DNA from: a bacterium
GTDB taxonomy: Bacteria; Patescibacteriota; Patescibacteriia; UBA1558; UBA10009
Assembly: GCA_018672055.1 (NCBI GenBank)
Contig: JABHGM010000001.1
Location: 353,404 to 417,403 of the forward strand
Reading direction: 5' to 3'
Length of the DNA: 64,000 bases
Part shown: piece after piece, positions 1 through 64,000 of the stretch
How positions within the stretch are numbered: position 1 is the first letter of the stretch
Layout: each line of letters opens with the position of its first letter
Translations under genes and position numbers: made by a program
Notes under the pieces: generated by a model
Database searches by the model: none
The model's input: only the letters and a program-made list of their open reading frames with translations
What the model was told of the DNA's origin: nothing

Positions 1-231
1 TTAAAATCAGGTATTATTATTCCTGATACTATTGAAGGTGAAAAACCTGAAGAAGGTGAAGTTTTGGCTGTTGGCCCTGGTAAAATGCTTGATAATGGTA
101 ATCGTGGACCAATGGATGTTAAAGTTGGTGACAAGGTATTGTTTAAAAGTTTTAAGGCTGATGAATTTAAGATTGATGGTGAAGAAGTTTTAATAATTTC
201 TCAATCAGATATTAGTTCTATTATTAACTAA
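1..231 (+). CDS. groES: Co-chaperonin GroES, C-terminal part (5' end lies outside the window)
   Basis: Frame-1 translation ...GEVLAVGPGKMLDNGNRGPMDVKVGDKVLFKSF..IDGEEVLIISQSDI* is a typical GroES C-terminus; it sits 12 nt upstream of groL. Confidence 0.8.
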   Translation, partial: LKSGIIIPDTIEGEKPEEGEVLAVGPGKMLDNGNRGPMDVKVGDKVLFKSFKADEFKIDGEEVLIISQSDISSIIN

Positions 232-237
232 ATATAA

Positions 238-1875
<1,638 letters not shown>

Positions 1876-1937
1876 TAGATATTAAATTTGAAATAAAAAA
1901 AGCTCAGAGATTATCTCTGAGCTTTTTGATATTTAAA

Positions 1938-3146
1938 TTAGAATTGAATATTATTTAATTCACTTGGCTTTTCATCGCCCATGCCTGGGTTACTATTTAT
2001 TAAATCTAGAGCTCCACTAGTATCACCCTTTTTAATAAGATCTAGGACTTCATCTTTAAAAGCTTGTTGTTCTGGAGTTATGTCAGCACTATTTGCTTTC
2101 TGTCTTGGCTTATCAATATCTTCTACATTACCTGTTTCAATAACGGGGTCACTTTTAATTATTACTTCATCAGAAGTAAAAGTATTAGTTTTTGTTGGTT
2201 TTATACTCTCTGTATAGGCATGAGTTGGTATTTTATCTACATTATTTGACCAAGTATTTAATTCTTTTTCTAGGATTGGTAGTATAGTTTCTACTTCATT
2301 AATTATTCGTTCTTTGAAAATTATTATTTTTTCTTCAGCGTCTTCTTTTAAATTAATTTTATTTGGTTCAATTATTATTGTTTTGGCTGGTAGTTCTTTA
2401 ACTTCATTTTCCCAGACTTGTATTCTATCGTTGGCAATTTCTTCAAGAGCAGGTAATAGACTTGAAGTATCTTTAGCTTTATCTAATATAGCTTTAACAA
2501 ATTCAGATTGAGTATCTTTTATATCAGAAGCTGCATCTCTATACAGATTAACTTCCTGGTAATTTGTTTTTTCAGATAGTTCTTTAATACTTTTTCTACT
2601 ATCTGTTAATTCTCTATCATATCTATTAATAGGGACCAATGTGGTTTCAACATCATTCATCCTTTTAATATATTTAATACCTAAGTTTATTTTATCTTCA
2701 TAGTTTTCTAAAGCCCTATTTAATATTTTTGGATCTTTTAATAATTCAGGTTTAGTTCTTTTTAATTCATCTATTCTTTTCTGAGCATGTTTAAAAGCTA
2801 CTTCAGCTTTTTTTACTTTATCAAAAGTAAATACTTGCTCTACTCTTTCTGTAAGTAGTTTAACTGGGTAAAGAGTATCATTAGGTAAGCTATCTTGTGA
2901 AGCATAAGCTGTACCAGTAGAAAGAAGTAAGGCAATAATAATAAGAAAGGCGGGAACTGCTTTTAAACTAAAAATTTGCATACCAAATGAAGCATGCTTA
3001 GTTTTACTAATTTCTTTCTTTACTTTTACTAACGGATCATTATATATAGTTTTTAAAAGCTGTTCTTTGTTAGAAGCTAAAAAATTATGATCTACTGGTA
3101 GATTTTTTAAACTTTTTAGTTCTTTTTCTAGTTTGTTAGTTTTCAT
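1938..3146 (-). CDS. Single-pass membrane protein, putative anti-sigma factor
   Basis: 402 aa. About 60-aa cytoplasmic N-terminus, one TM helix (AVPAFLIIIALLLSTGTAYA), long extracytoplasmic domain. Start overlaps the stop of the upstream ECF sigma gene by 11 nt. Function inferred from context only. Confidence 0.4.
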   Translation of the reverse strand: MKTNKLEKELKSLKNLPVDHNFLASNKEQLLKTIYNDPLVKVKKEISKTKHASFGMQIFSLKAVPAFLIIIALLLSTGTAYASQDSLPNDTLYPVKLLTERVEQVFTFDKVKKAEVAFKHAQKRIDELKRTKPELLKDPKILNRALENYEDKINLGIKYIKRMNDVETTLVPINRYDRELTDSRKSIKELSEKTNYQEVNLYRDAASDIKDTQSEFVKAILDKAKDTSSLLPALEEIANDRIQVWENEVKELPAKTIIIEPNKINLKEDAEEKIIIFKERIINEVETILPILEKELNTWSNNVDKIPTHAYTESIKPTKTNTFTSDEVIIKSDPVIETGNVEDIDKPRQKANSADITPEQQAFKDEVLDLIKKGDTSGALDLINSNPGMGDEKPSELNNIQF

Positions 3147-3684
3147 ATATTATTTTTAGTCTTTTAACTGCTCTATGTAATTTGACGTATAAAGCATCAG
3201 GAGTCTTACCGGTTATTTTAGATATCTCTTTAAAATCCATATCATCTACGTATCTATACATCAATATTTCTTTGTCATCATGGTTTAATTCATCTATTTT
3301 ACTAAGCAACTCCTTTTTACTTATATCTCTATCAATCATTTCATTTATAATATCTTTGCCTTGCTTTGTATCTGGCATTCTAGCCATTAACTCATCATCA
3401 TGTATTTCTTTCTTTTTCCTATAATGATCTACTAATAGGTTATGAGCTATTCTGTAAATAAAGCTAGCAAAGTGATCTATATTATTATCACGTCTTAAAT
3501 AGTCCCAAGCTTTTAAAAATGTTTGACTCGTTAGATCTTCAGTTAGTTCTTGTGAGCTAGTTCTAAAATAAAAATACTTATATATTTTCTCACTATACAT
3601 ATCATAAGCTTCGGAAAAGGCATCTGGATCTAAGCTATTTATTTTAGCTAATAAACTAGGCTTAATCTTAAGGGTTTTAGTCAT
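3136..3684 (-). CDS. ECF-type sigma-70 family RNA polymerase sigma factor
   Basis: 182 aa. Region 2 (FLKAWDYLRR.., YRIAHNLLVDHYRKK) and region 4 HTH (MDFKEISKITGKTPDALYVKLHRAVKRLK) are present. Confidence 0.85.
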   Translation of the reverse strand: MTKTLKIKPSLLAKINSLDPDAFSEAYDMYSEKIYKYFYFRTSSQELTEDLTSQTFLKAWDYLRRDNNIDHFASFIYRIAHNLLVDHYRKKKEIHDDELMARMPDTKQGKDIINEMIDRDISKKELLSKIDELNHDDKEILMYRYVDDMDFKEISKITGKTPDALYVKLHRAVKRLKIIYEN

Positions 3685-3731
3685 AATTTAATATATTGAC
3701 GTATTATCTTATATAATCTTTCATTTATAAC

Positions 3732-3760
3732 TTGACAAAATTAATTATATATGATATTAT
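3732..3760 (+). promoter_or_regulatory. Sigma-70-like promoter (TTGACA-17-TATTAT) upstream of the 1017-aa surface protein gene
   Basis: Read directly: TTGACA at 3732-3737, 17-nt spacer, TATTAT at 3755-3760. Confidence 0.4.
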
Positions 3761-3792
3761 GATTATATACAATAATAAAAATAGGGTCAGGA

Positions 3793-3815
3793 CTGCATAT
3801 AGATGCAGTTTTTTT
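3793..3815 (+). promoter_or_regulatory. Perfect 16-bp palindrome CTGCATATAGATGCAG followed by a T7 run, in the leader of the 3896 gene (attenuator- or operator-like)
   Basis: Read directly. The hairpin plus U-run looks like an intrinsic terminator, yet it lies between the promoter and the start codon. Confidence 0.35.
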
Positions 3816-3895
3816 ACATTTATATCCAATAAAAAGACATAAAATATTAAAATATATAATATAAAAGGGGAATTAAAAATTAACTAGAAATAAAC

Positions 3896-6800
3896 ATGAA
3901 AAAGATTAAACTATATGGATTAGTAGGTGCTTTTATAATTAGTCAAGTTTTAGTTCCATCTATGCAATTACAAGCTTTAGATGATAAAACTACTACAAAA
4001 ACTAATGAAATTGTTGAAGAAACTAAGGTAGAGACTAAAACAGATACAGTTACTAAAGAAATAGTATCTTCAGTTGATTCAACAGTTGATACCAAAGAGG
4101 TTATTGTTGAAGAAACTAAAATAATAGTTGAAGAAGTAGTTACCAATGAGGTTATTGTTGAAGAAACTGAAACTGAAATAATAGTTCAAGAGACTGAAAC
4201 TGAAATAATAGTTGAAGAAGTTGTTACTAATAATGAATCAGATGATGATAATGAAGTTATTGTAGAAGAAGTTGAAGTTGAAATAATAGTTCCAGAGGTA
4301 GTTAATAATGAAGAATCAGATGATGATAATTATGAAGTCGAAGAGAGTTTTGAATCAGATGAAAAGGATTATACAGAATTAGAAAGAGTTTATTTCACAT
4401 TGTTAGAAAAATATAATGCATTAATTGAATTTAAAGATAGTCTAAACAATAAGATAGAAGGTTTAGAAAATAAATTAACCCTAGATAGTGAAAGAGTGGA
4501 TGACGAAAAAACACCTCAGATTATTAATGAGGATTTAACTAATCAGTTAAGAGGTAGAATACTTATAAAATCAGAAGATAGAGGTCAAGCATATTATGTT
4601 AATCCAGGTGATGGTAAGAAATATTTCATGGGTGATGGTAACTCAGCATATTCTATTCTACGTAATTTCAGTTTAGGGATAAATAATAGTGACATTAGTA
4701 GAATACCAATTGGTATTGATGATAGAATAAATTATATTGATACAGATAATGATAATTTGCCTGATATTTTAGAAGAAGCTTTAGGTTCAGATAAATATAA
4801 TCAAGATACTGATGGTGATGGTTACCTTGACGGACAAGAAGTAAGGAATGGATACAATTTATTTAATGATAGTTCAATTAAATTACCTGTAGATAATACC
4901 TTAATTGATAGATTAAGAGGAAGATTTTTAATTCAGACTGAGCAGAGTGGACAGTCTTGGTATATTAATCCTGATGATGGTCATAGATATTATGTACCTG
5001 ATGGAGATTCAGCTTTCGATTTACTAAGACTACAATCATTGGGTGTAGAAAATGCAGACCTTGATCAAATAGAAGACGGGGAATTAATTGAAGAAGAAAA
5101 TACTGAATTTATTACTAGTGTTGATTATGATTATCCAATTGATGAGTTAATTGCTCAGTTGCCTAGTACAAGAAATTCTTCTATAGGTAATAATCAGTCA
5201 GTATCACAAGTTGGTGATGAAGAAACTGAAGACGAAATTAATATTAGTGCTATTTGGGATGTTTCTCCAGATCAAATTAATCAAGAAATAGGTGAATCAA
5301 TTGTTCCAATGCAACTTATTATTTATTCTAATATAAGTAGAGTTACAAATAATTGGACTTTCTATTATCAAGGCGAAATAGGTGATGCACCAATTGCAGG
5401 TTCTCTAACTGGAGCAGATGGGCAAGTATTGACTCCTACAGCACTAGCTTTTGAACAAGTAGGGGAAGATCTGTACAGCTTTACCTTTTTTAATATGCCA
5501 ACAGCATTAATGATAGTCCCAAATGTAGCTAATGTCTTAAATTTAAATATAATTACCAGTACTCTACATACTTTAAATGGTCAGTTTTATATGACTCCTG
5601 AAGATATTGAATTTAACCCTGAAAATGAGCTTTTTTGGTCAGAAGACCCAATTTATGGCTCAGAAGTAAATATCACTGAACCATCTAATCAAGAACCTGG
5701 TGAGCTTTTTGTTACTGTGGAAGATAATCCTGCTATTGCTAATATAATTGCTGGTACTTCTGATGTACCTATGCTTAACCTTAAGTTTCAAGCAGTAAAT
5801 GAGTCATTTAATATAAATAATTTAACTGTTAGCATGATACATTCTACTCGATCAGTTGATTCAGTTACTATTTCTTATTTAAATGAAACTGGTGAAACTA
5901 TTACTGCTAATCAAGTAGAAATTTCAGGTGCTGCTAACTTCAATATCACATCAAATCCATTTTATGTTCCAGCTAATACATACAGAATAATGAATGTATA
6001 TTTTAGTGTTCCAGCAATTAATCAAACATATGCAGCATATACTGGTGATATAATTCAAGCTGAGTATAGTACTTATGATAATTTTGAGGCTATAGGGGTT
6101 GAATATGATACTCAGTTAACACAGCTAAGCAATCATCCTCTAAAATTATATAGTAATATCATGACTGTTCATGGAACAGTACCTACATTTATAGTTGATA
6201 GTACCACTAATACAAGTTTAGTTAATGGTCCTGCTGAGTTATATCGTTGGGAAGTAAGCGCTCCTGAAGGTGGTACTGATTTAAGCTTAAAGAAATTATC
6301 ATTTAAGTTAAGCATGAATGATTCAGTTCAAAATACATCTACTTTGAGTCTTTCAAACTTCAGAGTTTATGAAGGTACAAGCTATGCATCTGCAACTCTT
6401 TTAACACAAGGTGATAGTGGAACTGACAGCTATCAAGTATATAATGGTTGGGGTGCTACAACTACAATAGCTGGTAATGAATTTGGTGGTAAGTTAAGTG
6501 CACCAACAGGCGTGCTTTATCAAAACAGCCAAGGACTTACACCGTCTACTACTCATGATGTAATTATTGTCTTTAATGATGACAGATTAATTAGTGCTGG
6601 TTCTAGTAGGTATTACATCTTAAAGGCTACTGCAGGTAATGTTAACACGGGCGTACTTAGTAATGACTATATAGGTATGTATATTTATGATGGTGATACA
6701 GCTACAACTCATAGAATGACACTAGAACCAACTTGTGATGCTGATGGTACCAGCGGTACAGATAGTAAATATTGTTTAAGTAGTGATGGTAATAATGATG

Positions 6801-6949
6801 ATGTTGGTGCTTATATGATCTGGTCAGATAATACAGGTACAAATGGTAATAATACTCATACTGATGTTAATCTTTATGGTTTAAGTTCAGCTGATTGGTT
6901 TAATGGTTATAAGATTAATACATTAGATGTGATTAGACTTCTAAATTAA
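3896..6949 (+). CDS. Large secreted repeat protein (signal peptide, acidic tandem repeats, duplicated module, thrombospondin-type-3-like Ca-binding repeat)
   Basis: 1017 aa. N-terminal signal peptide. EVIVEETE/TEIIVEE repeats. Duplicated about 55-aa module (LRGRILIKSEDRGQAYYVNPGDGKKYF.. / LRGRFLIQTEQSGQSWYINPDDGHRYY..). DTDNDNLPD..DTDGDGYLDGQE TSP3-like repeat. Confidence 0.8.
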   Translation: MKKIKLYGLVGAFIISQVLVPSMQLQALDDKTTTKTNEIVEETKVETKTDTVTKEIVSSVDSTVDTKEVIVEETKIIVEEVVTNEVIVEETETEIIVQETETEIIVEEVVTNNESDDDNEVIVEEVEVEIIVPEVVNNEESDDDNYEVEESFESDEKDYTELERVYFTLLEKYNALIEFKDSLNNKIEGLENKLTLDSERVDDEKTPQIINEDLTNQLRGRILIKSEDRGQAYYVNPGDGKKYFMGDGNSAYSILRNFSLGINNSDISRIPIGIDDRINYIDTDNDNLPDILEEALGSDKYNQDTDGDGYLDGQEVRNGYNLFNDSSIKLPVDNTLIDRLRGRFLIQTEQSGQSWYINPDDGHRYYVPDGDSAFDLLRLQSLGVENADLDQIEDGELIEEENTEFITSVDYDYPIDELIAQLPSTRNSSIGNNQSVSQVGDEETEDEINISAIWDVSPDQINQEIGESIVPMQLIIYSNISRVTNNWTFYYQGEIGDAPIAGSLTGADGQVLTPTALAFEQVGEDLYSFTFFNMPTALMIVPNVANVLNLNIITSTLHTLNGQFYMTPEDIEFNPENELFWSEDPIYGSEVNITEPSNQEPGELFVTVEDNPAIANIIAGTSDVPMLNLKFQAVNESFNINNLTVSMIHSTRSVDSVTISYLNETGETITANQVEISGAANFNITSNPFYVPANTYRIMNVYFSVPAINQTYAAYTGDIIQAEYSTYDNFEAIGVEYDTQLTQLSNHPLKLYSNIMTVHGTVPTFIVDSTTNTSLVNGPAELYRWEVSAPEGGTDLSLKKLSFKLSMNDSVQNTSTLSLSNFRVYEGTSYASATLLTQGDSGTDSYQVYNGWGATTTIAGNEFGGKLSAPTGVLYQNSQGLTPSTTHDVIIVFNDDRLISAGSSRYYILKATAGNVNTGVLSNDYIGMYIYDGDTATTHRMTLEPTCDADGTSGTDSKYCLSSDGNNDDVGAYMIWSDNTGTNGNNTHTDVNLYGLSSADWFNGYKINTLDVIRLLN
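4004..4345 (+). repeat. In-frame tandem nucleotide repeats coding the acidic (E/V/I/T-rich, SDDDN) repeat region
   Basis: Repeated gttattgttgaagaaactgaaactgaaataatagtt... units and ...aatgaatcagatgatgataat... units are visible in the DNA. Confidence 0.6.
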
Positions 6950-6973
6950 AATTATATATAGAATATAAAAAAA

Positions 6974-6999
6974 CCCTATACAAGAGTATGGGGTTTTTT
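6974..6999 (+). terminator. Intrinsic terminator after the 1017-aa gene
   Basis: CCCTATA..TATGGGG stem followed by a T6 run. Confidence 0.5.
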
Positions 7000-7087
7000 A
7001 TTTAAATTAGAGTGTAAGGATATGGTTTTCGCTACGTCTTTTAGGGCATAGGAGATGAAAAAATTTAAATAATTAATCTATAAAAGT

Positions 7088-8266
7088 ATGAAAAAAGTAA
7101 GTCTAATTATACTAACCTTAGCCATTTTAATGGGTTCAGGAGTTAGTAATATAGCTTTAGCTCAAATAAGTGAGCACGATGTAAATGGTCATATTGTTGA
7201 TCAAAATGACATCCTTTATATGACTGAACAAATAAAGCATAATCGTTTAAGTAATGATTATGACTATAATAATGATGGTTCAGTTGATGATAATGATGTT
7301 TCTGATTTAAAATATGATATCTTTTTCCTTGATGCAATGCTTGGAGAAAAAAATAGAGTTTTAGATCAAGAAGATGTTGAAGGTTATAGTAAATTAATTC
7401 TTCAATTTGATCCTGAACTTTTAAGTCAAATACTTGGTGGTTCTAAATTTGATTTAAATCAAGATAATGAAATTAATGTTTCTGATATTGTAGCTTTAGT
7501 AAACATTACTATTAAGTATGACTTAGTAGATGGATACGAAGCAAATAAAAGTTATATTAAAGTTCGTTTCTCTGGTGATAATAAAGTATTAAAAGTTGGT
7601 GAAAGTTATAAGATTTCATGGAAAGCAAGTAAGGATTTACAAGATTCAATGCTAGCTCTTGATGTTATCTATTTAACTACAAATGCGGTTATTAATATTG
7701 ATACAATTCATTCAAATGGTTCCCCATATAATTTAAGTGACAGAGGTTTTCTTTGGACTGTTCCTGAATATTTTAATGAATTACCTGAAGGTAAGTTTAA
7801 AATAAGAGTTAGTACTAATCCTAACCGAGAAAATGGACCAGCTTTTGGAGAAAGTAAACCATTTGCTATTTCTCACTTAAGTGATTCAGAAGTTTCTGAA
7901 GTAAGTTACTCAGATCTATCAATTAAAAGTGTTAGATCAAAATCAGTTTATAAATTAGGTGATAGTGTATACTTTAGAGTATTAGTTACTAATACTGGTG
8001 ATCAAGATATAAATAGTTTTAGATTAAAAGCTGTTAAAAGTAATTCAAATGATGAACACTTCTTAACTAGAACTATTAATAAGAATATACCTGCTGGTAA
8101 ATCAAGATGGGTTACCTTTGGTAGTTCTTTGTTAGATCCTAATGGTAATCAACATAATATTACTGGGATTTATAATCTATTAATTACTATTGATCCATTT
8201 AATGAGATTCAAGAATCAAATGAAGATAATAATTATTTCAAACATACTATAAAAGTTATAAAGTAA
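7088..8266 (+). CDS. Secreted protein with dockerin-like Ca-binding repeats and a C-terminal CARDB-like domain
   Basis: 392 aa. Signal peptide. DYNNDGSVDDNDVSD and DLNQDNEINVSDIVALVN match the dockerin D-x-N-x-D-G..D pattern. The C-terminal SDLSIKSVRS..YFRVLVTNTGDQ..IPAGKSRWVTF segment resembles CARDB. Confidence 0.7.
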   Translation: MKKVSLIILTLAILMGSGVSNIALAQISEHDVNGHIVDQNDILYMTEQIKHNRLSNDYDYNNDGSVDDNDVSDLKYDIFFLDAMLGEKNRVLDQEDVEGYSKLILQFDPELLSQILGGSKFDLNQDNEINVSDIVALVNITIKYDLVDGYEANKSYIKVRFSGDNKVLKVGESYKISWKASKDLQDSMLALDVIYLTTNAVINIDTIHSNGSPYNLSDRGFLWTVPEYFNELPEGKFKIRVSTNPNRENGPAFGESKPFAISHLSDSEVSEVSYSDLSIKSVRSKSVYKLGDSVYFRVLVTNTGDQDINSFRLKAVKSNSNDEHFLTRTINKNIPAGKSRWVTFGSSLLDPNGNQHNITGIYNLLITIDPFNEIQESNEDNNYFKHTIKVIK

Positions 8267-8304
8267 ATAAAATATTAAAATAAATCGTTTACCTTAAACG
8301 AATA

Positions 8305-8332
8305 AAAAGTCGAGTTTAACACTCGACTTTTT
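8305..8332 (+). terminator. Intrinsic terminator (GTCGAGT-loop-ACTCGAC + T-run)
   Basis: Read directly. Confidence 0.6.
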
Positions 8333-8359
8333 AGTCATTTTTTTCTATACTTATAGTAT

Positions 8360-8905
8360 ATGACTGAGCATAAAAGAGATATAAAATATAGCCTAGACAA
8401 TGGAGAGCCTTGGCATAAAAATGATGAAGCCGAGGATAGTATGTTATATGAGAGTTCAAGTAGTGCAGTTGATAGTAAAAAGGCTAAAGACATAGAAACA
8501 GCAGGTGAATTTTTATATGGCAAAAGTTTAAAATGGTATAAATCTGTTTTAATCTGGCCTATGTTTATTCTGTTATTTATAGAAATAAGTATCAGGGTGT
8601 TAGAAGCTAAGTTTTTCATACTTTGGTCTGATAATTTATTCTTTTGGCTTATTGAACTAGTTAGAGTTATTATCTTTATTTACTTATCAATTACAGTACT
8701 TAAACAGTATAAGCTAGAAAAATCCCAATTATTCACTACTGTTATATTAGGCGGAGCTATTACCGGATTTTTATTAGCTATATTTCAGTTATTTTGGTAT
8801 TTTAAATTATGGACGTTCTTTAGTTTAATTGGTCTTCCTTTACAACTAGCCTTTGAAGGATTAATAATAAGTTATTTAATATATTTAATTAATCAAAATA
8901 AATAA
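8360..8905 (+). CDS. Hypothetical polytopic membrane protein
   Basis: 181-aa ORF with 4 predicted TM helices. Start codon uncertain; the ORF begins 25 nt after the terminator. Confidence 0.45.
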   Translation: MTEHKRDIKYSLDNGEPWHKNDEAEDSMLYESSSSAVDSKKAKDIETAGEFLYGKSLKWYKSVLIWPMFILLFIEISIRVLEAKFFILWSDNLFFWLIELVRVIIFIYLSITVLKQYKLEKSQLFTTVILGGAITGFLLAIFQLFWYFKLWTFFSLIGLPLQLAFEGLIISYLIYLINQNK

Positions 8906-8910
8906 AAAAT

Positions 8911-9225
8911 ATGAATGCAACAACATCTAATAATGATATTGAGGACAATAGAGTCATTGCTTCTTTTAGTTATGTTTGGATTCTATGCTTAGTTCCATTA
9001 TTTTTAAAACGTAAATCAAAGTTTGCACAATTTCATGCTAAACAAGGTTTATTACTTTTTGTTATTGAACTTTTTGGCTGGTTAATCTTTTGGATTCCAT
9101 TAATTGGTTGGGTACTCGGAATTATAATTTTAGTATTTGCTATTTTGGGAATTATGAATGCCTTACAAGGGGTTTATTGGGAAATGCCAATACTTGGCAA
9201 ATATGCCAAAAAATTAAATATATAA
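8911..9225 (+). CDS. Small membrane protein, DUF4870-like
   Basis: 104 aa. The SFSYVWILCLVPLFLKRKSKFAQFHAKQGLLLFV motif is typical of the DUF4870 / YIP-like small membrane family. Confidence 0.55.
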   Translation: MNATTSNNDIEDNRVIASFSYVWILCLVPLFLKRKSKFAQFHAKQGLLLFVIELFGWLIFWIPLIGWVLGIIILVFAILGIMNALQGVYWEMPILGKYAKKLNI

Positions 9226-9228
9226 GTT

Positions 9229-9942
9229 ATGCTTGAAATCAGTCATCGAGGTGCTGGAGGTCTTGGTCCGGAGAATACTCTCCGGTCTTTTAAGATCGCT
9301 TTAAAATATGATATTGATATGATTGAAACAGATCTATGGCTTTCTAAGGATAATAAACTAGTTATAAATCATGATTCTGATTTAAAAAGAATATATAAAG
9401 TAAATAAGAAGATTAAAGATTTAACGCTTGATGAAATAAAGAGTATTAATAGTGATATTCCTTCTTTAGAAGAAGTATTTGCTTTAGTGGATAGTAAAGT
9501 GCAACTTAATTTAGAAATTAAAACACCAGAAGTTGTTAAATATTTAATCAAGGAAATAAAAGATAGTGATTATCCGGTTGATAAGTTATTAATTAGTTCA
9601 AATTATTTAAATGTTCTAAATATTGTTAAACAAGAAATACCAAGCATTCGAATAGCTTGGATATTTCATTCAATAGGTTCTAGTGTAGGACAATTTTTTT
9701 GGTCGTTAATGGTAGTTAAAGTTTTATTTTTAGTACAAAATCATGTAGTTAAAAAAATACAAGATAATAATATTAAAATATTAGTGCTACATAAGGTTTT
9801 AGCAACTAAAAGATTTATAGATAAATTGCATAAGTTAAAGATTAAAGTTTTAATTTGGACAGTTGATGGTAAAGAGCAGATTATTAAGTATAGAAATAAA
9901 GGAGTTGATGGTATAATTTCAAATTATCCAAATAAATTTTAG
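9229..9942 (+). CDS. Glycerophosphodiester phosphodiesterase family protein
   Basis: 237 aa. N-terminal ISHRGAGG..ENTLRSF..DMIETDLWLSKD..LVINHD is the GDPD catalytic signature. Confidence 0.8.
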   Translation: MLEISHRGAGGLGPENTLRSFKIALKYDIDMIETDLWLSKDNKLVINHDSDLKRIYKVNKKIKDLTLDEIKSINSDIPSLEEVFALVDSKVQLNLEIKTPEVVKYLIKEIKDSDYPVDKLLISSNYLNVLNIVKQEIPSIRIAWIFHSIGSSVGQFFWSLMVVKVLFLVQNHVVKKIQDNNIKILVLHKVLATKRFIDKLHKLKIKVLIWTVDGKEQIIKYRNKGVDGIISNYPNKF

Positions 9943-9944
9943 TA

Positions 9945-9973
9945 TTGACATTATTGGAAATTTAGGCTAGTAT
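9945..9973 (+). promoter_or_regulatory. Promoter of the tRNA cluster (TTGACA-17-TAGTAT)
   Basis: Read directly, about 20 nt upstream of the first tRNA. Confidence 0.45.
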
Positions 9974-9991
9974 GGTAAAAGTTTTATATTA

Positions 9992-10066
9992 GGCGGCGTA
10001 GCTCAGTGGTAGAGCAGCAGACTCATAAGCTGTTGGTCGGGGGTTCAAATCCCTCCGCCGCTACCA
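9992..10066 (+). tRNA. tRNA with CAT anticodon (elongator Met or lysidine-dependent Ile2)
   Basis: Cloverleaf drawn by hand: acceptor GGCGGCG/CGCCGCT, anticodon loop CTCATAA, T-loop TTCAAAT, CCA encoded. 31:39 is an A-G mismatch. Confidence 0.8.
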
Positions 10067-10071
10067 ATTTA

Positions 10072-10156
10072 GCCAGAGTGGTGAAACTGGTATACACGCA
10101 CGACTCAAAATCGTGTGCCGCAAGGCATGTGGGTTCGACTCCCACCTCTGGCACCA
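10072..10156 (+). tRNA. tRNA-Leu (CAA), class II with long variable arm
   Basis: Acceptor GCCAGAG/CTCTGGC, anticodon stem CACGA/TCGTG with loop CTCAAAA, variable arm GCCGCAAGGC, T-arm GTGGG-TTCGACT-CCCAC, CCA encoded. Confidence 0.85.
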
Positions 10157-10170
10157 CTCATGTGATACAC

Positions 10171-10246
10171 CCGCGCATAGCTCAGTTGGTAGAGCAGTTG
10201 CCTCTTAAGCAAACGGTCGGGGGTTCAAATCCCTCTGCGCGGACCA
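10171..10246 (+). tRNA. tRNA-Lys (CTT)
   Basis: Acceptor CCGCGCA/TGCGCGG, anticodon stem GTTGC/GCAAC with loop CTCTTAA, T-loop TTCAAAT, CCA encoded. Confidence 0.85.
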
Positions 10247-10292
10247 TTGACAAAATTACTAATATACGATAGCTTATAAACATCATATTTGA

Positions 10293-10368
10293 CGCGGGGT
10301 AGAGCAGTTGGCAGCTCGGCAGGCCCATAACCTGCAGGTCGCCGGTTCGAGTCCGGCCCCCGCAACCA
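10293..10368 (+). tRNA. Initiator tRNA-fMet (CAT)
   Basis: Acceptor CGCGGGG/CCCCGCA gives a C1:A72 mismatch. A11:U24 is present. 3' end CCCCGCAACCA is identical to E. coli tRNA-fMet. Anticodon loop is CCCATAA. Confidence 0.85.
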
Positions 10369-10435
10369 AATTCCATTGAAAGATGGATTTTTTTGATTGA
10401 AAAATTAGTGAATTTACAGTATAATTAAGTAAATT

Positions 10436-11197
10436 ATGGCTAGAATAATCTCAATTATAAATCAAAAAGGCGGTGTAGGTAAAACTACTACCGCCATTAA
10501 TTTAGCTGCATATCTAGCAGCTTTAGGTAAAAAAGTTTTACTGGTTGATATTGATCCGCAAGGTAATGCTTCATCTGGGTTAGGTTTTGATTATCAAAAA
10601 ATAACTAAAGGTATATATGAGATAATGGCTTTTGATGAAATTAATTTACCTGACATTACACTACAGCATAAGATAGATAATTTACATATCGCCCCAGCCA
10701 CATTAAATTTAGCTGGAGCAAATGTTGAGCTAGTGGATCTACCAAGAAGAGAGTTTAGATTAAAAGACCAGCTTAAACCATACATGCATCAATATGATTT
10801 CATTTTAATAGATAATCCGCCTTCTCTTGGACTTTTAACTATAAATGGCATGGTTGCAGCTGATGAGCTCTTAATCCCTGTTCAATGCGAATATTTTGCT
10901 TTAGAGGGCCTTTCTCAATTACTTTATACTATTAATTTAATTCAGAATAATTTGAAACCAGACTTAAATATACTAGGAGCTATCTTAACAATGTATGATG
11001 GTAGAAATAGTTTATCAGAAGCAGTTTTTAATGAGCTCTATCAACATTTTCCAAGAAAGATATTTAGATCAGTTATTCCTAGAAATATACGTTTAGCTGA
11101 AGCTCCATCATATGGTAAATCTATTTTAGAGTACGAACCAAGTTCCAAGGGAGCTAGAGCATATAATAAGCTAGCTCAAGAAATATTATTAACTTAG
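10436..11197 (+). CDS. parA: Chromosome partitioning ATPase ParA/Soj
   Basis: 253 aa. Deviant Walker A INQKGGVGKTTTAINLAA. Confidence 0.95.
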   Translation: MARIISIINQKGGVGKTTTAINLAAYLAALGKKVLLVDIDPQGNASSGLGFDYQKITKGIYEIMAFDEINLPDITLQHKIDNLHIAPATLNLAGANVELVDLPRREFRLKDQLKPYMHQYDFILIDNPPSLGLLTINGMVAADELLIPVQCEYFALEGLSQLLYTINLIQNNLKPDLNILGAILTMYDGRNSLSEAVFNELYQHFPRKIFRSVIPRNIRLAEAPSYGKSILEYEPSSKGARAYNKLAQEILLT

Positions 11198-11203
11198 AAT
11201 ATT

Positions 11204-12076
11204 ATGACAAATAGTGGTTTAGGCAGAGGTTTAGGTTCATTAATTCCTAAATTAAATGTCACAGATTATGAAGATGCAAAAAGACCTTCTTTTGAAGATA
11301 AAGTTTTAGATATCTCAGAAAGAGTATTACAAATATCAGTTAATGATATTAGTAGTAATCCATATCAACCAAGAAAAAGTTTTGAAAGTAGTGATATGGA
11401 AGATTTAGTTGATTCAATTAAAACTCATGGTATTTTACAACCATTAATTGTTACTGAGGAAGATGGTAAGTATCAATTAATTGCCGGAGAAAGACGATTA
11501 AAAGCTGCGCGTGTAGCAGGACTCCTTAAAGTACCAATAATTGTTAGAAATGCTGAGAATAGAGAGAAGTTAGAACTAGCTTTAATAGAGAACGTTCAAA
11601 GACAAAATTTAAACCCTATTGAAGAAGCAGTTGCTTATAAGAAATTAATTGATGAATTTAATTTAACTCAAGAAGAAGTAGGTAAAAGAGTTGGCAAGAA
11701 AAGAGCAACTGTAGCTAATTCATTAAGAATGTTAGATTTGCCTCAGATTATAAAGGAAGGTTTAGTTTCTCGTAAAATATCTGCAGGGCTAGCTAAAGTA
11801 ATACTATCTGCAGAAGGTGAACAAGAAAGAATAAAATTATATAATAAAATAATTAAATTTGCTTTAACTGTACATAAAGCAGAAGCTGAAGTAAGAAAGA
11901 TTAAAGGTATAATAGAAAGTGATAATAAGGATGTAGAAATAGCTGAAAAAGAAGATTCTTTAAGAAAAGTTCTTGGAACTAAAGTAGCTATAAATAAAAA
12001 TGGCCCTAGGGGCCAAGTAGTAATTGATTTTTACTCTAATCAAGAGTTAGATGAAATAATTAAAAAGATTATTTAA
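11204..12076 (+). CDS. parB: Chromosome partitioning protein ParB/Spo0J
   Basis: 290 aa. GLGRGLGSLIP, LQPLIV..Y.LIAGERRLKAA and the HTH ParB-box region are present. Confidence 0.93.
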   Translation: MTNSGLGRGLGSLIPKLNVTDYEDAKRPSFEDKVLDISERVLQISVNDISSNPYQPRKSFESSDMEDLVDSIKTHGILQPLIVTEEDGKYQLIAGERRLKAARVAGLLKVPIIVRNAENREKLELALIENVQRQNLNPIEEAVAYKKLIDEFNLTQEEVGKRVGKKRATVANSLRMLDLPQIIKEGLVSRKISAGLAKVILSAEGEQERIKLYNKIIKFALTVHKAEAEVRKIKGIIESDNKDVEIAEKEDSLRKVLGTKVAINKNGPRGQVVIDFYSNQELDEIIKKII

Positions 12077-13544
12077 TTTTATTTTTATTTAATAAACTAA
12101 TTATTTTTCTATCTTTTTCTTTATTTAAATAATATTTTATTTTATCTTTTGCTACGTTAGTTTTAACAAAGTCTAACCAATCTGGATTAGGCTTTTTTCT
12201 ATTCTTATTAATTAATATTTCAATAACATCTCCACTTTTTAGAGGAGTGTCTAATGAATTCATTTCATCATTTATTAAAGCACCACTACATTTATTACCC
12301 ACATCTGTATGAATATGATATGCAAAATCAACAGGCGTAGAATTTTCAGGTAAATCAATTACATCACCTCTTGGTGTAAAGACAAATATTCTGTTTTGAA
12401 ATACTTCAACTTTAATTTCTGATAAATATTTTGAATCATCTTGAAACTTTTTTTGAATATCTTTTAAACCATCTATCCAGATAGCTTTTTCTTTTGTTAA
12501 CTTTTTAATATCACTTTCTTTGTATTTCCAATGAGCAGCAATACCAAATTCAGCAAGATCATGCATTTTTTGCTCTCTTATTTGGAACTCAACTATTTTA
12601 CCCTTCTCAGCAAAAACAGTTGTGTGTAATGATTGATAACCGTTAGGTTTAGGTTGTGCAATATAATCTTTAACCCTGCCTTTTAATGGTTTCCATTTTT
12701 TATGTACCAGACCAAGTACTCTATAGCATTCAGGAATATCTTTGACTACAACTCTTATAGCTATTAGATCATATATTTTATCTATATCTTTATCACGTGT
12801 TAACATTTTACGATACAGAGAATATATATGTTTTACTCTGCCATGTATAGAGATATATTCAATACCTTCTGCTTGTAATTCTTTTTGCATTATTTTCTTT
12901 ATCTTTTCAATAAATTTAAATTCTACTTTTAATTTATTTTCAGCTTCTTTTTTAACCCAGGCATATTCTTTAGGATAAACATAAGGAAAAGCTAAATCTT
13001 CTAAATTTCCTTTCATTTCACCCATACCAAGTCTAAGAGCAATTGGTGCATATATTTCTAAAGTTTCTAAAGCAATCCTTTTTCTTTTATCTGGTCTTAA
13101 GTGTTCTAAAGTTTCTAAGTTATGCATTCTATCTGCAAATTTAATTAATATAACCCTAATATCTTCAGCCATAGCTAAAAACATTTTACGTAAGTTTTCA
13201 GCATATCTTTCTAAACCACGATATTTAAGAGTACCAAGCTTTGTAATCCCTTCAACAAGTTTAACAACTTCTTTACCAAATTTCTTTTTAATATCTTCTA
13301 GTGTATAGCTAGTATCTTCAGGTACATCATGAAGCAGACCAGCGATTATAGAAGGCGTATCTAATCTTAATTTAGCAAGATTTAATGAAGTAGCTAAAGA
13401 ATGTTGAATATAGTCTTCACCTGACTGACGTTTCATGCCAGCATGAGCCATAGCAGCAAATTCATAAGCTTCACGTATTTTTTTAACGTTAGCATCAGGA
13501 TTATATTCTTTAACAGCTTCAATTATTTGTTCGATAGTTATCAT
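12069..13544 (-). CDS. RelA/SpoT-family (p)ppGpp synthetase/hydrolase, short form (HD + synthetase + TGS only)
   Basis: 491 aa. HD motif (HDVPEDT), RelA_SpoT synthetase core (GRVKHIYSLYRKM, YQSLHTTV) and a TGS domain are present; the helical/ZFD/ACT C-terminal half is absent. Confidence 0.9.
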   Translation of the reverse strand: MITIEQIIEAVKEYNPDANVKKIREAYEFAAMAHAGMKRQSGEDYIQHSLATSLNLAKLRLDTPSIIAGLLHDVPEDTSYTLEDIKKKFGKEVVKLVEGITKLGTLKYRGLERYAENLRKMFLAMAEDIRVILIKFADRMHNLETLEHLRPDKRKRIALETLEIYAPIALRLGMGEMKGNLEDLAFPYVYPKEYAWVKKEAENKLKVEFKFIEKIKKIMQKELQAEGIEYISIHGRVKHIYSLYRKMLTRDKDIDKIYDLIAIRVVVKDIPECYRVLGLVHKKWKPLKGRVKDYIAQPKPNGYQSLHTTVFAEKGKIVEFQIREQKMHDLAEFGIAAHWKYKESDIKKLTKEKAIWIDGLKDIQKKFQDDSKYLSEIKVEVFQNRIFVFTPRGDVIDLPENSTPVDFAYHIHTDVGNKCSGALINDEMNSLDTPLKSGDVIEILINKNRKKPNPDWLDFVKTNVAKDKIKYYLNKEKDRKIISLLNKNKIK

Positions 13545-13674
13545 ATATTTTGTTTATTTATTGTACTAATACTAGATAAATAAGTAAAGAGATACTTGAC
13601 TTTTAGAGTAAAATATTATAATATGTTCTATTAAATAAGTATGCACACAAACAACTAAATATAAGGAGAAAATA

Positions 13675-14643
13675 ATGCGTTATTTAATAGTACTTACAGT
13701 AATGGTAGTTATACTCTTAAATGTAACTATAGCTCAAAGACCTAACGTAATAATTATAAATGACTTTAATTGTCGTAATAATGCAAAATCAGCAATTGAA
13801 TATATGGATTGCTATGAGCAGGCAAGTAGAGCTACTACTACCTATTTTTCATTAGATAATGATAATTATAGTGATTTTGACACATTCGTTTATAACTCAG
13901 CGATACATGAATTGAATAATTTATTGTGGCTTATAATAACCTATAGGATAGATAATGGTCAGAATGAACGAATATTGTCAAATTATTTAAAAAAGGAATT
14001 AGATAATTATTCAGATGATAGTGTTAATCGTGGTGAAATCTTAATAACAAACTCAGATGAGTTTGTTGCAAATAGCGATAAACATAGAAAACTTACCAAT
14101 ATTATCTATGATAAACTGGCTCAGCTGGTCAATGAGATAATTGAATTAAAACCAGCAAATATGTACGATCGTATATTTGTAAACGGTATTACTACTAGTT
14201 ATTCTGCTTATAAGTACGAAGGCATTCCTACTATGTCTGACTTGGATAATGTAAAAAGTAGATTACTTAAATCGGGGGCAATTCCTATAGAGAATGTTAA
14301 AAAGATGATTTATACAGCTAATTCAAAAAGTCTTTTATATAATGCAGAGGATGAATTTCTTAGTTATTATAAAGACTTTGATTGGTATGAAGAACGAATA
14401 AAAAAAGCTTCTTTAGAAGTCCTTGAATTAGATCCTAGTTTTGCAATCCCTTGTTATAAAGGATATATTGATTATGACTGGGGCAGAGAAATGATGAATG
14501 CTGCAATAGAAGAGAGACCTTTTAATGAAAAATATTTTTTTAGGAAGTATCTTATACTTGGAGCAATACTAATTAATGTGGCATTAATCTTTTATTTAAT
14601 GTATTTGGCAACACATAAGCCTAAGCAATCGATACAATCTTAA
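13675..14643 (+). CDS. Hypothetical protein with N-terminal signal/anchor and C-terminal TM helix
   Basis: 322 aa. Hydrophobic N-terminus (LIVLTVMVVILLNVTIA) and C-terminal TM (LILGAILINVALIFYLMYLA). No recognisable catalytic motifs. Confidence 0.5.
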   Translation: MRYLIVLTVMVVILLNVTIAQRPNVIIINDFNCRNNAKSAIEYMDCYEQASRATTTYFSLDNDNYSDFDTFVYNSAIHELNNLLWLIITYRIDNGQNERILSNYLKKELDNYSDDSVNRGEILITNSDEFVANSDKHRKLTNIIYDKLAQLVNEIIELKPANMYDRIFVNGITTSYSAYKYEGIPTMSDLDNVKSRLLKSGAIPIENVKKMIYTANSKSLLYNAEDEFLSYYKDFDWYEERIKKASLEVLELDPSFAIPCYKGYIDYDWGREMMNAAIEERPFNEKYFFRKYLILGAILINVALIFYLMYLATHKPKQSIQS

Positions 14644-14656
14644 TGTATTTAAATAA

Positions 14657-14688
14657 CCCTCTGATCAATGATCAGAGGGTATTTTTTT
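14657..14688. terminator. Bidirectional intrinsic terminator between convergent genes (CCCTCTGA-loop-TCAGAGGG, T7 on the + side, A-run on the other)
   Basis: Read directly. Confidence 0.7.
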
Positions 14689-14712
14689 ATTTAAATTTAT
14701 TTGTTTATATAT

Positions 14713-16896
14713 TTACTTACAATCTTTATTTGAGCACTTAGTAGTATCTTTAGGTCCAAATACCATTAAGGCTTCACACTTTGGACATTTATCACCGGTT
14801 GGTTTAGACCATAGAGCGTGTTTACAATCAGGATATTGGTTACAAGCAAAAAATGTTTTACCTTTTTTACTTCTTTTTTCTACTATATCACCTTTATTAC
14901 ACTCTGGGCATTTTACTCCAGTCTTTTTTTCAATATTTTTTATATTCTTACAATCTGGGTAACCAGTACAAGCTATGAATTTTCCGAATCTACCATGCTT
15001 TACTGCCATAGGTTTACCGCACTTATCACACTTTTCTTTGATTTCTTCAGGTTCTTCAATTTTTCCATCATCACCAATTTGTTTAGTATTTTTACATTCT
15101 GGATAATTAGAACAAGCTAAGAATTTACCAAATCTACCTAATTTAATAAGCATAGCTTTACCGCATTTATCACATTTTTCATCTGACTTTTCTTCAGTTA
15201 TATCTTTTTTATTTATTTCTTCTTCTTTTAACATAAGATTTTTTTTAAAAGGTTCATAAAAGTTTTTTATAATTGGTTGCCACTCTTTATTACCCTGAGC
15301 TATTTCATCTAAATCATCTTCCATAGAAGCGGTAAATTTATAATCTACTATATCTTTAAAATGTTTTACTAATAAATCATTTACTACAATACCAATTTGT
15401 GTTGGTTTTAATCTTTTTTCTATTCTATCAACATATTTTCTAGTTTGTATTGTAGCAATAGTTGGAGCATAAGTTGAAGGTCTGCCAATACCATGCTCTT
15501 CTAATACTTTAACCAATCCAGCTTCAGAGTATCTAGCAGGTGGTTCTGTAAAATGTTGAATACTTTTAATTTCTTTATCTTTTAAAATATCTTTTATTGA
15601 AAGTTTAGGTAATATGTCATCACCGCTTTTAGGAGGTATTACTTTTAAGAAACCATCGAATGTTATAACTGAGCCTTTAGCTCTAAAGATATATTGATTA
15701 TCACTTACTATATCTACATTTGTATTATTAACGAGAGCAGAAGCCATTTGAGAGGCTATAGCTCTTCTCCAGATTAAATTATATAACTTAAATTGTTTAT
15801 CATTTAAATGTTGCTTAATACTTTCTGGATCATAACTAGCATGTGTTGGACGTATAGCTTCATGAGCTTCTTGAGCTAGTTTTGATTTTGTTTTGTAAAT
15901 ACCTTTTTTAAAATATTCTTTACCATACTTATCAGTAATATATCCTTCAGCTTCATTTATGAACTTATCAGATAAAGTTAAAGAGTCAGTACGCATATAG
16001 GTAATTAAACCAACTTGACCTTCATTACCAAGATTAATACCTTCATAAAGCTGTTGAGCAAACATCATAGTTTGTTTAGCTGAGAAGCCAAGCATTCGGT
16101 TGGCTGTTTGTTGTAGGGTTGAAGTAGTAAAAGGAGGTAGTGGATTTCTTTTTGATTCTTTTTCATCTACTTTGCCAACTGTATATTTTTGTCCTTTTAA
16201 TTCATCTAATATTTTATCAGAACCTTTTTTATCTGAAATATCAAATTTAGTTAACTTCTTTTCAGGCGTACTATTTAATTTAGCATTAATATCATTATCA
16301 TCTTTAGTAAATAGTCCTTCAATAGTCCAATATTCTTCTGGTTTAAATGCTTCTATTTCTCTTTCACGTTCTACTATTAAACGAACACAGACAGATTGAA
16401 CACGTCCAGCTGATAATCCACGAGCTACTTTTTTCCAAAGGAAAGGAGATAATTCATAACCGACTAATCTATCTAATATTCTACGAGCTTGTTGAGCATT
16501 TACTAAGTTATTATCAATTTTACCAGGTTTTTCTAAAGCTTCTTTTATAGCTGATTTAGTAATTTCATGAAAAGTAATTCTTTTGGTATTTTTTGGATGT
16601 TTAAATATATTATCTAAGTGCCAAGCAATAGCTTCACCTTCTCTATCTTCATCAGTTGCGTAATATACTGTAGAGGCTTTACTGGCTAATTTTTTAAGCT
16701 CACTAGCTCTTTTTTTAGCCTTGTCTGGTACTACGTATTCAGGTTCAAAATCATGTTCAATATCAACACCCATAGTACTTTTAGGTAAATCACGTATATG
16801 TCCAAAGCTAGATTCTACTTTATAGTCATATGATAAAAAACGGCTAATTGTTTTAGCTTTTGTAGGGGATTCGACTATGACTAAATTCTTACTCAT
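14713..16896 (-). CDS. topA: DNA topoisomerase I
   Basis: 727 aa. TOPRIM N-terminus (LVIVESPTKAKTI), active-site region, and three C-terminal C4 zinc-ribbon repeats (CDKCGK..C..YP.CKN). Confidence 0.95.
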   Translation of the reverse strand: MSKNLVIVESPTKAKTISRFLSYDYKVESSFGHIRDLPKSTMGVDIEHDFEPEYVVPDKAKKRASELKKLASKASTVYYATDEDREGEAIAWHLDNIFKHPKNTKRITFHEITKSAIKEALEKPGKIDNNLVNAQQARRILDRLVGYELSPFLWKKVARGLSAGRVQSVCVRLIVEREREIEAFKPEEYWTIEGLFTKDDNDINAKLNSTPEKKLTKFDISDKKGSDKILDELKGQKYTVGKVDEKESKRNPLPPFTTSTLQQTANRMLGFSAKQTMMFAQQLYEGINLGNEGQVGLITYMRTDSLTLSDKFINEAEGYITDKYGKEYFKKGIYKTKSKLAQEAHEAIRPTHASYDPESIKQHLNDKQFKLYNLIWRRAIASQMASALVNNTNVDIVSDNQYIFRAKGSVITFDGFLKVIPPKSGDDILPKLSIKDILKDKEIKSIQHFTEPPARYSEAGLVKVLEEHGIGRPSTYAPTIATIQTRKYVDRIEKRLKPTQIGIVVNDLLVKHFKDIVDYKFTASMEDDLDEIAQGNKEWQPIIKNFYEPFKKNLMLKEEEINKKDITEEKSDEKCDKCGKAMLIKLGRFGKFLACSNYPECKNTKQIGDDGKIEEPEEIKEKCDKCGKPMAVKHGRFGKFIACTGYPDCKNIKNIEKKTGVKCPECNKGDIVEKRSKKGKTFFACNQYPDCKHALWSKPTGDKCPKCEALMVFGPKDTTKCSNKDCK

Positions 16897-16899
16897 ATA

Positions 16900-18195
16900 T
16901 TATTTTTTACCGTTTTTACCATTAGGCTTTTTAAAACTTCTTCTAGTTTTTAAAATAGCTTCTTCATTAGTCCATTTAGTTCTAAGCTCTCCAGCTAAGA
17001 AGAACGAACCTGTTATTAAAAGCAGATCACCTTTTTCTAATTCATTTAAAGCATCTTTTAATGCTTTCCAAGGATCAATATGTATAACAATAGGTAGTTT
17101 AGATCTTTGAGTTCTAGCAATCTCACGTAGCTCTCTTAAGTTAGCAGATTTTCTAGTTTGTTTTAAGAATCTAGTAATATATATTTTATCAGCTATAGGT
17201 AATATTGATTTTAAACATTTTCTATAATCTTTATTAGCAGCTATAGCAAATACTAAAATTAATCTCTTGTATTTCTTCTTCTCAATTTTTTTTCTTAAAT
17301 ATTCAAGTTTAGGTGGGTTATGTGCTCCATCAATAATAACAAGAGGTTCTTTTTGCACAGATTCAAGTCTACAAGGCAGGGTAGTTTCGGTTAAACCTTT
17401 TTTAATAACCTTCTCTTTGATTCCTAAAGCAGCAGCAGCACCATGAGCTAGTATTTTATTAGAATTGCCATCTTCAGGTTTTAAGAAAATATATTTTGCT
17501 CCCATCTTAGCACATTTTTTCTTAAATATTTCTAAAAGTTTAGGTCTAGTTTCTGTAGTAATAAAAGTTGAATTCTTTTTAATAATTCCTGATTTATCTT
17601 TAGCAATTAAACTCAAAGTATTACCAAGTACATCCATATGGTCATAACCAACATTAGTAATTAAGGCTAGTTTAGTATTCTTAACTACATTAGTAGCATC
17701 ATAGGCACCACCAAGTCCTGCTTCTAAAACAATATAGTTACAATTTTTCTTTTTAAAGTAGAGAAAAGCTAAAGTTAAAAAGACTTCATAATATGAAGGG
17801 CAACCATAGGGAGATTTCATAATAGCTTTTTTTAAATGAGGTTTAATATGATCAACAAGTTCAATAAAATCTTTTTGTGAAATATATATATCATTTACTT
17901 TAATTCTTTCAATTGAAGTAGTTGAATGAGGAGAAAAGTAAGAACCTACCCTATAACCTGCTACTAAGAGTATTTTATGAAGATAATTAGTAACAGTTCC
18001 TTTACCACCAGTGCCAGTAATATGGATTATCTTAAAACCGTCTTGTGGGTTATCCATAAGCTTTAAGAAGTACCTTAAACGATCAACATAATATGATCTG
18101 TCGATTTTATCTTTCTTCATATAGTTCTTAGAGGTCATATTATTGATAGACTCTAAGAAATCAACTGCTCTTTGATATTTGCGAAATGTATTCAT
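16900..18195 (-). CDS. folC: Mur-ligase-family protein, folylpolyglutamate synthase/dihydrofolate synthase-like
   Basis: 431 aa. P-loop IHITGTGGKGTV typical of FolC/Mur ligases, plus the Mur ligase middle-domain pattern. Confidence 0.7.
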   Translation of the reverse strand: MNTFRKYQRAVDFLESINNMTSKNYMKKDKIDRSYYVDRLRYFLKLMDNPQDGFKIIHITGTGGKGTVTNYLHKILLVAGYRVGSYFSPHSTTSIERIKVNDIYISQKDFIELVDHIKPHLKKAIMKSPYGCPSYYEVFLTLAFLYFKKKNCNYIVLEAGLGGAYDATNVVKNTKLALITNVGYDHMDVLGNTLSLIAKDKSGIIKKNSTFITTETRPKLLEIFKKKCAKMGAKYIFLKPEDGNSNKILAHGAAAALGIKEKVIKKGLTETTLPCRLESVQKEPLVIIDGAHNPPKLEYLRKKIEKKKYKRLILVFAIAANKDYRKCLKSILPIADKIYITRFLKQTRKSANLRELREIARTQRSKLPIVIHIDPWKALKDALNELEKGDLLLITGSFFLAGELRTKWTNEEAILKTRRSFKKPNGKNGKK

Positions 18196-18228
18196 AGTTT
18201 TTAGGGTACATTATTTTTAAGTATTTTG

Positions 18229-19110
18229 TCAATAGTAATATTCTTTCAAGCTATCTAATATGTCATCTGAGCTAGTTATTAATTTAGCTCCTTGTTGAAT
18301 TAACATATTAGTTCCTTTAGAATTTTCATATACTATATTGCCAGGTAAGCATAATATATCCTTACCTTGTTCTAAAGCATACTTAGTAGTAATTAAAGCT
18401 CCAGACTTTAAAGTAGCTTCTATTATTAAAGTTACATTACTTAATCCAGAAATTAATCTATTTCTTCTAACAAAGTTTTTAGGCAAAGGTTTTGCTTTGG
18501 GATAAAACTCAGAAAGTATTAATCCGTTATTATTTATTATATCATCTACTAGCTTTAAATTGCTACTGGGATAAATATTGGAAAGCCCAGAGCCTAGTAT
18601 GGCAGTTGTTGGGCCTTTGTATCTTAAACTTATTTTATGAGCTAAAGTATCAACACCGTAAGCTAGTCCAGAAATAATATTTATATTATTCTTAGCTACG
18701 TCTTTTAATAGTGAAGGCATTACTTGTTTTGCATAATCTGATATATCTCTTGAACCAACTACAGCTAAATTTATATTATTTAATATATTTATATTTCCTT
18801 TGTAATAGAGAATGAATGGGGGATCATATATGTCTTTTAAAAGTTGAGGGTAATCATTATCATAGATAGACACTATATTAATATTATCATTAATTAATTC
18901 ATCTATTAATTTATCAGGGTCGAGCTTGTCTTTTTCTGCAAATATCTTTTTAACTGTTATATCAGCTAAACCTATTTTTATATATTCTTGATAACTTGCT
19001 TCAAAACAAGTTTTTGGATTAATAAAAAAATCCAAGACCTTCTTAAGAGTTACGGGACCTAGACCCTGGATTTGACTTAACGCCAATAAGTATTTCAAAT
19101 CACTTTTCAT
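18229..19110 (-). CDS. dprA: DNA processing protein DprA/Smf
   Basis: 293 aa. Rossmann-like core AVVGSRDIS..ISGLAYGVDTLAH..TTAILGSGL. Confidence 0.9.
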   Translation of the reverse strand: MKSDLKYLLALSQIQGLGPVTLKKVLDFFINPKTCFEASYQEYIKIGLADITVKKIFAEKDKLDPDKLIDELINDNINIVSIYDNDYPQLLKDIYDPPFILYYKGNINILNNINLAVVGSRDISDYAKQVMPSLLKDVAKNNINIISGLAYGVDTLAHKISLRYKGPTTAILGSGLSNIYPSSNLKLVDDIINNNGLILSEFYPKAKPLPKNFVRRNRLISGLSNVTLIIEATLKSGALITTKYALEQGKDILCLPGNIVYENSKGTNMLIQQGAKLITSSDDILDSLKEYYY

Positions 19111-19299
19111 AAATTGTAAGTGGATCTTAGAATATATCTATATTAGTGTCAAGGATTCTAAACTTGATCTTTTTGAGATATCTTGTTAATATATTTTAAC
19201 TACTGTTTAATTTATCTAATTTTAGCTAAAATTATTAGTTAAATATTGACAAAATTGTATTTTCTTGATAAGGTAATACATTATTAATTTTAAATATAG

Positions 19300-19450
19300 T
19301 AATTTGTTTTTAAATTTCTGCTTACCAGCGGTGAAAGTTAGTGTCTCCCTCCTAGCGCAAACGAGTAGCCTTAAGCTAAGACATTATTCCTTTTGGAGTA
19401 GTGCCTTACGCTGGTGAGTGGTAATTTGGAGATAAGTTCTCCATGTTCAT
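19300..19450 (+). ncRNA. Candidate small structured RNA of unknown class; strand uncertain
   Basis: GC-rich relative to its surroundings and contains no ORF. A 9-bp long-range helix (TTACCAGCG...CGCTGGTGA) encloses about 70 nt with internal hairpins, followed by a TGGAGA-TAAGT-TCTCCA hairpin. Plus-strand promoters sit upstream (TTGATC-17-TAATAT at 19164-19192) and a terminator downstream. Confidence 0.3.
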
Positions 19451-19460
19451 TTTAAACATA

Positions 19461-19490
19461 AAAAATGTTCCCATACGGGAACATTTTTTT
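19461..19490. terminator. Bidirectional intrinsic terminator (ATGTTCCC-ATAC-GGGAACAT flanked by an A-run and a T-run)
   Basis: Read directly. Confidence 0.7.
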
Positions 19491-19508
19491 GTTAGGTTGG
19501 AGACCTAT

Positions 19509-19727
19509 TTAGTTTTTAAAAAATTTAGACCAAGGCTTAATAGCAGCTAATAGGAAGACGATAAAGTACCAATACCATTCAAAAGATAGTAGATCAGGTA
19601 AAAGTTTAGCAAGCATTAAAGTAAAAGCAAATATAGCAAGTTTTACTAAGCCCATGTCAGACCAAGTCAATTTTTTAATATTTGAATTTGTCCAGTTTAA
19701 TATACTCATAATTTCACCCCCTTTCAA
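19509..19727 (-). CDS. Small hypothetical membrane protein
   Basis: 72 aa with two hydrophobic helices. Ends 7 nt after pth, likely co-transcribed. Confidence 0.4.
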   Translation of the reverse strand: MKGGEIMSILNWTNSNIKKLTWSDMGLVKLAIFAFTLMLAKLLPDLLSFEWYWYFIVFLLAAIKPWSKFFKN

Positions 19728-19734
19728 AGAAGAT

Positions 19735-20259
19735 TTATATTAAATTATTTATTTCTTGAATAACTTTATTTATCACTTCTTTAACTTTTTTCTTTTCAAA
19801 TAAACCAAATTTATTTAATACAAATTTACTTGTATCTGACATTTTACGTGGGTTATCAGATGCTACGCCTACTCTTATTCTAGTAAAGTCCTGAGTTTTT
19901 AAATGTTTTATAATAGATTTAACACCATTATGGCCAGCCGGTCCACGATTATTTTGTATTTTATATTCTCCGAGTAATAGGTCTTTGTCATCATGTATTA
20001 CTATTACATCTTTAGGATCAATATTATGTTTACGTATTGCGTAAGCTACGGTAAAACCAGATTCATTCATAAAGGTTTGTGGTTTAATGAGCTCAACATC
20101 AGTATTATTAACTTTGGTTTTAATAAAAAGACCTTTAGCCTTTTTATCGTTATTCCAGTTCTCATTACCAGCTAAAGCATCTAAAACCATGAAGCCAATA
20201 TTATGTCTGGTCTTTTCATATTGTTTACCTGGATTACCAAGTCCTATTATTAATTTCAT
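19735..20259 (-). CDS. pth: Peptidyl-tRNA hydrolase
   Basis: 174 aa. LIIGLGNPGKQYEKTRHNIGF N-terminus. Confidence 0.93.
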   Translation of the reverse strand: MKLIIGLGNPGKQYEKTRHNIGFMVLDALAGNENWNNDKKAKGLFIKTKVNNTDVELIKPQTFMNESGFTVAYAIRKHNIDPKDVIVIHDDKDLLLGEYKIQNNRGPAGHNGVKSIIKHLKTQDFTRIRVGVASDNPRKMSDTSKFVLNKFGLFEKKKVKEVINKVIQEINNLI

Positions 20260-20260
20260 A

Positions 20261-21571
20261 TTATTTTATTTTTCTAATTTTAATTATAATAGGTGTTCCT
20301 AAAAAACCAAACTGAGCTCTTAATTGTTTTTCAATAAATTTAAAGTATGATTCTTTTAGATCAGATTGAATATCTTTAACTAGTTCAAAATATGGTGGAT
20401 CCATACCAATCTGTTTTAAATTGAAAAGTTTTGGTTTAGCTGTACCTTTGCCTCTGGAAGGTGGATGTTTTTTAACAACCTTTTTTAAGAATTTATTTAA
20501 AGCATTATCTGTTATTTGTCTATGTCTTTCTTGATACACTTCTAATGATAAATCTAATAATTTTCTAACTCTTTGTTTTTCTAAAGCTGAAATAAAGATA
20601 ATTGGAGCGAATGATAAGAAGGGGAAATATGAGTAGTAATAATTTACATACTTATTAATAGTTAAATCATCTTTATCTGGTATTAAATCCCATTTATTTG
20701 CTGCTATTATTAATGAAGTATTACTTTTTAATATTTCACTTGCTAGCATTTTATCTTGCCTACCTAATTTTTTAGAAGCCTCAGTCATTAAAACTGTAAT
20801 GTCTGCACGTTCTAATGATTTAATACTTTGAGCTACACTAAATTTTTCTAATTTATTTCTTATCTTACTTTTTTTTCTAACTCCTGCTGTATCTATTAAA
20901 TTAAAGTTAAAGCCTTTATGCTTAATCATAATATCTTGGCTATCACGTGTAGTGTATGGTTCAGCTGAGGTAATTACTCTGTCTTCACCTAAAATAGAAT
21001 TAATTAAAGTTGATTTACCTGTATTAGGTTTACCTAAGATAGCTACACCAATACTCTTTTCTGGTTTTTGCTTTTTAGTGTTAGCAACATTCTTAGCAAT
21101 TTCATCTAGTAGGTCACCAGTCCCTGTACCATTAAGTGCTGAGATTGGATATGGATCACCTAAGTTTAATTTATAATACTCAGCTACATTTTCTTTCATC
21201 TTTTTATTATCTGCTTTATTTACTACTAAGATAACTTTCTTTTTACTTTTTTTAAGCATAGCTGCTACTTCTTTGTCTTGAGGCATTAAACCATCTTTAG
21301 CATCAACTAAAAAAAGAATTAAATTTGCTTCCTTTTTAGCAATATCTGCTTGTCTTAAAATATCTTTTTCAATATCTTTTGGATGGACAATATCAATACC
21401 ACCAGTGTCAACTAGATCAAATCTTTTAGAATTCCAAATTATTTCTTGATAATTTCTATCCCTAGTTGTTCCAGCAATATCAGAAGTAATGGCAACACGT
21501 TTTTCTGTTAAAGTATTAAATAGTGTTGATTTACCTGTATTTGCTCTACCAATTAAAACGACTTTATGCAT
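20261..21571 (-). CDS. der: Ribosome-biogenesis GTPase Der (EngA)
   Basis: 436 aa. Two tandem GTPase domains (GRANTGKSTLFN and GKPNTGKSTLIN) plus a KH-like C-terminus. Confidence 0.93.
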   Translation of the reverse strand: MHKVVLIGRANTGKSTLFNTLTEKRVAITSDIAGTTRDRNYQEIIWNSKRFDLVDTGGIDIVHPKDIEKDILRQADIAKKEANLILFLVDAKDGLMPQDKEVAAMLKKSKKKVILVVNKADNKKMKENVAEYYKLNLGDPYPISALNGTGTGDLLDEIAKNVANTKKQKPEKSIGVAILGKPNTGKSTLINSILGEDRVITSAEPYTTRDSQDIMIKHKGFNFNLIDTAGVRKKSKIRNKLEKFSVAQSIKSLERADITVLMTEASKKLGRQDKMLASEILKSNTSLIIAANKWDLIPDKDDLTINKYVNYYYSYFPFLSFAPIIFISALEKQRVRKLLDLSLEVYQERHRQITDNALNKFLKKVVKKHPPSRGKGTAKPKLFNLKQIGMDPPYFELVKDIQSDLKESYFKFIEKQLRAQFGFLGTPIIIKIRKIK

Positions 21572-21636
21572 ATTTTATTGTTATATTTAAATATTAATTA
21601 ATTTGATTTTATCAGTTTTTTAAGATTTTAGCTAAT

Positions 21637-21669
21637 AAAAAACTCCTTGCTATATTTTAAACAAGGAGT
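21637..21669 (-). terminator. Intrinsic terminator on the minus strand (ACTCCTTG-loop-CAAGGAGT + T-run on minus)
   Basis: Read directly, downstream of the LCP-family gene. Confidence 0.5.
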
Positions 21670-21813
21670 GATTCTTATATATAATGATTTACCAAAATCT
21701 TGATGAAAGAATAATTATTCTCATTTTTAGATTATTCATTATATTTTTACCTATAAATGGGCTTTTTAGAGGCTTAAATAAGCTTCTATACAATTCCCTA
21801 TGACGTCTATTCA

Positions 21814-23376
21814 TTAATCCTCCAGTATTTCTTCAATTACTTCGTCTGTTGAAGTAGAAGTTTCTATTTTAGGTTCGGGTATTTTAAATTCATTAGCATG
21901 ATCTTGTCCTAGTATAATAATAATATCAGGTTGATTATTTAAAGAACTTGGTGTGGTCGTAGCATTTAAATTATATTCTTGTAAAATGTATTCAGGAACG
22001 TCTTTAGCAATGTAGGCATCTAAATCGTTTTCTAACTTCTCTAAAGTTAATTCTTTTTCTCCGTCTGTTAGATCATAGATAATTGTTTTTTGATAATCAT
22101 CAGATGGTGCATTATCATATGATATTACATTATAATTAATTTTTTCTAAATAAAGATATGTGTATAGAGCTAGACCTGTTATTTCTGTACCATTTTGTAT
22201 GGCTATCTTAGCGTTTTCATCTTTAATCTTATTTAATTCAAATATATTTTTTATTAATGATGATAGTTTATTATAATCTCCATTCCTAGGTTGTAAAACA
22301 TAAGCGCCTTCTTCGGTAATCATAGGTTCTAACAAGCTACCTGGTGAATCATCTAAAACAAATCGAGATATATTTTCATTATCAATACTTTTGGCAATTT
22401 CTGCTAATTTTAAAGCTTGCCAAACTGAGATATTGGTATCAACATGATCATCTAATAATTCAAAGATACTGGATATTTTTTTAGGGCTAGTTAAAGTTGA
22501 AAATGATAGTACCTTATCTTTAACAGCTTGGATTAATAATTGTTGTCTTCTACTTCTAGCAAAGTCTCCGCTCTCTCCATTAGTTCCATGCCTAGATCTA
22601 ACAAACATTAGAGCAGTGTTACCATCCATTAGCTGCATGCCTTGTTCAAAGGAAACAGTTTGAGTTAAAAAGTCATCAGTTGGAAATGATTCATCAACAA
22701 AACTTCTTACAACATCAATATTAATACCACCAAGATCATCAATAAATGTTTCAAAGCCAGTAAAATCTATAATACTATGATAATGTATTTTAATGCCTAA
22801 GTTTTCTTCAATGATAGCAGTTGCATCAACACCTGCTGTTTTATAATTCTCAGCGTATTCATAGGCATAGATAGAATTAATTTTTTGATAGCTATTATCT
22901 TGTAACTTTATTATTAAATCACGTGGTAATGAAATTAAAGCAATCTCTGAAGTTGATGGTTTTATACTACCAAGTATAATAGTGTCAGTTAAAAAAGGTC
23001 CTTCATGACCAACACCACCAACACCCATTAATAGAAAGTTAATTCTGTCACTACCTTCACCAGATAATTTTTTATCAGCACTACTTATTAAATTAGCCAA
23101 GTGCCTGAACGGATTAAATTTATTTAAAGGATTAGCACTAGAATCAGGTGTAGAAAAAGTTATTTCAGATAAATACATACCACCTGTTATAATCAATATT
23201 AGAGTAAGAACTAATATAATTTTTAAAATATTAAACTTAGACTCTTTGGGTTGTTCTAATACTTGGGTTTCAACAGATTTTTTAGCCAATGGTTTAGGTA
23301 CTAAAAAATCAACCCTATCACTAGGCCTATTTCTAATTACTTTTGATCTTTTATGTATACCGTCAAGTGAACCCAT
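21814..23376 (-). CDS. LytR-CpsA-Psr (LCP) family cell-envelope phosphotransferase with a C-terminal LytR_C-like extension
   Basis: 520 aa. N-terminal TM, then LCP core (NFLLMGVGGVG..DTIILGSIKP..ISLPRDL). Confidence 0.8.
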   Translation of the reverse strand: MGSLDGIHKRSKVIRNRPSDRVDFLVPKPLAKKSVETQVLEQPKESKFNILKIILVLTLILIITGGMYLSEITFSTPDSSANPLNKFNPFRHLANLISSADKKLSGEGSDRINFLLMGVGGVGHEGPFLTDTIILGSIKPSTSEIALISLPRDLIIKLQDNSYQKINSIYAYEYAENYKTAGVDATAIIEENLGIKIHYHSIIDFTGFETFIDDLGGINIDVVRSFVDESFPTDDFLTQTVSFEQGMQLMDGNTALMFVRSRHGTNGESGDFARSRRQQLLIQAVKDKVLSFSTLTSPKKISSIFELLDDHVDTNISVWQALKLAEIAKSIDNENISRFVLDDSPGSLLEPMITEEGAYVLQPRNGDYNKLSSLIKNIFELNKIKDENAKIAIQNGTEITGLALYTYLYLEKINYNVISYDNAPSDDYQKTIIYDLTDGEKELTLEKLENDLDAYIAKDVPEYILQEYNLNATTTPSSLNNQPDIIIILGQDHANEFKIPEPKIETSTSTDEVIEEILED

Positions 23377-23408
23377 AAAACAGATGAATTATAGTAAGAA
23401 ATGGAGTC

Positions 23409-23438
23409 TTGGTCAATACTTTTAAATAGTGATATACT
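23409..23438 (+). promoter_or_regulatory. Promoter of tRNA-Val (TTGGTC-18-TATACT)
   Basis: Read directly, about 14 nt upstream of the tRNA. Confidence 0.4.
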
Positions 23439-23451
23439 AGCATTTTAAAGA

Positions 23452-23528
23452 GGACGCGTAGCTCAGCTGGTTAGAGCGCTTGATTCACATTCAAGAGGTC
23501 AGTGGTTCAAATCCTCTCGTGTCCACCA
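23452..23528 (+). tRNA. tRNA-Val (CAC)
   Basis: Acceptor GGACGCG/CGTGTCC, anticodon stem CTTGA/TCAAG with loop TTCACAT, T-loop TTCAAAT, CCA encoded. Confidence 0.85.
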
Positions 23529-23536
23529 TTTTTGAA

Positions 23537-23565
23537 ATAAAAAACCCCTACTATTAAAGTGGGGG
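23537..23565 (-). terminator. Intrinsic terminator for the minus-strand 115-aa gene (8-bp stem CCCCTACT/AGTGGGGG, T-run on minus)
   Basis: Read directly. Confidence 0.55.
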
Positions 23566-23584
23566 TTAAAGAAGTTTGTTTACT

Positions 23585-23932
23585 TCAAGCAGATTGAGAC
23601 CCATTCATTTTTTTTATCTTACGATTTCGTCGGTGAAGAATATAGACTTCTATAAGCATAACTATTAATATTACTGGCATAAAAACTACAAATACTCTAT
23701 GATTGAATATTTGACTTAATGGCCAACCAGCCGCTAAAACTCCAGATAAGCCTGAAAGTAAGCCTGCAATTAGCCCTCCAAACAAACTAATTGGTATTGC
23801 CACAAATAAAGGCGTTTTCGTATTATTATCAAGTTTTACAAACCATTTATGATCATAAAGTTTTTCAAGACATTTTTCAAGCCATTCTAAGACATGAAAT
23901 ACATATTTTTTTAACATTGTTTTTCCTTTCAT
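23585..23932 (-). CDS. Hypothetical small membrane protein
   Basis: 115 aa, two TM helices (Gly-rich GGLIAGLLSGLSGVLAAG). Confidence 0.45.
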   Translation of the reverse strand: MKGKTMLKKYVFHVLEWLEKCLEKLYDHKWFVKLDNNTKTPLFVAIPISLFGGLIAGLLSGLSGVLAAGWPLSQIFNHRVFVVFMPVILIVMLIEVYILHRRNRKIKKMNGSQSA

Positions 23933-24005
23933 TGTATTTAAAGAACTAATTGATATAATTACTTTATCTTATTGAATAAGCTGTGTCAATTTAACATATA
24001 AATAT

Positions 24006-24473
24006 ATGTCTAAAATAACTAATCTAACTTACATTTTAAATGATAATAATGAAGTGCTTTTAATTAAGGTAATGAGAGGTGTAAGTAAAGGCTATTGGAA
24101 CGCGCCAGGTGGTAAGTTAGAGGATAATGAAACAATTGAAGAATCAGCAATTAGAGAGACAGAAGAAGAAATAGGAATAAAAGTATTTAATTTAAAGCCA
24201 ATGGGTATTATTGAATTTGTAGCTCCAGAAAAAAAAGATAATGAAAGTAAATGCTATATCTTTACCACTACTAAATATGAAGGTGAGCCCAAGCCTTCTG
24301 ATGAAGGCATTCCTAAATGGTTTAAAATAGATGAAATACCATATGACAAGATGTGGGAAGATGACAGAGATTGGTTGCCTGAAGTGCTTGAAAAAGGTAA
24401 GGCAGTATATAAAAGATATCATTTAGATAAAGATGATAAGGTAGTGAAAGTAGAGGACTTGAAATTAAGTTAA
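24006..24473 (+). CDS. NUDIX hydrolase
   Basis: 155 aa. Nudix box GGKLEDNETIEESAIRETEEEIGI. Confidence 0.85.
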   Translation: MSKITNLTYILNDNNEVLLIKVMRGVSKGYWNAPGGKLEDNETIEESAIRETEEEIGIKVFNLKPMGIIEFVAPEKKDNESKCYIFTTTKYEGEPKPSDEGIPKWFKIDEIPYDKMWEDDRDWLPEVLEKGKAVYKRYHLDKDDKVVKVEDLKLS

Positions 24474-24497
24474 ATTTGTGATAATATAGAGTAAATT

Positions 24498-25136
24498 TTG
24501 CTAAAAATAAACAAAAAACTTAACATGGAAGAATCATTAAATAATTTACCTCCTGCTCCTAATCAACCATCTTACGCACAAAAGATTGGTGAATTTGTTT
24601 GGGAAATAGTTAAGATAGTAGTTATAGCTTTAGTTATAATTGTGCCTGTTAGAATGTATATTATTCAACCTTTTATTGTTGAAGGCGCTTCTATGGAACC
24701 TAACTTTTATGATGGTCAATATTTAATTGTTGATGAATTAAGTTATTTACTAGGTACTCCTAAAAGAGGTGAAGTTGTAATTTTTCATCCACCCAGTGAT
24801 AAAGATGTTTATTATATAAAAAGAGTTATTGGTTTACCTGGTGAAAGAGTTTTGATTGAAAATGGTTCTATATATATATTTAATAATTCAAAGCCAACAG
24901 GTACTAGGCTTAATGAAGAAGAATATAGTTTAGATCATAAAATTGTTAAAAGTGAAAAAGATGATTTAACTCTAAAAGATGATGAGTATTATTTAATTGG
25001 TGATAATAGAACAAATAGTTTGGATTCAAGAAGAATTGGTCCAATTAAAATAGATTTTATAAAAGGCCGTGCTTGGGTAAGAGCTTTCCCATTTGATGAC
25101 TTTTCTATATTTAAAGCTCCTAACTACAATTTTTAA
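24498..25136 (+). CDS. lepB: Signal peptidase I
   Basis: 212 aa. N-terminal TM, Ser box GASMEPN, KRVIGLPGE, GDNR..S.DSR boxes. Confidence 0.92.
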   Translation: MLKINKKLNMEESLNNLPPAPNQPSYAQKIGEFVWEIVKIVVIALVIIVPVRMYIIQPFIVEGASMEPNFYDGQYLIVDELSYLLGTPKRGEVVIFHPPSDKDVYYIKRVIGLPGERVLIENGSIYIFNNSKPTGTRLNEEEYSLDHKIVKSEKDDLTLKDDEYYLIGDNRTNSLDSRRIGPIKIDFIKGRAWVRAFPFDDFSIFKAPNYNF

Positions 25137-25137
25137 T

Positions 25138-26466
25138 ATGGGTAAAACTAAAAATTTTCAAACAGTTAAAGGCATGAAGGATATATTGCCTGATGAACAA
25201 AAATATTGGAAGTATATTTATGGCTTAGTTGATAACCTAGCTCGTGAATATGGTTTTTCTAGAATTGATTTACCTCTAGTTGAAGATACTTCACTTTATT
25301 CAAGATCAGTTGGTACATCTTCAGAAATAGTTGAAAAAGAAATGTATTCATTTACTGATAAAGGTGATTCTAATATTTCTATGAGACCTGAATTTACTGC
25401 TGGTATTGTTCGTTCATATATAGAGCATGGCATGTTAGATAAGCCTCAGCCTTTAAAGCTATATACTACTGGTCCATGTTTTAGATATGATAGACCTCAA
25501 TCAGGCAGATATAGACAATTTCATCAAATTAATTTTGAAATAATTGGTGAAGCTGATCCTATAACTGATGCTCAAATAATTCAAATTGCTTTTAAAATAA
25601 ATCAATTAGTTGGTCTTGATGTAGTTATGCAAGTAAATAGTATTGGCTGTAAAGACTGTCGTCCAGATTATGAAAAAGTATTAAAAGATTATTTAAAAAA
25701 ACACAGATCTAAGTTAAGTGAAATATCTAAAAAAAGATTTATTAAAAATCCTCTTAGAATTTTAGATTCAAAAGAAAAAGAAGATCAAGAAGTTATTGAT
25801 AATGCACCTCAGCAAGTTGATCACTTATGTGATGGTTGTAAGAATCATTTTATACAAGTTTTAGAGTATTTAGATGAAATAGAAGTTCCTTATGCTTTAA
25901 ATCCTAGAATTGTTAGAGGTTTAGATTATTATAGTAGAACTACTTTTGAAATAACACCTGCTAGTGATGAAGAACAAGGCAGACAAAGTGCTTTAGGTGG
26001 TGGCGGTAGATATGATGATTTGGTTGAATTAATTGGTGGACGTCCTGATACCCCTGCTGTTGGCTTTGCTTCTGGTATTGAAAGATTAATTTTACAAATA
26101 AAGAGTAAAGATTTAAAAGTACCATCAGATCCAGAGGTTGATGTATTTTTAGCACAGCTTGGAATTGAAGCTAGAAAAAAAGCTTTAGTACTATTTGAAG
26201 AATTAAAAGATGCAGGCTTTAATATACGTGAAGGATTTTCAAAAAAAGGTTTAAAGAATCAATTAGAGTTAGCTGATAAGCTGAATGCTAAATTAAGTTT
26301 AATTCTTGGTCAAAAAGAAATACTGGATGGTACTATTATGGTTAGAGACATGGAAGGTGGCATTCAAGAAGTAATTGATTACAAGAAGATAATCCCTGAA
26401 CTTGAAAAACGATTAAAGAAAGTTGAAACTATAGTAGTTAATGATAAAATTAAAGAAGAAAAATAA
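25138..26466 (+). CDS. hisS: Histidyl-tRNA synthetase
   Basis: Class II aaRS with HisRS motifs (MKDILPDE, FRYDRPQSGRYRQFHQ, GGGRYD), C-terminal anticodon-binding domain. Start set at ATG 25138 (MGKTKNF..), not the track ORF start 25093, which overlaps lepB. Confidence 0.9.
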   Translation: MGKTKNFQTVKGMKDILPDEQKYWKYIYGLVDNLAREYGFSRIDLPLVEDTSLYSRSVGTSSEIVEKEMYSFTDKGDSNISMRPEFTAGIVRSYIEHGMLDKPQPLKLYTTGPCFRYDRPQSGRYRQFHQINFEIIGEADPITDAQIIQIAFKINQLVGLDVVMQVNSIGCKDCRPDYEKVLKDYLKKHRSKLSEISKKRFIKNPLRILDSKEKEDQEVIDNAPQQVDHLCDGCKNHFIQVLEYLDEIEVPYALNPRIVRGLDYYSRTTFEITPASDEEQGRQSALGGGGRYDDLVELIGGRPDTPAVGFASGIERLILQIKSKDLKVPSDPEVDVFLAQLGIEARKKALVLFEELKDAGFNIREGFSKKGLKNQLELADKLNAKLSLILGQKEILDGTIMVRDMEGGIQEVIDYKKIIPELEKRLKKVETIVVNDKIKEEK

Positions 26467-26555
26467 TCGATATATAATAAAATATCCTCAAATAATATGG
26501 GGATTTTTTATTTGACTTATGATAATAATTATGTTATCACTATAGTTAGAATTAA

Positions 26556-26571
26556 TCGATTAATTAATCGA
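26556..26571. promoter_or_regulatory. Perfect 16-bp palindrome TCGATTAATTAATCGA upstream of rpsU (candidate operator)
   Basis: Read directly, 43 nt upstream of the rpsU GTG start. TTAATCGA is also a direct repeat 12 nt apart. Confidence 0.35.
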
Positions 26572-26613
26572 AATTCTTAAATAATAAATCTTATATGAAA
26601 GGTAGGTGAAGAC

Positions 26614-26871
26614 GTGTTAGAAGTAAAAAGAAAAGATAATGAAAGTTTTGAATCACTTGTTAGAAGATTTTCTAAAAAGTTGATGCAAAGCGGCAGAGTT
26701 ATCCAAGCTAAAAAAATTAGATATCATACAAAACCATTAAATAAGAGAGCCCAGAAATTAAAGGCTCTAAGACGTGAAGAAATTAATGATAAGAGAGAAT
26801 ATTTACGTAAAATTGGTAAATTGGATGAATATTTAGAAAATAAAAAAAGAATTGTTGTTAAAAAAAGATAA
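26614..26871 (+). CDS. rpsU: 30S ribosomal protein S21 (GTG start)
   Basis: 85 aa. VKRKDNESFESLVRRFSKK..GRV...KKIRYHTKP is an S21 signature. AGGTAGGTGA ribosome-binding site upstream. Confidence 0.88.
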   Translation: MLEVKRKDNESFESLVRRFSKKLMQSGRVIQAKKIRYHTKPLNKRAQKLKALRREEINDKREYLRKIGKLDEYLENKKRIVVKKR

Positions 26872-26873
26872 CT

Positions 26874-27323
26874 ATGTTAGATATTGAAAAAAGAATAGAT
26901 GCTAATTTAATTAAAGCCTTAAAAGCTAAAGAAAGCGATATAGTAGATACCTTAAGATTAGTTAAAACAGCATTAAAGAATGAGCAAATTGCTAAGAAAG
27001 AAGAATTGAATGAGTCAGATATTTTAAAAGTATTGAAAAAGGAAGCAAAAAAGCGCAAAGAAGCTAGTATTGCATTTGAAAAAGGCAATAGGCCTCAATT
27101 AAAGGAAAAAGAAGATACTGAACTCAAAATTATTTTAGAATACTTACCCGAAGAAATATCAGATGAGGAATTGAACAAATTAGTAGATGAAGTATTAAGT
27201 AATCATCAAGAAGCTTCAATGCAAGATTTTGGCACTATTATGAAAGAAGTAATGGCTAAAACAGATAATCAAGTTGATGGATCCAGGGTAAGTGGATTAG
27301 TAAAAGGGAAATTAAGTTCATAA
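26874..27323 (+). CDS. GatB/YqeY-domain protein
   Basis: 149 aa. Resembles YqeY (AIKNEQIAK..LSDEEVLKVLKKEAKKRKEA..). Sits downstream of rpsU as in many bacteria. Confidence 0.8.
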   Translation: MLDIEKRIDANLIKALKAKESDIVDTLRLVKTALKNEQIAKKEELNESDILKVLKKEAKKRKEASIAFEKGNRPQLKEKEDTELKIILEYLPEEISDEELNKLVDEVLSNHQEASMQDFGTIMKEVMAKTDNQVDGSRVSGLVKGKLSS

Positions 27324-27341
27324 ATTATTTAGAACTCGCCC

Positions 27342-28934
27342 ATGCTTTTAAGTCAAAAAACAAAAATTACAAAAACAGCTACAATAGCCTTAGTTTTAGT
27401 CTTTGCGGTAGCTGTTTTTATGTTACTTACAACCATTGCTTTCGCTCAAGATGATTTTGGTTTAGAACCGGTTGTAGAATCAGGTTTAGGTACTACGGAC
27501 ATTAGATTAGTTATTATTAATATTATAAGGGTAGCTTTAGGTTTCTTAGGGATTTTAGCTGTTATCATAATATTATATGGTGGCTATGTTTGGATGACAT
27601 CTGCTGGTAATGATGAAAATGTTAACAAAGCTAAAAGAATATTGGTTAATGGCGTAATTGGTTTAGTAATAATATTATCATCTTACGCTATTGTAACTTT
27701 TGTTTTTAATAAGATGGAAGATGTTATATTTGGAGATGGTTCAGAACAAGGTAGTGGTTATCAGAATTCTGATATTTCTGCAGGAGCTTTGGGTGGCGGG
27801 GTTATAGAAAGCGTTTATCCTTTACCTGGTGCTAATAATGTACCACGTAATACTTTAATAATGGTTTCATTTAAAGAAGAAATACTTTTAGATAGTATTA
27901 TAACTGGTACTCATGCTAATTGTCCTGAGAATATATCATGTGGTATTTTAGCCGGTGATTCCGAAGATCCAAATGTTAAGATACTAAATTTAAATGACAA
28001 CTCCATAATGTCGGCTAGTGATGTCATGGTTTATACTACTGATTTAAAAAATTATATCTTTGATCCATATGGTAGTACAGGTTCACATTTAGGTAACCCT
28101 AATGGCTATACTGATTATCAAGTTAATCTCTCAACTAATATATATTTTAATAATGATTTAAATACTCCAGTCTTTTCTTTAGATGGCTATACTTGGAATT
28201 TTGAAATAAGTAATATTATAGATTTAACACCACCGACAATTATTTCACGTATACCTCAAGGTGAGGTTAACAGGAATGTAGTTATTCAAATAGTATTTAG
28301 TGAAGCTATTAATGCTGCTGCTGCTGTTAATTTAAATAGCGTTGATGTTTTATATGAAAATGTAGCAGGTGAAGAAATATTAATAGAAGGAAGTAGAGTA
28401 ATAAGTAATGGTTTTACAACTCTAACTATTGTTTCTGATATAGCGTGTGAAGGACCTTCAGAGTTTAATTCATGTGGTGATCCAGTCTATTGTTTTCCAG
28501 GTGATGAAGATATTTCTGTAACAGTTAAAGCTGTGACTGATCCTTTATTTCCTTTAGCTGGTATTTCTGATACAGCTGGTAATTCTTTAGCTTTAGACAA
28601 TTCTTGGCTTTTTAATACAAATAATGAATTAGATTTAGATCCTCCTGAATTAGAATCTATTGATCCAGTAGATAATGCTGAACTGGTACCACGTAATAAG
28701 GTGATAGAGGCAGTATTTAATGAAGATCTATTAGCTAGCAGTGTAAATAGTACTAATGTTTTAATATATAATGGTTCATTAAATGATACTCCATATACTG
28801 TTAATTTAAATAATCATGATTTGATTAGAATTAACGCTACTATGGTAGGTAATGCTACATATAGTACACGTTTAACTTCAGGCATTAAAGATATTTATCA
28901 AAATTGTTTTATTCCTCCTTTAACTAATCCATAA
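27342..28934 (+). CDS. Surface protein: VirB2/TrbC-like (T4SS-pilin-like) N-terminal two-helix domain fused to three SbsA/Big_5-like Ig domains
   Basis: 530 aa. Signal peptide (cleavage near AFA|QDD), then GLEPV..GLG and two hydrophobic helices (IIRVALGFLGILAVIIILYGGYVWMTSAG / ILVNGVIGLVIILSSYAIVTFVF). Three Ig-like modules begin PLPGANNVPRNTLIMVSF, IPQGEVNRNVVIQIVFSE, IDPVDNAELVPRNKVIEAVFNE. Stop overlaps the next start (ATAATG). Confidence 0.75.
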   Translation: MLLSQKTKITKTATIALVLVFAVAVFMLLTTIAFAQDDFGLEPVVESGLGTTDIRLVIINIIRVALGFLGILAVIIILYGGYVWMTSAGNDENVNKAKRILVNGVIGLVIILSSYAIVTFVFNKMEDVIFGDGSEQGSGYQNSDISAGALGGGVIESVYPLPGANNVPRNTLIMVSFKEEILLDSIITGTHANCPENISCGILAGDSEDPNVKILNLNDNSIMSASDVMVYTTDLKNYIFDPYGSTGSHLGNPNGYTDYQVNLSTNIYFNNDLNTPVFSLDGYTWNFEISNIIDLTPPTIISRIPQGEVNRNVVIQIVFSEAINAAAAVNLNSVDVLYENVAGEEILIEGSRVISNGFTTLTIVSDIACEGPSEFNSCGDPVYCFPGDEDISVTVKAVTDPLFPLAGISDTAGNSLALDNSWLFNTNNELDLDPPELESIDPVDNAELVPRNKVIEAVFNEDLLASSVNSTNVLIYNGSLNDTPYTVNLNNHDLIRINATMVGNATYSTRLTSGIKDIYQNCFIPPLTNP

Positions 28935-31900
28935 TGAGATTTATTAAAAACAATTTATTCATTTTAATATTACTTGTTGTAGTTAGTTTTTTTCTAATAC
29001 CTAATCTTTCATTTGCTCAAACTGATTTAGGTTTAGAACCGGTTGCAGAAACAGGTTTAGGTTCTAGTAGTTTACCAGAGCTAATTGTTAGAATAATTCA
29101 AATAGCTTTAGGCTTTCTTGGTATCTTAGCCTTAATAGTTATACTTTATGGAGGCTATACATGGTTATCATCTGGTGGTAATCAAGATAAGGTGGCTGAT
29201 GCTAAAAAAATACTTGTTAACGGTGTAATTGGTTTAGTAATAATATTATCTGCATTTAGTATTGTTACTTTTTTAATTACTAGAATATTTGATGCTACAG
29301 GTGGTGAAGCTTTGTATTGCGAAATAGGTCAAGTTGAAGAATGTTCTATGTCAGGTGATTGTGAAAGAGAGAAAACTTGTATTGATAATGGTGAAGGTAA
29401 TGGTGTCTGGGGAGATTGCGAAATAATTTACTCAGGTGAATGTAGTCCACTTAGTGATAGTGAATTTTTTAGACTAACAGCAACTGCTCCAGCTAATGGG
29501 GATGAACTAAATATTGCTAATGTTGTGGTTCAATTAACTTTTAATAATAATGTAGGTGATTTTAATGCCATAGATTTATCAGAAGGAGAAGGTGTAACTA
29601 TAGTTCAACGTTCAACTAATAATTTAGTACCTTTAGTAGGCGAAGTTTCAAATAATCCAAAAAAATTAAATATATATCCTGATAAAGATCAAGCTGGTTA
29701 TGCTTGTACTGGACATCCAGATCTTGCTTGTTTTCCATATGATTCAATTGATGATTTAAATAATTGGTATACAGTTACTGTTTTAACTGAGGGCGTTGTT
29801 TTAACTAATTCTTCTGGAACTGAAGTTTCTTGTTTAGATATACCTTGCGTATTTGAATTTAAAACAGGGTTTTCTGTAGATACAGAAAACCCTGTTGTAG
29901 ATTTAATTTCAGCTGTAAGTAATGGTCAGTTTGATTGGAATAATTCAGATAATATAGATATAAATATTTCTGAAAGCTTTTTATTTAATAGTCAGGCTTC
30001 TGATGACGCTGGTTTAGCTAGTTCTAATTTTTTTGAAAATCAAATTACTTTATCATCTACTCCTGATCTTGGACAAGGCTTGTTCTTATCACTTATTCCG
30101 TGGTCTCCTGAAGATTTAGGTTACCAAGTATCAGATGTAAAGCAGGTTGGGGCTGAAGTAACTGATTATGCTGGTAATTCAACTCAATCGATTAAACAAG
30201 TAACTCTTTTTTCAGCCACTTGTTATAACGAGATACAAGATGGAGATGAAATAGGTATAGATTGTGGTGGCTCATGTCCAGCGTGTAGTGATGAAAATGT
30301 AGATAATCCAATAATAACTTCTATTGATCCACCTAATGGTGCTTCAGGAAATTGGATAACCATTTATGGTTCAGGTTTTGGTGAGAGTCAAGGTACTATT
30401 AAATACAGGGATCAACTAGGAAATATTAATTATATTGGTGTACCTTCTTTAGGTATGTTGGTATGCGAAAGTCCATGGAATGATACTTGGATAATTATGG
30501 AAATACCAGATATTGATCTTGGTTTGGTTGATTTACAGGTGGTTAGGTTTAATTCTAGTATTAGTAGTAATTGGTATGAAGATTTTGATGTAAATACTAT
30601 TCAAAGACCTGGTATTTGTTTAATGACTTCAGATGATGGATATTATAATGATGAATTAAATATTATTGGTCATAGTTTTGGTGATAACACTGATGTACGT
30701 GATATATTTTTTGGACAATCAGTGGAAAGGGTATCAGCTTCAAATCAAAGCTTCAGTATTGAGGGAAGCATAGAACATGCTTATGGTAATGTACCTTATT
30801 TAGAAAGTGGCCAGACAGTAGTTAGGGTTGAAATAGATGGTGAAGAAAGTAATGGACTATATTTTACAGTAATAGATTCTAACCAAGAAAGTTCAATAAG
30901 TTTTTCACCAGATTCAGGTAATGTAGGTGAATACATTACTATTTATGGTTCAGGTTTTGGTGATTTCAAAGGTGAAGGAACTGTATATTTTAATAATAAT
31001 ATTGAAGGTAGTTTTGATTTTCCAGATGCTTGTGGCACTAACTATTGGTCTGACGATCAAATCGTGGTTAAAGTACCTGTCGGATCAAGTGATGGAGCAT
31101 TAAGAGTAGAAACAGATAGTGGTTACGTTGTTACTTCATCAACATTTTTTGATTTTAATAATACATTAGATATTTCTCCTGGAATTTGTAGTATTACTCC
31201 TAATTCAGGTTTAATAGATACGCCTGTATATATTGCTGGTGAGTTTTCTGAAGATGTTTTAGTTAATTTTTCTGGGATTGAACTATCTGATGTTGATATT
31301 GATAATAATGAAATAACCATCTTAGTTCCGAATGTTTCTTCAGGCTTAGTAAATTTAGAAGAACCAACTGGCGCTGAAAGTAATAGTGTTAATTTTTCAG
31401 TTGGTCAGACTTCTCAAGGCGGAGAACCTAATGATGATTATTTTGAATGGCAGTTTACAACTTGTGAAGATTGTTTAATTCCTGAAGTTGAGGAAAATGG
31501 TATATGTTCAAATGGTGATTTAGCTTCACCAAGCCCAAGACCATATAGTACTGATGGTTTTATTGATCAAGATGTTACCATAACTTTTAATAGTACTATG
31601 GACCATAGTACATTTATTGCTAATGATTCTGTTATTTTAGAAGTATGTGATGGTTTAGAAGTTAATTGTACTTCTAGTAATTGGTCATTTGTATTAGGTG
31701 ATAATAGAAATTCTGTAGTATTAAATCCAGATAATGATTTTAATGCTGATACTTGGTATAGGATAACTTTAACTGAAGATATTGCTAATTTTGAATATAA
31801 TATGGATGCAGAATATTCTTGGTCATTTAAAACAGCTCAAGAAAATTTACAATGTACTGCTGACTCAGTTATTATTTCTCCTTATGATAGAAGAGAAGGA

Positions 31901-34900
31901 TCAACGCTTGGACCAATTGAATTAAATGAATATGTTAACTATTCAGCATCAGGTGTAAATAGTAATAATTGTGCTTCATGTTCAGATGATTTTGAATGGG
32001 AATGGGAATCGAATGATCCAGGTGCTGTTATATCTGATACTAATTTATCAACTAATCAACTACATGCTGAAGGTTTAATTTCTTCTAATCAAGAAATAAT
32101 AATAGCTCAGATAATAGACGTTGAACCTTATCCAATAGGTAATGCATATTTAAATATTGTAGAAGAAACAGGTAATCAAGATAATGAGCCAGGTGATGAT
32201 CAATTACTGCTTGTTGATTATCAACCGGTTGGTGATCAGGTTTGCTTAAATACCTTAGCTCAAGTTGAATTTAATCATGGATTATCGGATAATGGCTTAT
32301 CTCAGTTTAGTTTTTTTAAGTGCTCAACTAGCGAAGGAGACTGTCCAACTTTAGGGGAGGGAGGTAATTGGATATCTGCAGGTTCAGACATTACTTTTAA
32401 TAACAATAATACTCTAGTTAGTATGTCTCCTAGTAGTGGTTTACTTGATCCAGATTTTGATTATAGGATAATTATGTATAGTGGTGATCCTGATATTCTT
32501 GGTGAGAGTCGCATTAGTACAGATGATGGCTTATTCTTAAATCAAGAAGGCTGTGAATATGGAGGCGGTAATTGGTTTCAGGGTATGCAATGGTGCTATT
32601 GGATATTTAGCACAGTAGATGAAAGGTGTGAAGTTGATAGCATAGGAATTTCTCCAAATAATGTTATTAATAATATTAATGATACACAGGATTGGCAGGC
32701 TACAGCTTATGATCAAGAAGGCTTAGCATTAACTGATGTTGTTGACTCATGGACTGTTAATGATAGTGAAATAGCTAGTATTGTAGATAATGGTGATAAT
32801 ACTGCTACTACTGATAGTCTATCATCTGGCAGTACTTGGCTTTATACTGATATAGATATAGATAATATTCGAGGGGAAGCCTGGTTAGAAGTGGAGCCAA
32901 GTATTGTTAATCCTCAAATAATTAGTACTCAACCTATAGGTCAAGAATATTTTTGTACAAACTCATTGGTAGAAGTTACTTTTGATCAGTATTTAAAGAG
33001 AGAGACTGTAAATCAAAATACATTTGAATTAAATCAATTTTCAGATACAGATTTAGGTGGCTGTATTGCTTTTGATGAAACTATAGCTTTTGGTGAGCCA
33101 ACTAATTTAATAAATAAATTTACGGATGTATATTTTAATAAGTTTATATCTAATTTAACTAGTAAGTTAGTAAATTATGTATTTAACAAGGTGTATGCTA
33201 TTGTTCCTGACTGGATTCCTCAATCTGGATATTGGTGTCCCTTAAATAATTCAGGTGAATGGATTTTAGATAATATTGGTGGTGAAGGTAGGGTTAAATT
33301 TCAGCTAAACGAGGTTTTGCCAGGAAATAGTAGTATTCAAGTTTTAATTCAAGGCGGTCAAGGTGGAGTCTTAAGTATTCAAGACTTACCTTTAGATATA
33401 AATAGTGATACTTATGATTATTATTTTAATACTAGTGATACTTATTGTGAATTGAGCTTTTTACAAGTTTCTACTGATTTAGAAACTTATTCGCCAGAGT
33501 ATACTTTTAATATTAGTGAAGATTCTAGCAATCTAGATGAAAATGATCCATTGAGTGGTAATTTTGATACTATTAATGATTATGATAAAGCTTTCTATGT
33601 AACTGGTTTTAGTCAAAATGGTCAAGCTTTGACTTCAGTGCCTGGTGAGTATGAATGGATATGGCGTTGGAATAGTGAAGACACTTCTATTGCTTTAACT
33701 ACAGATTCTGTTAATTACAGTGAGTATTATGATGCAGATTATGATGGTAACTATAATGTAGTACTAGCCGCTAACAATAATGGTGAAACAGATATTACTG
33801 CTCATGCAGTATTTATAGATAACAGTTCCTTGGCAGGTACTGGGCAGGTTATCGTTGATTTATGCGAAAATCCATGGCCAGCTGTAGATATAACTAATTT
33901 AGATAATACATATTATGAAGATACTAATTTTTCATTTGGTTTAAGTTATTGTCGTGATGCTGGTTTATATGGCTTTAATGATGATCTACCTTCACTTGGT
34001 GATATTTCTGATAATGTAACCCTTTATAATATTAGTGCTGATGATTTATTAAAAGAGTATTTAATGCCAGTAGGAGATGATCTTATTGGTTTAAGAGTAT
34101 ATACTAATGATAATCATTTAAGTCCAGCTGAGTGGTATTCAAATAATATACCTGAGTTACAGCAGGGTAATTTATCCTATCTAATAGTAGATGGCTATCA
34201 AGCAATTCAAGATGGTAGAACTATTTACGTAGCAGCTACTAGTGTAACTAATGATAATATATCAATTTATTCAGATATTTTCCTTCTATCATATAACTCT
34301 GAGGCTTCAGCTGAAACAGTTAATATATATAATCAATTAATTGATAGATGGATTTTTAATACAAATATTTTAGAAGAGAATAAGGGTAAGTTAATTAGAG
34401 ATTTAAAAAGGTTAAATGATTTAACCTATATTAAAGAAGTATTAAATAATTATAATGCTATAAATAATACATATCCTATATTATCAGGTGGTACTTTCTT
34501 AACAGGTATGAGTACTTCTAAATGGCCTTCCTGGAATAATACTTTTTCTTCAGAACTTAATGCTTCATTACCTATTGATCCTATTAATCAATTTAATGCA
34601 TGCGCAGATTGCACTTCATCTTCAGATGCTAGTTGTGATAACTATGATATAAATACTTGTTGGAACCCTGATTTAAATAACGGGCAAGGTAATTTTTCTT
34701 GTGACGCTGGTTCTTATTTCTATAGATATCAATATTCATATAATGCAGGACCTGATTATTTATTAGCTGCTAAAATGGAATTTCCATATGTAGGTAATAT
34801 AGCTTCTACTTGGAATCCTTCTTTCGATACTAATCATTTATATTTAAGTACAGAATTTGTAGAAGGTTGTGGTTTTGAATTTTTAGGACAAGTTTGTGGT

Positions 34901-36727
34901 AATGGTTCTATTGAAGGCAGTGAAGAATGTGAGTTAGGTGATTCTATAAATTACTGTGGCTATGATCACGCATATTACGAGTCACAACTAGTTGGTTGTT
35001 CTGATATTGATTGTACTTGGGCTGAAGATGATTCTGGTGTTTGCGGAGGTTATTGTGGTGATGGTAATGTTGATAGTTTTGAAGATTGTGACGGAGGCAT
35101 TAATTGTAGTGACACTTGTGATTTTATACCATATTGTGGTGATAATATTGCTCAAACTTATTTAGATGAAGAATGTGATGGTTCTGATTTAGGTAATTTT
35201 AGTTGTAGTGATAATTCAACACCTAGTTGTAATACGTCTTGTGAAATAAGTTGTCCTTCTGGTGAATTATATGGTGGATCATGTGGTAATAATATAAAAG
35301 AAGGCACAGAAGAGTGTGATGGTCTTGATACGCCTCCTAATACCTCATGTAACACATCCTGTGAGGTAACAAGCTGTACTGGTAGTTATTTAGCTTGTGA
35401 TGGTAATTTAACTGATTTAGATGGTTGTGAAGTAGATATATTATCTGATGAATATAATTGTACTGCTTGTGGTAATAGCTGTTATGATGTTTCTGATATT
35501 AATGAGAATACTTTAGTTGAGTGTACTCAATATATTAATGATGATGGAGATGATTCAGCTGTTTGTTCATATGGTTGTAATCCATATGATACTTGGTTAA
35601 ACTGTGATTATTCTCCAGCGGGTTGTGAATCAAATTATTTAACGGATTCTAGTAATTGTAATGTTTGTGGAAATGACTGTAGTATTGATCCTGGCACTAT
35701 AATTCAAGCTGATCTTGATAATAATATTGATTATTTTTCAGGTTCACCATATCCAGCAGCTGATACTACAATTTATACCTGTGAAAATGGCGGTTGTGGT
35801 TTTATTTGTGAGGAAGGTAGTTATGCAAATTGTGATGAAGTTTCTGATTGTGAAACTATTTTATATAATGATAGTGAAATTACTTGCGGAGAATGTGGTA
35901 ACGGAGTAATTGAAGGTAATGAGCAATGTGAATTAGGTGATTATAGTGCAGAGTTAGTATTTGTTTTTGATATTTCTACAAGTATGGATGATGATGCAGC
36001 TGGTCTATGTTCAGCTTTAGATAGCTTATCTCAAGAATTAGATGAAGATGAAATTAACTATATGTTAACTGTAATGACTTTAAATGGTGGTGTTGGCACA
36101 ACAACTGTTGGCACAACAGATGCTTATGATGCTTTAGTGACTGATTGTGATATATATGGACATGATAATATTCAACACTTTAATTTTTATGATAATTCAT
36201 CAAATAATATTTCAGTTGACGTCGAACAAACTTGTGGGGTAATAACTGGTGCTAAGGAACATTGGGGATATGCTACAAATATTATTGCTCAGTCATATAA
36301 TTGGAATACAGATTATTCAATAACACAAAAGATAATTGTACCAGTTAGTAATGAAGGTCCTTGGTGTGGTGGCGGTAATACTAGTAATGATAGTACTATT
36401 GATAGTGAGGATATTAGTATTGTTTCTACTGCTATTACTACAGCCCTGAATAATTCTGTATTAGTTAGTCCTGTTATAATTCAATTTATTCCACTTGATT
36501 ATGATGAGGATGATGATGATTATGAAACATATTATTATGATGATAATGAAGAACCAGCTCAATCTTACGCTAGTCTTTCCTGGGGTGCTTTATCTGGTTT
36601 AAGTGATAATTTTGTACAGACTGGTGGAATATATACTAATTCATCAGATAATTGGTCTAGTACAATAAATACTATAATTACGGGTAGTACTTGTACTGAT
36701 GAATGTATTTTTCCAGTGATTGAATAA
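28934..36727 (+). CDS. Giant 2597-aa surface protein: same T4SS-pilin-like N-terminal domain, IPT/TIG and Big-like domains, five Myxococcus-type Cys-rich repeats, C-terminal vWA domain
   Basis: N-terminal 115 aa nearly identical in pattern to the upstream protein (GLEPVAETGLG..IIQIALGFLGILALIVILYGGYTWLSSGGNQDKVADAKKILVNGVIGLVIILSAFSIVTF). IPT/TIG-like ITSIDPPNGASGNWITIYGSGFG, ISFSPDSGNVGEYITIYGSGFG, ICSITPNSGLIDTPVYIAGEF. Five CGNG.IEG.EECELGD-type repeats. vWA MIDAS VFVFDISTSM. Confidence 0.8.
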   Translation: MRFIKNNLFILILLVVVSFFLIPNLSFAQTDLGLEPVAETGLGSSSLPELIVRIIQIALGFLGILALIVILYGGYTWLSSGGNQDKVADAKKILVNGVIGLVIILSAFSIVTFLITRIFDATGGEALYCEIGQVEECSMSGDCEREKTCIDNGEGNGVWGDCEIIYSGECSPLSDSEFFRLTATAPANGDELNIANVVVQLTFNNNVGDFNAIDLSEGEGVTIVQRSTNNLVPLVGEVSNNPKKLNIYPDKDQAGYACTGHPDLACFPYDSIDDLNNWYTVTVLTEGVVLTNSSGTEVSCLDIPCVFEFKTGFSVDTENPVVDLISAVSNGQFDWNNSDNIDINISESFLFNSQASDDAGLASSNFFENQITLSSTPDLGQGLFLSLIPWSPEDLGYQVSDVKQVGAEVTDYAGNSTQSIKQVTLFSATCYNEIQDGDEIGIDCGGSCPACSDENVDNPIITSIDPPNGASGNWITIYGSGFGESQGTIKYRDQLGNINYIGVPSLGMLVCESPWNDTWIIMEIPDIDLGLVDLQVVRFNSSISSNWYEDFDVNTIQRPGICLMTSDDGYYNDELNIIGHSFGDNTDVRDIFFGQSVERVSASNQSFSIEGSIEHAYGNVPYLESGQTVVRVEIDGEESNGLYFTVIDSNQESSISFSPDSGNVGEYITIYGSGFGDFKGEGTVYFNNNIEGSFDFPDACGTNYWSDDQIVVKVPVGSSDGALRVETDSGYVVTSSTFFDFNNTLDISPGICSITPNSGLIDTPVYIAGEFSEDVLVNFSGIELSDVDIDNNEITILVPNVSSGLVNLEEPTGAESNSVNFSVGQTSQGGEPNDDYFEWQFTTCEDCLIPEVEENGICSNGDLASPSPRPYSTDGFIDQDVTITFNSTMDHSTFIANDSVILEVCDGLEVNCTSSNWSFVLGDNRNSVVLNPDNDFNADTWYRITLTEDIANFEYNMDAEYSWSFKTAQENLQCTADSVIISPYDRREGSTLGPIELNEYVNYSASGVNSNNCASCSDDFEWEWESNDPGAVISDTNLSTNQLHAEGLISSNQEIIIAQIIDVEPYPIGNAYLNIVEETGNQDNEPGDDQLLLVDYQPVGDQVCLNTLAQVEFNHGLSDNGLSQFSFFKCSTSEGDCPTLGEGGNWISAGSDITFNNNNTLVSMSPSSGLLDPDFDYRIIMYSGDPDILGESRISTDDGLFLNQEGCEYGGGNWFQGMQWCYWIFSTVDERCEVDSIGISPNNVINNINDTQDWQATAYDQEGLALTDVVDSWTVNDSEIASIVDNGDNTATTDSLSSGSTWLYTDIDIDNIRGEAWLEVEPSIVNPQIISTQPIGQEYFCTNSLVEVTFDQYLKRETVNQNTFELNQFSDTDLGGCIAFDETIAFGEPTNLINKFTDVYFNKFISNLTSKLVNYVFNKVYAIVPDWIPQSGYWCPLNNSGEWILDNIGGEGRVKFQLNEVLPGNSSIQVLIQGGQGGVLSIQDLPLDINSDTYDYYFNTSDTYCELSFLQVSTDLETYSPEYTFNISEDSSNLDENDPLSGNFDTINDYDKAFYVTGFSQNGQALTSVPGEYEWIWRWNSEDTSIALTTDSVNYSEYYDADYDGNYNVVLAANNNGETDITAHAVFIDNSSLAGTGQVIVDLCENPWPAVDITNLDNTYYEDTNFSFGLSYCRDAGLYGFNDDLPSLGDISDNVTLYNISADDLLKEYLMPVGDDLIGLRVYTNDNHLSPAEWYSNNIPELQQGNLSYLIVDGYQAIQDGRTIYVAATSVTNDNISIYSDIFLLSYNSEASAETVNIYNQLIDRWIFNTNILEENKGKLIRDLKRLNDLTYIKEVLNNYNAINNTYPILSGGTFLTGMSTSKWPSWNNTFSSELNASLPIDPINQFNACADCTSSSDASCDNYDINTCWNPDLNNGQGNFSCDAGSYFYRYQYSYNAGPDYLLAAKMEFPYVGNIASTWNPSFDTNHLYLSTEFVEGCGFEFLGQVCGNGSIEGSEECELGDSINYCGYDHAYYESQLVGCSDIDCTWAEDDSGVCGGYCGDGNVDSFEDCDGGINCSDTCDFIPYCGDNIAQTYLDEECDGSDLGNFSCSDNSTPSCNTSCEISCPSGELYGGSCGNNIKEGTEECDGLDTPPNTSCNTSCEVTSCTGSYLACDGNLTDLDGCEVDILSDEYNCTACGNSCYDVSDINENTLVECTQYINDDGDDSAVCSYGCNPYDTWLNCDYSPAGCESNYLTDSSNCNVCGNDCSIDPGTIIQADLDNNIDYFSGSPYPAADTTIYTCENGGCGFICEEGSYANCDEVSDCETILYNDSEITCGECGNGVIEGNEQCELGDYSAELVFVFDISTSMDDDAAGLCSALDSLSQELDEDEINYMLTVMTLNGGVGTTTVGTTDAYDALVTDCDIYGHDNIQHFNFYDNSSNNISVDVEQTCGVITGAKEHWGYATNIIAQSYNWNTDYSITQKIIVPVSNEGPWCGGGNTSNDSTIDSEDISIVSTAITTALNNSVLVSPVIIQFIPLDYDEDDDDYETYYYDDNEEPAQSYASLSWGALSGLSDNFVQTGGIYTNSSDNWSSTINTIITGSTCTDECIFPVIE

Positions 36728-36816
36728 TTTTAATAATTAATATATAAATTGTGTATTACATATGATGCAATTTAATAGTTAATTTGATATAATATTAGTA
36801 TTAAATAAAATATTTT

Positions 36817-37560
36817 ATGTTTGATGATCAACAACAAAATCAAGTAGGTGAGCAACCTATACCAAAACAAGAACCAGAGCCTACAGTTATGCCTGATTTA
36901 AATGAGGCACCTAGCAATATACCAGTCCCTAATGAACCTGAAGACATATTTAAAGACTCTGAGGCTACTTCAGTCCCTAGTACTCCACCAGAACCTCAGG
37001 CTGCTCCAGAACCATCTGGTCCACCTGAGCCACTCAAAGAATTACCTGATGATTTAGATGGTGATGAAAAAGATAAGAAGTTTTTTATTATGGGTTTAGT
37101 AATTGTCTTTATTATCGTTTTTATAGGTGGCTATTATGCTTATACAAAACTTTTTAAAGATGATGTTATGGATGTACCATTGGTAGATTTTACTCAAGAG
37201 GATTCAATTAATGATTCTAATGATATTATAATTGATGAAGAATCAGATAATGTGCCAACCAGCGAAGAATTAGAACAAGAAATTAGTGATCTTGAAGATC
37301 AAATTACACCAAGTGAAGATACTACAGATTCAGATAATGATGGTTTAACTGATGTTGAAGAATTAGCAATTGGTACTGATCCTTTTGAAGTAGATAGTGA
37401 TGGTGACGGACTATTTGATAGAGAAGAAGTTAAAGTTTATCACACTAATCCTTTAAACCCTGATACAGATGGTGATGGGTGGTTAGATGGTACGGATGAA
37501 GTACATAAAGGCTGGGATCCATTAGGTCCTGGAAGACTCTTAGATATAAATAATCAATAA
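36817..37560 (+). CDS. Membrane-anchored protein with Pro-rich N-terminus and thrombospondin-type-3-like Ca-binding repeats
   Basis: 247 aa. Single TM (FFIMGLVIVFIIVFIGGYYAY), then DSDNDGLTDVEE..DSDGDGLFDREE..DTDGDGWLDGTDE. Confidence 0.7.
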   Translation: MFDDQQQNQVGEQPIPKQEPEPTVMPDLNEAPSNIPVPNEPEDIFKDSEATSVPSTPPEPQAAPEPSGPPEPLKELPDDLDGDEKDKKFFIMGLVIVFIIVFIGGYYAYTKLFKDDVMDVPLVDFTQEDSINDSNDIIIDEESDNVPTSEELEQEISDLEDQITPSEDTTDSDNDGLTDVEELAIGTDPFEVDSDGDGLFDREEVKVYHTNPLNPDTDGDGWLDGTDEVHKGWDPLGPGRLLDINNQ

Positions 37561-37566
37561 TAATAA

Positions 37567-38904
37567 ATGTTTACACCTCCAGACAAACAACCTGAAATTG
37601 TTTTAGATGATAGAGAAGCTAAGGTATTAACAGAAGAACCTGTTGAGCCAGCTGTTGAAGAAGAATTGCCAGAAATTCAAAGCAATGATATCCATACAAT
37701 GCCAGATAAGTTTTTAAAATCAACAGATGCTCCTAAAACAAAAGGTAGAATAAGTTGGGTAGTTTTAGCTTCGGTTATTTTTATTGTAGTAGGTGGTGTT
37801 ATTGTAACTCTATTCCTTTATTTTACACGGGAAGATGAAGTTTTAACTATTCCTGATGATATTAGTAATTTAAATATTAATATAGATTTACCAACCTCAA
37901 CACCTAGTGATTTAGACGATGTTAATGATGATACTGATTTAACTGAGCCTGAATCACGTGATAGTAAGAGATTAAATGATATTTATGACTTAAAATCAGC
38001 TTTAGCTATGTACTTTGCTAAATATGATGAGTATCCAGTTAATTTAAATACTTTACTTAGAGACTATTTAACATTAATACCAGAAAATCCAACTCCAGGT
38101 GGTGATAGTTATGATTATAAAGTAAATCAAGATCAAATTGATTTTGAATTAACTTTTTCTTTAGAATCAGGTGGTCCATTTGGTAACTTAACTTTAGACG
38201 CAAGTAAGTATGTTTTAACACCACAAGGTATTAGATTATATATTGATCCTGATTCACTATTACCAGATGATGAAGTAATAGCAGATACTACTCAAATACA
38301 AATGGGTTTAGATTCAGATGAAGATGGTGTATCTGATATTGAGGAAAATATGTATCAAACTAATTCAACTTTAAAAGATTCAGATGAAGATGGTTATGAT
38401 GATGCTATTGAGATTTTAGCGCTATTTGATCCGGCCATCGGTGATGGTGCTAAGTTACTTGATTCAAGTTCAGTTGCTATTTATCAAAATCCTAGCTATT
38501 TCTATTCTTTAATTTATCCTGCCTCTTGGACAACTACACCTTTAACTGTTGATAATAAGGAAGTAGTATTTATTTCAAGTACTGGAGAATTTTTTGAAGT
38601 AATTATTCAAGATAATCCACTTGGTATGTCAGCATATAGTTGGTATTTAGCAAATAATCCAGGTGTTGATCCAAATACTTTAACTACGTTATTAATTGAT
38701 GGTTTGCCTGCAGTTAAATCACCTGATGGTTTAAGAACATATCTTGGTATTGGTTCAAGTATATATATGCTAAATTATAATGTTGGTGCTAGTATGCAGA
38801 CTAATTTTTATACTTCATATAGATTATTTAGTGAAAAATTAATTTTTATTGATCCTAGTACTATTGAAGTAGGTGATACAGGCACTACAACAACTCAAGA
38901 ATAA
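37567..38904 (+). CDS. Membrane-anchored hypothetical protein with TSP3-like repeats
   Basis: 445 aa. TM (WVVLASVIFIVVGGVIVTLFLYF), then DSDEDGVSDIEE..DSDEDGYDDAIE. Confidence 0.65.
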   Translation: MFTPPDKQPEIVLDDREAKVLTEEPVEPAVEEELPEIQSNDIHTMPDKFLKSTDAPKTKGRISWVVLASVIFIVVGGVIVTLFLYFTREDEVLTIPDDISNLNINIDLPTSTPSDLDDVNDDTDLTEPESRDSKRLNDIYDLKSALAMYFAKYDEYPVNLNTLLRDYLTLIPENPTPGGDSYDYKVNQDQIDFELTFSLESGGPFGNLTLDASKYVLTPQGIRLYIDPDSLLPDDEVIADTTQIQMGLDSDEDGVSDIEENMYQTNSTLKDSDEDGYDDAIEILALFDPAIGDGAKLLDSSSVAIYQNPSYFYSLIYPASWTTTPLTVDNKEVVFISSTGEFFEVIIQDNPLGMSAYSWYLANNPGVDPNTLTTLLIDGLPAVKSPDGLRTYLGIGSSIYMLNYNVGASMQTNFYTSYRLFSEKLIFIDPSTIEVGDTGTTTTQE

Positions 38905-38905
38905 G

Positions 38906-39313
38906 ATGATAAGTTTATCTATAAACTACAAAGTAAAAATGCCTCTTATCTTTGGAGGCTTTTTAAAAAAGATATCTAAAGTAACTTCAACTAAGCTTAA
39001 AGTTAAAAAAGAGATGGATGTTTCTTTAGTTTTTGTTGGTGAAATGAGAATGAAAAAACTTAATGCAATTTACAGGGGGCAAGATGAAGTAACTGATGTC
39101 TTGTCATTTGGTGAAGTTAATGAAATAGTAATTTGTTTTAAACAAGCCAAGCGTCAAGCTACATCATCAGATACTAGTATTAAGCAAGAAGTAGGTTTCT
39201 TATTCTCTCATGGCTTATTACATCTTTTAGGTTATACTCATAATACAGGGAGTAAGTATAAAAAGATGATTGGTCTTCAAGAAGATATATTAAAAAAGAG
39301 TCTCAAGTCATAA
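38906..39313 (+). CDS. ybeY: rRNA maturation endoribonuclease YbeY
   Basis: H-x3-H-x5-H Zn motif FSHGLLHLLGYTH. Start uncertain: the track ORF begins at 38873 and overlaps the upstream gene; ATG 38906 or 38939 is more plausible. Confidence 0.75.
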   Translation: MISLSINYKVKMPLIFGGFLKKISKVTSTKLKVKKEMDVSLVFVGEMRMKKLNAIYRGQDEVTDVLSFGEVNEIVICFKQAKRQATSSDTSIKQEVGFLFSHGLLHLLGYTHNTGSKYKKMIGLQEDILKKSLKS

Positions 39314-39459
39314 TAACTAGAACAAGTAATTTGTTCAGTAATAAGTTAATTTTGGGGAAAAGTACAAAGGTTGATAATAATACCTTTTTTTAGTATAATT
39401 AATTCACGATGAACTAAATTTATTAGTTTAATTTTTCGTGTAATTAAGGATGATAAATT

Positions 39460-40710
39460 ATGCCTCATGAAAATATAATAACCGGATTAGATATTGGGTC
39501 CAGCTATATCAGAGCTGTTGTCTTAAGAACTAGCGGTGAAGATGGAAATATTGAAATAATTGGCGCTGCTGAAAAGCAAAGCCAGGGTATTTCCAAAGGA
39601 ATGGTTACTGATATTGAAGACGCAGTTTCAAGTATCTCTGAAGTTTTAGAACAACTTGAAAGAATGACTGGTTACCCTGTAGAATCTGCTGTGGTAGGCA
39701 TTTCTGGTACCCATATTAAGACTTTAGAGAGTACAGGTGTTGTAGCAGTAGCTAGAGCTGATAAAGAAATAACTGAAGAAGATGTTGAAAGAGCTATTGA
39801 AGCTGCTCAAGCAGTAGCTACCCCACCAAATCATGAAATACTTCATGTTATACCTCGTGACTTTACAGTAGATAATCAAACTGGGGTAAAAGATCCAGTT
39901 GGTATGAATGGAGTTCGTTTAGAAGTATCAACTCAGATTATAATTGGGCTATCATCACAGATAAAAAACTTAACTAAATCAATATATAGGACAGGTGTTG
40001 ATATTAATGATTTAGTTTTTGGAGTACTAGCTAGTTCTGAAAGTATTTTAGAAAAAAAGCAAAAAGAATTAGGTGTAGCCTTGGTAAACATTGGTAGTCA
40101 TATTACTACTCTTATTGTTTACGAAGAAGGTGATATTTTACATACTGCAGTTTTACCACTTGGTTCAAATCACGTTACTTCTGATATTGCTATTGGTCTA
40201 CGTACTTCTGTTGAAGCTGCTGAAGTTATTAAACTTGAAGTTGCTAAAGCTAGTTGTAAGAAAATTGGTAAACGTGATGAAATAGATTTAGCTAAATTTT
40301 CTGATAGAGAGAATGAAAGAACTATGGTTTCTGTAAAACAGATTTGTGATATATCAGAGGCTAGAGCAGAAGAAATATTTAGTTTAGTTGATAGAGAATT
40401 AAAAATAATAAATCGTTCTGGCTTACTTCCTTCTGGTATTGTTTTAACTGGCGGTGGTTCTAAGTTAGAAGGTTTAGTTGCTATGGCTAAAGATAAATTA
40501 AAATTACCAGTTGTTTTAGGAAAGCCATATGATATTGCTGATAATGCTATTGATAAAGTAAATGATCCAGGTTACTCTACTGCTTTAGGGCTTGCTCTAT
40601 GGGGTAGTCATAGCGGTTACAAGAGATCTAAATTTAATTTACCTAGCTTTTCTTCAGTTGATGATGCAGTAGATAAAATGAAAGATTGGTTTAAAACATT
40701 ACTTCCTTAA
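39460..40710 (+). CDS. ftsA: Cell division protein FtsA
   Basis: 416 aa. Actin-fold (ITGLDIGSSYIRAVV), SHSP-like signature. Confidence 0.93.
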   Translation: MPHENIITGLDIGSSYIRAVVLRTSGEDGNIEIIGAAEKQSQGISKGMVTDIEDAVSSISEVLEQLERMTGYPVESAVVGISGTHIKTLESTGVVAVARADKEITEEDVERAIEAAQAVATPPNHEILHVIPRDFTVDNQTGVKDPVGMNGVRLEVSTQIIIGLSSQIKNLTKSIYRTGVDINDLVFGVLASSESILEKKQKELGVALVNIGSHITTLIVYEEGDILHTAVLPLGSNHVTSDIAIGLRTSVEAAEVIKLEVAKASCKKIGKRDEIDLAKFSDRENERTMVSVKQICDISEARAEEIFSLVDRELKIINRSGLLPSGIVLTGGGSKLEGLVAMAKDKLKLPVVLGKPYDIADNAIDKVNDPGYSTALGLALWGSHSGYKRSKFNLPSFSSVDDAVDKMKDWFKTLLP

Positions 40711-40736
40711 ATTAATATTAATAATTATATATTTAT

Positions 40737-41933
40737 ATGGCTAAATCTAAATCAATAGAAATAAAACCAGATATAGAAACTTTTGCAAAAATTAAAGTGA
40801 TTGGTTTAGGTGGATCAGGTGGATCTGCTATCAATCGCATGATTAAGTCTAAGCTTCATGGTATTGAGTTTATTGCTATAAATACCGATGCTCAGGCTTT
40901 AAATAGTAATAAGGCATCAAAAAAGGTACATATAGGTAGAGAAGCTACTCGTGGTTTAGGTGCTGGTATGGATCCAGAACTAGGTGCTCAAGCTGCTGAA
41001 GAAAATGAAGAAGATATTAGGAAAGCTTTAGATGGAGCTGACATGGTTTTTATAACCTGTGGTTTAGGTGGTGGTACTGGTACAGGCTCTGCTCCAATTG
41101 TAGCTGATATTGCTCGTGAACTTGGTGCTTTAACGGTTGGTGTGGTCACTAAGCCGTTTTCTTTTGAAGGTGCTCAAAGAAAAGGTATTGGAGATAGAGG
41201 TTTAGATAGTTTAACTGATAAGGTTGATACAATAATTACAATTCCTAATGATAGATTATTACAAGTAATTGATAAGAAGACATCTTTACTTGATGCCTTC
41301 GCTATTGTTGATGAAGTTTTAAAACAAGGTGTCCAAGGAATTTCTGAAATAATTACAGTACCAGGACTCGTTAATGTCGATTTCGCTGATGTAAAAGCTA
41401 TTATGAAAGATGCTGGGTCTGCTTTAATGGGTATTGGTAGAGCAAGTGGTGAATCAAGAGCCGTTGATGCAGCTCGTGCTGCTATTGATAGTCCTTTGCT
41501 TGAATTGTCTATTAAAGGTGCTAAAGGAGTTCTCTTCACTATTTCTGGTAGTAAAGATTTAAGTATGCATGAAGTTAACGAAGCCGCCGAGGTAATAACT
41601 TCTTCAGTTGATCAAAATGCTAAAGTTATCTTTGGAGCTATTATTGATGAATCTTTAACTGATGAAGTAAAGATTACAGTAATTGCTACTGGCTTTAATA
41701 CAGCTAGATCAGATGGTGGAGATGTAGATTCAGTTATTAAGGAAGATACTTTTAATACAACACCTGCTTTTGAAAAAATAGTAGAGAAACCTCCAATAGC
41801 AAGTCGTAATCTTTTTTCTAAAAAAGCTAGTAAAAAAGATTCAGCTGAAAAAGTAAGTTTGCCTCCTAAATCAAAAGAAGAAGAAGAATTAGAAATACCA
41901 GCTTTCATTAGAAAAAAGATGGGTAGTAAATAA
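40737..41933 (+). CDS. ftsZ: Cell division GTPase FtsZ
   Basis: 398 aa. Tubulin signature [11 protein letters not shown]7 loop; ftsA-ftsZ order. Confidence 0.97.
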
Positions 41934-41936
41934 TAT

Positions 41937-42413
41937 ATGAAATGTCCTGTTTGTTTAACACAAGATACCAAAGTAAATGATTCTCGATTAATTGATGATG
42001 GTTTCTCAATAAGAAGAAGAAGAGAATGTCAGAAATGTAATTTTAGGTTTTCAACTCAAGAACAGATGGAAATTCTAAATTTAATGGTAATTAAAAGAGA
42101 TGGTAACAAAGAATCATATCAACAAGATAAGATAAAAAGAGGTTTAGAAAGAGCTTTAGAAAAAAGACCATATTCACTAGATCAATTTAAAAAGTTAGTT
42201 AACAGAGTAGAGAGAGATTTTCAGAAAAAAAAGAAAGAAGAAATTACTAGTGAAGAAATAGGTGAGGTCTTAATGAAAAGATTAAAGAGTTTTGATAAGG
42301 TAGCCTATATACGTTTTGCTTCAGTCTATAGATCATTTGAAGATGTTAAGACGTTTCAAAAAGAGTTAAAGAGTTTAGTAAATAAGAGAGTTCAAAAAAA
42401 TAAGAAAAAATAA
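41937..42413 (+). CDS. nrdR: Transcriptional repressor NrdR
   Basis: 158 aa. N-terminal Zn ribbon MKCPVC..D..V.DSR (CxxC..CxxC) plus an ATP-cone. Confidence 0.92.
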   Translation: MKCPVCLTQDTKVNDSRLIDDGFSIRRRRECQKCNFRFSTQEQMEILNLMVIKRDGNKESYQQDKIKRGLERALEKRPYSLDQFKKLVNRVERDFQKKKKEEITSEEIGEVLMKRLKSFDKVAYIRFASVYRSFEDVKTFQKELKSLVNKRVQKNKKK

Positions 42414-42883
42414 TGGAAAGACATTTTAACAGAGTAACTAGAATTATAATTGCCGGAACTTTGGCAATAATTATTTGGATAGTTGGTGTAATAATTGGTC
42501 AAGAACAAACAGTTACTATTTTAAATCCAGAAGGTGGTTTAGGTGGTCTAATTAGCAGAAGTAGAACAGCTCAAGTAAGTTTAATGTTAGATTATGGTAC
42601 AGGTGAAATTAAAGTATATCCGGAGATTAAATTAAGCTATGGTTCATCAGTTTTAGACTTACTTGATCGTATTAATAATTTAGAAAGTGAATTTAATCTA
42701 AACTATACTTTAGAAGATAATATAGAACTTACTTCATTTACTATAAGTGATTATCCAAATATATTAGACGGTAAGAATTGGTTAGTTTGGATTGATAATG
42801 GATTACAAGTTGATGACTATAATCTAATAAAATTAAAGTCAGGTGATAATATAGAATTAAAATATATTAAATTAAAAGAATAA
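42413..42883 (+). CDS. Hypothetical exported protein (DUF4430-like C-terminus)
   Basis: 156 aa. N-terminal TM. C-terminal ..LKSGDNIELKYIKL resembles DUF4430. Confidence 0.45.
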   Translation: MERHFNRVTRIIIAGTLAIIIWIVGVIIGQEQTVTILNPEGGLGGLISRSRTAQVSLMLDYGTGEIKVYPEIKLSYGSSVLDLLDRINNLESEFNLNYTLEDNIELTSFTISDYPNILDGKNWLVWIDNGLQVDDYNLIKLKSGDNIELKYIKLKE

Positions 42884-42887
42884 ATAT

Positions 42888-43247
42888 ATGCCTAATTATC
42901 AAGGCGCTTCATTAGAAGAGCAAGTTAAAGTACTCTTAGAACAAAATTTAGCTTACTCAAAAGAAATATATCATATGTCTAAAAAGATAAAGGGATATAT
43001 TTTATGGGGCAGAATAATGACAACTGTAAGTATAGTTGTTTTTGTTATTTTACCAATTGTAGTTGGTTTCGTGGTTTTACCACCCCTTTTAAATGATGCT
43101 ATGAGTCAATTTTTACCAGCTGGAAGTAAATCAAATACTGGGTTACTTGGTGATGATGCATCGACAACTGATTTAATAGATATGATCAAAAATAGTGGTG
43201 GTGCTTTAAATTATTATCAGCAGATTTTAGATCAAACTAATCAGTGA
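42888..43247 (+). CDS. Hypothetical membrane protein
   Basis: 119 aa, central TM helix. Confidence 0.4.
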   Translation: MPNYQGASLEEQVKVLLEQNLAYSKEIYHMSKKIKGYILWGRIMTTVSIVVFVILPIVVGFVVLPPLLNDAMSQFLPAGSKSNTGLLGDDASTTDLIDMIKNSGGALNYYQQILDQTNQ

Positions 43248-43312
43248 TAAATATTTTAAATAATATATTTACCTCTTTTAATTAGAGGTTTTTATATCTC
43301 TTCTTAAAAAAT

Positions 43313-43918
43313 ATGAATTTGTATCATAATATAAGATTAATAGATGAATTAGGTATTCCGCATCCTAAATGGGAATTTGTTAGGTCAAGTAAAGAATTAA
43401 AAAAATTTCATACTACTAAAGATTATTGTGGTTGGACAATACGTGTTGCTTTTTTTAAAGATAATGATTTTAGAAAACCTATCTATGATAATTGGGTGCC
43501 TAAAAATAAAGTATTAAAAAAAGTAGATGAATTTGCAGAACTAGCTCAAAATGATTATTTTATCGTAGTATACCCATCTTGGAAGTTTAATAAATCAGGT
43601 ACCCTTTTAATTGATGATGACCAATATATAATTGAAGCACATGCAGGTAGTGTTCAAGATTTAATGAGAAAAGGTAATGTAGATACTAGTTTAGTATTTA
43701 ACAGAGAAATGAAATTAATAGATGATAGTATTGGTAATCCAGATTTTTTAACTAAGAAAGAAATAAAGAATATTTTAAAAGCTACAGATATTATTAACAA
43801 GCCTACTATGTTAGAATGGGCTATTGGTCAACAAAATGAATTTAATTTTAATAAATTAGAAGATTTAAAAGTAGCAGGTAAAATGTTAGTAAAAAAATAT
43901 GAAGGAACAGTTAGATAA
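43313..43918 (+). CDS. Hypothetical cytoplasmic protein
   Basis: 201-aa ORF, no recognisable motifs. 3' end overlaps the prfB start by 20 nt. Confidence 0.45.
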   Translation: MNLYHNIRLIDELGIPHPKWEFVRSSKELKKFHTTKDYCGWTIRVAFFKDNDFRKPIYDNWVPKNKVLKKVDEFAELAQNDYFIVVYPSWKFNKSGTLLIDDDQYIIEAHAGSVQDLMRKGNVDTSLVFNREMKLIDDSIGNPDFLTKKEIKNILKATDIINKPTMLEWAIGQQNEFNFNKLEDLKVAGKMLVKKYEGTVR

Positions 43919-44972
43919 AATAAAAGAGCTTAAAAAAAGAATTAAAGATTTAAAATCTAATATTGATTTTAATTCCAAAAAAGAAGAAATAACTAGTTTA
44001 GAAGAAAGAATGAATACACCTAATTTTTGGGGCAATCAAGATGAAGCAACTATGGTTTCACAAAAAGTAGCCGCTCTTAAAGAAGAGATAACTAATTGGA
44101 AAGATATTGATACTGGAATAAAAGATATGTATGATTTAGCTAAAGAAGATGAAGATATTGATTTAAATGATGAGTATGAAATATTAAATAGTAAATTTAA
44201 TAAGTTAGAAATACTTACAGTGTTAAATAATAAATATGATGATTCTAATGCTATATTATCAATTTACGCTGGAGCTGGCGGAGTAGATGCTCAAGATTGG
44301 GCAGAGATGTTACTTAGAATGTATTTAAGATATGCAGAAAAGAAAGATTTTAAAGTTAAAACACTAGATAAGTCAAAAGGTACTGAAGCAGGTATTAAGT
44401 CTGTTACTTTAGAAATAAAAGGTAGATATGCTTATGGTTTTTTAAAATCAGAAAGTGGAGTACATAGATTAGTTAGATTATCTCCATATGATTCTGATAA
44501 TGCTAGACATACTTCTTTTGCTATGGTGGAAATAATACCTGAGATAGAAGTAGATTCTGATTTTGAGATAAAAGATGATGACTTAAAGGTAGATACCTTT
44601 AAAGCTTCAGGTCATGGTGGTCAAAGTGTTAATACAACAGATTCAGCAGTAAGAATAACTCATTTGCCTACTAAAATAACTGTAACCTGTCAAAATGAAA
44701 GATCTCAGCATCAGAATAAAGATACAGCTTTAAAGTATTTAAGAGGTAAGTTGATCAAATATAATGAAACAAAGGTTGAAGCTGAAAGACAAAGACTAAG
44801 AGGTGAATTTACTGAAGCTGCTTGGGGCAATCAAATACGTTCATATGTATTACATCCATATAAGATGGTTAAAGATCACAGAACTAAATATGAAGAAAAA
44901 GATCCAGAACGAGTATTAGATGGAGAGATAGATAAATATATAGAAGAATATTTAAAAAGTCAGATAGAATAA
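43899..44972 (+). CDS. prfB: Peptide chain release factor 2 (contiguous ORF, no +1 frameshift site)
   Basis: 357 aa. GGQ motif (SGHGGQSVNTTDSAVRITHLPT), RF2-type SPF-like tripeptide (SPY). The N-terminus aligns to RF2 from residue 1 in a single frame. Confidence 0.92.
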   Translation: MKEQLDKIKELKKRIKDLKSNIDFNSKKEEITSLEERMNTPNFWGNQDEATMVSQKVAALKEEITNWKDIDTGIKDMYDLAKEDEDIDLNDEYEILNSKFNKLEILTVLNNKYDDSNAILSIYAGAGGVDAQDWAEMLLRMYLRYAEKKDFKVKTLDKSKGTEAGIKSVTLEIKGRYAYGFLKSESGVHRLVRLSPYDSDNARHTSFAMVEIIPEIEVDSDFEIKDDDLKVDTFKASGHGGQSVNTTDSAVRITHLPTKITVTCQNERSQHQNKDTALKYLRGKLIKYNETKVEAERQRLRGEFTEAAWGNQIRSYVLHPYKMVKDHRTKYEEKDPERVLDGEIDKYIEEYLKSQIE

Positions 44973-45003
44973 AAAAAGACCCGTCCTAAGATGGGTCTTT
45001 ATT
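44971..45003. terminator. Bidirectional intrinsic terminator (GACCCGTC-CTAA-GATGGGTC)
   Basis: Read directly between convergent prfB and the membrane-protein gene. Confidence 0.7.
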
Positions 45004-45013
45004 TGGAAATATA

Positions 45014-45541
45014 TTAAATATTAATTATTCCAACCTCATTAGCTATTGCTATATAAGTAAGTATTGATAATGAAGTAGTAGTTAATCCAAGACTAATGAA
45101 GAAGCAACTTTTAAATGCTTTTTCTTTTTTTTGAGGATCAGAATAGTCAACTGCCCAATCAAGATAATCAAGTATATATATGAATAGTATTATAGCGCTT
45201 ATTATAATAAGTATACTACCTGCTATTTTCCATGCTATATGACTTTGAATAAAACTTAATAGAATAAGTATTATTGAGGACAAAAAGCATTGAGTCATAA
45301 AATAGAAAATGATTGGTGATTTTAGATTAATACTACTAACAAAATGTATTTTTGTACCATCAATTTTTAATATTTTAGCTATTAAGAAAAAAGTAATTGG
45401 TAGTAAAAATAATATTATACTAAGTGTACCAGCGGATTTATTATATTCTATTTCACTATGCGCTTGGATGAGCATGAAATCAGTACATATTAATATAGTT
45501 ATTAATGAGACAATAATCTCTCTCGATATTCTAAGTAACAT
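45014..45541 (-). CDS. Paralog 1 of a triplicated polytopic membrane protein family (unknown function)
   Basis: 175 aa, 4-5 TM helices. Shares FYFMTQCFLSSIILILLSF / DYLDWAVDY blocks with the 46305 paralog. Confidence 0.6.
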   Translation of the reverse strand: MLLRISREIIVSLITILICTDFMLIQAHSEIEYNKSAGTLSIILFLLPITFFLIAKILKIDGTKIHFVSSINLKSPIIFYFMTQCFLSSIILILLSFIQSHIAWKIAGSILIIISAIILFIYILDYLDWAVDYSDPQKKEKAFKSCFFISLGLTTTSLSILTYIAIANEVGIINI

Positions 45542-45573
45542 TTATTCTCCTTTTTAAAAAGCAATAATATTGT

Positions 45574-45602
45574 ATTCTAATTTAATTTTATCTATTTGTC
45601 AA
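45574..45602 (-). promoter_or_regulatory. Minus-strand promoter TTGACA-17-TAGAAT for paralog 1, followed by a GGAG ribosome-binding site
   Basis: Reverse complement read directly. Preceded at 45612-45642 by the terminator hairpin of paralog 2. Confidence 0.5.
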
Positions 45603-45656
45603 TTATTGAAATAAAAAACTCTTCATTCAGGAAGAGTTTATGTAGCTACTTAATAT

Positions 45657-46184
45657 TTACCAAGTTAACCAATTTTGAAGAGCAAAATTTTCTAAATATG
45701 TGGGAAGATTATTATATATCCTAACAGTTGGTATCATGATTACTAAATAGAGACAAAGAGTAGTTAATAGACCTATTATTGTCCATTGTTCTTTAGAATT
45801 TATGTACTTATTATATTCGTAATTTCTATCTATTGTATCTGTTAGTAATCTAGTTGCATAATATAGAAGAAATACAATCACTATGAGACCAGGCATGATT
45901 TGAGCTGACGTTGGATTTGCATTTTTCGCTATAAGAAGACCACTAATAGCAATAATTAGGAGCTGACTAACTATTACATAATCTCTTATTTTATTTACTT
46001 CTTTACCTTTTTTATATGGACCAGGATTTAATGAAAATGCCATTAAAATATATACAAAGATACTAATACCAACAGTCATATTATATCCTATAATCGGGGC
46101 AAGGCATATATAAAAAATAAATGTAAATAATAGTCCAATTACTGAAATACCAAAACTTTTACATATCGTATAAAAATTATTCAT
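45657..46184 (-). CDS. Paralog 2 of the membrane protein family
   Basis: 175 aa, polytopic. C-terminal ..LENFALQNWLTW is similar to ..LDYFCLQKYWYLLN of paralog 3. Confidence 0.55.
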   Translation of the reverse strand: MNNFYTICKSFGISVIGLLFTFIFYICLAPIIGYNMTVGISIFVYILMAFSLNPGPYKKGKEVNKIRDYVIVSQLLIIAISGLLIAKNANPTSAQIMPGLIVIVFLLYYATRLLTDTIDRNYEYNKYINSKEQWTIIGLLTTLCLYLVIMIPTVRIYNNLPTYLENFALQNWLTW

Positions 46185-46226
46185 TTTACACTCCTATTTT
46201 TATTTATTTGAAAGATCGTTAATTAC

Positions 46227-46255
46227 AACTTAGTATACATAATATGATTTGTCAA
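46227..46255 (-). promoter_or_regulatory. Minus-strand promoter TTGACA-17-TAAGTT for paralog 2
   Basis: The 26-nt block ATTTGTCAATTATTGAAATAAAAAAC is identical to the block upstream of paralog 1. It is followed (46266-46293) by the terminator hairpin AAACCCGTCTTTACGATGGGTTT of paralog 3. Confidence 0.45.
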
Positions 46256-46304
46256 TTATTGAAATAAAAAACCCATCGTAAAGACGGGTTTATAAGGATT
46301 GATA

Positions 46305-46952
46305 TTAATTAAGTAAGTACCAATATTTTTGTAAACAGAAATAATCTAAGATAGATGATTTATCTGCAGCAACTGTTATTGTTGAGTATGTTATCAGTAT
46401 CAATAATACAGCTGTTAATATGAGACTAACAAAAAACCAGTATTTGTACTTTTGTTCAATATTAAAGAATGGGTGATAAGGCATCGGCGCATGGTGATCA
46501 TAGTAATCAGTTAAAGCATTTACCCACTTAAAATATTTATTTGAAAAATATATCATGATGAGAAAACTAGCTATACTAATAATCATGTTACCTATTTCAT
46601 CAATAAAAGGTTGATAAAATGTACTGACCAAAATTAATATAGTCGCTGAAAGATAAGATTGAGTTACTAAATATAGATTGGTTGGTTTATCATATTTTTT
46701 GGATTCTTCTGAGTAATGGGCTTCTTTAGGATGAGAAAGAGGTTTTTTATATAATTCAAGTATCCATATTCCAGCTGGTGTTATTATTAACATCCATCCA
46801 AGAAAGTGGAATGATTGTTGGAAACTCATTCCAAGCTTTACTCCAAATATAATTAAGCTAATACAATATAGCAAACTTAGTATGGGGTATAAGAAATTAC
46901 GAGATATATTTTTTATTGAATATATTCTTATTTCTTTTTTTGTTGGTACCAT
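46305..46952 (-). CDS. Paralog 3 of the membrane protein family
   Basis: 215 aa, polytopic. Conserved blocks shared with paralogs 1 and 2. Confidence 0.6.
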   Translation of the reverse strand: MVPTKKEIRIYSIKNISRNFLYPILSLLYCISLIIFGVKLGMSFQQSFHFLGWMLIITPAGIWILELYKKPLSHPKEAHYSEESKKYDKPTNLYLVTQSYLSATILILVSTFYQPFIDEIGNMIISIASFLIMIYFSNKYFKWVNALTDYYDHHAPMPYHPFFNIEQKYKYWFFVSLILTAVLLILITYSTITVAADKSSILDYFCLQKYWYLLN

Positions 46953-46990
46953 TAGGTTCTCCTTTATTTTTTAAAAAGCAATAAAGAATT

Positions 46991-47019
46991 ATCTTAACTT
47001 AATTTATATTATTTGTCAA
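46991..47019 (-). promoter_or_regulatory. Minus-strand promoter TTGACA-17-TAAGAT for paralog 3; overlaps a divergent plus-strand TTGTCA-18-TAATAT promoter for cysS
   Basis: Read directly. 5' UTR element ATTGCTTTTTAAAAA..GGAG is shared with paralog 1. Confidence 0.45.
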
Positions 47020-47058
47020 TGTTTAGCCAAAATTCGTAATATATAGTAAAATAGATAT

Positions 47059-48432
47059 ATGAATAAAATATATCTATATAACACTCTAACGCGTAAGAAA
47101 GAGATATTTAAGCCTATACGAGGTAATAAGGTTGGTTTATATACATGTGGTCCTACAGTATATAATTACGCACATATTGGTAATTTAAGAACCTATGTTT
47201 TTGAAGATGTTTTAAGACGTGTTTTAGAATTTAATAAATATCGTGTAAAACATATAATGAATATTACTGATGTTGGGCACTTAACATCAGATGGTGATAC
47301 TGGTGAAGACAAGATAGAAAAAGGAGCAGAGCGAGAAGGTAAGACAGTTTGGCAGATAGCAGAGTACTATACTGATGCTTTTAAAGAACATCTTAATGCT
47401 TTAAATATTTTAATGCCTGATAAATGGGTAAAAGCTACTGACTATATTAAATTACAAATTAAATTAATTAAGAAATTAGAAAAAAAAGGTTTAACATATA
47501 AAATAGCTGATGGTATTTACTTTGATAGCTCTAAGTACAATGAATATGCAAAATTAGCTAAATTAAATATAAAAGGGCAAAGAGAAGGGGCTAGAGTAGA
47601 AGTGAATAAAGAAAAGAAGAATTCAACTGATTTTGCTTTATGGAAATTTAGTCCTAAAGATTCAAAAAGACAAATGGAATGGGCTAGTCCGTGGGGTAAG
47701 GGTTTTCCAGGTTGGCATTTAGAATGTAGTACTCTTAGTATGAAATTCTTAGGTAAAGAGTTTGATATTCATTGTGGAGGCATAGATCATATACCTGTAC
47801 ATCATACTAACGAGAGGGCTCAGAATTGGGGTATAACAGGGAGTGAAGTAGTTAAGTATTGGGTTCATGGAGAATTTTTAATAATGGATAAGAATAAGAT
47901 GGCTAAGAGTGAAGGTAATTTTATTATTCTACAAACTTTGATTGATAAAAAATTTAATCCATTAGCTTATAAGTATTTTATATTACAAGCACATTATAGG
48001 TCTAAGTTAAATTTTTCATATGAAGCATTACAAGCTGCTCAAACTGGTTATGATAATTTAATTAGAACTATTTCTAGTTTTGATAAACCAGGTAAAGTAT
48101 GTAGTAGCTGTTTAGAAAGATTTCAAAAAGCTATTAATAATGATTTAGACACTTCTAAAGCTTTAGCTATACTTCAAGAATTAATTAAATCAGATAAGGC
48201 TAGTTCTGTTAAAAGAGCTACTATAATTGAATTTGATAAAGTATTAGGACTTAATTTAAATCAGTATAAAGAAGAGAAGAAATTAAGTGATGATATAAAA
48301 AAGTTAATTGAAGAAAGGCAAAAGGCAAGAGAGAAGAAAGATTTTAAAAAGTCTGATGAATTAAGAAATAAATTAAAAGAACAAGGTATTAGTATTAAAG
48401 ATTTACCTGATAATAAGTATGAGCTCGATTAA
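47059..48432 (+). CDS. cysS: Cysteinyl-tRNA synthetase
   Basis: 457 aa. HIGH-type (HIGNLRT) and KMSKS-type (KMAKSEGN) motifs. Confidence 0.95.
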
Positions 48433-48910
48433 AGTTATTGAATATAAAGGAGATAAAAAGGTACTTGTGAAGCTCATTGAAGAGTTACAAGATTATTTAG
48501 TTAAGGTAGATCCATTAAAAAGACGTATAAGATTACCAGAATATGGAGAAATATATATTGATAATCTCTTAAAAGAGATTAGTGAAAATAATGGAATAAT
48601 TTACATTGCAGAATTTAAAAATACGCCAGTGGGTATGATTGCAGGAATTATTGAAGAATTTACTAAAAATGATGAAATAGAATATATTTCTTCTAAACCT
48701 GCAAAAGTTTTAGAATTAATTGTAAGTGAAAAAAATCGTGGGAAAAATATTGGAAAATTACTTATGGATAAAATGGAAGAATATTTTAAAACTAAAGAAT
48801 GCGATATAATTCAGGTTAAAGTATTTGAACCAAATAAAGACGCACATGGTTTTTATAAAAAACTTGGATATCAGGATAGATTTATAGATATGATTAAGGA
48901 ATCTAAATAA
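48419..48910 (+). CDS. GNAT-family N-acetyltransferase
   Basis: 163 aa. Acetyl-CoA binding motif [15 protein letters not shown].. Confidence 0.7.
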
Positions 48911-48928
48911 CGCCATTTAATATATTGA

Positions 48929-49327
48929 TTGAATTATAATATGAAAATGGAAGAATACTTTAAAAAGGGTCAAGCATATGTTTGGAAAGAAACGTTTGCA
49001 ATTATCAAAGCAAATAAAATTGATTCACAATCTTTTGTAAATATTGTTGATAAACATGAAATAACTGTTATTATTGATGAAAACAAAATAGATAAAAATA
49101 ATGTAATAGAAATAATGAAAGGATGGAAGATATTTACGCTTGATATTGTTTTCCCATCAACTTTTTGTGGGGTTACAGCTAAAATAGCAAGTGAATTATC
49201 TAAGAAAAATATTAGTATCATGCCAATTGCTGCATATTCAAGAGATCATTTCTTAATAAAAGAAGAAAATATAGTTAAAGCAATAAAAGTATTTGAAAGT
49301 TTAGGAATAAAAATAAAGATATATTAG
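48929..49327 (+). CDS. Small ACT-like domain protein (hypothetical)
   Basis: 132 aa. C-terminal half has a beta-alpha-beta-beta-alpha-beta ACT-like pattern. Confidence 0.4.
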   Translation: MNYNMKMEEYFKKGQAYVWKETFAIIKANKIDSQSFVNIVDKHEITVIIDENKIDKNNVIEIMKGWKIFTLDIVFPSTFCGVTAKIASELSKKNISIMPIAAYSRDHFLIKEENIVKAIKVFESLGIKIKIY

Positions 49328-49402
49328 TAAGTACGAGCTTGACTAATATATATAAATAGTATAATTTGTAACAAACAGGGTCATTAATATGGCGCTGTTT
49401 TT

Positions 49403-50875
49403 ATGTTATTTAGAAAATCACAATTTGTTTTTTATACTTGTTTAAGTTTTGTATTAGGTATTGGTATAGCTTCTTTTATTTTAATACCTAATTTTTATCT
49501 ATATATCTTTTTTTTATTAAGTTTAGTTATATTAATATTATCTTCAAGCAAGTCATTACTTCAATTAATTGGCTTGTCTTGTATATTCTTAATTTTAGGT
49601 ATTTATAGATACAACATATCAATTCCAAATATAGATGAAGATTATTTAGCATATTATAATAATGCTTCTGAATCTAAGTATAGTGAGAGAAGTAGAATAA
49701 CTTTTCAAGGGATAATAATTGATGAGCCTGATACTAGATCTGATCATATTAAATACAAAGTAGAAGGCATAGATAAAAAGGGTAGAGTTTTAGTGAAAAA
49801 TGGTTTATTTCCTAAATATAACTATGGTGATGTTTTAGAAATAAATTGTGCTTTGCAAGAAGTAGAGCCTATTGAAGATTTTAGATACGATAAATATTTA
49901 GCTTTAACAGGTGTTCGTTCTTTATGTTATAGAGGCTATATTAATTTAATAGATGAGAATCAGGGTAATTTATTCAAAGCTAGTATTTTTAAATTAAAAG
50001 ATAAAGTTGTTAAGACTTCAAGCCAAATATTACCTGAACCTCAAGCCTCATTTTTAGGTGGTTTATTATGGGGAGCTAAGAAAGGCATGCCTCCTGATAT
50101 ATTAGAAAATTTTAATCGTACTGGTGTTACTCATATAATAGCTGTTTCTGGTTATAATATAACAATTATTGCAGTAATGCTTACTAATCTATTTATATCA
50201 CTTGGTATATCTCGTAAAAAAGCCTTTATATTAATATTATTAGGTATAATATTTTTTGTTATTATAACTGGTTCTCCAGCTTCAATAGTACGTGCTGGGA
50301 TAATGGGCGTTATTGCTCTTATTTCTACTACTATAGGTAGAGCAACTTCAATGAATAATATATTAGTTTTAGTTTGCTTAATAATGCTTTCTTTTAATCC
50401 TTTAGTTTTAATATGGGATGCTGGGTTTCAATTATCTTTTTTAGCTACTATTGGTCTTGTTTACTTTGTACCAATTATTGAAAGATATTTTAAGTATTTG
50501 CCTAATGTTTTAGAAATACGTGATTCTTTATCTACTACAATGGCTGCTATTATTTTAACTACGCCTCTTATACTATTTCAATTTAAACGTTTTTCTTTTT
50601 TAGCACCTATTGCTAACTTATTAATTTTACCTATTATACCAATTAATATGGCTGTTGGGTTCTTAGGCGTTGTATTAGGTATGATTTATGTTCCTCTGGG
50701 TAAAGTAATCGGTTATTTATCATGGATTATTTTAACTTATGTTTTAAAGTTAACCGAAATCTTATCTAAAGTAACTTGGGCTTCTGTTGAAATTGGTAAT
50801 TTTCATTGGTCATTTATGTTACTTAGTTATTTATTAATTTTTATTTTAATAATACGTCATGAAAAAGTTACTTAA
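49403..50875 (+). CDS. comEC: ComEC/Rec2 DNA-uptake channel, membrane 'Competence' domain part
   Basis: 490 aa, polytopic. Competence-domain signature SFLGGLLWGAKKGMPPDILENFNRTGVTHIIAVSGYNITII. Confidence 0.85.
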   Translation: MLFRKSQFVFYTCLSFVLGIGIASFILIPNFYLYIFFLLSLVILILSSSKSLLQLIGLSCIFLILGIYRYNISIPNIDEDYLAYYNNASESKYSERSRITFQGIIIDEPDTRSDHIKYKVEGIDKKGRVLVKNGLFPKYNYGDVLEINCALQEVEPIEDFRYDKYLALTGVRSLCYRGYINLIDENQGNLFKASIFKLKDKVVKTSSQILPEPQASFLGGLLWGAKKGMPPDILENFNRTGVTHIIAVSGYNITIIAVMLTNLFISLGISRKKAFILILLGIIFFVIITGSPASIVRAGIMGVIALISTTIGRATSMNNILVLVCLIMLSFNPLVLIWDAGFQLSFLATIGLVYFVPIIERYFKYLPNVLEIRDSLSTTMAAIILTTPLILFQFKRFSFLAPIANLLILPIIPINMAVGFLGVVLGMIYVPLGKVIGYLSWIILTYVLKLTEILSKVTWASVEIGNFHWSFMLLSYLLIFILIIRHEKVT

Positions 50876-51695
50876 AATATTATTCTCATTTATTATATTA
50901 ATCTCTATATTATTATCTATAATTTATTTTGAAAATAATAATAGATTAAGAATATATTTTTTTAATATTGGTCAAGGTGATTCTATTTTCATTAGAACTC
51001 CTTCTAATGAAAATATATTAATTGATGGTGGTCCTGATAATACGTTAATTACTAAGTTAGGCAGCACGCTACCTTTCTATGATCAAACAATTGATTTAAT
51101 TATTTTAACTCATCCTCATGATGATCATTTATTTGGTTTAATAAATGTATTAGAAAGATATAATGTAAAAAAAATACTATATTACCCAACTAATCATGAA
51201 ACTAGAGCATATACTAATTTTAAAGAGATTATTTCAGAAAAAAATATTCCTACAGTTGAGGCTCTAGCTGGTCAAATATTTAATTTTAAAGATGTTAAGA
51301 TAAAAGTAATCTATCCATTCCCTGATCTTGAAATGAGTAATTTAAATAATTACTCTGTTGTTACTAGGCTTAGCTATCAAGAAATTGATTTTTTCTTTAC
51401 TGGTGATTTAGAAAAAGAAGGTGAGGAAATTGTTTTAGAAAATTATGAATATTTAGAATCTGAAGTATTAAAAGCAGGGCATCATGGTAGTAAAACTTCT
51501 AGTACTTTAGAGTTTGTTAAGTTTTTAAATCCAGATATAGTTGCTATACAAGTCGGGGTGGATAATAAGTTCAATCATCCGTCAGAATCAGTTATTGCTA
51601 GGTTTAATAACTTAGATATTGAGATATATAGGAATGATTTAATGGGTGATATATGCTTTGAAGTATTTGATAATATATTAAGTTTATGTGAATAA
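50859..51695 (+). CDS. ComEC C-terminal metallo-beta-lactamase domain, encoded as a separate overlapping ORF
   Basis: 278 aa. N-terminal TM, MBL motifs (GQGDSIFI, LILTHPHDDH, AGHHGSK). Overlaps the upstream ORF by 17 nt in another frame. Confidence 0.85.
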   Translation: MKKLLKILFSFIILISILLSIIYFENNNRLRIYFFNIGQGDSIFIRTPSNENILIDGGPDNTLITKLGSTLPFYDQTIDLIILTHPHDDHLFGLINVLERYNVKKILYYPTNHETRAYTNFKEIISEKNIPTVEALAGQIFNFKDVKIKVIYPFPDLEMSNLNNYSVVTRLSYQEIDFFFTGDLEKEGEEIVLENYEYLESEVLKAGHHGSKTSSTLEFVKFLNPDIVAIQVGVDNKFNHPSESVIARFNNLDIEIYRNDLMGDICFEVFDNILSLCE

Positions 51696-51769
51696 ATAAC
51701 TAATTTTAGGTAAATTTTCAACTTGATTTATTTAATCATTCTGATATAATAATCATATTATATAAATAT

Positions 51770-52150
51770 ATGAGTGATAAGAAATCTACAATTTTGCTTA
51801 TTGAAGATGAAGAAATGCTATCTAATATGTATGAGATTAAGTTTGTTAAAGAAGGTTACCAAGTTAAGAAAGCTTTAGACGGAGAAATTGGCTTTAAAAT
51901 GGCTTCTGAAGGAGTTAAACCTGATTTAATACTACTTGATATAATAATGCCTAAATTAGACGGTTTTACAGTGCTTAAGAATTTAAAAGCAAATGCTAGT
52001 ACCAAAGATATTCCTGTTATCCTATTAACTAATTTAGGACAGGATGAAGATATTAAAAAAGGTAATAAGCTAGGAGCTACTGGTTATTTAATTAAAGCTA
52101 ATTTAACTCCAGCTCAAGTAGTTGAAAAAATTAAAGAAGTATTAAAATAA
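51770..52150 (+). CDS. Stand-alone response-regulator receiver (CheY-like) protein
   Basis: 126 aa. ILLIEDEE, LDIIMPKLDG (phospho-acceptor Asp), conserved K near the C-terminus. Confidence 0.85.
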   Translation: MSDKKSTILLIEDEEMLSNMYEIKFVKEGYQVKKALDGEIGFKMASEGVKPDLILLDIIMPKLDGFTVLKNLKANASTKDIPVILLTNLGQDEDIKKGNKLGATGYLIKANLTPAQVVEKIKEVLK

Positions 52151-52157
52151 TAAATAT

Positions 52158-52607
52158 ATGGAAAAAACATTAATAATAATTAAACCTGATGCTCTTCAAA
52201 GAAATTTAGTTGGAGAAATATTAACTCGTTTTGAAAAAAAAGGCTTAAAAGTCGTTGGTATGAAAATGATGGAGCTTGATGATTTAAAATTAGAAGAACA
52301 TTATGCTCATATTAAGGATAAACCATTTTTCGGAGATATTAAAAAATATATGAAAAGCTCTCCAGTTATTATTTTAGTTCTAGAAGGTACTCAAGTAATA
52401 GAAGCTTGCCGTATAATTTGTGGCTCAACTAAAGGTATAGAAGCTGATGCTGGTACAATACGTGGTGATCTAGCTATGAGTAATTTTAACTTAGTTCATG
52501 CTTCTGATTCCTTAAAATCATCTGAAGAAGAGATAAAGAGATTATTTAATGAAGATGAGTTATTTGACTATAGTAAGTTAGACACTATAATGATATATGA
52601 GGATTAA
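52158..52607 (+). CDS. ndk: Nucleoside diphosphate kinase
   Basis: 149 aa. TLIIIKPDALQRNLVGEI and active-site His region N..HASD. Confidence 0.93.
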   Translation: MEKTLIIIKPDALQRNLVGEILTRFEKKGLKVVGMKMMELDDLKLEEHYAHIKDKPFFGDIKKYMKSSPVIILVLEGTQVIEACRIICGSTKGIEADAGTIRGDLAMSNFNLVHASDSLKSSEEEIKRLFNEDELFDYSKLDTIMIYED

Positions 52608-52881
52608 TTTGACCTTCAATTTAAAGTATGATAATATACTATTAATATGTTAAAAATAGCTGAAAATCCCATTTATTTTACAAACCAATACACTATTTGG
52701 GTTGTTAATCGTGGCTAGCTAGTTATATACATATAAATTATACAAGCTGGTCTCAAAAAAGGTCAGTTTTTTGAAAAAGTGGACATTAGGAACCTATATA
52801 TATTAATTAGTTAATATTTACAGATTTTTAGTGTTCATACTAAAAATGATTATTTAAAATAAATAGAGGAGATAAGAAAGA

Positions 52882-52956
52882 ATGAAAGATTCGGAATCTA
52901 AGAAAGAGAGTTACTTTAATGCAGGATTAAAGAAAAAATTTGAAGTTAACCGTTAA
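52882..52956 (+). CDS. Candidate 24-aa peptide ORF (MKDSESKKESYFNAGLKKKFEVNR) with strong ribosome-binding site
   Basis: ATG at 52882 preceded by AATAGAGGAGATAAGAAAGA (GGAGG at optimal spacing). Most genes here lack a strong Shine-Dalgarno sequence. Confidence 0.3.
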   Translation: MKDSESKKESYFNAGLKKKFEVNR

Positions 52957-52991
52957 AATGAATAGCACAATAATCAACCCGGGAGAAAAAT

Positions 52992-53225
52992 ATGCAAGTC
53001 AATAATTTCTGTATAAGTGAAACTGATAATATAATCGCAGTAATTAAAAATTACCAGAATAAACTCTTAATAATAAGAGGTAATTTAACCAGAAAAGAAG
53101 CTAGAAAGCTTCCTGAATACAGAAAGGTTGCTAAGGTAATAAAAAGACAAAATAAAAGATTATTGACCATTAGAAAAAATGAGATAACCGAAATTGAAAA
53201 TTCATCTCAATCAATGTATGCATAA
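52992..53225 (+). CDS. Small basic hypothetical protein (77 aa)
   Basis: Track ORF with CCGGGAGAAAAAT ATG ribosome-binding site. Lys/Arg-rich (..RKEARKLPEYRKVAKVIKRQNKRLLTIRKNE..). Confidence 0.4.
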   Translation: MQVNNFCISETDNIIAVIKNYQNKLLIIRGNLTRKEARKLPEYRKVAKVIKRQNKRLLTIRKNEITEIENSSQSMYA

Positions 53226-53250
53226 TAATTAGGCATAAGTGATCTAATAA

Positions 53251-53277
53251 ACCCTGTAGTTTCTACAGGGTTTTTTA
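53251..53277 (+). terminator. Strong intrinsic terminator (CCCTGTAG-TTT-CTACAGGG + T6)
   Basis: Read directly, after the 77-aa ORF. Confidence 0.75.
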
Positions 53278-53282
53278 TTTGT

Positions 53283-53612
53283 CTTGATTATGTCAGCATG
53301 CTATACTTAATTATGCCCTACTTAGTTTTGGCTGATTGAATCTCTACAACCTTTTTTCTGAGGGAGTTCTAAATCTTAAGGGGCCGTGGCCTCTTTTTGC
53401 GAACACCCAGCAACCGTAACGTAGGCTACATTAGTTTTAGTAGGTTAATAAACTTGATTAACTTATCTAGCCTGCGTGGTTCGTTTGGTTCTCAGGACTT
53501 TCAATCGCCCTAGTAGGGCTTTAAGTTAAGCTAAAAATGTATAATTTTGTAATAAAACAAGTAATTTCACGTCTTATTTACTAGTAGGGTTTTAAATCCT
53601 ATTTTTTTATTT
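53283..53612. ncRNA. GC-rich ORF-free structured segment; candidate ncRNA or cis-regulatory leader of unknown class
   Basis: Markedly higher GC than its surroundings. Hairpins GGGGCC-GT-GGCCTC+T5 and CTAC-ATTAGTTTTA-GTAG. 8-bp long-range pairing TGCCCTACT (53323) with AGTAGGGC (53513). No ORF of 60 aa or more on either strand. Confidence 0.25.
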
Positions 53613-55373
53613 ATGAATAATAATACTAAAAAAACATTTAATACTTATTGGCAACATATAAAGAAATATAAGTTGTCAGGTTTTGTTATATTTATTTCTA
53701 TAATTATTGGAGTTATCACTAATATATGGGCTCCTTTGTTATATAAAAAGTTTTTTGATATTTTAACTGGTTCTATAACCGTTGTATCTCAAACTGATGC
53801 TTTAATAGAAATATTATATAATATTTTATTTATCTATTTACTTGGTTGGGTATTCTGGCGACTAGCTACTTTTACTAATAGTTATTTTCAAACTAAAATA
53901 ATGGCGGATTTAACTAATACTTGCTTTTCATATATTCATAAACATTCAATTACTTTTTTTAATAATAACTTTGTTGGTTCTCTAGTTAAACGAGTAAACC
54001 GTTTTTCTAGAGCTTTTGAAGGGATAGCCGATGCTTTAACTTGGGAACTATTACCTGCCTTAATTAATATAATAGCTGTTACATTAGTATTATTTTCTAG
54101 AAATTCAATATTGGGCTTAGCAATACTTATTTGGGTTACTATATATATAACAATTAATTATTTCTTTAGTAGGTTTAAGTTAAAATATGATATTGCTAGA
54201 AGTAAGATGGATTCTGTGGTTACTGGAGTTTTAGCTGATTCTATTACTAATCAATTAAATATTAAAATCTTTACTGGCTATGAACGTGAAAAGAAAAGGT
54301 ATAATAAAGTAATCACTAAACTTCAAAAGATGAGAAGATTTAGTTGGGATTTAGGAAATGCTTTCGAAGCTTTTCAAGTTCTTTTGATGATATTTTTAGA
54401 ATTAGCTATGTTTTACTTTGCTATTAAGCTTTGGCAAAAAGATTTAGTAACAGTTGGTGACTTTGTTTTAATTCAAGCTTATTTAATGACAATATTTAAA
54501 CAGTTATGGAGCTTTGGTAGGGTTATAAGACATTTTTATGAACATTTAGCTGATGCTGAAGAAATGACCGAGATACTTGAAACACCTCATGAAATACAAG
54601 ATATTGCTAGAGCTACAAATTTAGAAATTAAAAAAGGTATGATTGAATTTGATAATGTTGATTTTAGCTATCATAAGACACGTAAAGTAATTAAGAAACT
54701 TAATTTAATTATTAAGCCTCAAGAAAGGTTAGCTTTAGTTGGTGAATCTGGAAGTGGTAAATCTACTATTATTAATATATTACTTAGAAATTACGATATT
54801 AATTCAGGTGATATTAAAATAGATGATCAAACTATTGTTAAAGTTACGCAAGAAAGCTTAAGAAAAAATATTAGTATTGTTTCTCAAGAGCCTATTTTAT
54901 TTCATAGAACTCTTAAAGAAAATATTCGTTATGGTAAACCTAATGCTACTAACGCTGAAGTTTTTAAAGCAGCTAAACTTGCTCATTGTAATAGATTTAT
55001 ATCAGAATTCCCAGAAGGATATGATACTTTTGTTGGAGAGAGAGGAGTTAAATTATCTGGCGGTGAACGTCAGAGAGTTGCCATAGCTAGAGCTATTTTA
55101 AAAAATGCTCCTATCTTAATACTTGATGAAGCTACTTCAAGCTTAGATTCAGAGTCAGAAGAATTAATTCAAGATGCTCTTAACTCTTTAATGAAGGATA
55201 AGACAGTTATTGTTATAGCTCATAGATTGTCTACAATTATGAGAATGGATAGAATTATAGTTTTGAAAAAAGGTAAGGTTATAGAGCAGGGAAGTCATTC
55301 TGAATTAATTAAAAAAAGAGAAGGTGTTTATAATAGGTTATGGACAAAACAGATTGGTGGATTTATAGCTTAA
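53613..55373 (+). CDS. ABC transporter, fused permease/ATP-binding subunit (MsbA-like exporter)
   Basis: 586 aa. Six TM helices, Walker A GESGSGKST, signature LSGGERQRVAIARA, Walker B ILILDEATS. Confidence 0.92.
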   Translation: MNNNTKKTFNTYWQHIKKYKLSGFVIFISIIIGVITNIWAPLLYKKFFDILTGSITVVSQTDALIEILYNILFIYLLGWVFWRLATFTNSYFQTKIMADLTNTCFSYIHKHSITFFNNNFVGSLVKRVNRFSRAFEGIADALTWELLPALINIIAVTLVLFSRNSILGLAILIWVTIYITINYFFSRFKLKYDIARSKMDSVVTGVLADSITNQLNIKIFTGYEREKKRYNKVITKLQKMRRFSWDLGNAFEAFQVLLMIFLELAMFYFAIKLWQKDLVTVGDFVLIQAYLMTIFKQLWSFGRVIRHFYEHLADAEEMTEILETPHEIQDIARATNLEIKKGMIEFDNVDFSYHKTRKVIKKLNLIIKPQERLALVGESGSGKSTIINILLRNYDINSGDIKIDDQTIVKVTQESLRKNISIVSQEPILFHRTLKENIRYGKPNATNAEVFKAAKLAHCNRFISEFPEGYDTFVGERGVKLSGGERQRVAIARAILKNAPILILDEATSSLDSESEELIQDALNSLMKDKTVIVIAHRLSTIMRMDRIIVLKKGKVIEQGSHSELIKKREGVYNRLWTKQIGGFIA

Positions 55374-55380
55374 ATAAAAA

Positions 55381-55410
55381 AAGACATAAAGTTAACTTTA
55401 TGTCTTTTTA
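55381..55410. terminator. Bidirectional intrinsic terminator (AAGACATAAAGT-TAAC-TTTATGTCTT)
   Basis: Read directly between the convergent ABC transporter gene and rpmB. Confidence 0.7.
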
Positions 55411-55421
55411 GTTATAAAAAG

Positions 55422-55598
55422 TTATTTATTTTTCTTTGCTTCATTCTTAATACAAGTAGTACATACTTTTTTACGTACACCATCTATTTTTTTACTTTGT
55501 AGGTTTATATGAATCATTCTTTTTGTCTTAATATTTGAATGACTTTTTTTAATACCTGATCTAGGGCCTTTACCGCAGATTGAACATCTTCTACTCAT
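55422..55598 (-). CDS. rpmB: 50S ribosomal protein L28
   Basis: Hand translation of the minus strand: MSRRCSICGKGPRSGIKKSHSNIKTKRMIHINLQSKKIDGVRKKVCTTCIKNEAKKNK (58 aa). This is the L28 pattern (C.ICGK.P..G...SH......R...NL). Absent from the ORF track because it is under 60 aa. Confidence 0.8.
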   Translation of the reverse strand: MSRRCSICGKGPRSGIKKSHSNIKTKRMIHINLQSKKIDGVRKKVCTTCIKNEAKKNK

Positions 55599-55673
55599 AT
55601 TATTGATAATTAGTATTATTTAATATATAATGGAGAAAGTTTATATTAATTTATTATATTTGTCAAGACTACT

Positions 55674-56309
55674 ATGATGTTATCATTACTTAATGAACAA
55701 CCTATATTATTCCTAGCCTGGTTACTCGCTATTTTTTATGGTATCACTGTACATGAATTTGCTCATGCTTGGGCAGCTTCTTGGCAAGGTGATGATACTG
55801 CTAAATCACTTGGACGCTTAACTCTTAATCCTTTATCTCATATTGATATTTTTGGACTCTTAATGTTAGTGCTAGCAGGTTTTGGTTGGGGTAAACCGGT
55901 CCCAGTAAATAAGTCCAATCTTAAAAATGGCAAGGTTAGTGATAATCTAGTATCTTTAGCTGGAATATTTACTAATTTAGTAAGCTTAGTTATATTTGGT
56001 ATTATTTTAAAACTATTAATACTATATTCTTCATTTGGACCTAATAACTTACTAATTAATTTCTTATTCATGTTAATGATGATTAATTTAGTCCTAGCTA
56101 TCTTTAATATAATACCTATTCCACCACTTGATGGTTCACATGTTCTATTTAATACATTACCTGATAAGTACAATAATTTTAAGATAACCTTAGCTCAGAA
56201 TGGTCCTTTTATATTACTGGGTTTAATTATTGCTGATAATTTTTTAAATATTAATATATTTAGTTCTTTCTTTAGTTTTTTTATTAATTTATTATATAAA
56301 TTCTTTTAA
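55674..56309 (+). CDS. Peptidase M50 (site-2 protease-like) family membrane metalloprotease
   Basis: 211 aa. HEFAH zinc motif within a TM helix; RLTLNPLSHID motif. Confidence 0.75.
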   Translation: MMLSLLNEQPILFLAWLLAIFYGITVHEFAHAWAASWQGDDTAKSLGRLTLNPLSHIDIFGLLMLVLAGFGWGKPVPVNKSNLKNGKVSDNLVSLAGIFTNLVSLVIFGIILKLLILYSSFGPNNLLINFLFMLMMINLVLAIFNIIPIPPLDGSHVLFNTLPDKYNNFKITLAQNGPFILLGLIIADNFLNINIFSSFFSFFINLLYKFF

Positions 56310-56372
56310 ATTGACTTAGGGTATATTAGATGATAGGCTGGATATAACGTACATAATAATTTAGGAGAAATT

Positions 56373-56561
56373 ATGACAGTAATAATAATTTTATTTGTTA
56401 TTGCTATAAATTTAGCAGTGTGGATTAGTATTCAAATTAAAAACCTAATAATAGTAGAGATACCAAGAATAGTATTCACTGAAACACCGAAATCATGTGA
56501 TTTTAAATTTATATCTCGTAAGGTTAATAAACTGAATTTAAACCCGAATTTAAACCCATAG
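56373..56561 (+). CDS. Small hypothetical membrane protein
   Basis: 62 aa. N-terminal TM (VIIILFVIAINLAVWISI). Ribosome-binding site AGGAGAAATT ATG. Followed by a terminator hairpin + T7 at about 56555-56579. Confidence 0.35.
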   Translation: MTVIIILFVIAINLAVWISIQIKNLIIVEIPRIVFTETPKSCDFKFISRKVNKLNLNPNLNP

Positions 56562-56584
56562 AAATGTGGGTTTTTTTATTACTC

Positions 56585-56613
56585 TTGACTTAAATATAGA
56601 TATTTGTTAATAT
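56585..56613 (+). promoter_or_regulatory. Promoter of the rpsL-rpsG-fusA (str) operon: TTGACT-17-TAATAT
   Basis: Read directly. Confidence 0.5.
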
Positions 56614-56733
56614 ATCATCAAGTTGAAAAAAGGTTCCAATTTTACAACTTATATAATATGTGTAGCTGATAACTGTCCACTATTGACTAGTTATCTTTTT
56701 TATTATACAATACTGTTTATTAATACAAATAAT

Positions 56734-57162
56734 ATGCCTACAGTCAGTCAATTAATTAGAAAACCTAGAAAATCCGCTAAGAGTAAGCCTAAAACTCCTG
56801 CTTTGAGGTTTAGACAAAATACTCTTAAAAGAAGTAAAACAGAAGAGCCTAAAGGGTCTCCTTTTAAACGTGGAGTATGTGTTAAAGTTACTACTACTAC
56901 ACCTAAGAAACCTAACTCAGCTCTTCGTAAAATTGCTAGAGTTCGTTTATCAAATGGTATGGAAGTTACAGCATATATCCCAGGTATGGGTCATAATCTA
57001 CAAGAGCATTCAATTGTAATGGTTAAAGGTGGTAGAACTAAGGATTTATCCGGTGTTCGTTATAAAGTAGTTAGAGGAAGATATGATGCTCAAGGTGTTG
57101 ATGGTAGAAAACAAAGCAGATCTTCATATGGTACTAAAAAAGAAAAAGCTAAGAAATCTTAA
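56734..57162 (+). CDS. rpsL: 30S ribosomal protein S12
   Basis: [13 protein letters not shown].. start at ATG 56734. The track ORF from 56623 is an in-frame upstream extension. Conserved [10 protein letters not shown] and GGRTKDL motifs. Confidence 0.93.
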
Positions 57163-57175
57163 GTGATATAATATT

Positions 57176-57655
57176 ATGAGAGGAAGTAATAAAAATTTCA
57201 AACGTAAAATTGATCCAGATCCAAAGTTCAATAATATTGATATTGCTAAATTCATTAATTACATTATGAAAGGTGGTAAGAAAACTACTGCTCGTCGTGT
57301 AGTTTATGATGCTTTTGATATGGTTTCAGATAAAACTAAAGGTGATTCATTAGAAATATTTGAAAGAGCTATCCAAAATATTGGACCTACTTTAGAAGTA
57401 AAGGGTAGAAGAATTGGTGGTGCTAATTATCAGATACCTTTTGTTGTTTCTCCTGAACGTAAATTAATTTTAGCATATAGATGGTTAATTAAAGCTTCTC
57501 AAGCTAAAAAAGGTAAACCTATGTCAGCTAAACTAGCTGATGAAATAGTAGCAGCTTCAAATAATGAAGGTGACGCTGTTAAGAAAAAAGAAGATACTCA
57601 CAGAATGGCTGAAGCAAATAAAGCTTTTGCTCATTTTGCTAGATCTAGAAGATAA
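57176..57655 (+). CDS. rpsG: 30S ribosomal protein S7
   Basis: 159 aa. S7 signature (DPKF.., LEVKGRRIGGANYQIP). Confidence 0.95.
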   Translation: MRGSNKNFKRKIDPDPKFNNIDIAKFINYIMKGGKKTTARRVVYDAFDMVSDKTKGDSLEIFERAIQNIGPTLEVKGRRIGGANYQIPFVVSPERKLILAYRWLIKASQAKKGKPMSAKLADEIVAASNNEGDAVKKKEDTHRMAEANKAFAHFARSRR

Positions 57656-57671
57656 TTAATTTTTAAATACT

Positions 57672-59753
57672 ATGCCAGAAGAATATCCAATAGATAAATA
57701 TCGTAACATTGGAATTATTGCTCATATTGATGCAGGTAAAACAACTGTAACTGAGCGTATTTTATATTACACCGGTAAAAAACATAAGATCGGTGAAGTT
57801 CATGAAGGTGAAGCTGAAATGGATTGGATGGAACAAGAACAAGAAAGAGGAATTACCATTACTTCAGCTGCTACTACATGTTTTTGGAATGATTGTCGTA
57901 TTAATATCATTGATACTCCAGGACATATTGATTTTACTGCTGAAGTACAAAGATCACTCCGTGTTTTAGATGGTGGGGTTACTGTTTTTGATGGTGTGGC
58001 TGGTGTTGAGCCTCAATCTGAGACTGTATGGCATCAAGCTGAAAAATTTAGCTTACCTCAATTATGTTTTATTAATAAGATGGATAGAATGGGTGCTGAT
58101 TTTTATAAAGATTTAGAATCAATTGATGCACGTTTAACTAAAAAAGCTTATCCTATTCAATTACCTATTGGTGCAGCTGAAACATTTGAAGGTATTATAG
58201 ATATTTTAACCCGTAGAGCCTATTATTATAAAGATGATATGGGTAAAGAAATAGAAGAAACTGATGTACCTGAGGATATGAAAGATAAAGTAGAAGAATA
58301 TAGAGCTAAGTTAATTGAAGCAGTTGCTGAAAATGATGAAGATTTAATGAATAAGTATTTAGATGGTCAAGAGTTAGAAATTGATGAAATTAAAAAAGTT
58401 TTAAGAAAAGCAGTACTAGCCTATGAAATGTTTCCTGTATTATGTGGTAGTGCTTTAAAAAACAAAGGTGTCCAATATTTATTAGACGCTGTTGTTGAAT
58501 ATTTACCATCACCTGTAGACGTTCCTGATATTGAAGGTTTTGAATCTGGTGATGAAGAAACTAAATTAACTCGTAAAGCTGATATAACTGAACCTTTTGC
58601 TGCACTTGCCTTTAAAATAGCTACTGACCCTTTTGTTGGTAAGTTAGCTTTTTTTAGAGTTTATTCTGGTACCTTAAAATCAGGTTCTTATCTATACAAT
58701 TCATCTACTGGTAAAAGAGAAAGAGTTGGTAGAATACTTTTAATGCATGCTAATAGCAGAGAAGAAATCGATGAAGCAAAAGCAGGGGATATAGCTGCTG
58801 CTGTTGGTTTAAAAAATACTGTAACTGGTAATACATTATGTGATGAAGATAATCAAATTGTTTTAGAAAATATTAATTTTCCAGATCCAGTTATTTCTAT
58901 TGCTGTTGAACCTAAAACAAAACAGGATCAAGAAAAAATGGGTATGGCCTTACAAAAACTATCAGAAGAAGATCCTACTTTCCAAGTTAAAACAGATGAA
59001 GAAACCTTACAGACTATTATTTCAGGAATGGGTGAGCTTCACTTAGAGATTATTATTGATCGTATGAAACGTGAGTTTAATGTTGAATGTAATGTTGGAC
59101 AACCTCAAGTCGCTTATAGAGAAACTATCAAAAAACTTGCTGAAGCTGAAGGTAAATATATTCGTCAGTCAGGTGGTCGTGGTCAATATGGTCATTGTTG
59201 GATTAGAGTAGAACCACAAGAAGCTGGCAAAGGTTTTGAATTTGATGATGAAATAAAAGGTGGTGCAATTCCTAAAGAATATATCCCAGCTATTGGTAAA
59301 GGTATTAAAGAAGCTGCTGATAATGGCGTACTTGCTGGTTATCAAGTTATTGATTTTAAAGCTACAGTATATGATGGTTCATTTCATGATGTTGATTCAT
59401 CTGAATCTGCATTTAAAATTGCTGGTTCAATGGCTTTTCAAGAAGCTGTTAAAAAAGCAAGTATTATCTTACTTGAACCAATGATGAAGATTGAAGTAAT
59501 TACTCCTGAAGAATTTATGGGTGATGTAATTGGTGATTTAAATTCAAAGAGAGGTCAAATTAATGAGATGACTGAAAGAGGTAATATGAAAGTAGTTGAT
59601 GGTATGGTACCACTTGCATCTATGTTTGGTTATGCAACTTCTTTAAGATCCCTAACTCAGGGTAGAGCTAGTTATTCAATGGAATTTGATAAATATACTG
59701 AAGTTCCTAAAAATGTTGAAGAGAAGATTAAAGAATCAAGAGGTAAGGAATAA
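57672..59753 (+). CDS. fusA: Elongation factor G
   Basis: 693 aa. G1 [10 protein letters not shown]3 DTPGHIDF, G4 NKMD, EF-G domains IV/V. Confidence 0.97.
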
Positions 59754-59774
59754 TTTAAATATATCATATAATAA

Positions 59775-59800
59775 ACCCTGCCTCGTTAGGCAGGGTTTTT
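59775..59800 (+). terminator. Intrinsic terminator after fusA (CCCTGCCT-CGTT-AGGCAGGG + T5)
   Basis: Read directly. Confidence 0.75.
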
Positions 59801-59838
59801 AAGTAGAATAATATGTGCTATAATAAATTAACAAAATT

Positions 59839-60210
59839 ATGAAGAAATTACTTACAATAATGGCAATATTATACTTTATTTCTATAATATTAATGCCACT
59901 TGCTATGCCTAACTGTGGAACCAATGGTTTTCATATGGGCTTTATGGCTGAGAATAATTTTTGTGGTGGTGGTATGGATTTAACTCATATTTCATTTATG
60001 AGAAGTTTAATATTTATTAATTTTATTGTTTCATTTGTTACAATATTTTTTATTTTATTTAAGCAGAGTGTTTTTTCAATAATAAATAATATTAAAGATA
60101 ACTTTAAGATAACTTTAAAACAATTTAATATCTCATATCTGATGAAACCATTTGATAGATTATTGCTGGCATACTCATCGGGTATTATTGAAAATAAGAC
60201 ATTCTGCTAA
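59839..60210 (+). CDS. Hypothetical membrane protein
   Basis: 123-aa ORF, two TM helices. Confidence 0.4.
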   Translation: MKKLLTIMAILYFISIILMPLAMPNCGTNGFHMGFMAENNFCGGGMDLTHISFMRSLIFINFIVSFVTIFFILFKQSVFSIINNIKDNFKITLKQFNISYLMKPFDRLLLAYSSGIIENKTFC

Positions 60211-60251
60211 CATCTTTTAATTATTTTAATTAATCATTAATAACTAAATTT

Positions 60252-60980
60252 ATGTTAGATAATAAACAGAGTGTTTTTTCTTTAATGAAACCAACAACTC
60301 TAATAATAACCGGTATCATTGTTGGTATCTTAGTAGCTTCTACAATAGGTTTTGTAGTCATGCTAGCCAAAGGTACAGATGATAGTAAAAAAACAACTAT
60401 TAATAATGTTGAAGATAATAATATAGCTCCTACGCCTCAAGCACCAGTAGCTGGTAGGAAAGATGTTGTAATTAATTCAGGTGATCATATATTAGGTGAT
60501 CCTAATGCACCTGTTAAGATTGTAGAATTTTCTGATTTTGAGTGTCCTTTCTGTAGCAGACATCATCCAACCTTAAAACAAGTTATGCAAGAATATGGTG
60601 ATCAAGTAGCTTGGGTATACAAGCATTTTCCGCTAGATTCAATTCATAAGGAAGCTCGTCCTGCTGCTGAGGCCTCTGAATGTGTAGCTGACCAATTGGG
60701 TGAAGAGGGTTTCTGGAATTTTACTGATACTATGTTTGCCAACCAAAGAAGTTTAGGTAGCAGTTATTACAAAGAAGTAGCCAGTGAATTAGGTGCTGAT
60801 CTTGATGAATTTAATAATTGTGTTAGTACTGGAAAATTTGCAGATAAAGTAGAGGATGATTACCAACAAGGTTTAAATTTAGGTGTAACTGGTACTCCTG
60901 GTAATTTCATTAATGGTATTGAAGTTAAAGGCGCTATACCATTTGCCACTCTTAAACAAATAATTGATTCAGAATTATAA
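60252..60980 (+). CDS. Membrane-anchored DsbA-like thiol:disulfide oxidoreductase
   Basis: 242 aa. N-terminal TM. Thioredoxin-fold active site FSDFECPFCSRHHP. Confidence 0.8.
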   Translation: MLDNKQSVFSLMKPTTLIITGIIVGILVASTIGFVVMLAKGTDDSKKTTINNVEDNNIAPTPQAPVAGRKDVVINSGDHILGDPNAPVKIVEFSDFECPFCSRHHPTLKQVMQEYGDQVAWVYKHFPLDSIHKEARPAAEASECVADQLGEEGFWNFTDTMFANQRSLGSSYYKEVASELGADLDEFNNCVSTGKFADKVEDDYQQGLNLGVTGTPGNFINGIEVKGAIPFATLKQIIDSEL

Positions 60981-60990
60981 AATTAACTAT

Positions 60991-61386
60991 ATGAATAAAC
61001 AATCATTAATCTTAATAATAATTACATTAATTGCCGTAACTTCTCTTGCAGCTTTAGTAATTTTCCCAAATTATTTCATCTATCGTTTTATGGGGCCAGA
61101 AGGCATGCATGAACATATGACTAAAGTTCGTGAGTATGGTATTCATATGGCTGGGGAAAGAGGGGAATACAATTGTTGCATTGAACCTGATTGTACTATG
61201 TGCTATTCAGAAGGTAATAAATGGAATTATGGCAAAGCTGGTACTTGTGCTTGTGATGATTTTATTGCTCGCGGTGAAGAGCCTTGTCCTCAATGTGCTA
61301 GGGCTTTAGATTGTAGTAGTGATGAGGAAGGTCCAGAGCATGATGGATCAGAAGATCCTGAAGTATGTGTAATTGACTTAGAATAA
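60991..61386 (+). CDS. Exported Cys-rich small protein (12 Cys; hypothetical metal- or disulfide-related)
   Basis: Start set at ATG 60991 (MNKQSLILIIITLIAVTSLAAL signal/anchor); the track ORF begins at 60964 inside dsbA. Cys pattern CC..C..C, C.C, C..C, C. Confidence 0.5.
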   Translation: MNKQSLILIIITLIAVTSLAALVIFPNYFIYRFMGPEGMHEHMTKVREYGIHMAGERGEYNCCIEPDCTMCYSEGNKWNYGKAGTCACDDFIARGEEPCPQCARALDCSSDEEGPEHDGSEDPEVCVIDLE

Positions 61387-61399
61387 CTAATATATAGAA

Positions 61400-61945
61400 A
61401 TGTTGAATTTAATAAAATCTTTTCAAATAGTATTTAAAGAATTTAAGTATATAATATTTGTATTGATTTTTGCTTTTATAATTTTCTTAATTAATTTATG
61501 GTTACCAAACAAGGAGTTATATAAATTAATTATAACCTCGGACAACTTTGATTTATTGGTTAGGTTTAAATTATTTATTTCAACATTTGGTTTGATTAAT
61601 TCTAGTTTCACGTTAGCTTCAAAAAGCATAGTTATTATTCTATCCATTTTAGGTGGTATTAATATCTCAATGTTTATATTTTACTTAAAGACCAGGATCA
61701 CTTTAGAGAAATCTTCGGGTCTTGGTCTTTTAGGTATTATTAGTGGGTTGCTTGGAGTTGGTTGTGCCTCATGTGGCTCTGTAGTACTTTCTACATTAAT
61801 AGGTGTTTCTTTAACTACAGGTATAGTTGATTTTTTACCTTTAAATGGTTTAGAGTTTGGAATCCTTGGAATGATTATAGTTATTTTATCAATTTATTTA
61901 CTTTCTAAGAAAATTTTAAATCCTTTAATTTGTAAAGTTAAATAA
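61400..61945 (+). CDS. Polytopic membrane protein with a CxxC pair (GVGCASCGS)
   Basis: 181 aa, 4 TM helices. GCASCG resembles the GMHCASCA metal-binding motif of the downstream P-type ATPase. Confidence 0.45.
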
Positions 61946-61955
61946 CATTAAATAT

Positions 61956-64000
61956 ATGAAACATACATATCCAATTAAAGGTATGCATTGCGCTTCATGT
62001 GCTCTGTCAATTGAAAAAGAGTTAAATAAGCTTTCTGAAGTAAAAGAAGTAGTTGTTAATTATGCTAATGAAAAATTAACTCTTGAAGTGGCTGGTGATC
62101 CTGATATAGAAAAACTTAAAAAAGTAATTGGTAGCGTTGGTAATTATGAGTTAATTATTGAAGATGAGCATCATAAAAAGGAAGGTGGTCATCATGATCA
62201 CGGACCTAAAGTAGACAAGCAGAAGAAATTAATGATTTGGTCAATTATTTTAACATTAGGCATATTTCTAATTAATTGGTTTCTAGATATTGAGTCCAAA
62301 AATCTTTTAATGCTTATTTTATCAACGCCAGTACAATTTTATATTGGAGGCCAATTCTATAAAGCAACATGGCCAGCTTTAAAAAGATTTAAAGCTAATA
62401 TGGATACTTTAATAGCTATGGGTACCTCTGTTGCGTATTTTTTTAGCTTAGCTGTTATTATTTTAGAATTAGATTTACATGTATATTTTGAAACTGCTTC
62501 AGCTATTATTACTTTAATAATAGTTGGACGTTATTTAGAGGCTAGAGCTAAATCAAAAGCTTCTAATGCTATTAAGAAATTATTAGAACTTAGTGCTAAA
62601 AAAGCACGTATAATTCGAGATAATAAAGAGATTGAAATTGATATTAGTGAAGTGAAAGTAAATGATAGTATTTTAGTAAAGCCAGGTGAAAAGTTCCCAG
62701 TTGATGGAGAAGTTATTGAAGGACACTCATCAGTTAATGAATCTATGGTTTCAGGTGAAAGTATACCAGTAGAAAAATCAGTAGGTGATTTAGTTATTGG
62801 GGCTACTATTAATCAAAATGGAGTAATTAAGTTCAAAGCAACAAAAGTTGGAAAAGATACAATGCTAGCACAAATAGTTAAAATGGTAGAAGAAGCCCAA
62901 GGTTCTAAAGCACCTATTCAAAGATTAGCTGATTCTATATCTTCTGTTTTTGTACCTACAGTTATTATAATAGCTTTATTTACATTTTTAAGTTGGTACT
63001 TTTTAACTGATATTGGTTTAGCATCATCAATTATTTATTCAGTGGCTGTTTTAGTTATTGCTTGTCCTTGTGCTTTAGGTTTAGCTACACCAACAGCTAT
63101 TATGGTTGGTTCAGGACGTGGTGCAGAAAATGGCATATTGATTAAAAATGCTGAGAGTTTAGAAAGAGCTCATAAAATTACTACAATTGTTTTTGATAAA
63201 ACTGGTACTATAACTAAGGGTAGTCCTGAAGTAGTAAATATTTTAGGAAATAATGATGTTTTAGAAATAGCTTATGCCTTAGAAAAAAATTCAGAACATC
63301 CTTTAGCTCAAGCTGTTATTAATGAAGCTGAAAAGAAAAAGTTAACTCTTAAAAAAGTAAGTGATTTTAAATCAGTAACTGGACGAGGTATTAAAGCTAG
63401 TATTGATAGCAACACATATCTATTAGGTAATTTGCCATTTTTAAATGACAATAGTATTACCTTATCTAATAATCAGGAAGCAGAAATAACTAAAGCTGAA
63501 AGTATGGGTCAGACTGCTTTAATCTTGGCGGGTAAGAATGAATATTTAGGAGTAATTCTAGTAGCTGATCAAATTAAAGAAACTTCTAAGAAAGCTATTG
63601 AGAAATTAAAAGATATGAATGTTAAAACAATTATGTTAACTGGTGATAATGAATTGACTGCTCAGGCTATTACTAAAGAAGTTGGTATTGATCAAGTTTA
63701 TGCAAGACTTATGCCTGATCAAAAAGTTGAGAAGATTAAGGAGCTTCAGAAAAAAAGTGAAGTTGTGGCTATGGTTGGGGATGGTATAAATGATGCACCT
63801 GCTTTAACTCAAGCAGATGTAGGCCTAGCTATTGGTACTGGAACAGACATTGCTATTGAATCAGCAAATATAACATTAGTTCATGGTGATTTATTAAAAG
63901 TAGCAGAAGCTATTAAATTATCTAAAAAAACTGTTCAAAATATTAAACAGAATTTATTTTGGGCTTTCTTCTATAATACTATAGGTATACCTCTTGCAGC
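61956..64000 (+). CDS. copA: Copper/heavy-metal translocating P-type ATPase, N-terminal about 680 aa (runs off the window)
   Basis: Hand translation from ATG 61956: [23 protein letters not shown].. (HMA domain), TM region, phosphorylation motif [10 protein letters not shown] around 63190, [10 protein letters not shown] near the end of the window. Absent from the track because no stop lies in the window. Confidence 0.85.

Follow-up and report, generated by a model that had tools for sequence, protein, structure and literature searches.

A large part of bacterial diversity falls within the Patescibacteria (CPR), which are uncultured and whose repertoire of non-coding RNAs is almost unknown. Few structured RNAs exceed 200 nt and have conserved junctions, and the earlier cases proved to be ribozymes, RNP scaffolds or global regulators. 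RNase P RNA is marked by the consensus sequences CR-I (GGAAAGUC) and CR-V (ACAGAA...GGCUUA), tmRNA by a tag ORF and a tRNA-like end, and SRP RNA by the GNRA loop and the AGCA/GGA loops of its domain IV. Sequence models perform poorly on 6S RNAs from phyla that are less well studied. The 6S consensus comprises a closing stem, a single-stranded central bubble and a terminal stem-loop, with G-C pairs bordering the bubble (PMC4064990). CPR genomes are reported to contain diverged RNase P RNAs without several helices, which are missed at Rfam thresholds and whose detection took cut-offs down to 5 bits (Lui et al., 2021, PMC8172020). In promoters of the ECF type, a spacer measuring 14-17 bp separates AAC at -35 from CGT or CGTC at -10 (PMC5758882).

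The locus presented here lies in a 64,000-nucleotide stretch of Patescibacteria DNA (hereafter the window), between ndk and the gene of an ABC exporter with fused ABC_membrane and ABC_tran domains. The analyses revealed that its positions 52608-53612 consist of three separate units: filler DNA, an RNA gene and the control region of the ABC exporter. We read the island as filler followed by a stand-alone gene for a trans-acting switching RNA and then by the ABC control region, with a probability of roughly 0.55 for this reading as a whole. The original prediction, made from the letters of the window, had described a gene-poor island, and indeed the longest open reading frame from ndk to the exporter was 77 aa when both strands were checked. 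Its interpretation stood in two parts, the conserved structured non-coding RNA and the insertion-like character of the 5' part, and was not supported in two others, the riboswitch-like leader and the toxin-antitoxin or small-protein module. The GC content of 53291-53526 was, as claimed, far above the local background (0.41-0.46 against a window mean of 0.297, sd 0.056, in 120-nt windows); some coding stretches elsewhere have a similar GC content, so that GC alone is not unique. The remark that most genes lack a Shine-Dalgarno (SD) sequence also agreed with our scan of the 17 nt upstream of start codons, in which an SD core preceded 5 of 54 ORFs of at least 100 aa, against a background of 5.9% of random 17-mers. 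In addition, three terminator-like sites were observed in the region where 0.4 were expected. The order ComEC-MBL-response regulator-ndk is kept in three related loci (L085, L221, L223), and orthologues of the exporter occur across Patescibacteria with 44-67% identity. The features are collected in Table 1.

Table 1. Features of the island and its flanking genes (positions in the window).
Feature	Position	Strand	Description and basis
ndk (nucleoside diphosphate kinase)	52158..52607	+	Upstream syntenic anchor; Pfam NDK, E = 1.6e-47
Weak hairpin	52747..52772	+	6 bp (2 G-U) + T6; sequence reading, MFE fold of 52608-52880
Palindrome	52779..52838	.	AU-rich, imperfect, 58 nt; blastn opposite-strand self-match; -17.6 kcal/mol hairpin
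SD and 24-codon ORF	52865..52956	+	AGAGGAG 52865-52871, 10 nt from ATG; ORF 52882-52956; ORFan
SD and 77-aa ORF	52981..53225	+	GGGAG 52981-52985, 6 nt from ATG; Lys/Arg-rich ORF 52992-53225; ORFan
Strong intrinsic terminator	53249..53279	+	Closes mini-ORF unit; 11-bp stem 53249-53273, 5 G-C pairs, 3-nt loop, T-run
RNA-gene promoter	53279..53307	+	Sigma-70-type, TTGTCT-17-TATACT, extended -10 TG (TGcTATACT); promoter scan
Structured RNA gene	53312..53526	+	~215 nt; CM matches, covariation, folding z-score
H1	53316-21/53513-18	+	Consensus helix of RNA
H2	53333-41/53499-507	+	Consensus helix of RNA
H3	53343-45/53494-96	+	Consensus helix of RNA
H4	53362-69/53401-08	+	Consensus helix of RNA
H5	53376-84/53389-97	+	Consensus helix of RNA
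H6	53412-15/53478-81	+	Consensus helix of RNA
H7	53419-37/53459-77	+	Consensus helix of RNA
H8	53441-44/53453-56	+	Consensus helix of RNA
Conserved unpaired strands	53346-61 and 53482-93	+	16 and ~12 nt, flanking the junction
Segment Z	53494..53502	+	AGGACTTTC, alternative partner of GGGAGTTC (53362-69); competes with H2, H3, H4
Predicted ECF-sigma-type promoter of ABC exporter	53548..53573	+	TGTAAT (53548-53), 16 nt, CGTC (53570-73); motif conservation
Hairpin in ABC 5' UTR	53585..53608	+	TAGGGT/ATCCTA + T7; equivalents in relatives
ABC exporter	53613..55373	+	Downstream syntenic anchor; Pfam

The segment 53279-53526 is a stand-alone gene for a new, intricately folded RNA. Pairing between its two ends forms a long closing rod (H1, an internal loop and H2/H3) that opens into a three-way junction. 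Two arms leave this junction: H4/H5 and H6-H8, the latter being long and variable. The fold of 53312-53526 has a free energy of -74.3 kcal/mol (z = -5.5). A structured RNA in the GC-rich segment had been predicted and proved real and conserved, including the long-range 8-bp pairing of GCCCTACT (53315-53322) with AGTAGGGC (53512-53519), which shows compensatory changes in relatives (helix 1); the structure ends near 53526 and does not extend to 53612 as proposed, the last ~85 nt being no more structured than expected (z = -0.3). The searches with nhmmer, covariance models (CM) and patterns gathered 13 distinct members in Patescibacteria contigs, the window included, with CM scores of 127-209 bits, and this number is a lower bound on the Patescibacteria genomes carrying the RNA. 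All 13 have a TATAAT or TATACT -10 hexamer 5-6 nt in front of the start of the RNA; the TGn extension is present in 10 members, lies one base further upstream in two and is missing in L223. The consensus of eight helices contains 58 pairs, 37 of which have compensatory changes, and 90.8% of cells are paired as compared to 36-50% when the partners were slid; none of 500 shuffles attained the observed value. The excess of G-U over A-C combinations (85 versus 19) places the RNA on the plus strand. The longest near-invariant block is the 5' strand of the rod adjoining the junction, and the invariant unpaired nucleotides of the junction are ACAA, A-A and UG. The gene boundaries, fold, conservation and strand are shown by these data, as is the separability of the RNA from the ABC gene (below); the ends and abundance of the transcript are inferred.

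No Rfam 15 family matched the RNA in a cmscan with 4227 families at E<=10, run on 52500-53700, on a 223-nt slice (53308-53530) and on four homologous loci; the matches at the gathering and E<=10 thresholds were limited to terminator-like or generic (miRNA precursor) hairpins. The original by-eye reading had recognized no tmRNA, RNase P, SRP or 6S signature. No description of the ~215-nt RNA was found in the literature either. Its distribution is patchy, since 77 other loci from Patescibacteria gave no hit in the +/-6 kb around the ABC gene, and CM (R2) and nhmmer profile searches of 0.92 Mb around ABC orthologues gave no further or more distant members. A scan of viral contigs with a 14-base pattern yielded chance matches only, the best with a CM score of 15 bits, and a stricter three-block pattern had no match in IMG/VR, which indicates that the RNA is not phage-borne. 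Two candidates from a metagenome scan (L081, L082) were discarded as chance matches, with high GC content and no CM match. The closest relative of the exporter (78% identity) is found in L209-L211, whose contigs begin 200 nt upstream of the gene; a by-eye likeness of these contigs to the 3' end of the RNA was unconfirmed by CM or nhmmer.

The RNA also has a second possible fold, in which segment Z takes the place of the 3' strand of H4. Computed with RNAduplex, the Z duplex has 7-9 uninterrupted bp in 11 of 11 sequences and is as stable as H4, or more so, in 10 of them; inspection of the alignment (A8) showed that 7 bp are kept in L221 and L223 too. H4 itself is 100% paired, with two compensatory changes. 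The alternative helix is built on nearly invariant sequence and consequently shows little true covariation. An unbiased column scan recovered the Z pairing. The two folds differ by 0-10 kcal/mol. A conserved 8-mer able to pair with either of two partners in 13 of 13 sequences suggests a conformational switch, and on this reading the RNA most likely toggles between two folds. The invariant GGGAGUU would pair either with GAACACCC, forming H4, or with AACUUCC, the 3' strand of the closing rod.

Upstream of the RNA gene, the segment 52608-53279 is species-specific filler in the variable stretch that separates ndk from the RNA. blastn of 52608-53282 against 80 related loci gave nothing with an E value below 0.1; these loci have unrelated DNA at the same place, and the distance from ndk to the RNA ranges from 90 nt to 3.2 kb. 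The order ndk, variable filler (~0.7-3.2 kb), RNA and ABC gene is found in the window, L069, L221 and L223, and in L085 ndk and RNA are 90 nt apart, with no ABC gene. The idea that the 5' part of the island behaves as inserted, lineage-specific DNA is borne out by these loci. The insertion test that had been suggested gave a clear answer, in that ndk directly adjoining the ABC gene occurred in no relative. Within the filler, the weak hairpin after ndk is probably the ndk terminator, and was not flagged by the consensus terminator scan. The palindrome has no second copy within the window, and it overlaps the previously proposed promoter TTGAAA...TATATA, whose spacer is 19 nt by count, not 18, and which fails the consensus scan. 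Both mini-ORFs were found as predicted, the one of 24 codons behind AGAGGAG and the one of 77 aa behind GGGAG, as was the strong terminator after the latter. The 24-codon ORF had no Pfam or PHROG match and the 77-aa ORF no significant family in either database; tblastn of the related loci recovered no relative of the two, and the 77-aa product matched only itself among 5.8 billion proteins. Single-sequence AF2 modelled this product as two long helices, with pLDDT values of 86.7 and 86.4 in the two best models and 44-63 in the other three, and it is weakly predicted to be a helical hairpin.

These data bear on the alternative that the core of the island is a two-ORF micro-operon (a toxin-antitoxin pair, a small-protein module or the remnant of an element) to which the GC-rich segment belongs. 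An SD sequence before both mini-ORFs is unusual in a genome where 9% of genes have one, the ORFs are bracketed by the palindrome and the strong terminator, their larger product is a confident helical hairpin in two of five models, and an IS3-like transposase occupies the corresponding spot in L086. However, 12 other genomes keep the RNA entirely without the mini-ORFs, a terminator and a separate promoter stand between these and the RNA, no flanking direct or inverted repeats delimit an element, and both ORFs are ORFans without homologue that match no known toxin or antitoxin family in Pfam or PHROG, so that the toxin-antitoxin or conserved small-protein module of the original prediction was not sustained and the micro-operon as a whole is very improbable. 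Still less credible, to the point of being negligible, is a missed ordinary protein-coding gene in 53283-53612: ORFs of 27-42 codons with similar translations do cross the conserved core in several genomes, but their frames are not kept (the window ORF stops at 53419, where that of L069 continues), the indel lengths are not multiples of three, and the substitutions are compensatory across helices rather than synonymous. A reduced or divergent housekeeping RNA was considered as well, the prime candidate being RNase P RNA with GGGAGUU:AACUUCC as P4. The RNA shares with RNase P RNA a terminal stem with a possible, conserved long-range helix beside it and variable peripheral hairpins, its promoter looks constitutive, and GGAAGUUC in L003 resembles the CR-I pattern, GNAANNUC. 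Diverged forms are on record for CPR (PMC8172020); yet no model matched the 223-nt slice at E<=10, where the CPR forms needed thresholds down to 5 bits. In the 13-member alignment, CR-I, CR-IV, CR-V and the P1-P2-P3 arrangement were not found, P2/P3 and the J2/4 sequence ACAGAA being missing. The strand order cannot be threaded onto P1-P2-P3-P4 and lacks the order of the P4 pseudoknot, because the 3' strand of the would-be P4 lies 5', not 3', of the 3' strand of the rod. To our knowledge, 215 nt is also well under the size of the smallest bacterial RNase P RNA. Other housekeeping RNAs fared no better, since ARAGORN found no tmRNA, Rfam gave no tmRNA or SRP match, there is neither an SRP domain IV motif nor a tRNA-like end, and the distribution is patchy; we hold a housekeeping RNA of any of these kinds to be highly unlikely. 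In the inspection of A8, threadings onto RNase P (P1-P4), group II domain V, a K-turn, a T-arm/Y-RNA-like module and SRP domain IV were all rejected because strand order, bulge side or a missing motif failed.

The original prediction had further proposed a riboswitch-like leader reaching up to the ABC start. The RNA would then act in cis, as a riboswitch or a protein- or tRNA-sensing attenuator whose sensing domain decides the read-through of the terminator(s) into the exporter, adding to its stress-inducible ECF-type promoter. Ten of the 13 copies immediately precede the same ABC orthologue, co-oriented and 56-249 nt from its ATG, and insertions build up between ndk and RNA, never between RNA and ABC. 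The layout is that of terminating riboswitches, with a closing helix resembling P1, then a short linker and an intrinsic terminator; this RNA, too, usually lies upstream of a transporter gene, and the two mutually exclusive folds fit the needs of such a switch. The window, L221 and L223 lack a terminator ahead of the ABC promoter, the first one after the RNA being the hairpin before the ATG, which makes some functional coupling or read-through possible there; the 5' arm of the window hairpin matches the 3' end of the RNA (the P1 3' strand) at 14/15 positions (repeat D2), so that the P1 5' strand could be an anti-terminator. Against a leader stand the three copies away from the ABC gene: in L220 the RNA is 644 nt downstream of ABC, opposite a convergent gene, in L086 it lies between the upstream IS3-like transposase and a convergent patatin gene, so that these two copies have no co-oriented downstream gene, and in L085 the order is ndk-RNA-GIY-YIG-tRNA, with no ABC gene downstream. 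A terminator-like hairpin with a T-run follows the RNA in ~10 of 13 members (seven by script, of which six are within 40 nt of the RNA end and that of L220 is at ~+92, and L083, L086 and L215 by eye), and in ~8 of the 10 exporter-adjacent copies it precedes the promoter of the exporter, which keeps its own promoter motif with the RNA present or absent. No anti-terminator pairing is consistent across the members, with only 5-bp matches at shifting positions besides the 15-nt repeat of the window, and no known riboswitch or aptamer class matched in Rfam. The RNA's own promoter, its mostly own terminator and the three copies away from ABC point to a free-standing RNA and not a leader; a leader is accordingly unlikely, if worth keeping in mind. 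Antisense pairing of the RNA with the ABC leader was also rejected: it offered only 5-bp matches, UACAA:UUGUA and CGUAA:UUACG, the second of which is broken in L069 and L083 (CGCAA).

For the free-standing RNA, the extended -10 sigma-70 promoter would drive an RNA of ~215 nt that would be released as a free molecule and act in trans, most likely as a protein-binding or regulatory RNA. The most specific guess, though a doubtful one, is a 6S-like decoy for RNA polymerase. Like 6S RNA (SsrS, RF00013, 6S-Flavo), this is a stand-alone gene of ~200 nt with a strong sigma-70 promoter, whose RNA has its ends in a long, interrupted closing stem (H1-H3) and a long distal arm (H6-H8), both supported by covariation, around a large opening in the centre, flanked on both sides by 12 or more unpaired nt (the two strands being 16 and ~12 nt). 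The most conserved stretch is the 5' strand of the closing stem by the opening, where 6S templates its product RNAs; in a 6S-like model, the conserved 5' rod strand (GAUUGGAGCUCUAC) would serve as the template for transcription and thereby release the 3' strand, which could re-pair with GGGAGUU, leading to collapse of the junction, and a conserved alternative partner for the strand that would be released is indeed present here. In contrast to 6S RNA, the extra, sequence-conserved hairpin H4/H5 turns the opening into a three-way junction rather than a simple bubble, and several unpaired nucleotides are invariant, as would rather be expected of an RNA that adopts a specific tertiary fold. Nor are the G-C pairs that flank the 6S bubble (PMC4064990) evident, the bordering pairs being U-G/C-G/U-A (H3) and A-U/G-C (H6) and varying between members, and neither RF00013 nor 6S-Flavo matched the window segments and four homologous loci at E<=10. 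Should the RNA prove 6S-like, CPR would have their first known global transcription regulator RNA, of which our literature search found none.

Alternatively, the RNA may tentatively be seen as a new ornate switching class specific to Patescibacteria, with a biochemical role of its own and a functional tie to an envelope-stress, ECF-controlled exporter; such a class would be no variant of 6S, RNase P or a riboswitch, and could comprise, for instance, a trans-acting sensor, a ribozyme or an RNP scaffold. It resembles the raiA motif, OLE, ROOL and GOLLD RNAs in a length of at least 200 nt, a multi-helix junction with conserved unpaired nucleotides and variable peripheral hairpins, as well as in a narrow phylogenetic range, an independent gene, a context silent on function and its discovery through a high GC content between the genes of an AT-rich genome. 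It differs from them in having no Rfam 15 sequence or structure match, in near-palindromic segments that give alternative folds and in its confinement so far to Patescibacteria, and it is smaller than OLE, ROOL and GOLLD. The small, well-defined family with its 37 covarying pairs, clear promoter and terminator signals and built-in alternative fold makes these proposals directly testable, and GC-rich intergenic DNA offers a workable ncRNA signal in CPR genomes of 30% GC.

The last unit of the island is predicted to hold the ABC exporter's own ECF-sigma-type promoter, followed by a short 5' UTR with a hairpin and a U-run. In 15 of 75 loci, RNA-less ones included, the 200 nt before the orthologous ABC gene contain GTAA[CT]-N15-17-CGTC, against a chance rate of 0.0065 per 240 nt of background. 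With the TGTAAC of the relatives (TGTAAT in the window) taken as -35, the site has the AAC, the CGTC and a spacer within the described range. It shares with the sigma X/M/W/V promoters of B. subtilis the -35 ending in AAC (in the relatives), the 16-nt spacer and the CGTC -10, and differs in that its -35 is flanked by an A-tract, where a T-tract is described for B. subtilis. A small riboswitch or a sigma-70 promoter was rejected as an explanation for the conserved TTGTAACAAA...ACGTCTTA block, whose spacing to TATAAT-like hexamers is wrong and which fits an ECF-type promoter. The consensus TGTAAC-N16-CGTCTTA for this widely conserved CPR exporter could provide a handle on stress regulation. In the genome of the window, the RNA gene probably has no terminator other than the 5' UTR hairpin, and an equivalent hairpin with a U-run just before the ATG is found in L003, L069, L083, L215, L221 and L223 as well as in the RNA-less L208, L212 and L024. 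As with other ECF promoters, the site precedes a membrane exporter, and the window also contains an ECF-type sigma gene (3136-3684), to which a link of the exporter promoter is suggestive only; TGAAAG-N16-CGTC lies upstream of this sigma gene.

The stretch between ndk and the ABC exporter gene contains no ORF longer than 77 aa, as the original prediction stated, and its GC-rich segment proved to be a structured non-coding RNA, conserved in 13 members with covarying helices. The GC content was 0.41-0.46 over 53291-53526, compared to 0.297 ± 0.056 in the window, and the predicted 8-bp long-range pairing (GCCCTACT with AGTAGGGC) is present at 53315-22 and 53512-19. Searches with nhmmer revealed homologous DNA 5' of the exporter gene in two related loci (L069 and L003). 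Three sequences served to build a covariance model, which was used for gathering further members from a pattern scan of metagenome contigs and from look-ups of contigs encoding ABC or ndk homologues, giving 13 distinct members with scores of 127-209 bits. The consensus on their alignment has eight helices (H1-H8) and 58 pairs, with changes on both sides in 37. Paired cells reached 90.8%, compared to 36-50% when the 3' partners were slid by 1-3 columns, and the observed pairing values were reached by none of 500 shuffles. G-U pairs were far more frequent than A-C (85 versus 19), and therefore the plus strand is the RNA. The window copy folded with a z of -5.5, and the 114 nt 3' of it were unstructured (z = -0.3). 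A protein-coding segment was rejected, since the short ORFs across the RNA core lose frame between genomes. The RNA constitutes a new family, with no match in Rfam 15 and with no paper on it found in literature searches.

The RNA contains four near-palindromic segments that are related to each other (W, X, Y, Z). In the consensus fold, X is 100% paired with Y, with two compensatory changes, while an alternative, uninterrupted X:Z helix of 7-9 bp is possible in every member. The two global folds lie 0-10 kcal/mol apart, and the one with X:Z is the minimum free energy structure in two related loci (L220 and L085). Because X can pair with either partner at so small an energy difference, the sequences suggest a conformational switch, with Z and X too invariant for real covariation.

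Features of the RNA and of its genomic surroundings (window coordinates; RNA elements from the consensus on 13 sequences)
Feature	Position or composition	Strand	Remarks
Structured RNA gene	53312-53526	+	~215 nt
ABC exporter gene	53613-55373	+	
ndk	52158-52607	+	
AU-rich imperfect palindrome	52779-52838		58 nt, -17.6 kcal/mol
24-codon ORF	52882-52956		AGAGGAG ahead
77-aa ORF	52992-53225		GGGAG ahead
Terminator after small ORFs	53249-53273		
Exporter promoter	TGTAAT 53548-53, CGTC 53570-73	+	ECF pattern match
Leader hairpin and T7	53585-53608	+	relatives have equivalents whether or not they carry the RNA
ECF-type sigma factor gene	3136-3684	-	Sigma70_r2 and r4_2
402-aa ORF	1938-3146	-	3' of and overlapping sigma gene; possible anti-sigma factor
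Closing rod	H1, variable internal loop, H2/H3	+	
Junction 5' strand	16 nt, ACAACC...	+	ACAA invariant
Junction 3' strand	~12 nt, ...UG...	+	UG invariant
Short arm	H4/H5	+	invariant A-A mismatch, conserved CGUG loop
Long variable arm	H6-H8	+	conserved GUAA bulge
Segment W	GGAGCUC		5' rod strand
Segment X	GGGAGUUC		H4 5' strand
Segment Y	GAACACCC		H4 3' strand
Segment Z	GGAACUUCC		3' rod strand

Sequence signals mark the RNA as a transcription unit of its own. All 13 members carry a -10 element (TATAAT or TATACT) 5-6 nt 5' of the first conserved base, with a TGn extension in 10. A terminator-like hairpin with a T-run follows the RNA in about 10 of the 13: seven were detected by script (six within ~40 nt of the RNA end, that of L220 at ~+92) and those of L083, L086 and L215 by eye. 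Script and eye found no terminator directly 3' of the RNA in the window and in the related loci L221 and L223, where the first hairpin with a U-run is the one before the ABC start codon.

Genomic context analyses showed that the window, from a 30%-GC Patescibacteria (CPR) genome, has ComEC, an MBL-fold protein, a response regulator and ndk 5' of the island, and shares this order, followed by variable filler, the RNA and ABC, with L069, L221 and L223. The filler measures 0.7-3.2 kb and differs in content between loci. Orthologues of the exporter (44-67% identity) occur in Komeilibacteria, Magasanikbacteria and other Patescibacteria MAGs. In the proposed insertion test, no relative was found in which ndk and ABC abut. 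The RNA is detached from ABC in three members: in L220 it lies 644 nt 3' of ABC, with a convergent next gene; in L086 between an IS3-like transposase (5') and a convergent patatin gene (3'); and in L085 the order is ndk, 90 nt, RNA, a GIY-YIG ORF and a tRNA. Searches of 77 other ABC loci (0.92 Mb) and of 0.76 Mb of viral DNA gave no hit.

The ndk-RNA interval is a variable hot spot (L086:1662-2793; L221:5534-8618; L223:5504-8113; L069:3865-5653): in L086 it contains the IS3-like transposase, in L221 PhoU together with a PHO4 phosphate transporter, and in L223 and L069 various small ORFs; a divergent Pfam-less protein of ~200 aa is encoded just 5' of the RNA in L221 and L223. The closest ABC relative (78% identity) is encoded on L209-L211 (~2.3 kb), which start ~200 nt 5' of its start codon, a stretch in which the RNA was not detected. 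All 13 contigs with this relative are 2-5 kb long, and the assembly may have broken at a repeat or strain-variable site.

The structure was predicted to run up to the ABC start, but the last 85 nt instead make up the promoter and leader of the exporter. ABC is preceded by a conserved block, TTTTGTAAYAAA-N-TTTYACGTCTTA, also where the genome lacks the RNA. ECF sigma promoters combine AAC at -35 with CGT or CGTC at -10, 14-17 bp apart (PMC5758882), and the block, read as TGTAAC-N16-CGTC, fits this pattern as a candidate promoter. With a strict regex, 15 of 75 loci had the motif no more than 200 nt from the ABC start, compared to a background of 0.0065 per 240 nt. The sigma factor encoded in the window is a plausible cognate factor and may drive the exporter, because TGAAAG (3723-3718)-N16-CGTC (3701-3698) 5' of its gene resembles the exporter's TGTAAT-N16-CGTC. 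A protein with Sigma70_r4 and HARE-HTH is encoded just 3' of ABC in L208:6499-7668 and L212:6079-7206, two loci with SecDF synteny and no RNA 5' of the exporter.

With the 6S consensus of PMC4064990 as reference, a 6S-like mechanism would account for the size of the RNA, its closing rod with a long distal arm, the unpaired strands flanking the junction on both sides and the very strongly conserved 5' rod strand beside the junction. The extra conserved hairpin and the invariant unpaired bases count against this mechanism, as do the lack of a match to any model and the patchy distribution of the RNA. A 6S-like RNA is proposed tentatively, with a probability of about 20%. The 5' rod strand beside the junction would serve as template for a product-RNA, whose synthesis would displace the 3' strand, with X as a ready partner for the displaced strand. 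Such product-RNA release is known from the 6S RNAs of E. coli and B. subtilis.

A leader or riboswitch of the exporter, also a doubtful reading, would agree with the position of the RNA ahead of the exporter in 10 of 13 copies, with three genomes having no terminator between it and the exporter promoter, and with the window's leader hairpin, whose 5' arm copies the RNA 3' end. This copy, seen in this genome only, forms a 15-nt direct repeat (CTAGTAGGG[C/T]TTTAA, 53510-53524 and 53581-53595) and could let the RNA 5' strand act as an anti-terminator. Judging from sequence, we favour a free molecule acting in trans, because the RNA is separable from ABC and has its own promoter and mostly its own terminator, and the exporter promoter is independent. 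A reduced RNase P RNA is highly improbable: although divergent RNase P RNAs have been described in CPR bacteria (PMC8172020), the conserved regions are missing here and the strand order is incompatible.

Both small ORFs of the first 675 nt were found as predicted, together with their Shine-Dalgarno sequences and the strong terminator, and the scarcity of such sequences was confirmed (core in just 5 of 54 long ORFs, compared to 5.9% background). Their translation is plausible given these two sequences. The promoter proposed for them is present as sequence, but it is weak, with a 19-nt spacer, was not listed by a promoter scan and lies within an AU-rich palindrome. This palindrome, which follows the likely terminator of ndk and precedes the first small ORF, has no second copy within the window. 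Both ORFs are ORFans: the 77-aa product, predicted as a helical hairpin by AF2 with a single sequence as input, matched only itself among 5.8 billion proteins, and neither ORF had a significant match in Pfam or PHROG, or any by tblastn in related loci. By blastn, 52608-53282 gave nothing below E = 0.1 against 80 related loci, and no flanking repeats delimiting a mobile element were found. These 675 nt are read as lineage-specific filler at a recombination-prone spot.

Elsewhere in the window, three adjacent Pfam-less ORFs (175, 175 and 215 aa; 45014-46952, minus strand) and an ORF at 13675 each have a perfect AGGAG in this nearly Shine-Dalgarno-free genome, suggestive of foreign origin or of a special mode of translation. 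The only matches at the Rfam gathering threshold in the 64 kb were tRNA genes, a Met, Leu, Lys, Met cluster at 9992-10368 and a single tRNA-Val at 23452-23528. A giant ORF of 2597 aa spans 28934-36727.

Follow-up and report, generated by a model that had tools for sequence, protein, structure and literature searches.

The four-helix membrane protein TM4, encoded near the 3′ end of the window (the whole 64,000-nucleotide stretch of DNA that was analysed), belongs to a sizeable, unannotated family whose constant gene partner is a DsbA-like oxidoreductase, and our analysis suggests that it is an undescribed membrane partner of surface thiol enzymes. ORF calling places it in a run of five tightly spaced same-strand genes extending from 59839 to beyond 64000 on the + strand, in the order ORF0, DsbA, CysR, TM4 and CopA. 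The features to which we refer are the following.

59839..60210, + strand: ORF0, 123 aa, from ORF calling; no family model matches
60252..60980, + strand: DsbA-like thiol-disulfide oxidoreductase, membrane-anchored, 242 aa (Pfam)
60543..60554, + strand: DsbA active site CPFC, residues 98-101, read in the sequence
60991..61386, + strand: CysR, 131 aa, predicted signal-anchored and extracytoplasmic (homologue clusters, charge bias)
61168..61296, + strand: cysteine-rich core of CysR, residues 60-102
61400..61945, + strand: TM4, 181 aa, predicted 4-TM protein (profile search, gene neighbourhood, structure model)
61763..61774, + strand: membrane-embedded CxxC of TM4, C122-A-S-C125 (homologue alignment)
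61931..61933, + strand: Cys178 of TM4 in the predicted cytoplasmic tail, K-K-I-x-N/D-P-x-x-C (homologue alignment)
61956..64000, + strand: CopA, predicted P1B-1 Cu(I)-exporting ATPase, cut by the window (TIGR01511, TIGR01525)
61980..62000, + strand: HMA metal-binding motif GMHCASC of CopA, residues 9-15 (Pfam HMA, 3.4e-14)
63063..63071, + strand: transmembrane CPC metal site of CopA, residues 370-372, a motif in the sequence

The genes from DsbA to CopA are separated by gaps of 10 nt (DsbA/CysR), 13 nt (CysR/TM4) and 10 nt (TM4/CopA), and a promoter/terminator scan, which says nothing on co-transcription, found no terminator-like site between genes. An independent public gene call on a contig identical to the window gives products of 242, 131, 181 and 714 aa, and locus L161 agrees with the window at 4162 of 4162 overlapping bases. 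The original prediction of a redox and copper-handling cluster is borne out by the gene identities and neighbourhood, and its DsbA-like and CopA assignments by the Pfam and TIGR01511 matches; the four consecutive same-strand genes that it described are there as stated, with ORF0 upstream making five. ORF0 encodes two TM segments, Cys26, Cys42, a His and a C-terminal GIIxxK-type motif, and has no match in Pfam or NCBIfam. Homologues lie upstream of DsbA in loci L001, L082, L084-86, L089 and L143, and a related group, 'c16', lies upstream of DsbA in TM4 loci; ORF0 belongs to a family without annotation, whose position beside DsbAs of the window's type is conserved. Because this conserved neighbour precedes DsbA by only 41 nt, the cluster begins one gene earlier than originally drawn. 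The whole is assembled from separable parts, ORF0-DsbA-CysR plus TM4 plus CopA, in a block of about 8 kb that is an insertion between fusA and tuf.

The product of 60252-60980 is assigned to the DsbA/Thioredoxin_4 family by its Pfam matches to Thioredoxin_4 (PF13462; 5.4e-29, 101.9 bits, cut-off 23.2) and DSBA (PF01323; 3.9e-18, 66.3 bits, cut-off 25.6), with putative oxidase activity; NCBI names it 'DsbA family protein'. It carries an N-terminal TM anchor, the CPFC active site and, near the C-terminus, G-T-P-G, whose Thr-Pro is as in a cis-Pro loop, a likeness of sequence and not of observed conformation. CPxC motifs with an aromatic residue in the dipeptide are typical of oxidising DsbAs. 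The protein is the same kind of oxidoreductase as fam000318, an MdbA-like, membrane-anchored CxxC family that is enriched in CPR and linked to pilin folding, and for which VKOR, the third most frequent neighbour, is the only partner discussed (Méheust et al. 2019, PMC6744442). Neither a TM4 partner nor a copper context is mentioned in that study, and a search of its supplement was also blank.

At the other end of the cluster, CopA matches TIGR01511 (4.5e-181, 603 bits, cut-off 397) and TIGR01525 (7.7e-190) and contains HMA, E1-E2 ATPase and hydrolase domains. The copy in the window ends at residue 681 of 714 and includes GMHCASC, CPC, DKTGT and GDGIND, while NX6YNX4P and PX6MXXSS are also present in the full-length copy of the identical contig L161; judged by HMM and motifs, the last two of them seen on L161, the protein has every hallmark of a P1B-1 Cu(I)-ATPase, a class in which CPC belongs to TM6, NX6YNX4P to TM7 and PX6MXXSS to TM8. 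The copper context recurs among relatives. Counting only loci with enough flank, a CopA gene is found no more than 6 kb away in 29 of 47 TM4 loci and in 12 of 18 CysR loci, and recurrent neighbours include CsoR (45 loci), a multicopper oxidase, an HMA-DsbD_2-cupredoxin protein and a BlaI-type repressor with an M56 sensor protease. BlaI-type repressors make up the Penicillinase_R family, to which CopY belongs. CsoR, a BlaI-type (CopY-family) repressor and a stand-alone HMA protein are all absent from the 64-kb window and the 7 kb downstream of it. A csoR-copZ-copA type of operon was rejected as a description of the whole cluster, as neither a CsoR/CopY repressor nor a CopZ chaperone is encoded with CopA.

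CysR contains 10 cysteines, rather than the 12 counted in the original prediction, and an acidic tail; eight of the cysteines do not vary across the family, and conservation of a ninth is 90% or higher. Since the conserved cysteines number nine, an odd count, at least one thiol should be free. The core follows the pattern Y-x-CC-x4-C-x-M-C ... NxWN ... C-x-C-D ... CPxC. Net charge falls from +1.7 before the TM segment to -0.3 after it, a bias that places the domain outside the cell. Searches retrieved 30 homologue clusters with the single sequence and 349 with a profile, none of them named and none with a Pfam match; the family is sizeable and unannotated, and its named sources are nearly all CPR/Patescibacteria. 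CysR itself matched nothing in Pfam, NCBIfam, PDB sequences or PDB folds, and was rejected as an HMA/CopZ, CusF, metallothionein, CopG or PCYCGC-type protein for want of any family HMM or fold match. It is comparable to extracytoplasmic or membrane-tethered copper-binding proteins (CueP, CopL, CupA, CusF, CopZ/HMA proteins, metallothioneins and CopG/DUF411 proteins) in that it is small and Cys-rich and is predicted to be tethered to the membrane near a Cu(I) exporter. In relatives it sits inside csoR...copA operons, usually in the order CsoR, [DsbA], CysR, HMA-DsbD_2 protein, CopA; CsoR adjoins CysR in 11 of 18 relative loci, unlike in the window. This placement agrees with a putative metal-chaperone or sponge role and putative Cu(I) binding, along the lines of the metallochaperone or metallothionein-like partner first suggested.

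TM4 is predicted from its sequence to have four TM segments with both termini in the cytoplasm and the CxxC within GVGCASCGS of TM3. The charge bias of the segments supports this topology, positive charge lying on the N-terminus, loop 2 and the tail. Loop 1 is large and outward-facing and bears an amphipathic helix, and the CxxC falls in the outer half of TM3. The structure model (mean pLDDT 81.5) has six helices, four of which we read as TM segments, and its confidence is lowest around the CxxC and loop 3 (pLDDT 56-71). All 83 homologues have C122, C125, P147, G150 and E152, although for the CxxC this invariance was partly built in by the search pattern; C178, which lay outside the pattern, is conserved in 82 of 83. 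These three are the only cysteines, and none is conserved in loops 1 or 3. The TM4 profile matched 2023 clusters at E<=1e-3, 1344 at E<=1e-10 and 386 at E<=1e-30, defining a family of at least 1344 clusters that is unannotated and has named sources nearly all from CPR/Patescibacteria; Pfam, NCBIfam, PDB sequences and PDB folds gave no match. In three homologues (L028, L054, L019) a Lys-rich segment and then a fifth TM come after C178; in L028 and L054 that TM runs into a Cys-rich domain, and the same domain occurs as a stand-alone gene directly 3′ of TM4 in 7 loci.

The closest association of this family is with DsbA. Of 80 GTDB species representatives, 67 have a DsbA-like gene as the immediate same-strand neighbour upstream of TM4 (median gap 3 nt), and 59 of 63 such DsbAs have the CPFC motif, as does that of the window. 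Since CopA is frequent but variably placed, the constant partner of TM4 is DsbA and not the ATPase, contrary to the original suggestion, which linked the 4-TM CxxC protein to the ATPase through the mirrored motif, as a possible metal-transfer protein. In five loci (L026, L033, L035, L049, L057) the next genes downstream are a true DsbB (PF02600, 2.5e-14) and a second DsbA (CEAC), giving a DsbA1(CPFC)-TM4-DsbB-DsbA2 operon; such an operon holds two separate membrane/thioredoxin-fold pairs, and TM4 is therefore not simply a substitute for DsbB. Within the window, CysR separates DsbA from TM4, and the DsbA groups with the CysR-adjacent subtype, its closest relatives being CysR-adjacent DsbAs without TM4; for these reasons we infer the pairing here from relatives. 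CysR and TM4 occur together in the window and in only four other loci (L001, L011, L027, L083) of 160 examined.

Comparisons with known families set TM4 apart from each. As a DsbB it was rejected because PF02600 was unmatched in all 24 family members at E<=5, hhalign gave 0.1%, and the two periplasmic Cys pairs, one per outward loop, are absent; as a VKOR it was rejected because there was no PF07884 match, no loop Cys pair and no CxxC at the start of the fourth TM. DsbB, VKOR and MauE are likewise small bundles of four TM helices whose cysteine motif is close to the outer face of the membrane, and the DsbB of related loci also adjoins a DsbA. However, their CxxC stands at the start of the second or fourth TM whereas that of our protein is in the third, and our protein has an invariant cytoplasmic Cys and coexists with a true DsbB in one operon. 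The DsbD/CcdA/DsbD_2 assignment was rejected on the lack of PF02683 and PF13386 matches and on an hhalign probability of 0.6% against 52 DsbD_2 proteins from the same loci, together with a model of 4 TM segments where at least 6 are expected. CcdA and DsbD_2 proteins share membrane-embedded cysteines and thioredoxin-fold partners with TM4, but have six TM segments and one Cys in each of two repeats, in contrast to its single-helix CxxC and tail Cys; the HMA-DsbD_2-cupredoxin proteins of relatives are encoded at the operon position that TM4 has here, between CysR and CopA. MerC and MerT were rejected as well (PF03203 and PF02411 unmatched): against Tn21 MerC, with a query 100% identical to annotated merC, hhalign gave 2.8% and aligned only the GCAxC motif. 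MerC resembles TM4 in its four TM segments, its GCAxC within a TM helix, its C-terminal cytoplasmic cysteines and its extracytoplasmic CxxC partner; its motif is in TM1 and not TM3, the partner of TM4 has a DsbA and not an HMA fold, and the Mer context is mercury reduction rather than copper export. The resemblance first noted between GVGCASCGS and the GMHCASCA of the ATPase is therefore a real short motif, shared with TM1 of MerC, but homology is unsupported by profile comparison. Weak profile similarity, in matching register, was seen to another 4-TM family of the neighbourhood, whose TM3 carries an invariant CCAH(H) (hhalign 65% twice, but only 12.7% once). The check proposed with the original prediction, against the CopZ, CusF, MerT/MerP and DsbD/CcdA families, found no structural or profile similarity to any, which by the criterion set with that prediction refutes membership of these families, but does not refute the functional analogy.

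Functionally the module resembles ScsB -> ScsC -> CueP beside CopA in Salmonella. The Scs system (ScsB-ScsC(-ScsD), CueP and CopA in Salmonella, Proteus and Caulobacter) is likewise a copper-linked envelope module, in which a redox-Cys membrane protein and a DsbA-like partner work with a Cu(I)-binding envelope protein that contains Cys, next to a Cu(I) P-type ATPase (PMC10907172); the cluster of the window would offer the same combination. Copper induces the ScsB-ScsC pair, which is reductive (PMC10907172), and ScsC binds Cu(I) and hands it to CueP (PMC10907172; PMC8900818). The analogy stops short of the components: ScsB belongs to the DsbD family and has eight TM segments and two periplasmic domains whereas TM4 has 4 TM and 181 aa, the window's host, unlike Scs hosts, has no outer membrane, and none of the family models or solved structures searched matched CysR, CueP itself lying outside the comparison.

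The reading we favour, tentatively and at somewhat less than an even chance, is that these genes form an extracytoplasmic module against copper and thiol stress, of a kind typical of CPR/Patescibacteria-like bacteria, in which TM4 feeds reducing equivalents to DsbA. CopA would export Cu(I) from the cytoplasm, and CysR, held at the outer membrane face by its N-terminal helix, would act as a Cu(I)-thiolate acceptor or buffer through its 8-9 conserved cysteines. TM4 would serve the DsbA-like protein as a dedicated partner in the membrane, with the cysteines of TM4 forming a cross-membrane relay from C178 in the cytoplasmic tail to C122xxC125; the most likely cargo of this relay would be reducing equivalents passing from the cytoplasm to DsbA, which in turn may keep surface thiols, those of CysR and others damaged by copper, reduced or properly paired. 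Both the participation of C178 and the direction of electron flow are ones that we infer. Established redox potentials imply that a pure thiol-disulfide relay linking a cytoplasm reduced by thioredoxin with a DsbA-type CxxC would run downhill toward DsbA. Against this reading, 15 of 80 TM4 loci also encode DsbD_2-type proteins, which would make a second supplier of reductant partly redundant. Counting against it too are the lack of similarity to DsbD, CcdA and ScsB, the aromatic CPxC dipeptide of the oxidising DsbA type and the fold of TM4, a 4-TM bundle, where known thiol-disulfide transporters have an inverted repeat of 6-8 TM segments; the same holds for the low confidence of the model around the CxxC, the position of CysR between DsbA and TM4, and the absence from the window of a regulator such as CsoR.

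The same gene pair could be read in the opposite direction, with TM4 as a new DsbB/VKOR/MauE-like oxidase that re-oxidises the CPFC DsbA via its membrane CxxC, and with CysR and the Cys-rich neighbours as disulfide-rich DsbA substrates. The recurrent order of DsbA then 4-TM CxxC protein, 3 nt apart in 67 of 80 species, is like that of the operon-encoded DsbA/DsbB-type pairs of other bacteria, and four helices with termini inside, a big outward loop 1 and an outer-half CxxC correspond to the overall layout of DsbB and VKOR. CPFC also has a dipeptide like those of oxidising DsbAs, MauE is a precedent for a single-motif oxidase and gaps in the known pathways of DsbA re-oxidation are documented (preprint 10.64898/2026.03.05.709764), and in CPR VKOR ranks only third among the neighbours of the MdbA-like family (PMC6744442). 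Against this stand the absence of a Pfam DsbB/VKOR match, the hhalign probability of 0.1% against the loci's own DsbB, the missing loop cysteine pair, and a bona fide DsbB with a second DsbA in the same operon in at least five species; the TM4 family also seems accessory and copper-linked, not universal. An invariant cytoplasmic Cys would have no role in a quinone-linked enzyme, and quinone synthesis is, to our knowledge, mostly absent from CPR. We regard such an oxidase as distinctly unlikely.

It is also unlikely, in our estimation, that TM4 is a Mer-type thiol-relay transporter for a soft metal, Cu(I), which would move between an extracytoplasmic CxxC protein (the DsbA-like protein or CysR), the membrane CxxC, and Cys178 with the HMA domains of the cytoplasm; in essence this is the idea first put forward. 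The copper context fits such a relay, as does the G-x-G-C-A-S-C motif, which is like those of HMA (GMHCASC, in the adjacent CopA) and MerC TM1 (MGCAAC); a membrane Cys pair with a cytoplasmic C-terminal Cys follows the logic of MerC, MerT and MerF, the CCAH(H) similarity points the same way, and the DsbA-like ScsC binds Cu(I) tightly (PMC8900818). However, no Pfam MerC/MerT match was found and the MerC alignment had a probability of 2.8%, the constant partner is of thioredoxin fold and neither HMA nor MerP-type, a single cytoplasmic Cys would accept the metal less well than do the Cys pairs of Mer proteins, and Cu(I) import beside a Cu(I) exporter would gain nothing for a cell without an outer membrane. 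Mosaic rearrangement alone, with DsbA, CysR, TM4 and CopA independent and without joint function, we consider highly improbable. The exact gene order is rare, with CysR and TM4 together in just four further loci of the 160, the window's DsbA is closest to CysR-adjacent DsbAs lacking TM4, and the block is inserted between fusA and tuf, but the pairs DsbA-TM4, DsbA-CysR, CysR-CopA and TM4-CopA each recur far above chance in many species. The genes also share one strand, with gaps of 10-41 nt and no terminator-like site (in a scan that does not bear on co-transcription), and fusions join the parts, as HMA-TM-DsbA in L096 and L104 and as TM4 with the Cys-rich domain.

Beyond the favoured module lies a bolder possibility that we place on the doubtful side: that TM4 represents an unrecognised class of DsbA membrane partner, a minimal 4-TM, three-Cys, quinone-free thiol relay unrelated to DsbB, VKOR, MauE, DsbD or CcdA, with CysR as a new Cu(I)-thiolate fold. 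If true, TM4 and CysR would be the CPR answer to copper damage at the surface of cells without a periplasm, and the relay would work without quinones in organisms that largely lack respiratory chains.

The putative redox/copper cluster comprises five closely spaced ORFs 3′ of rpsL, rpsG and fusA (EF-G, 57672-59753), three of which encode the proteins that we call ORF0, CysR (exported and Cys-rich) and TM4 (four transmembrane helices with a CxxC motif).

Genes of the cluster, with window coordinates and strand
59839-60210, + strand, ORF0, 123 aa
60252-60980, + strand, DsbA-like protein, 242 aa
60991-61386, + strand, CysR, 131 aa
61400-61945, + strand, TM4, 181 aa
61956 to the window end, + strand, P-type ATPase (CopA), 714 aa when complete

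From ORF0 to the ATPase the intergenic gaps are 41, 10, 13 and 10 nt. The full ATPase length of 714 aa was read from public contig L161, which agrees with the window over the whole overlap (4162 of 4162 bases) and has identical gene calls. Together (window 57672-64000 and L161 1-20396) they show a block of ~8 kb between fusA and tuf-rpsJ-rplC-rplD, within the normally contiguous str/S10 ribosomal region; after CopA it holds an Mrr_cat nuclease, three small membrane or hypothetical proteins, P5C reductase and two hypotheticals. The gene fusA also lies directly 5′ of ORF0-DsbA-CysR in relatives L084-L086. A scan of the cluster found no terminators, and promoter-like sites at or below the shuffled expectation; in this AT-rich DNA the scan is silent on co-transcription. 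No regulator gene was found within the window. Elsewhere, the window carries a giant ORF of 2597 aa (28934-36727, + strand) and four tRNA genes (Met, Leu-CAA, Lys-CTT, Met) in ~380 nt at 9992-10368.

The cluster described in the original prediction was confirmed with small corrections, and the outer two assignments, a DsbA-like oxidoreductase and a copper ATPase, were right because both are borne out by family matches and motifs. The DsbA-like protein, labelled ‘DsbA family protein’ by NCBI, matches Thioredoxin_4 (5e-29) and DSBA (4e-18); it is anchored in the membrane at its N-terminus, its active site is CPFC and a Thr-Pro loop is present. The ATPase scores 603 bits against a cut-off of 397 for the copper subfamily TIGR01511. 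Its HMA GMHCASC, CPC, DKTGT and GDGIND motifs, together with NX6YNX4P and PX6MXXSS on the full-length copy, make up the signature of a P1B-1 Cu(I) exporter. ORF0, CysR and TM4 are each ‘hypothetical protein [bacterium]’ in NCBI. None of the three matched a family in Pfam (searched with all members) or NCBIfam (searched with the window proteins), and sequence profile searches of the PDB gave no match. The fold searches, which covered the PDB libraries, returned none for CysR or TM4.

CysR contains 10 cysteines rather than the 12 first counted. Its family grew from 30 clusters by single-sequence search to 349 by profile, none of which carried a Pfam match or a name; named sources are nearly all Patescibacteria/CPR, with one labelled Atribacteria. 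Y60, C62, C63, P66, C68, M70, C71, N76, W78, N79, C86, C88, D89, C99, P100 and C102 are invariant, and a ninth cysteine, C126, is kept in at least 90% of members. The net charge is +1.7 N-terminal to the single helix and -0.3 C-terminal to it, a bias that places the Cys-rich domain, by prediction, outside the cell. Homology of CysR to the other Cys-rich neighbour families or to FtrD-like proteins was dropped as a candidate, hhalign having aligned the N-terminal TM segment only.

TM4 belongs to a far larger family. An exhaustive profile search of 50%-identity clusters returned 2023, 1344 and 386 matches at E ≤1e-3, 1e-10 and 1e-30, respectively; the best 150 of the 2023 are all close TM4 homologues, and 679 are distant (E 1e-10 to 1e-3). 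Relatives occur in 238 GTDB species, and the named records are Patescibacteria/CPR, with some TPA MAG records otherwise labelled. All 83 homologues compared keep G112, G121, C122, C125, P147, G150 and E152, and 82 of them keep C178 as well; the homologue search pattern included the CxxC but none of the other conserved positions. The TM4 model (pLDDT 81.5, with confidence lowest around the CxxC) has six helices, four of which we read as transmembrane, and an amphipathic helix in loop 1. Positive charge clusters at the N-terminus, in loop 2 and along the tail; the topology predicted from this has both termini and C178 in the cytoplasm, and the CxxC within TM3, in its outer half. Fused homologues, in which C178 is followed by a Lys-rich stretch and then a fifth helix, with a Cys-rich domain beyond it in L028 and L054, lend support to this predicted topology.

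To define the genomic context we compared two sets of 80 loci, one anchored on TM4 and drawn from GTDB species representatives, the other anchored on CysR and drawn from metagenomes; all six-frame ORFs were labelled with profiles. Of the 80 TM4 loci, 67 have a DsbA-like gene immediately 5′ of TM4 and in the same orientation, separated by a median of 3 nt, and 59 of 63 DsbAs upstream of TM4 carry the CPFC motif. CopA is found within 6 kb of TM4 in 29 of the 47 loci with enough flank, at varying distance and orientation. The fixed partner of TM4 is thus DsbA, and the entire module is linked to copper. Further recurrent neighbours are CsoR, DUF3105, multicopper oxidase, SHOCT, and a BlaI-type repressor (of the Penicillinase_R family, which includes CopY) with an M56 sensor protease. 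Another is an HMA-DsbD_2-cupredoxin membrane protein (52 ORFs of ~495 aa with a Gly-/Cys-rich C-terminal tail, for example L098 7362-8849 and L142 2056-3555), whose gene sits immediately beside CopA in many CPR loci; an FtrD-like (PF10080) protein, in some cases carrying a fused thioredoxin-like domain, lies upstream.

The usual order in CysR loci is CsoR, FtrD-like, in some cases DsbA (mostly CPYC), CysR, HMA-DsbD_2-cupredoxin and CopA. Sufficient flanking sequence was available for 18 of these loci, of which 11 have CsoR no more than 4 kb away and 12 have CopA no more than 6 kb away. HMA-TM-DsbA fusions, with the HMA cytoplasmic and the DsbA domain extracytoplasmic, adjoin CysR in two loci (L096 1337-2299 and L104 3474-4484). 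Among the compared loci, CysR and TM4 occur together only in L001, L011, L027 and L083 besides the window, and the DsbA of the window most closely resembles those of the ORF0-DsbA-CysR type. This rare pairing and the DsbA type mark the window as a mosaic of separable modules, with TM4 placed where the DsbD_2 protein is normally found. Fifteen loci encode both TM4 and the HMA-DsbD_2 protein, and we therefore rejected replacement of the latter by the former as a general rule.

What the original prediction made of the cluster held in part: it is a copper/thiol cluster with uncharacterised middle genes, but none of the families proposed for these fits, and the four-helix protein is primarily a DsbA partner. 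Homology of TM4 to DsbB (hhalign 0.1%), to DsbD_2 of DsbD/CcdA (0.6%), to the ORF0-like family (1.1%) and to MerC (2.8%, with the GCAxC motif alone aligned) was rejected in each case. A jackhmmer search with human VKORC1 gave no match among all locus ORFs, a weak test with little bearing on VKOR elsewhere in the genomes. Our literature searches on Patescibacteria with DsbA or copper, and on the motif strings, turned up no description of TM4 or CysR.

We favour a reductive relay through TM4, in which TM4 would pass reducing equivalents to DsbA, and DsbA to surface thiols such as those of CysR, with CopA working alongside. We do so because of the links to Cys-rich domains, the coexistence with DsbB, the cytoplasmic Cys and the precedent of ScsB-ScsC. 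Since TM4 is fused to or adjoins a Cys-rich domain, it works with Cys-rich surface domains. A DsbB-like oxidase is one alternative. In five loci (L026, L033, L035, L049 and L057), however, a true DsbB (PF02600, 2.5e-14) is encoded in an operon of the order DsbA1(CPFC)-TM4-DsbB-DsbA2(CEAC), and these two side-by-side membrane/thioredoxin-fold pairs argue that TM4 is not merely a DsbB replacement. CPR mostly lack respiratory quinones, and a quinone-linked oxidase would leave the invariant, predicted cytoplasmic Cys unexplained. If this Cys takes part in a thiol relay, we infer from established redox potentials that electrons would be driven from the thioredoxin-reduced cytoplasm to a DsbA-type CxxC. 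ScsB-ScsC is a copper-induced reductive pair that works together with CopA and with CueP, a Cu(I) protein (PMC10907172), and ScsC itself is described in PMC8900818 as binding Cu(I).

Several points stand against the reductive relay: no homology between TM4 and DsbD/CcdA could be detected, DsbD_2 proteins share loci with TM4, CPxC sites with an aromatic residue are typical of oxidising DsbAs, the TM4 model is at its weakest around the CxxC, and the window has no regulator gene. A MerC-like Cu(I) relay is a further, less probable reading. Four TM helices, a GCAxC inside a helix and a cytoplasmic C-terminal Cys follow MerC-like logic, and TM4 shows weak same-register similarity to a neighbouring CCAH(H) four-helix family (hhalign 65% with large alignments, 12.7% with small), which we hold as a lead; the marginal alignment to MerC itself speaks against it. 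On balance we place the cluster among copper-tolerance operons, with TM4 as the putative Cys-relay membrane partner of a thioredoxin-fold protein.

The compared loci contain several other Cys-/His-rich families. The ORF0 family has two TM helices with two Cys and a His between them, an N-C-P-F...C...E-H-I-x-x-W motif in the larger subgroup and a C-terminal G-I-[IL]-x-P-K-x-F; it lies 5′ of DsbA in at least nine TM4 loci and seven CysR loci. The CCAHH family (~150 aa, hydrophobic, apparently 4-TM) has an invariant C-C-A-H(H) aligned to TM3 of TM4 and a G-F-G-x-Q motif, with Pfam and PDB matches absent. Its genes share copper neighbourhoods with TM4, the L001 copy lying directly before CysR-TM4-CopA. 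A Cys-rich extracytoplasmic domain distinct from that of CysR and labelled L028C (CCSPMNxHRY ... PCCCKCWRWY ... DGCGG) is joined to TM4 via the fifth helix in L028 and L054, and is a separate gene directly 3′ in seven further loci. The L041C-type domain (HEHADF...HLHDG...THKH...C...C; 20 ORFs across loci) either has a gene of its own after TM4 or is joined in one protein with a second DsbA, whose active site is CEAC.

Members of three unannotated families, by locus
CCAHH family, hydrophobic proteins: L001 6094-6561; L016 6717-7193; L021 8704-9138; L031 10050-10502; L054 13506-13943; L056 6730-7220
L028C-type Cys-rich domain: L028 5165-6316; L054 6998-8143; L063 7559-8134; L065 7549-8139
L041C-type His-/Cys-rich domain: L041 7573-8766; L055 6935-7426; L012 7565-7990 and others

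CPR/Patescibacteria are rich in MdbA-like oxidoreductases. For one CPR-enriched family of these (fam000318), Méheust et al. (PMC6744442) named VKOR alone as a partner, which ranks third among the family's most frequent neighbours; the supplement has no adjacency table for it. A 2026 preprint (10.64898/2026.03.05.709764) adds MauE as a DsbB-like enzyme, reports ~20% of surveyed species without a known DsbA partner and expects further pathways to be found. DsbA recycling beyond the DsbB/VKOR paradigms is an acknowledged open question, for which TM4, an unannotated family of at least 1344 clusters tied to one DsbA subtype, is a concrete candidate partner whose role can be tested by heterologous complementation in E. 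coli. CPR copper operons hold further unannotated surface proteins (CysR, ORF0-like, L028C, L041C and the CCAHH 4-TM family), a largely unexplored candidate set for metal and thiol handling in a major bacterial branch. Under the ordinary reading, the practical benefit would be a better annotation, as accessory Dsb or copper-tolerance genes, of ‘hypothetical proteins’ that number in the hundreds to thousands.
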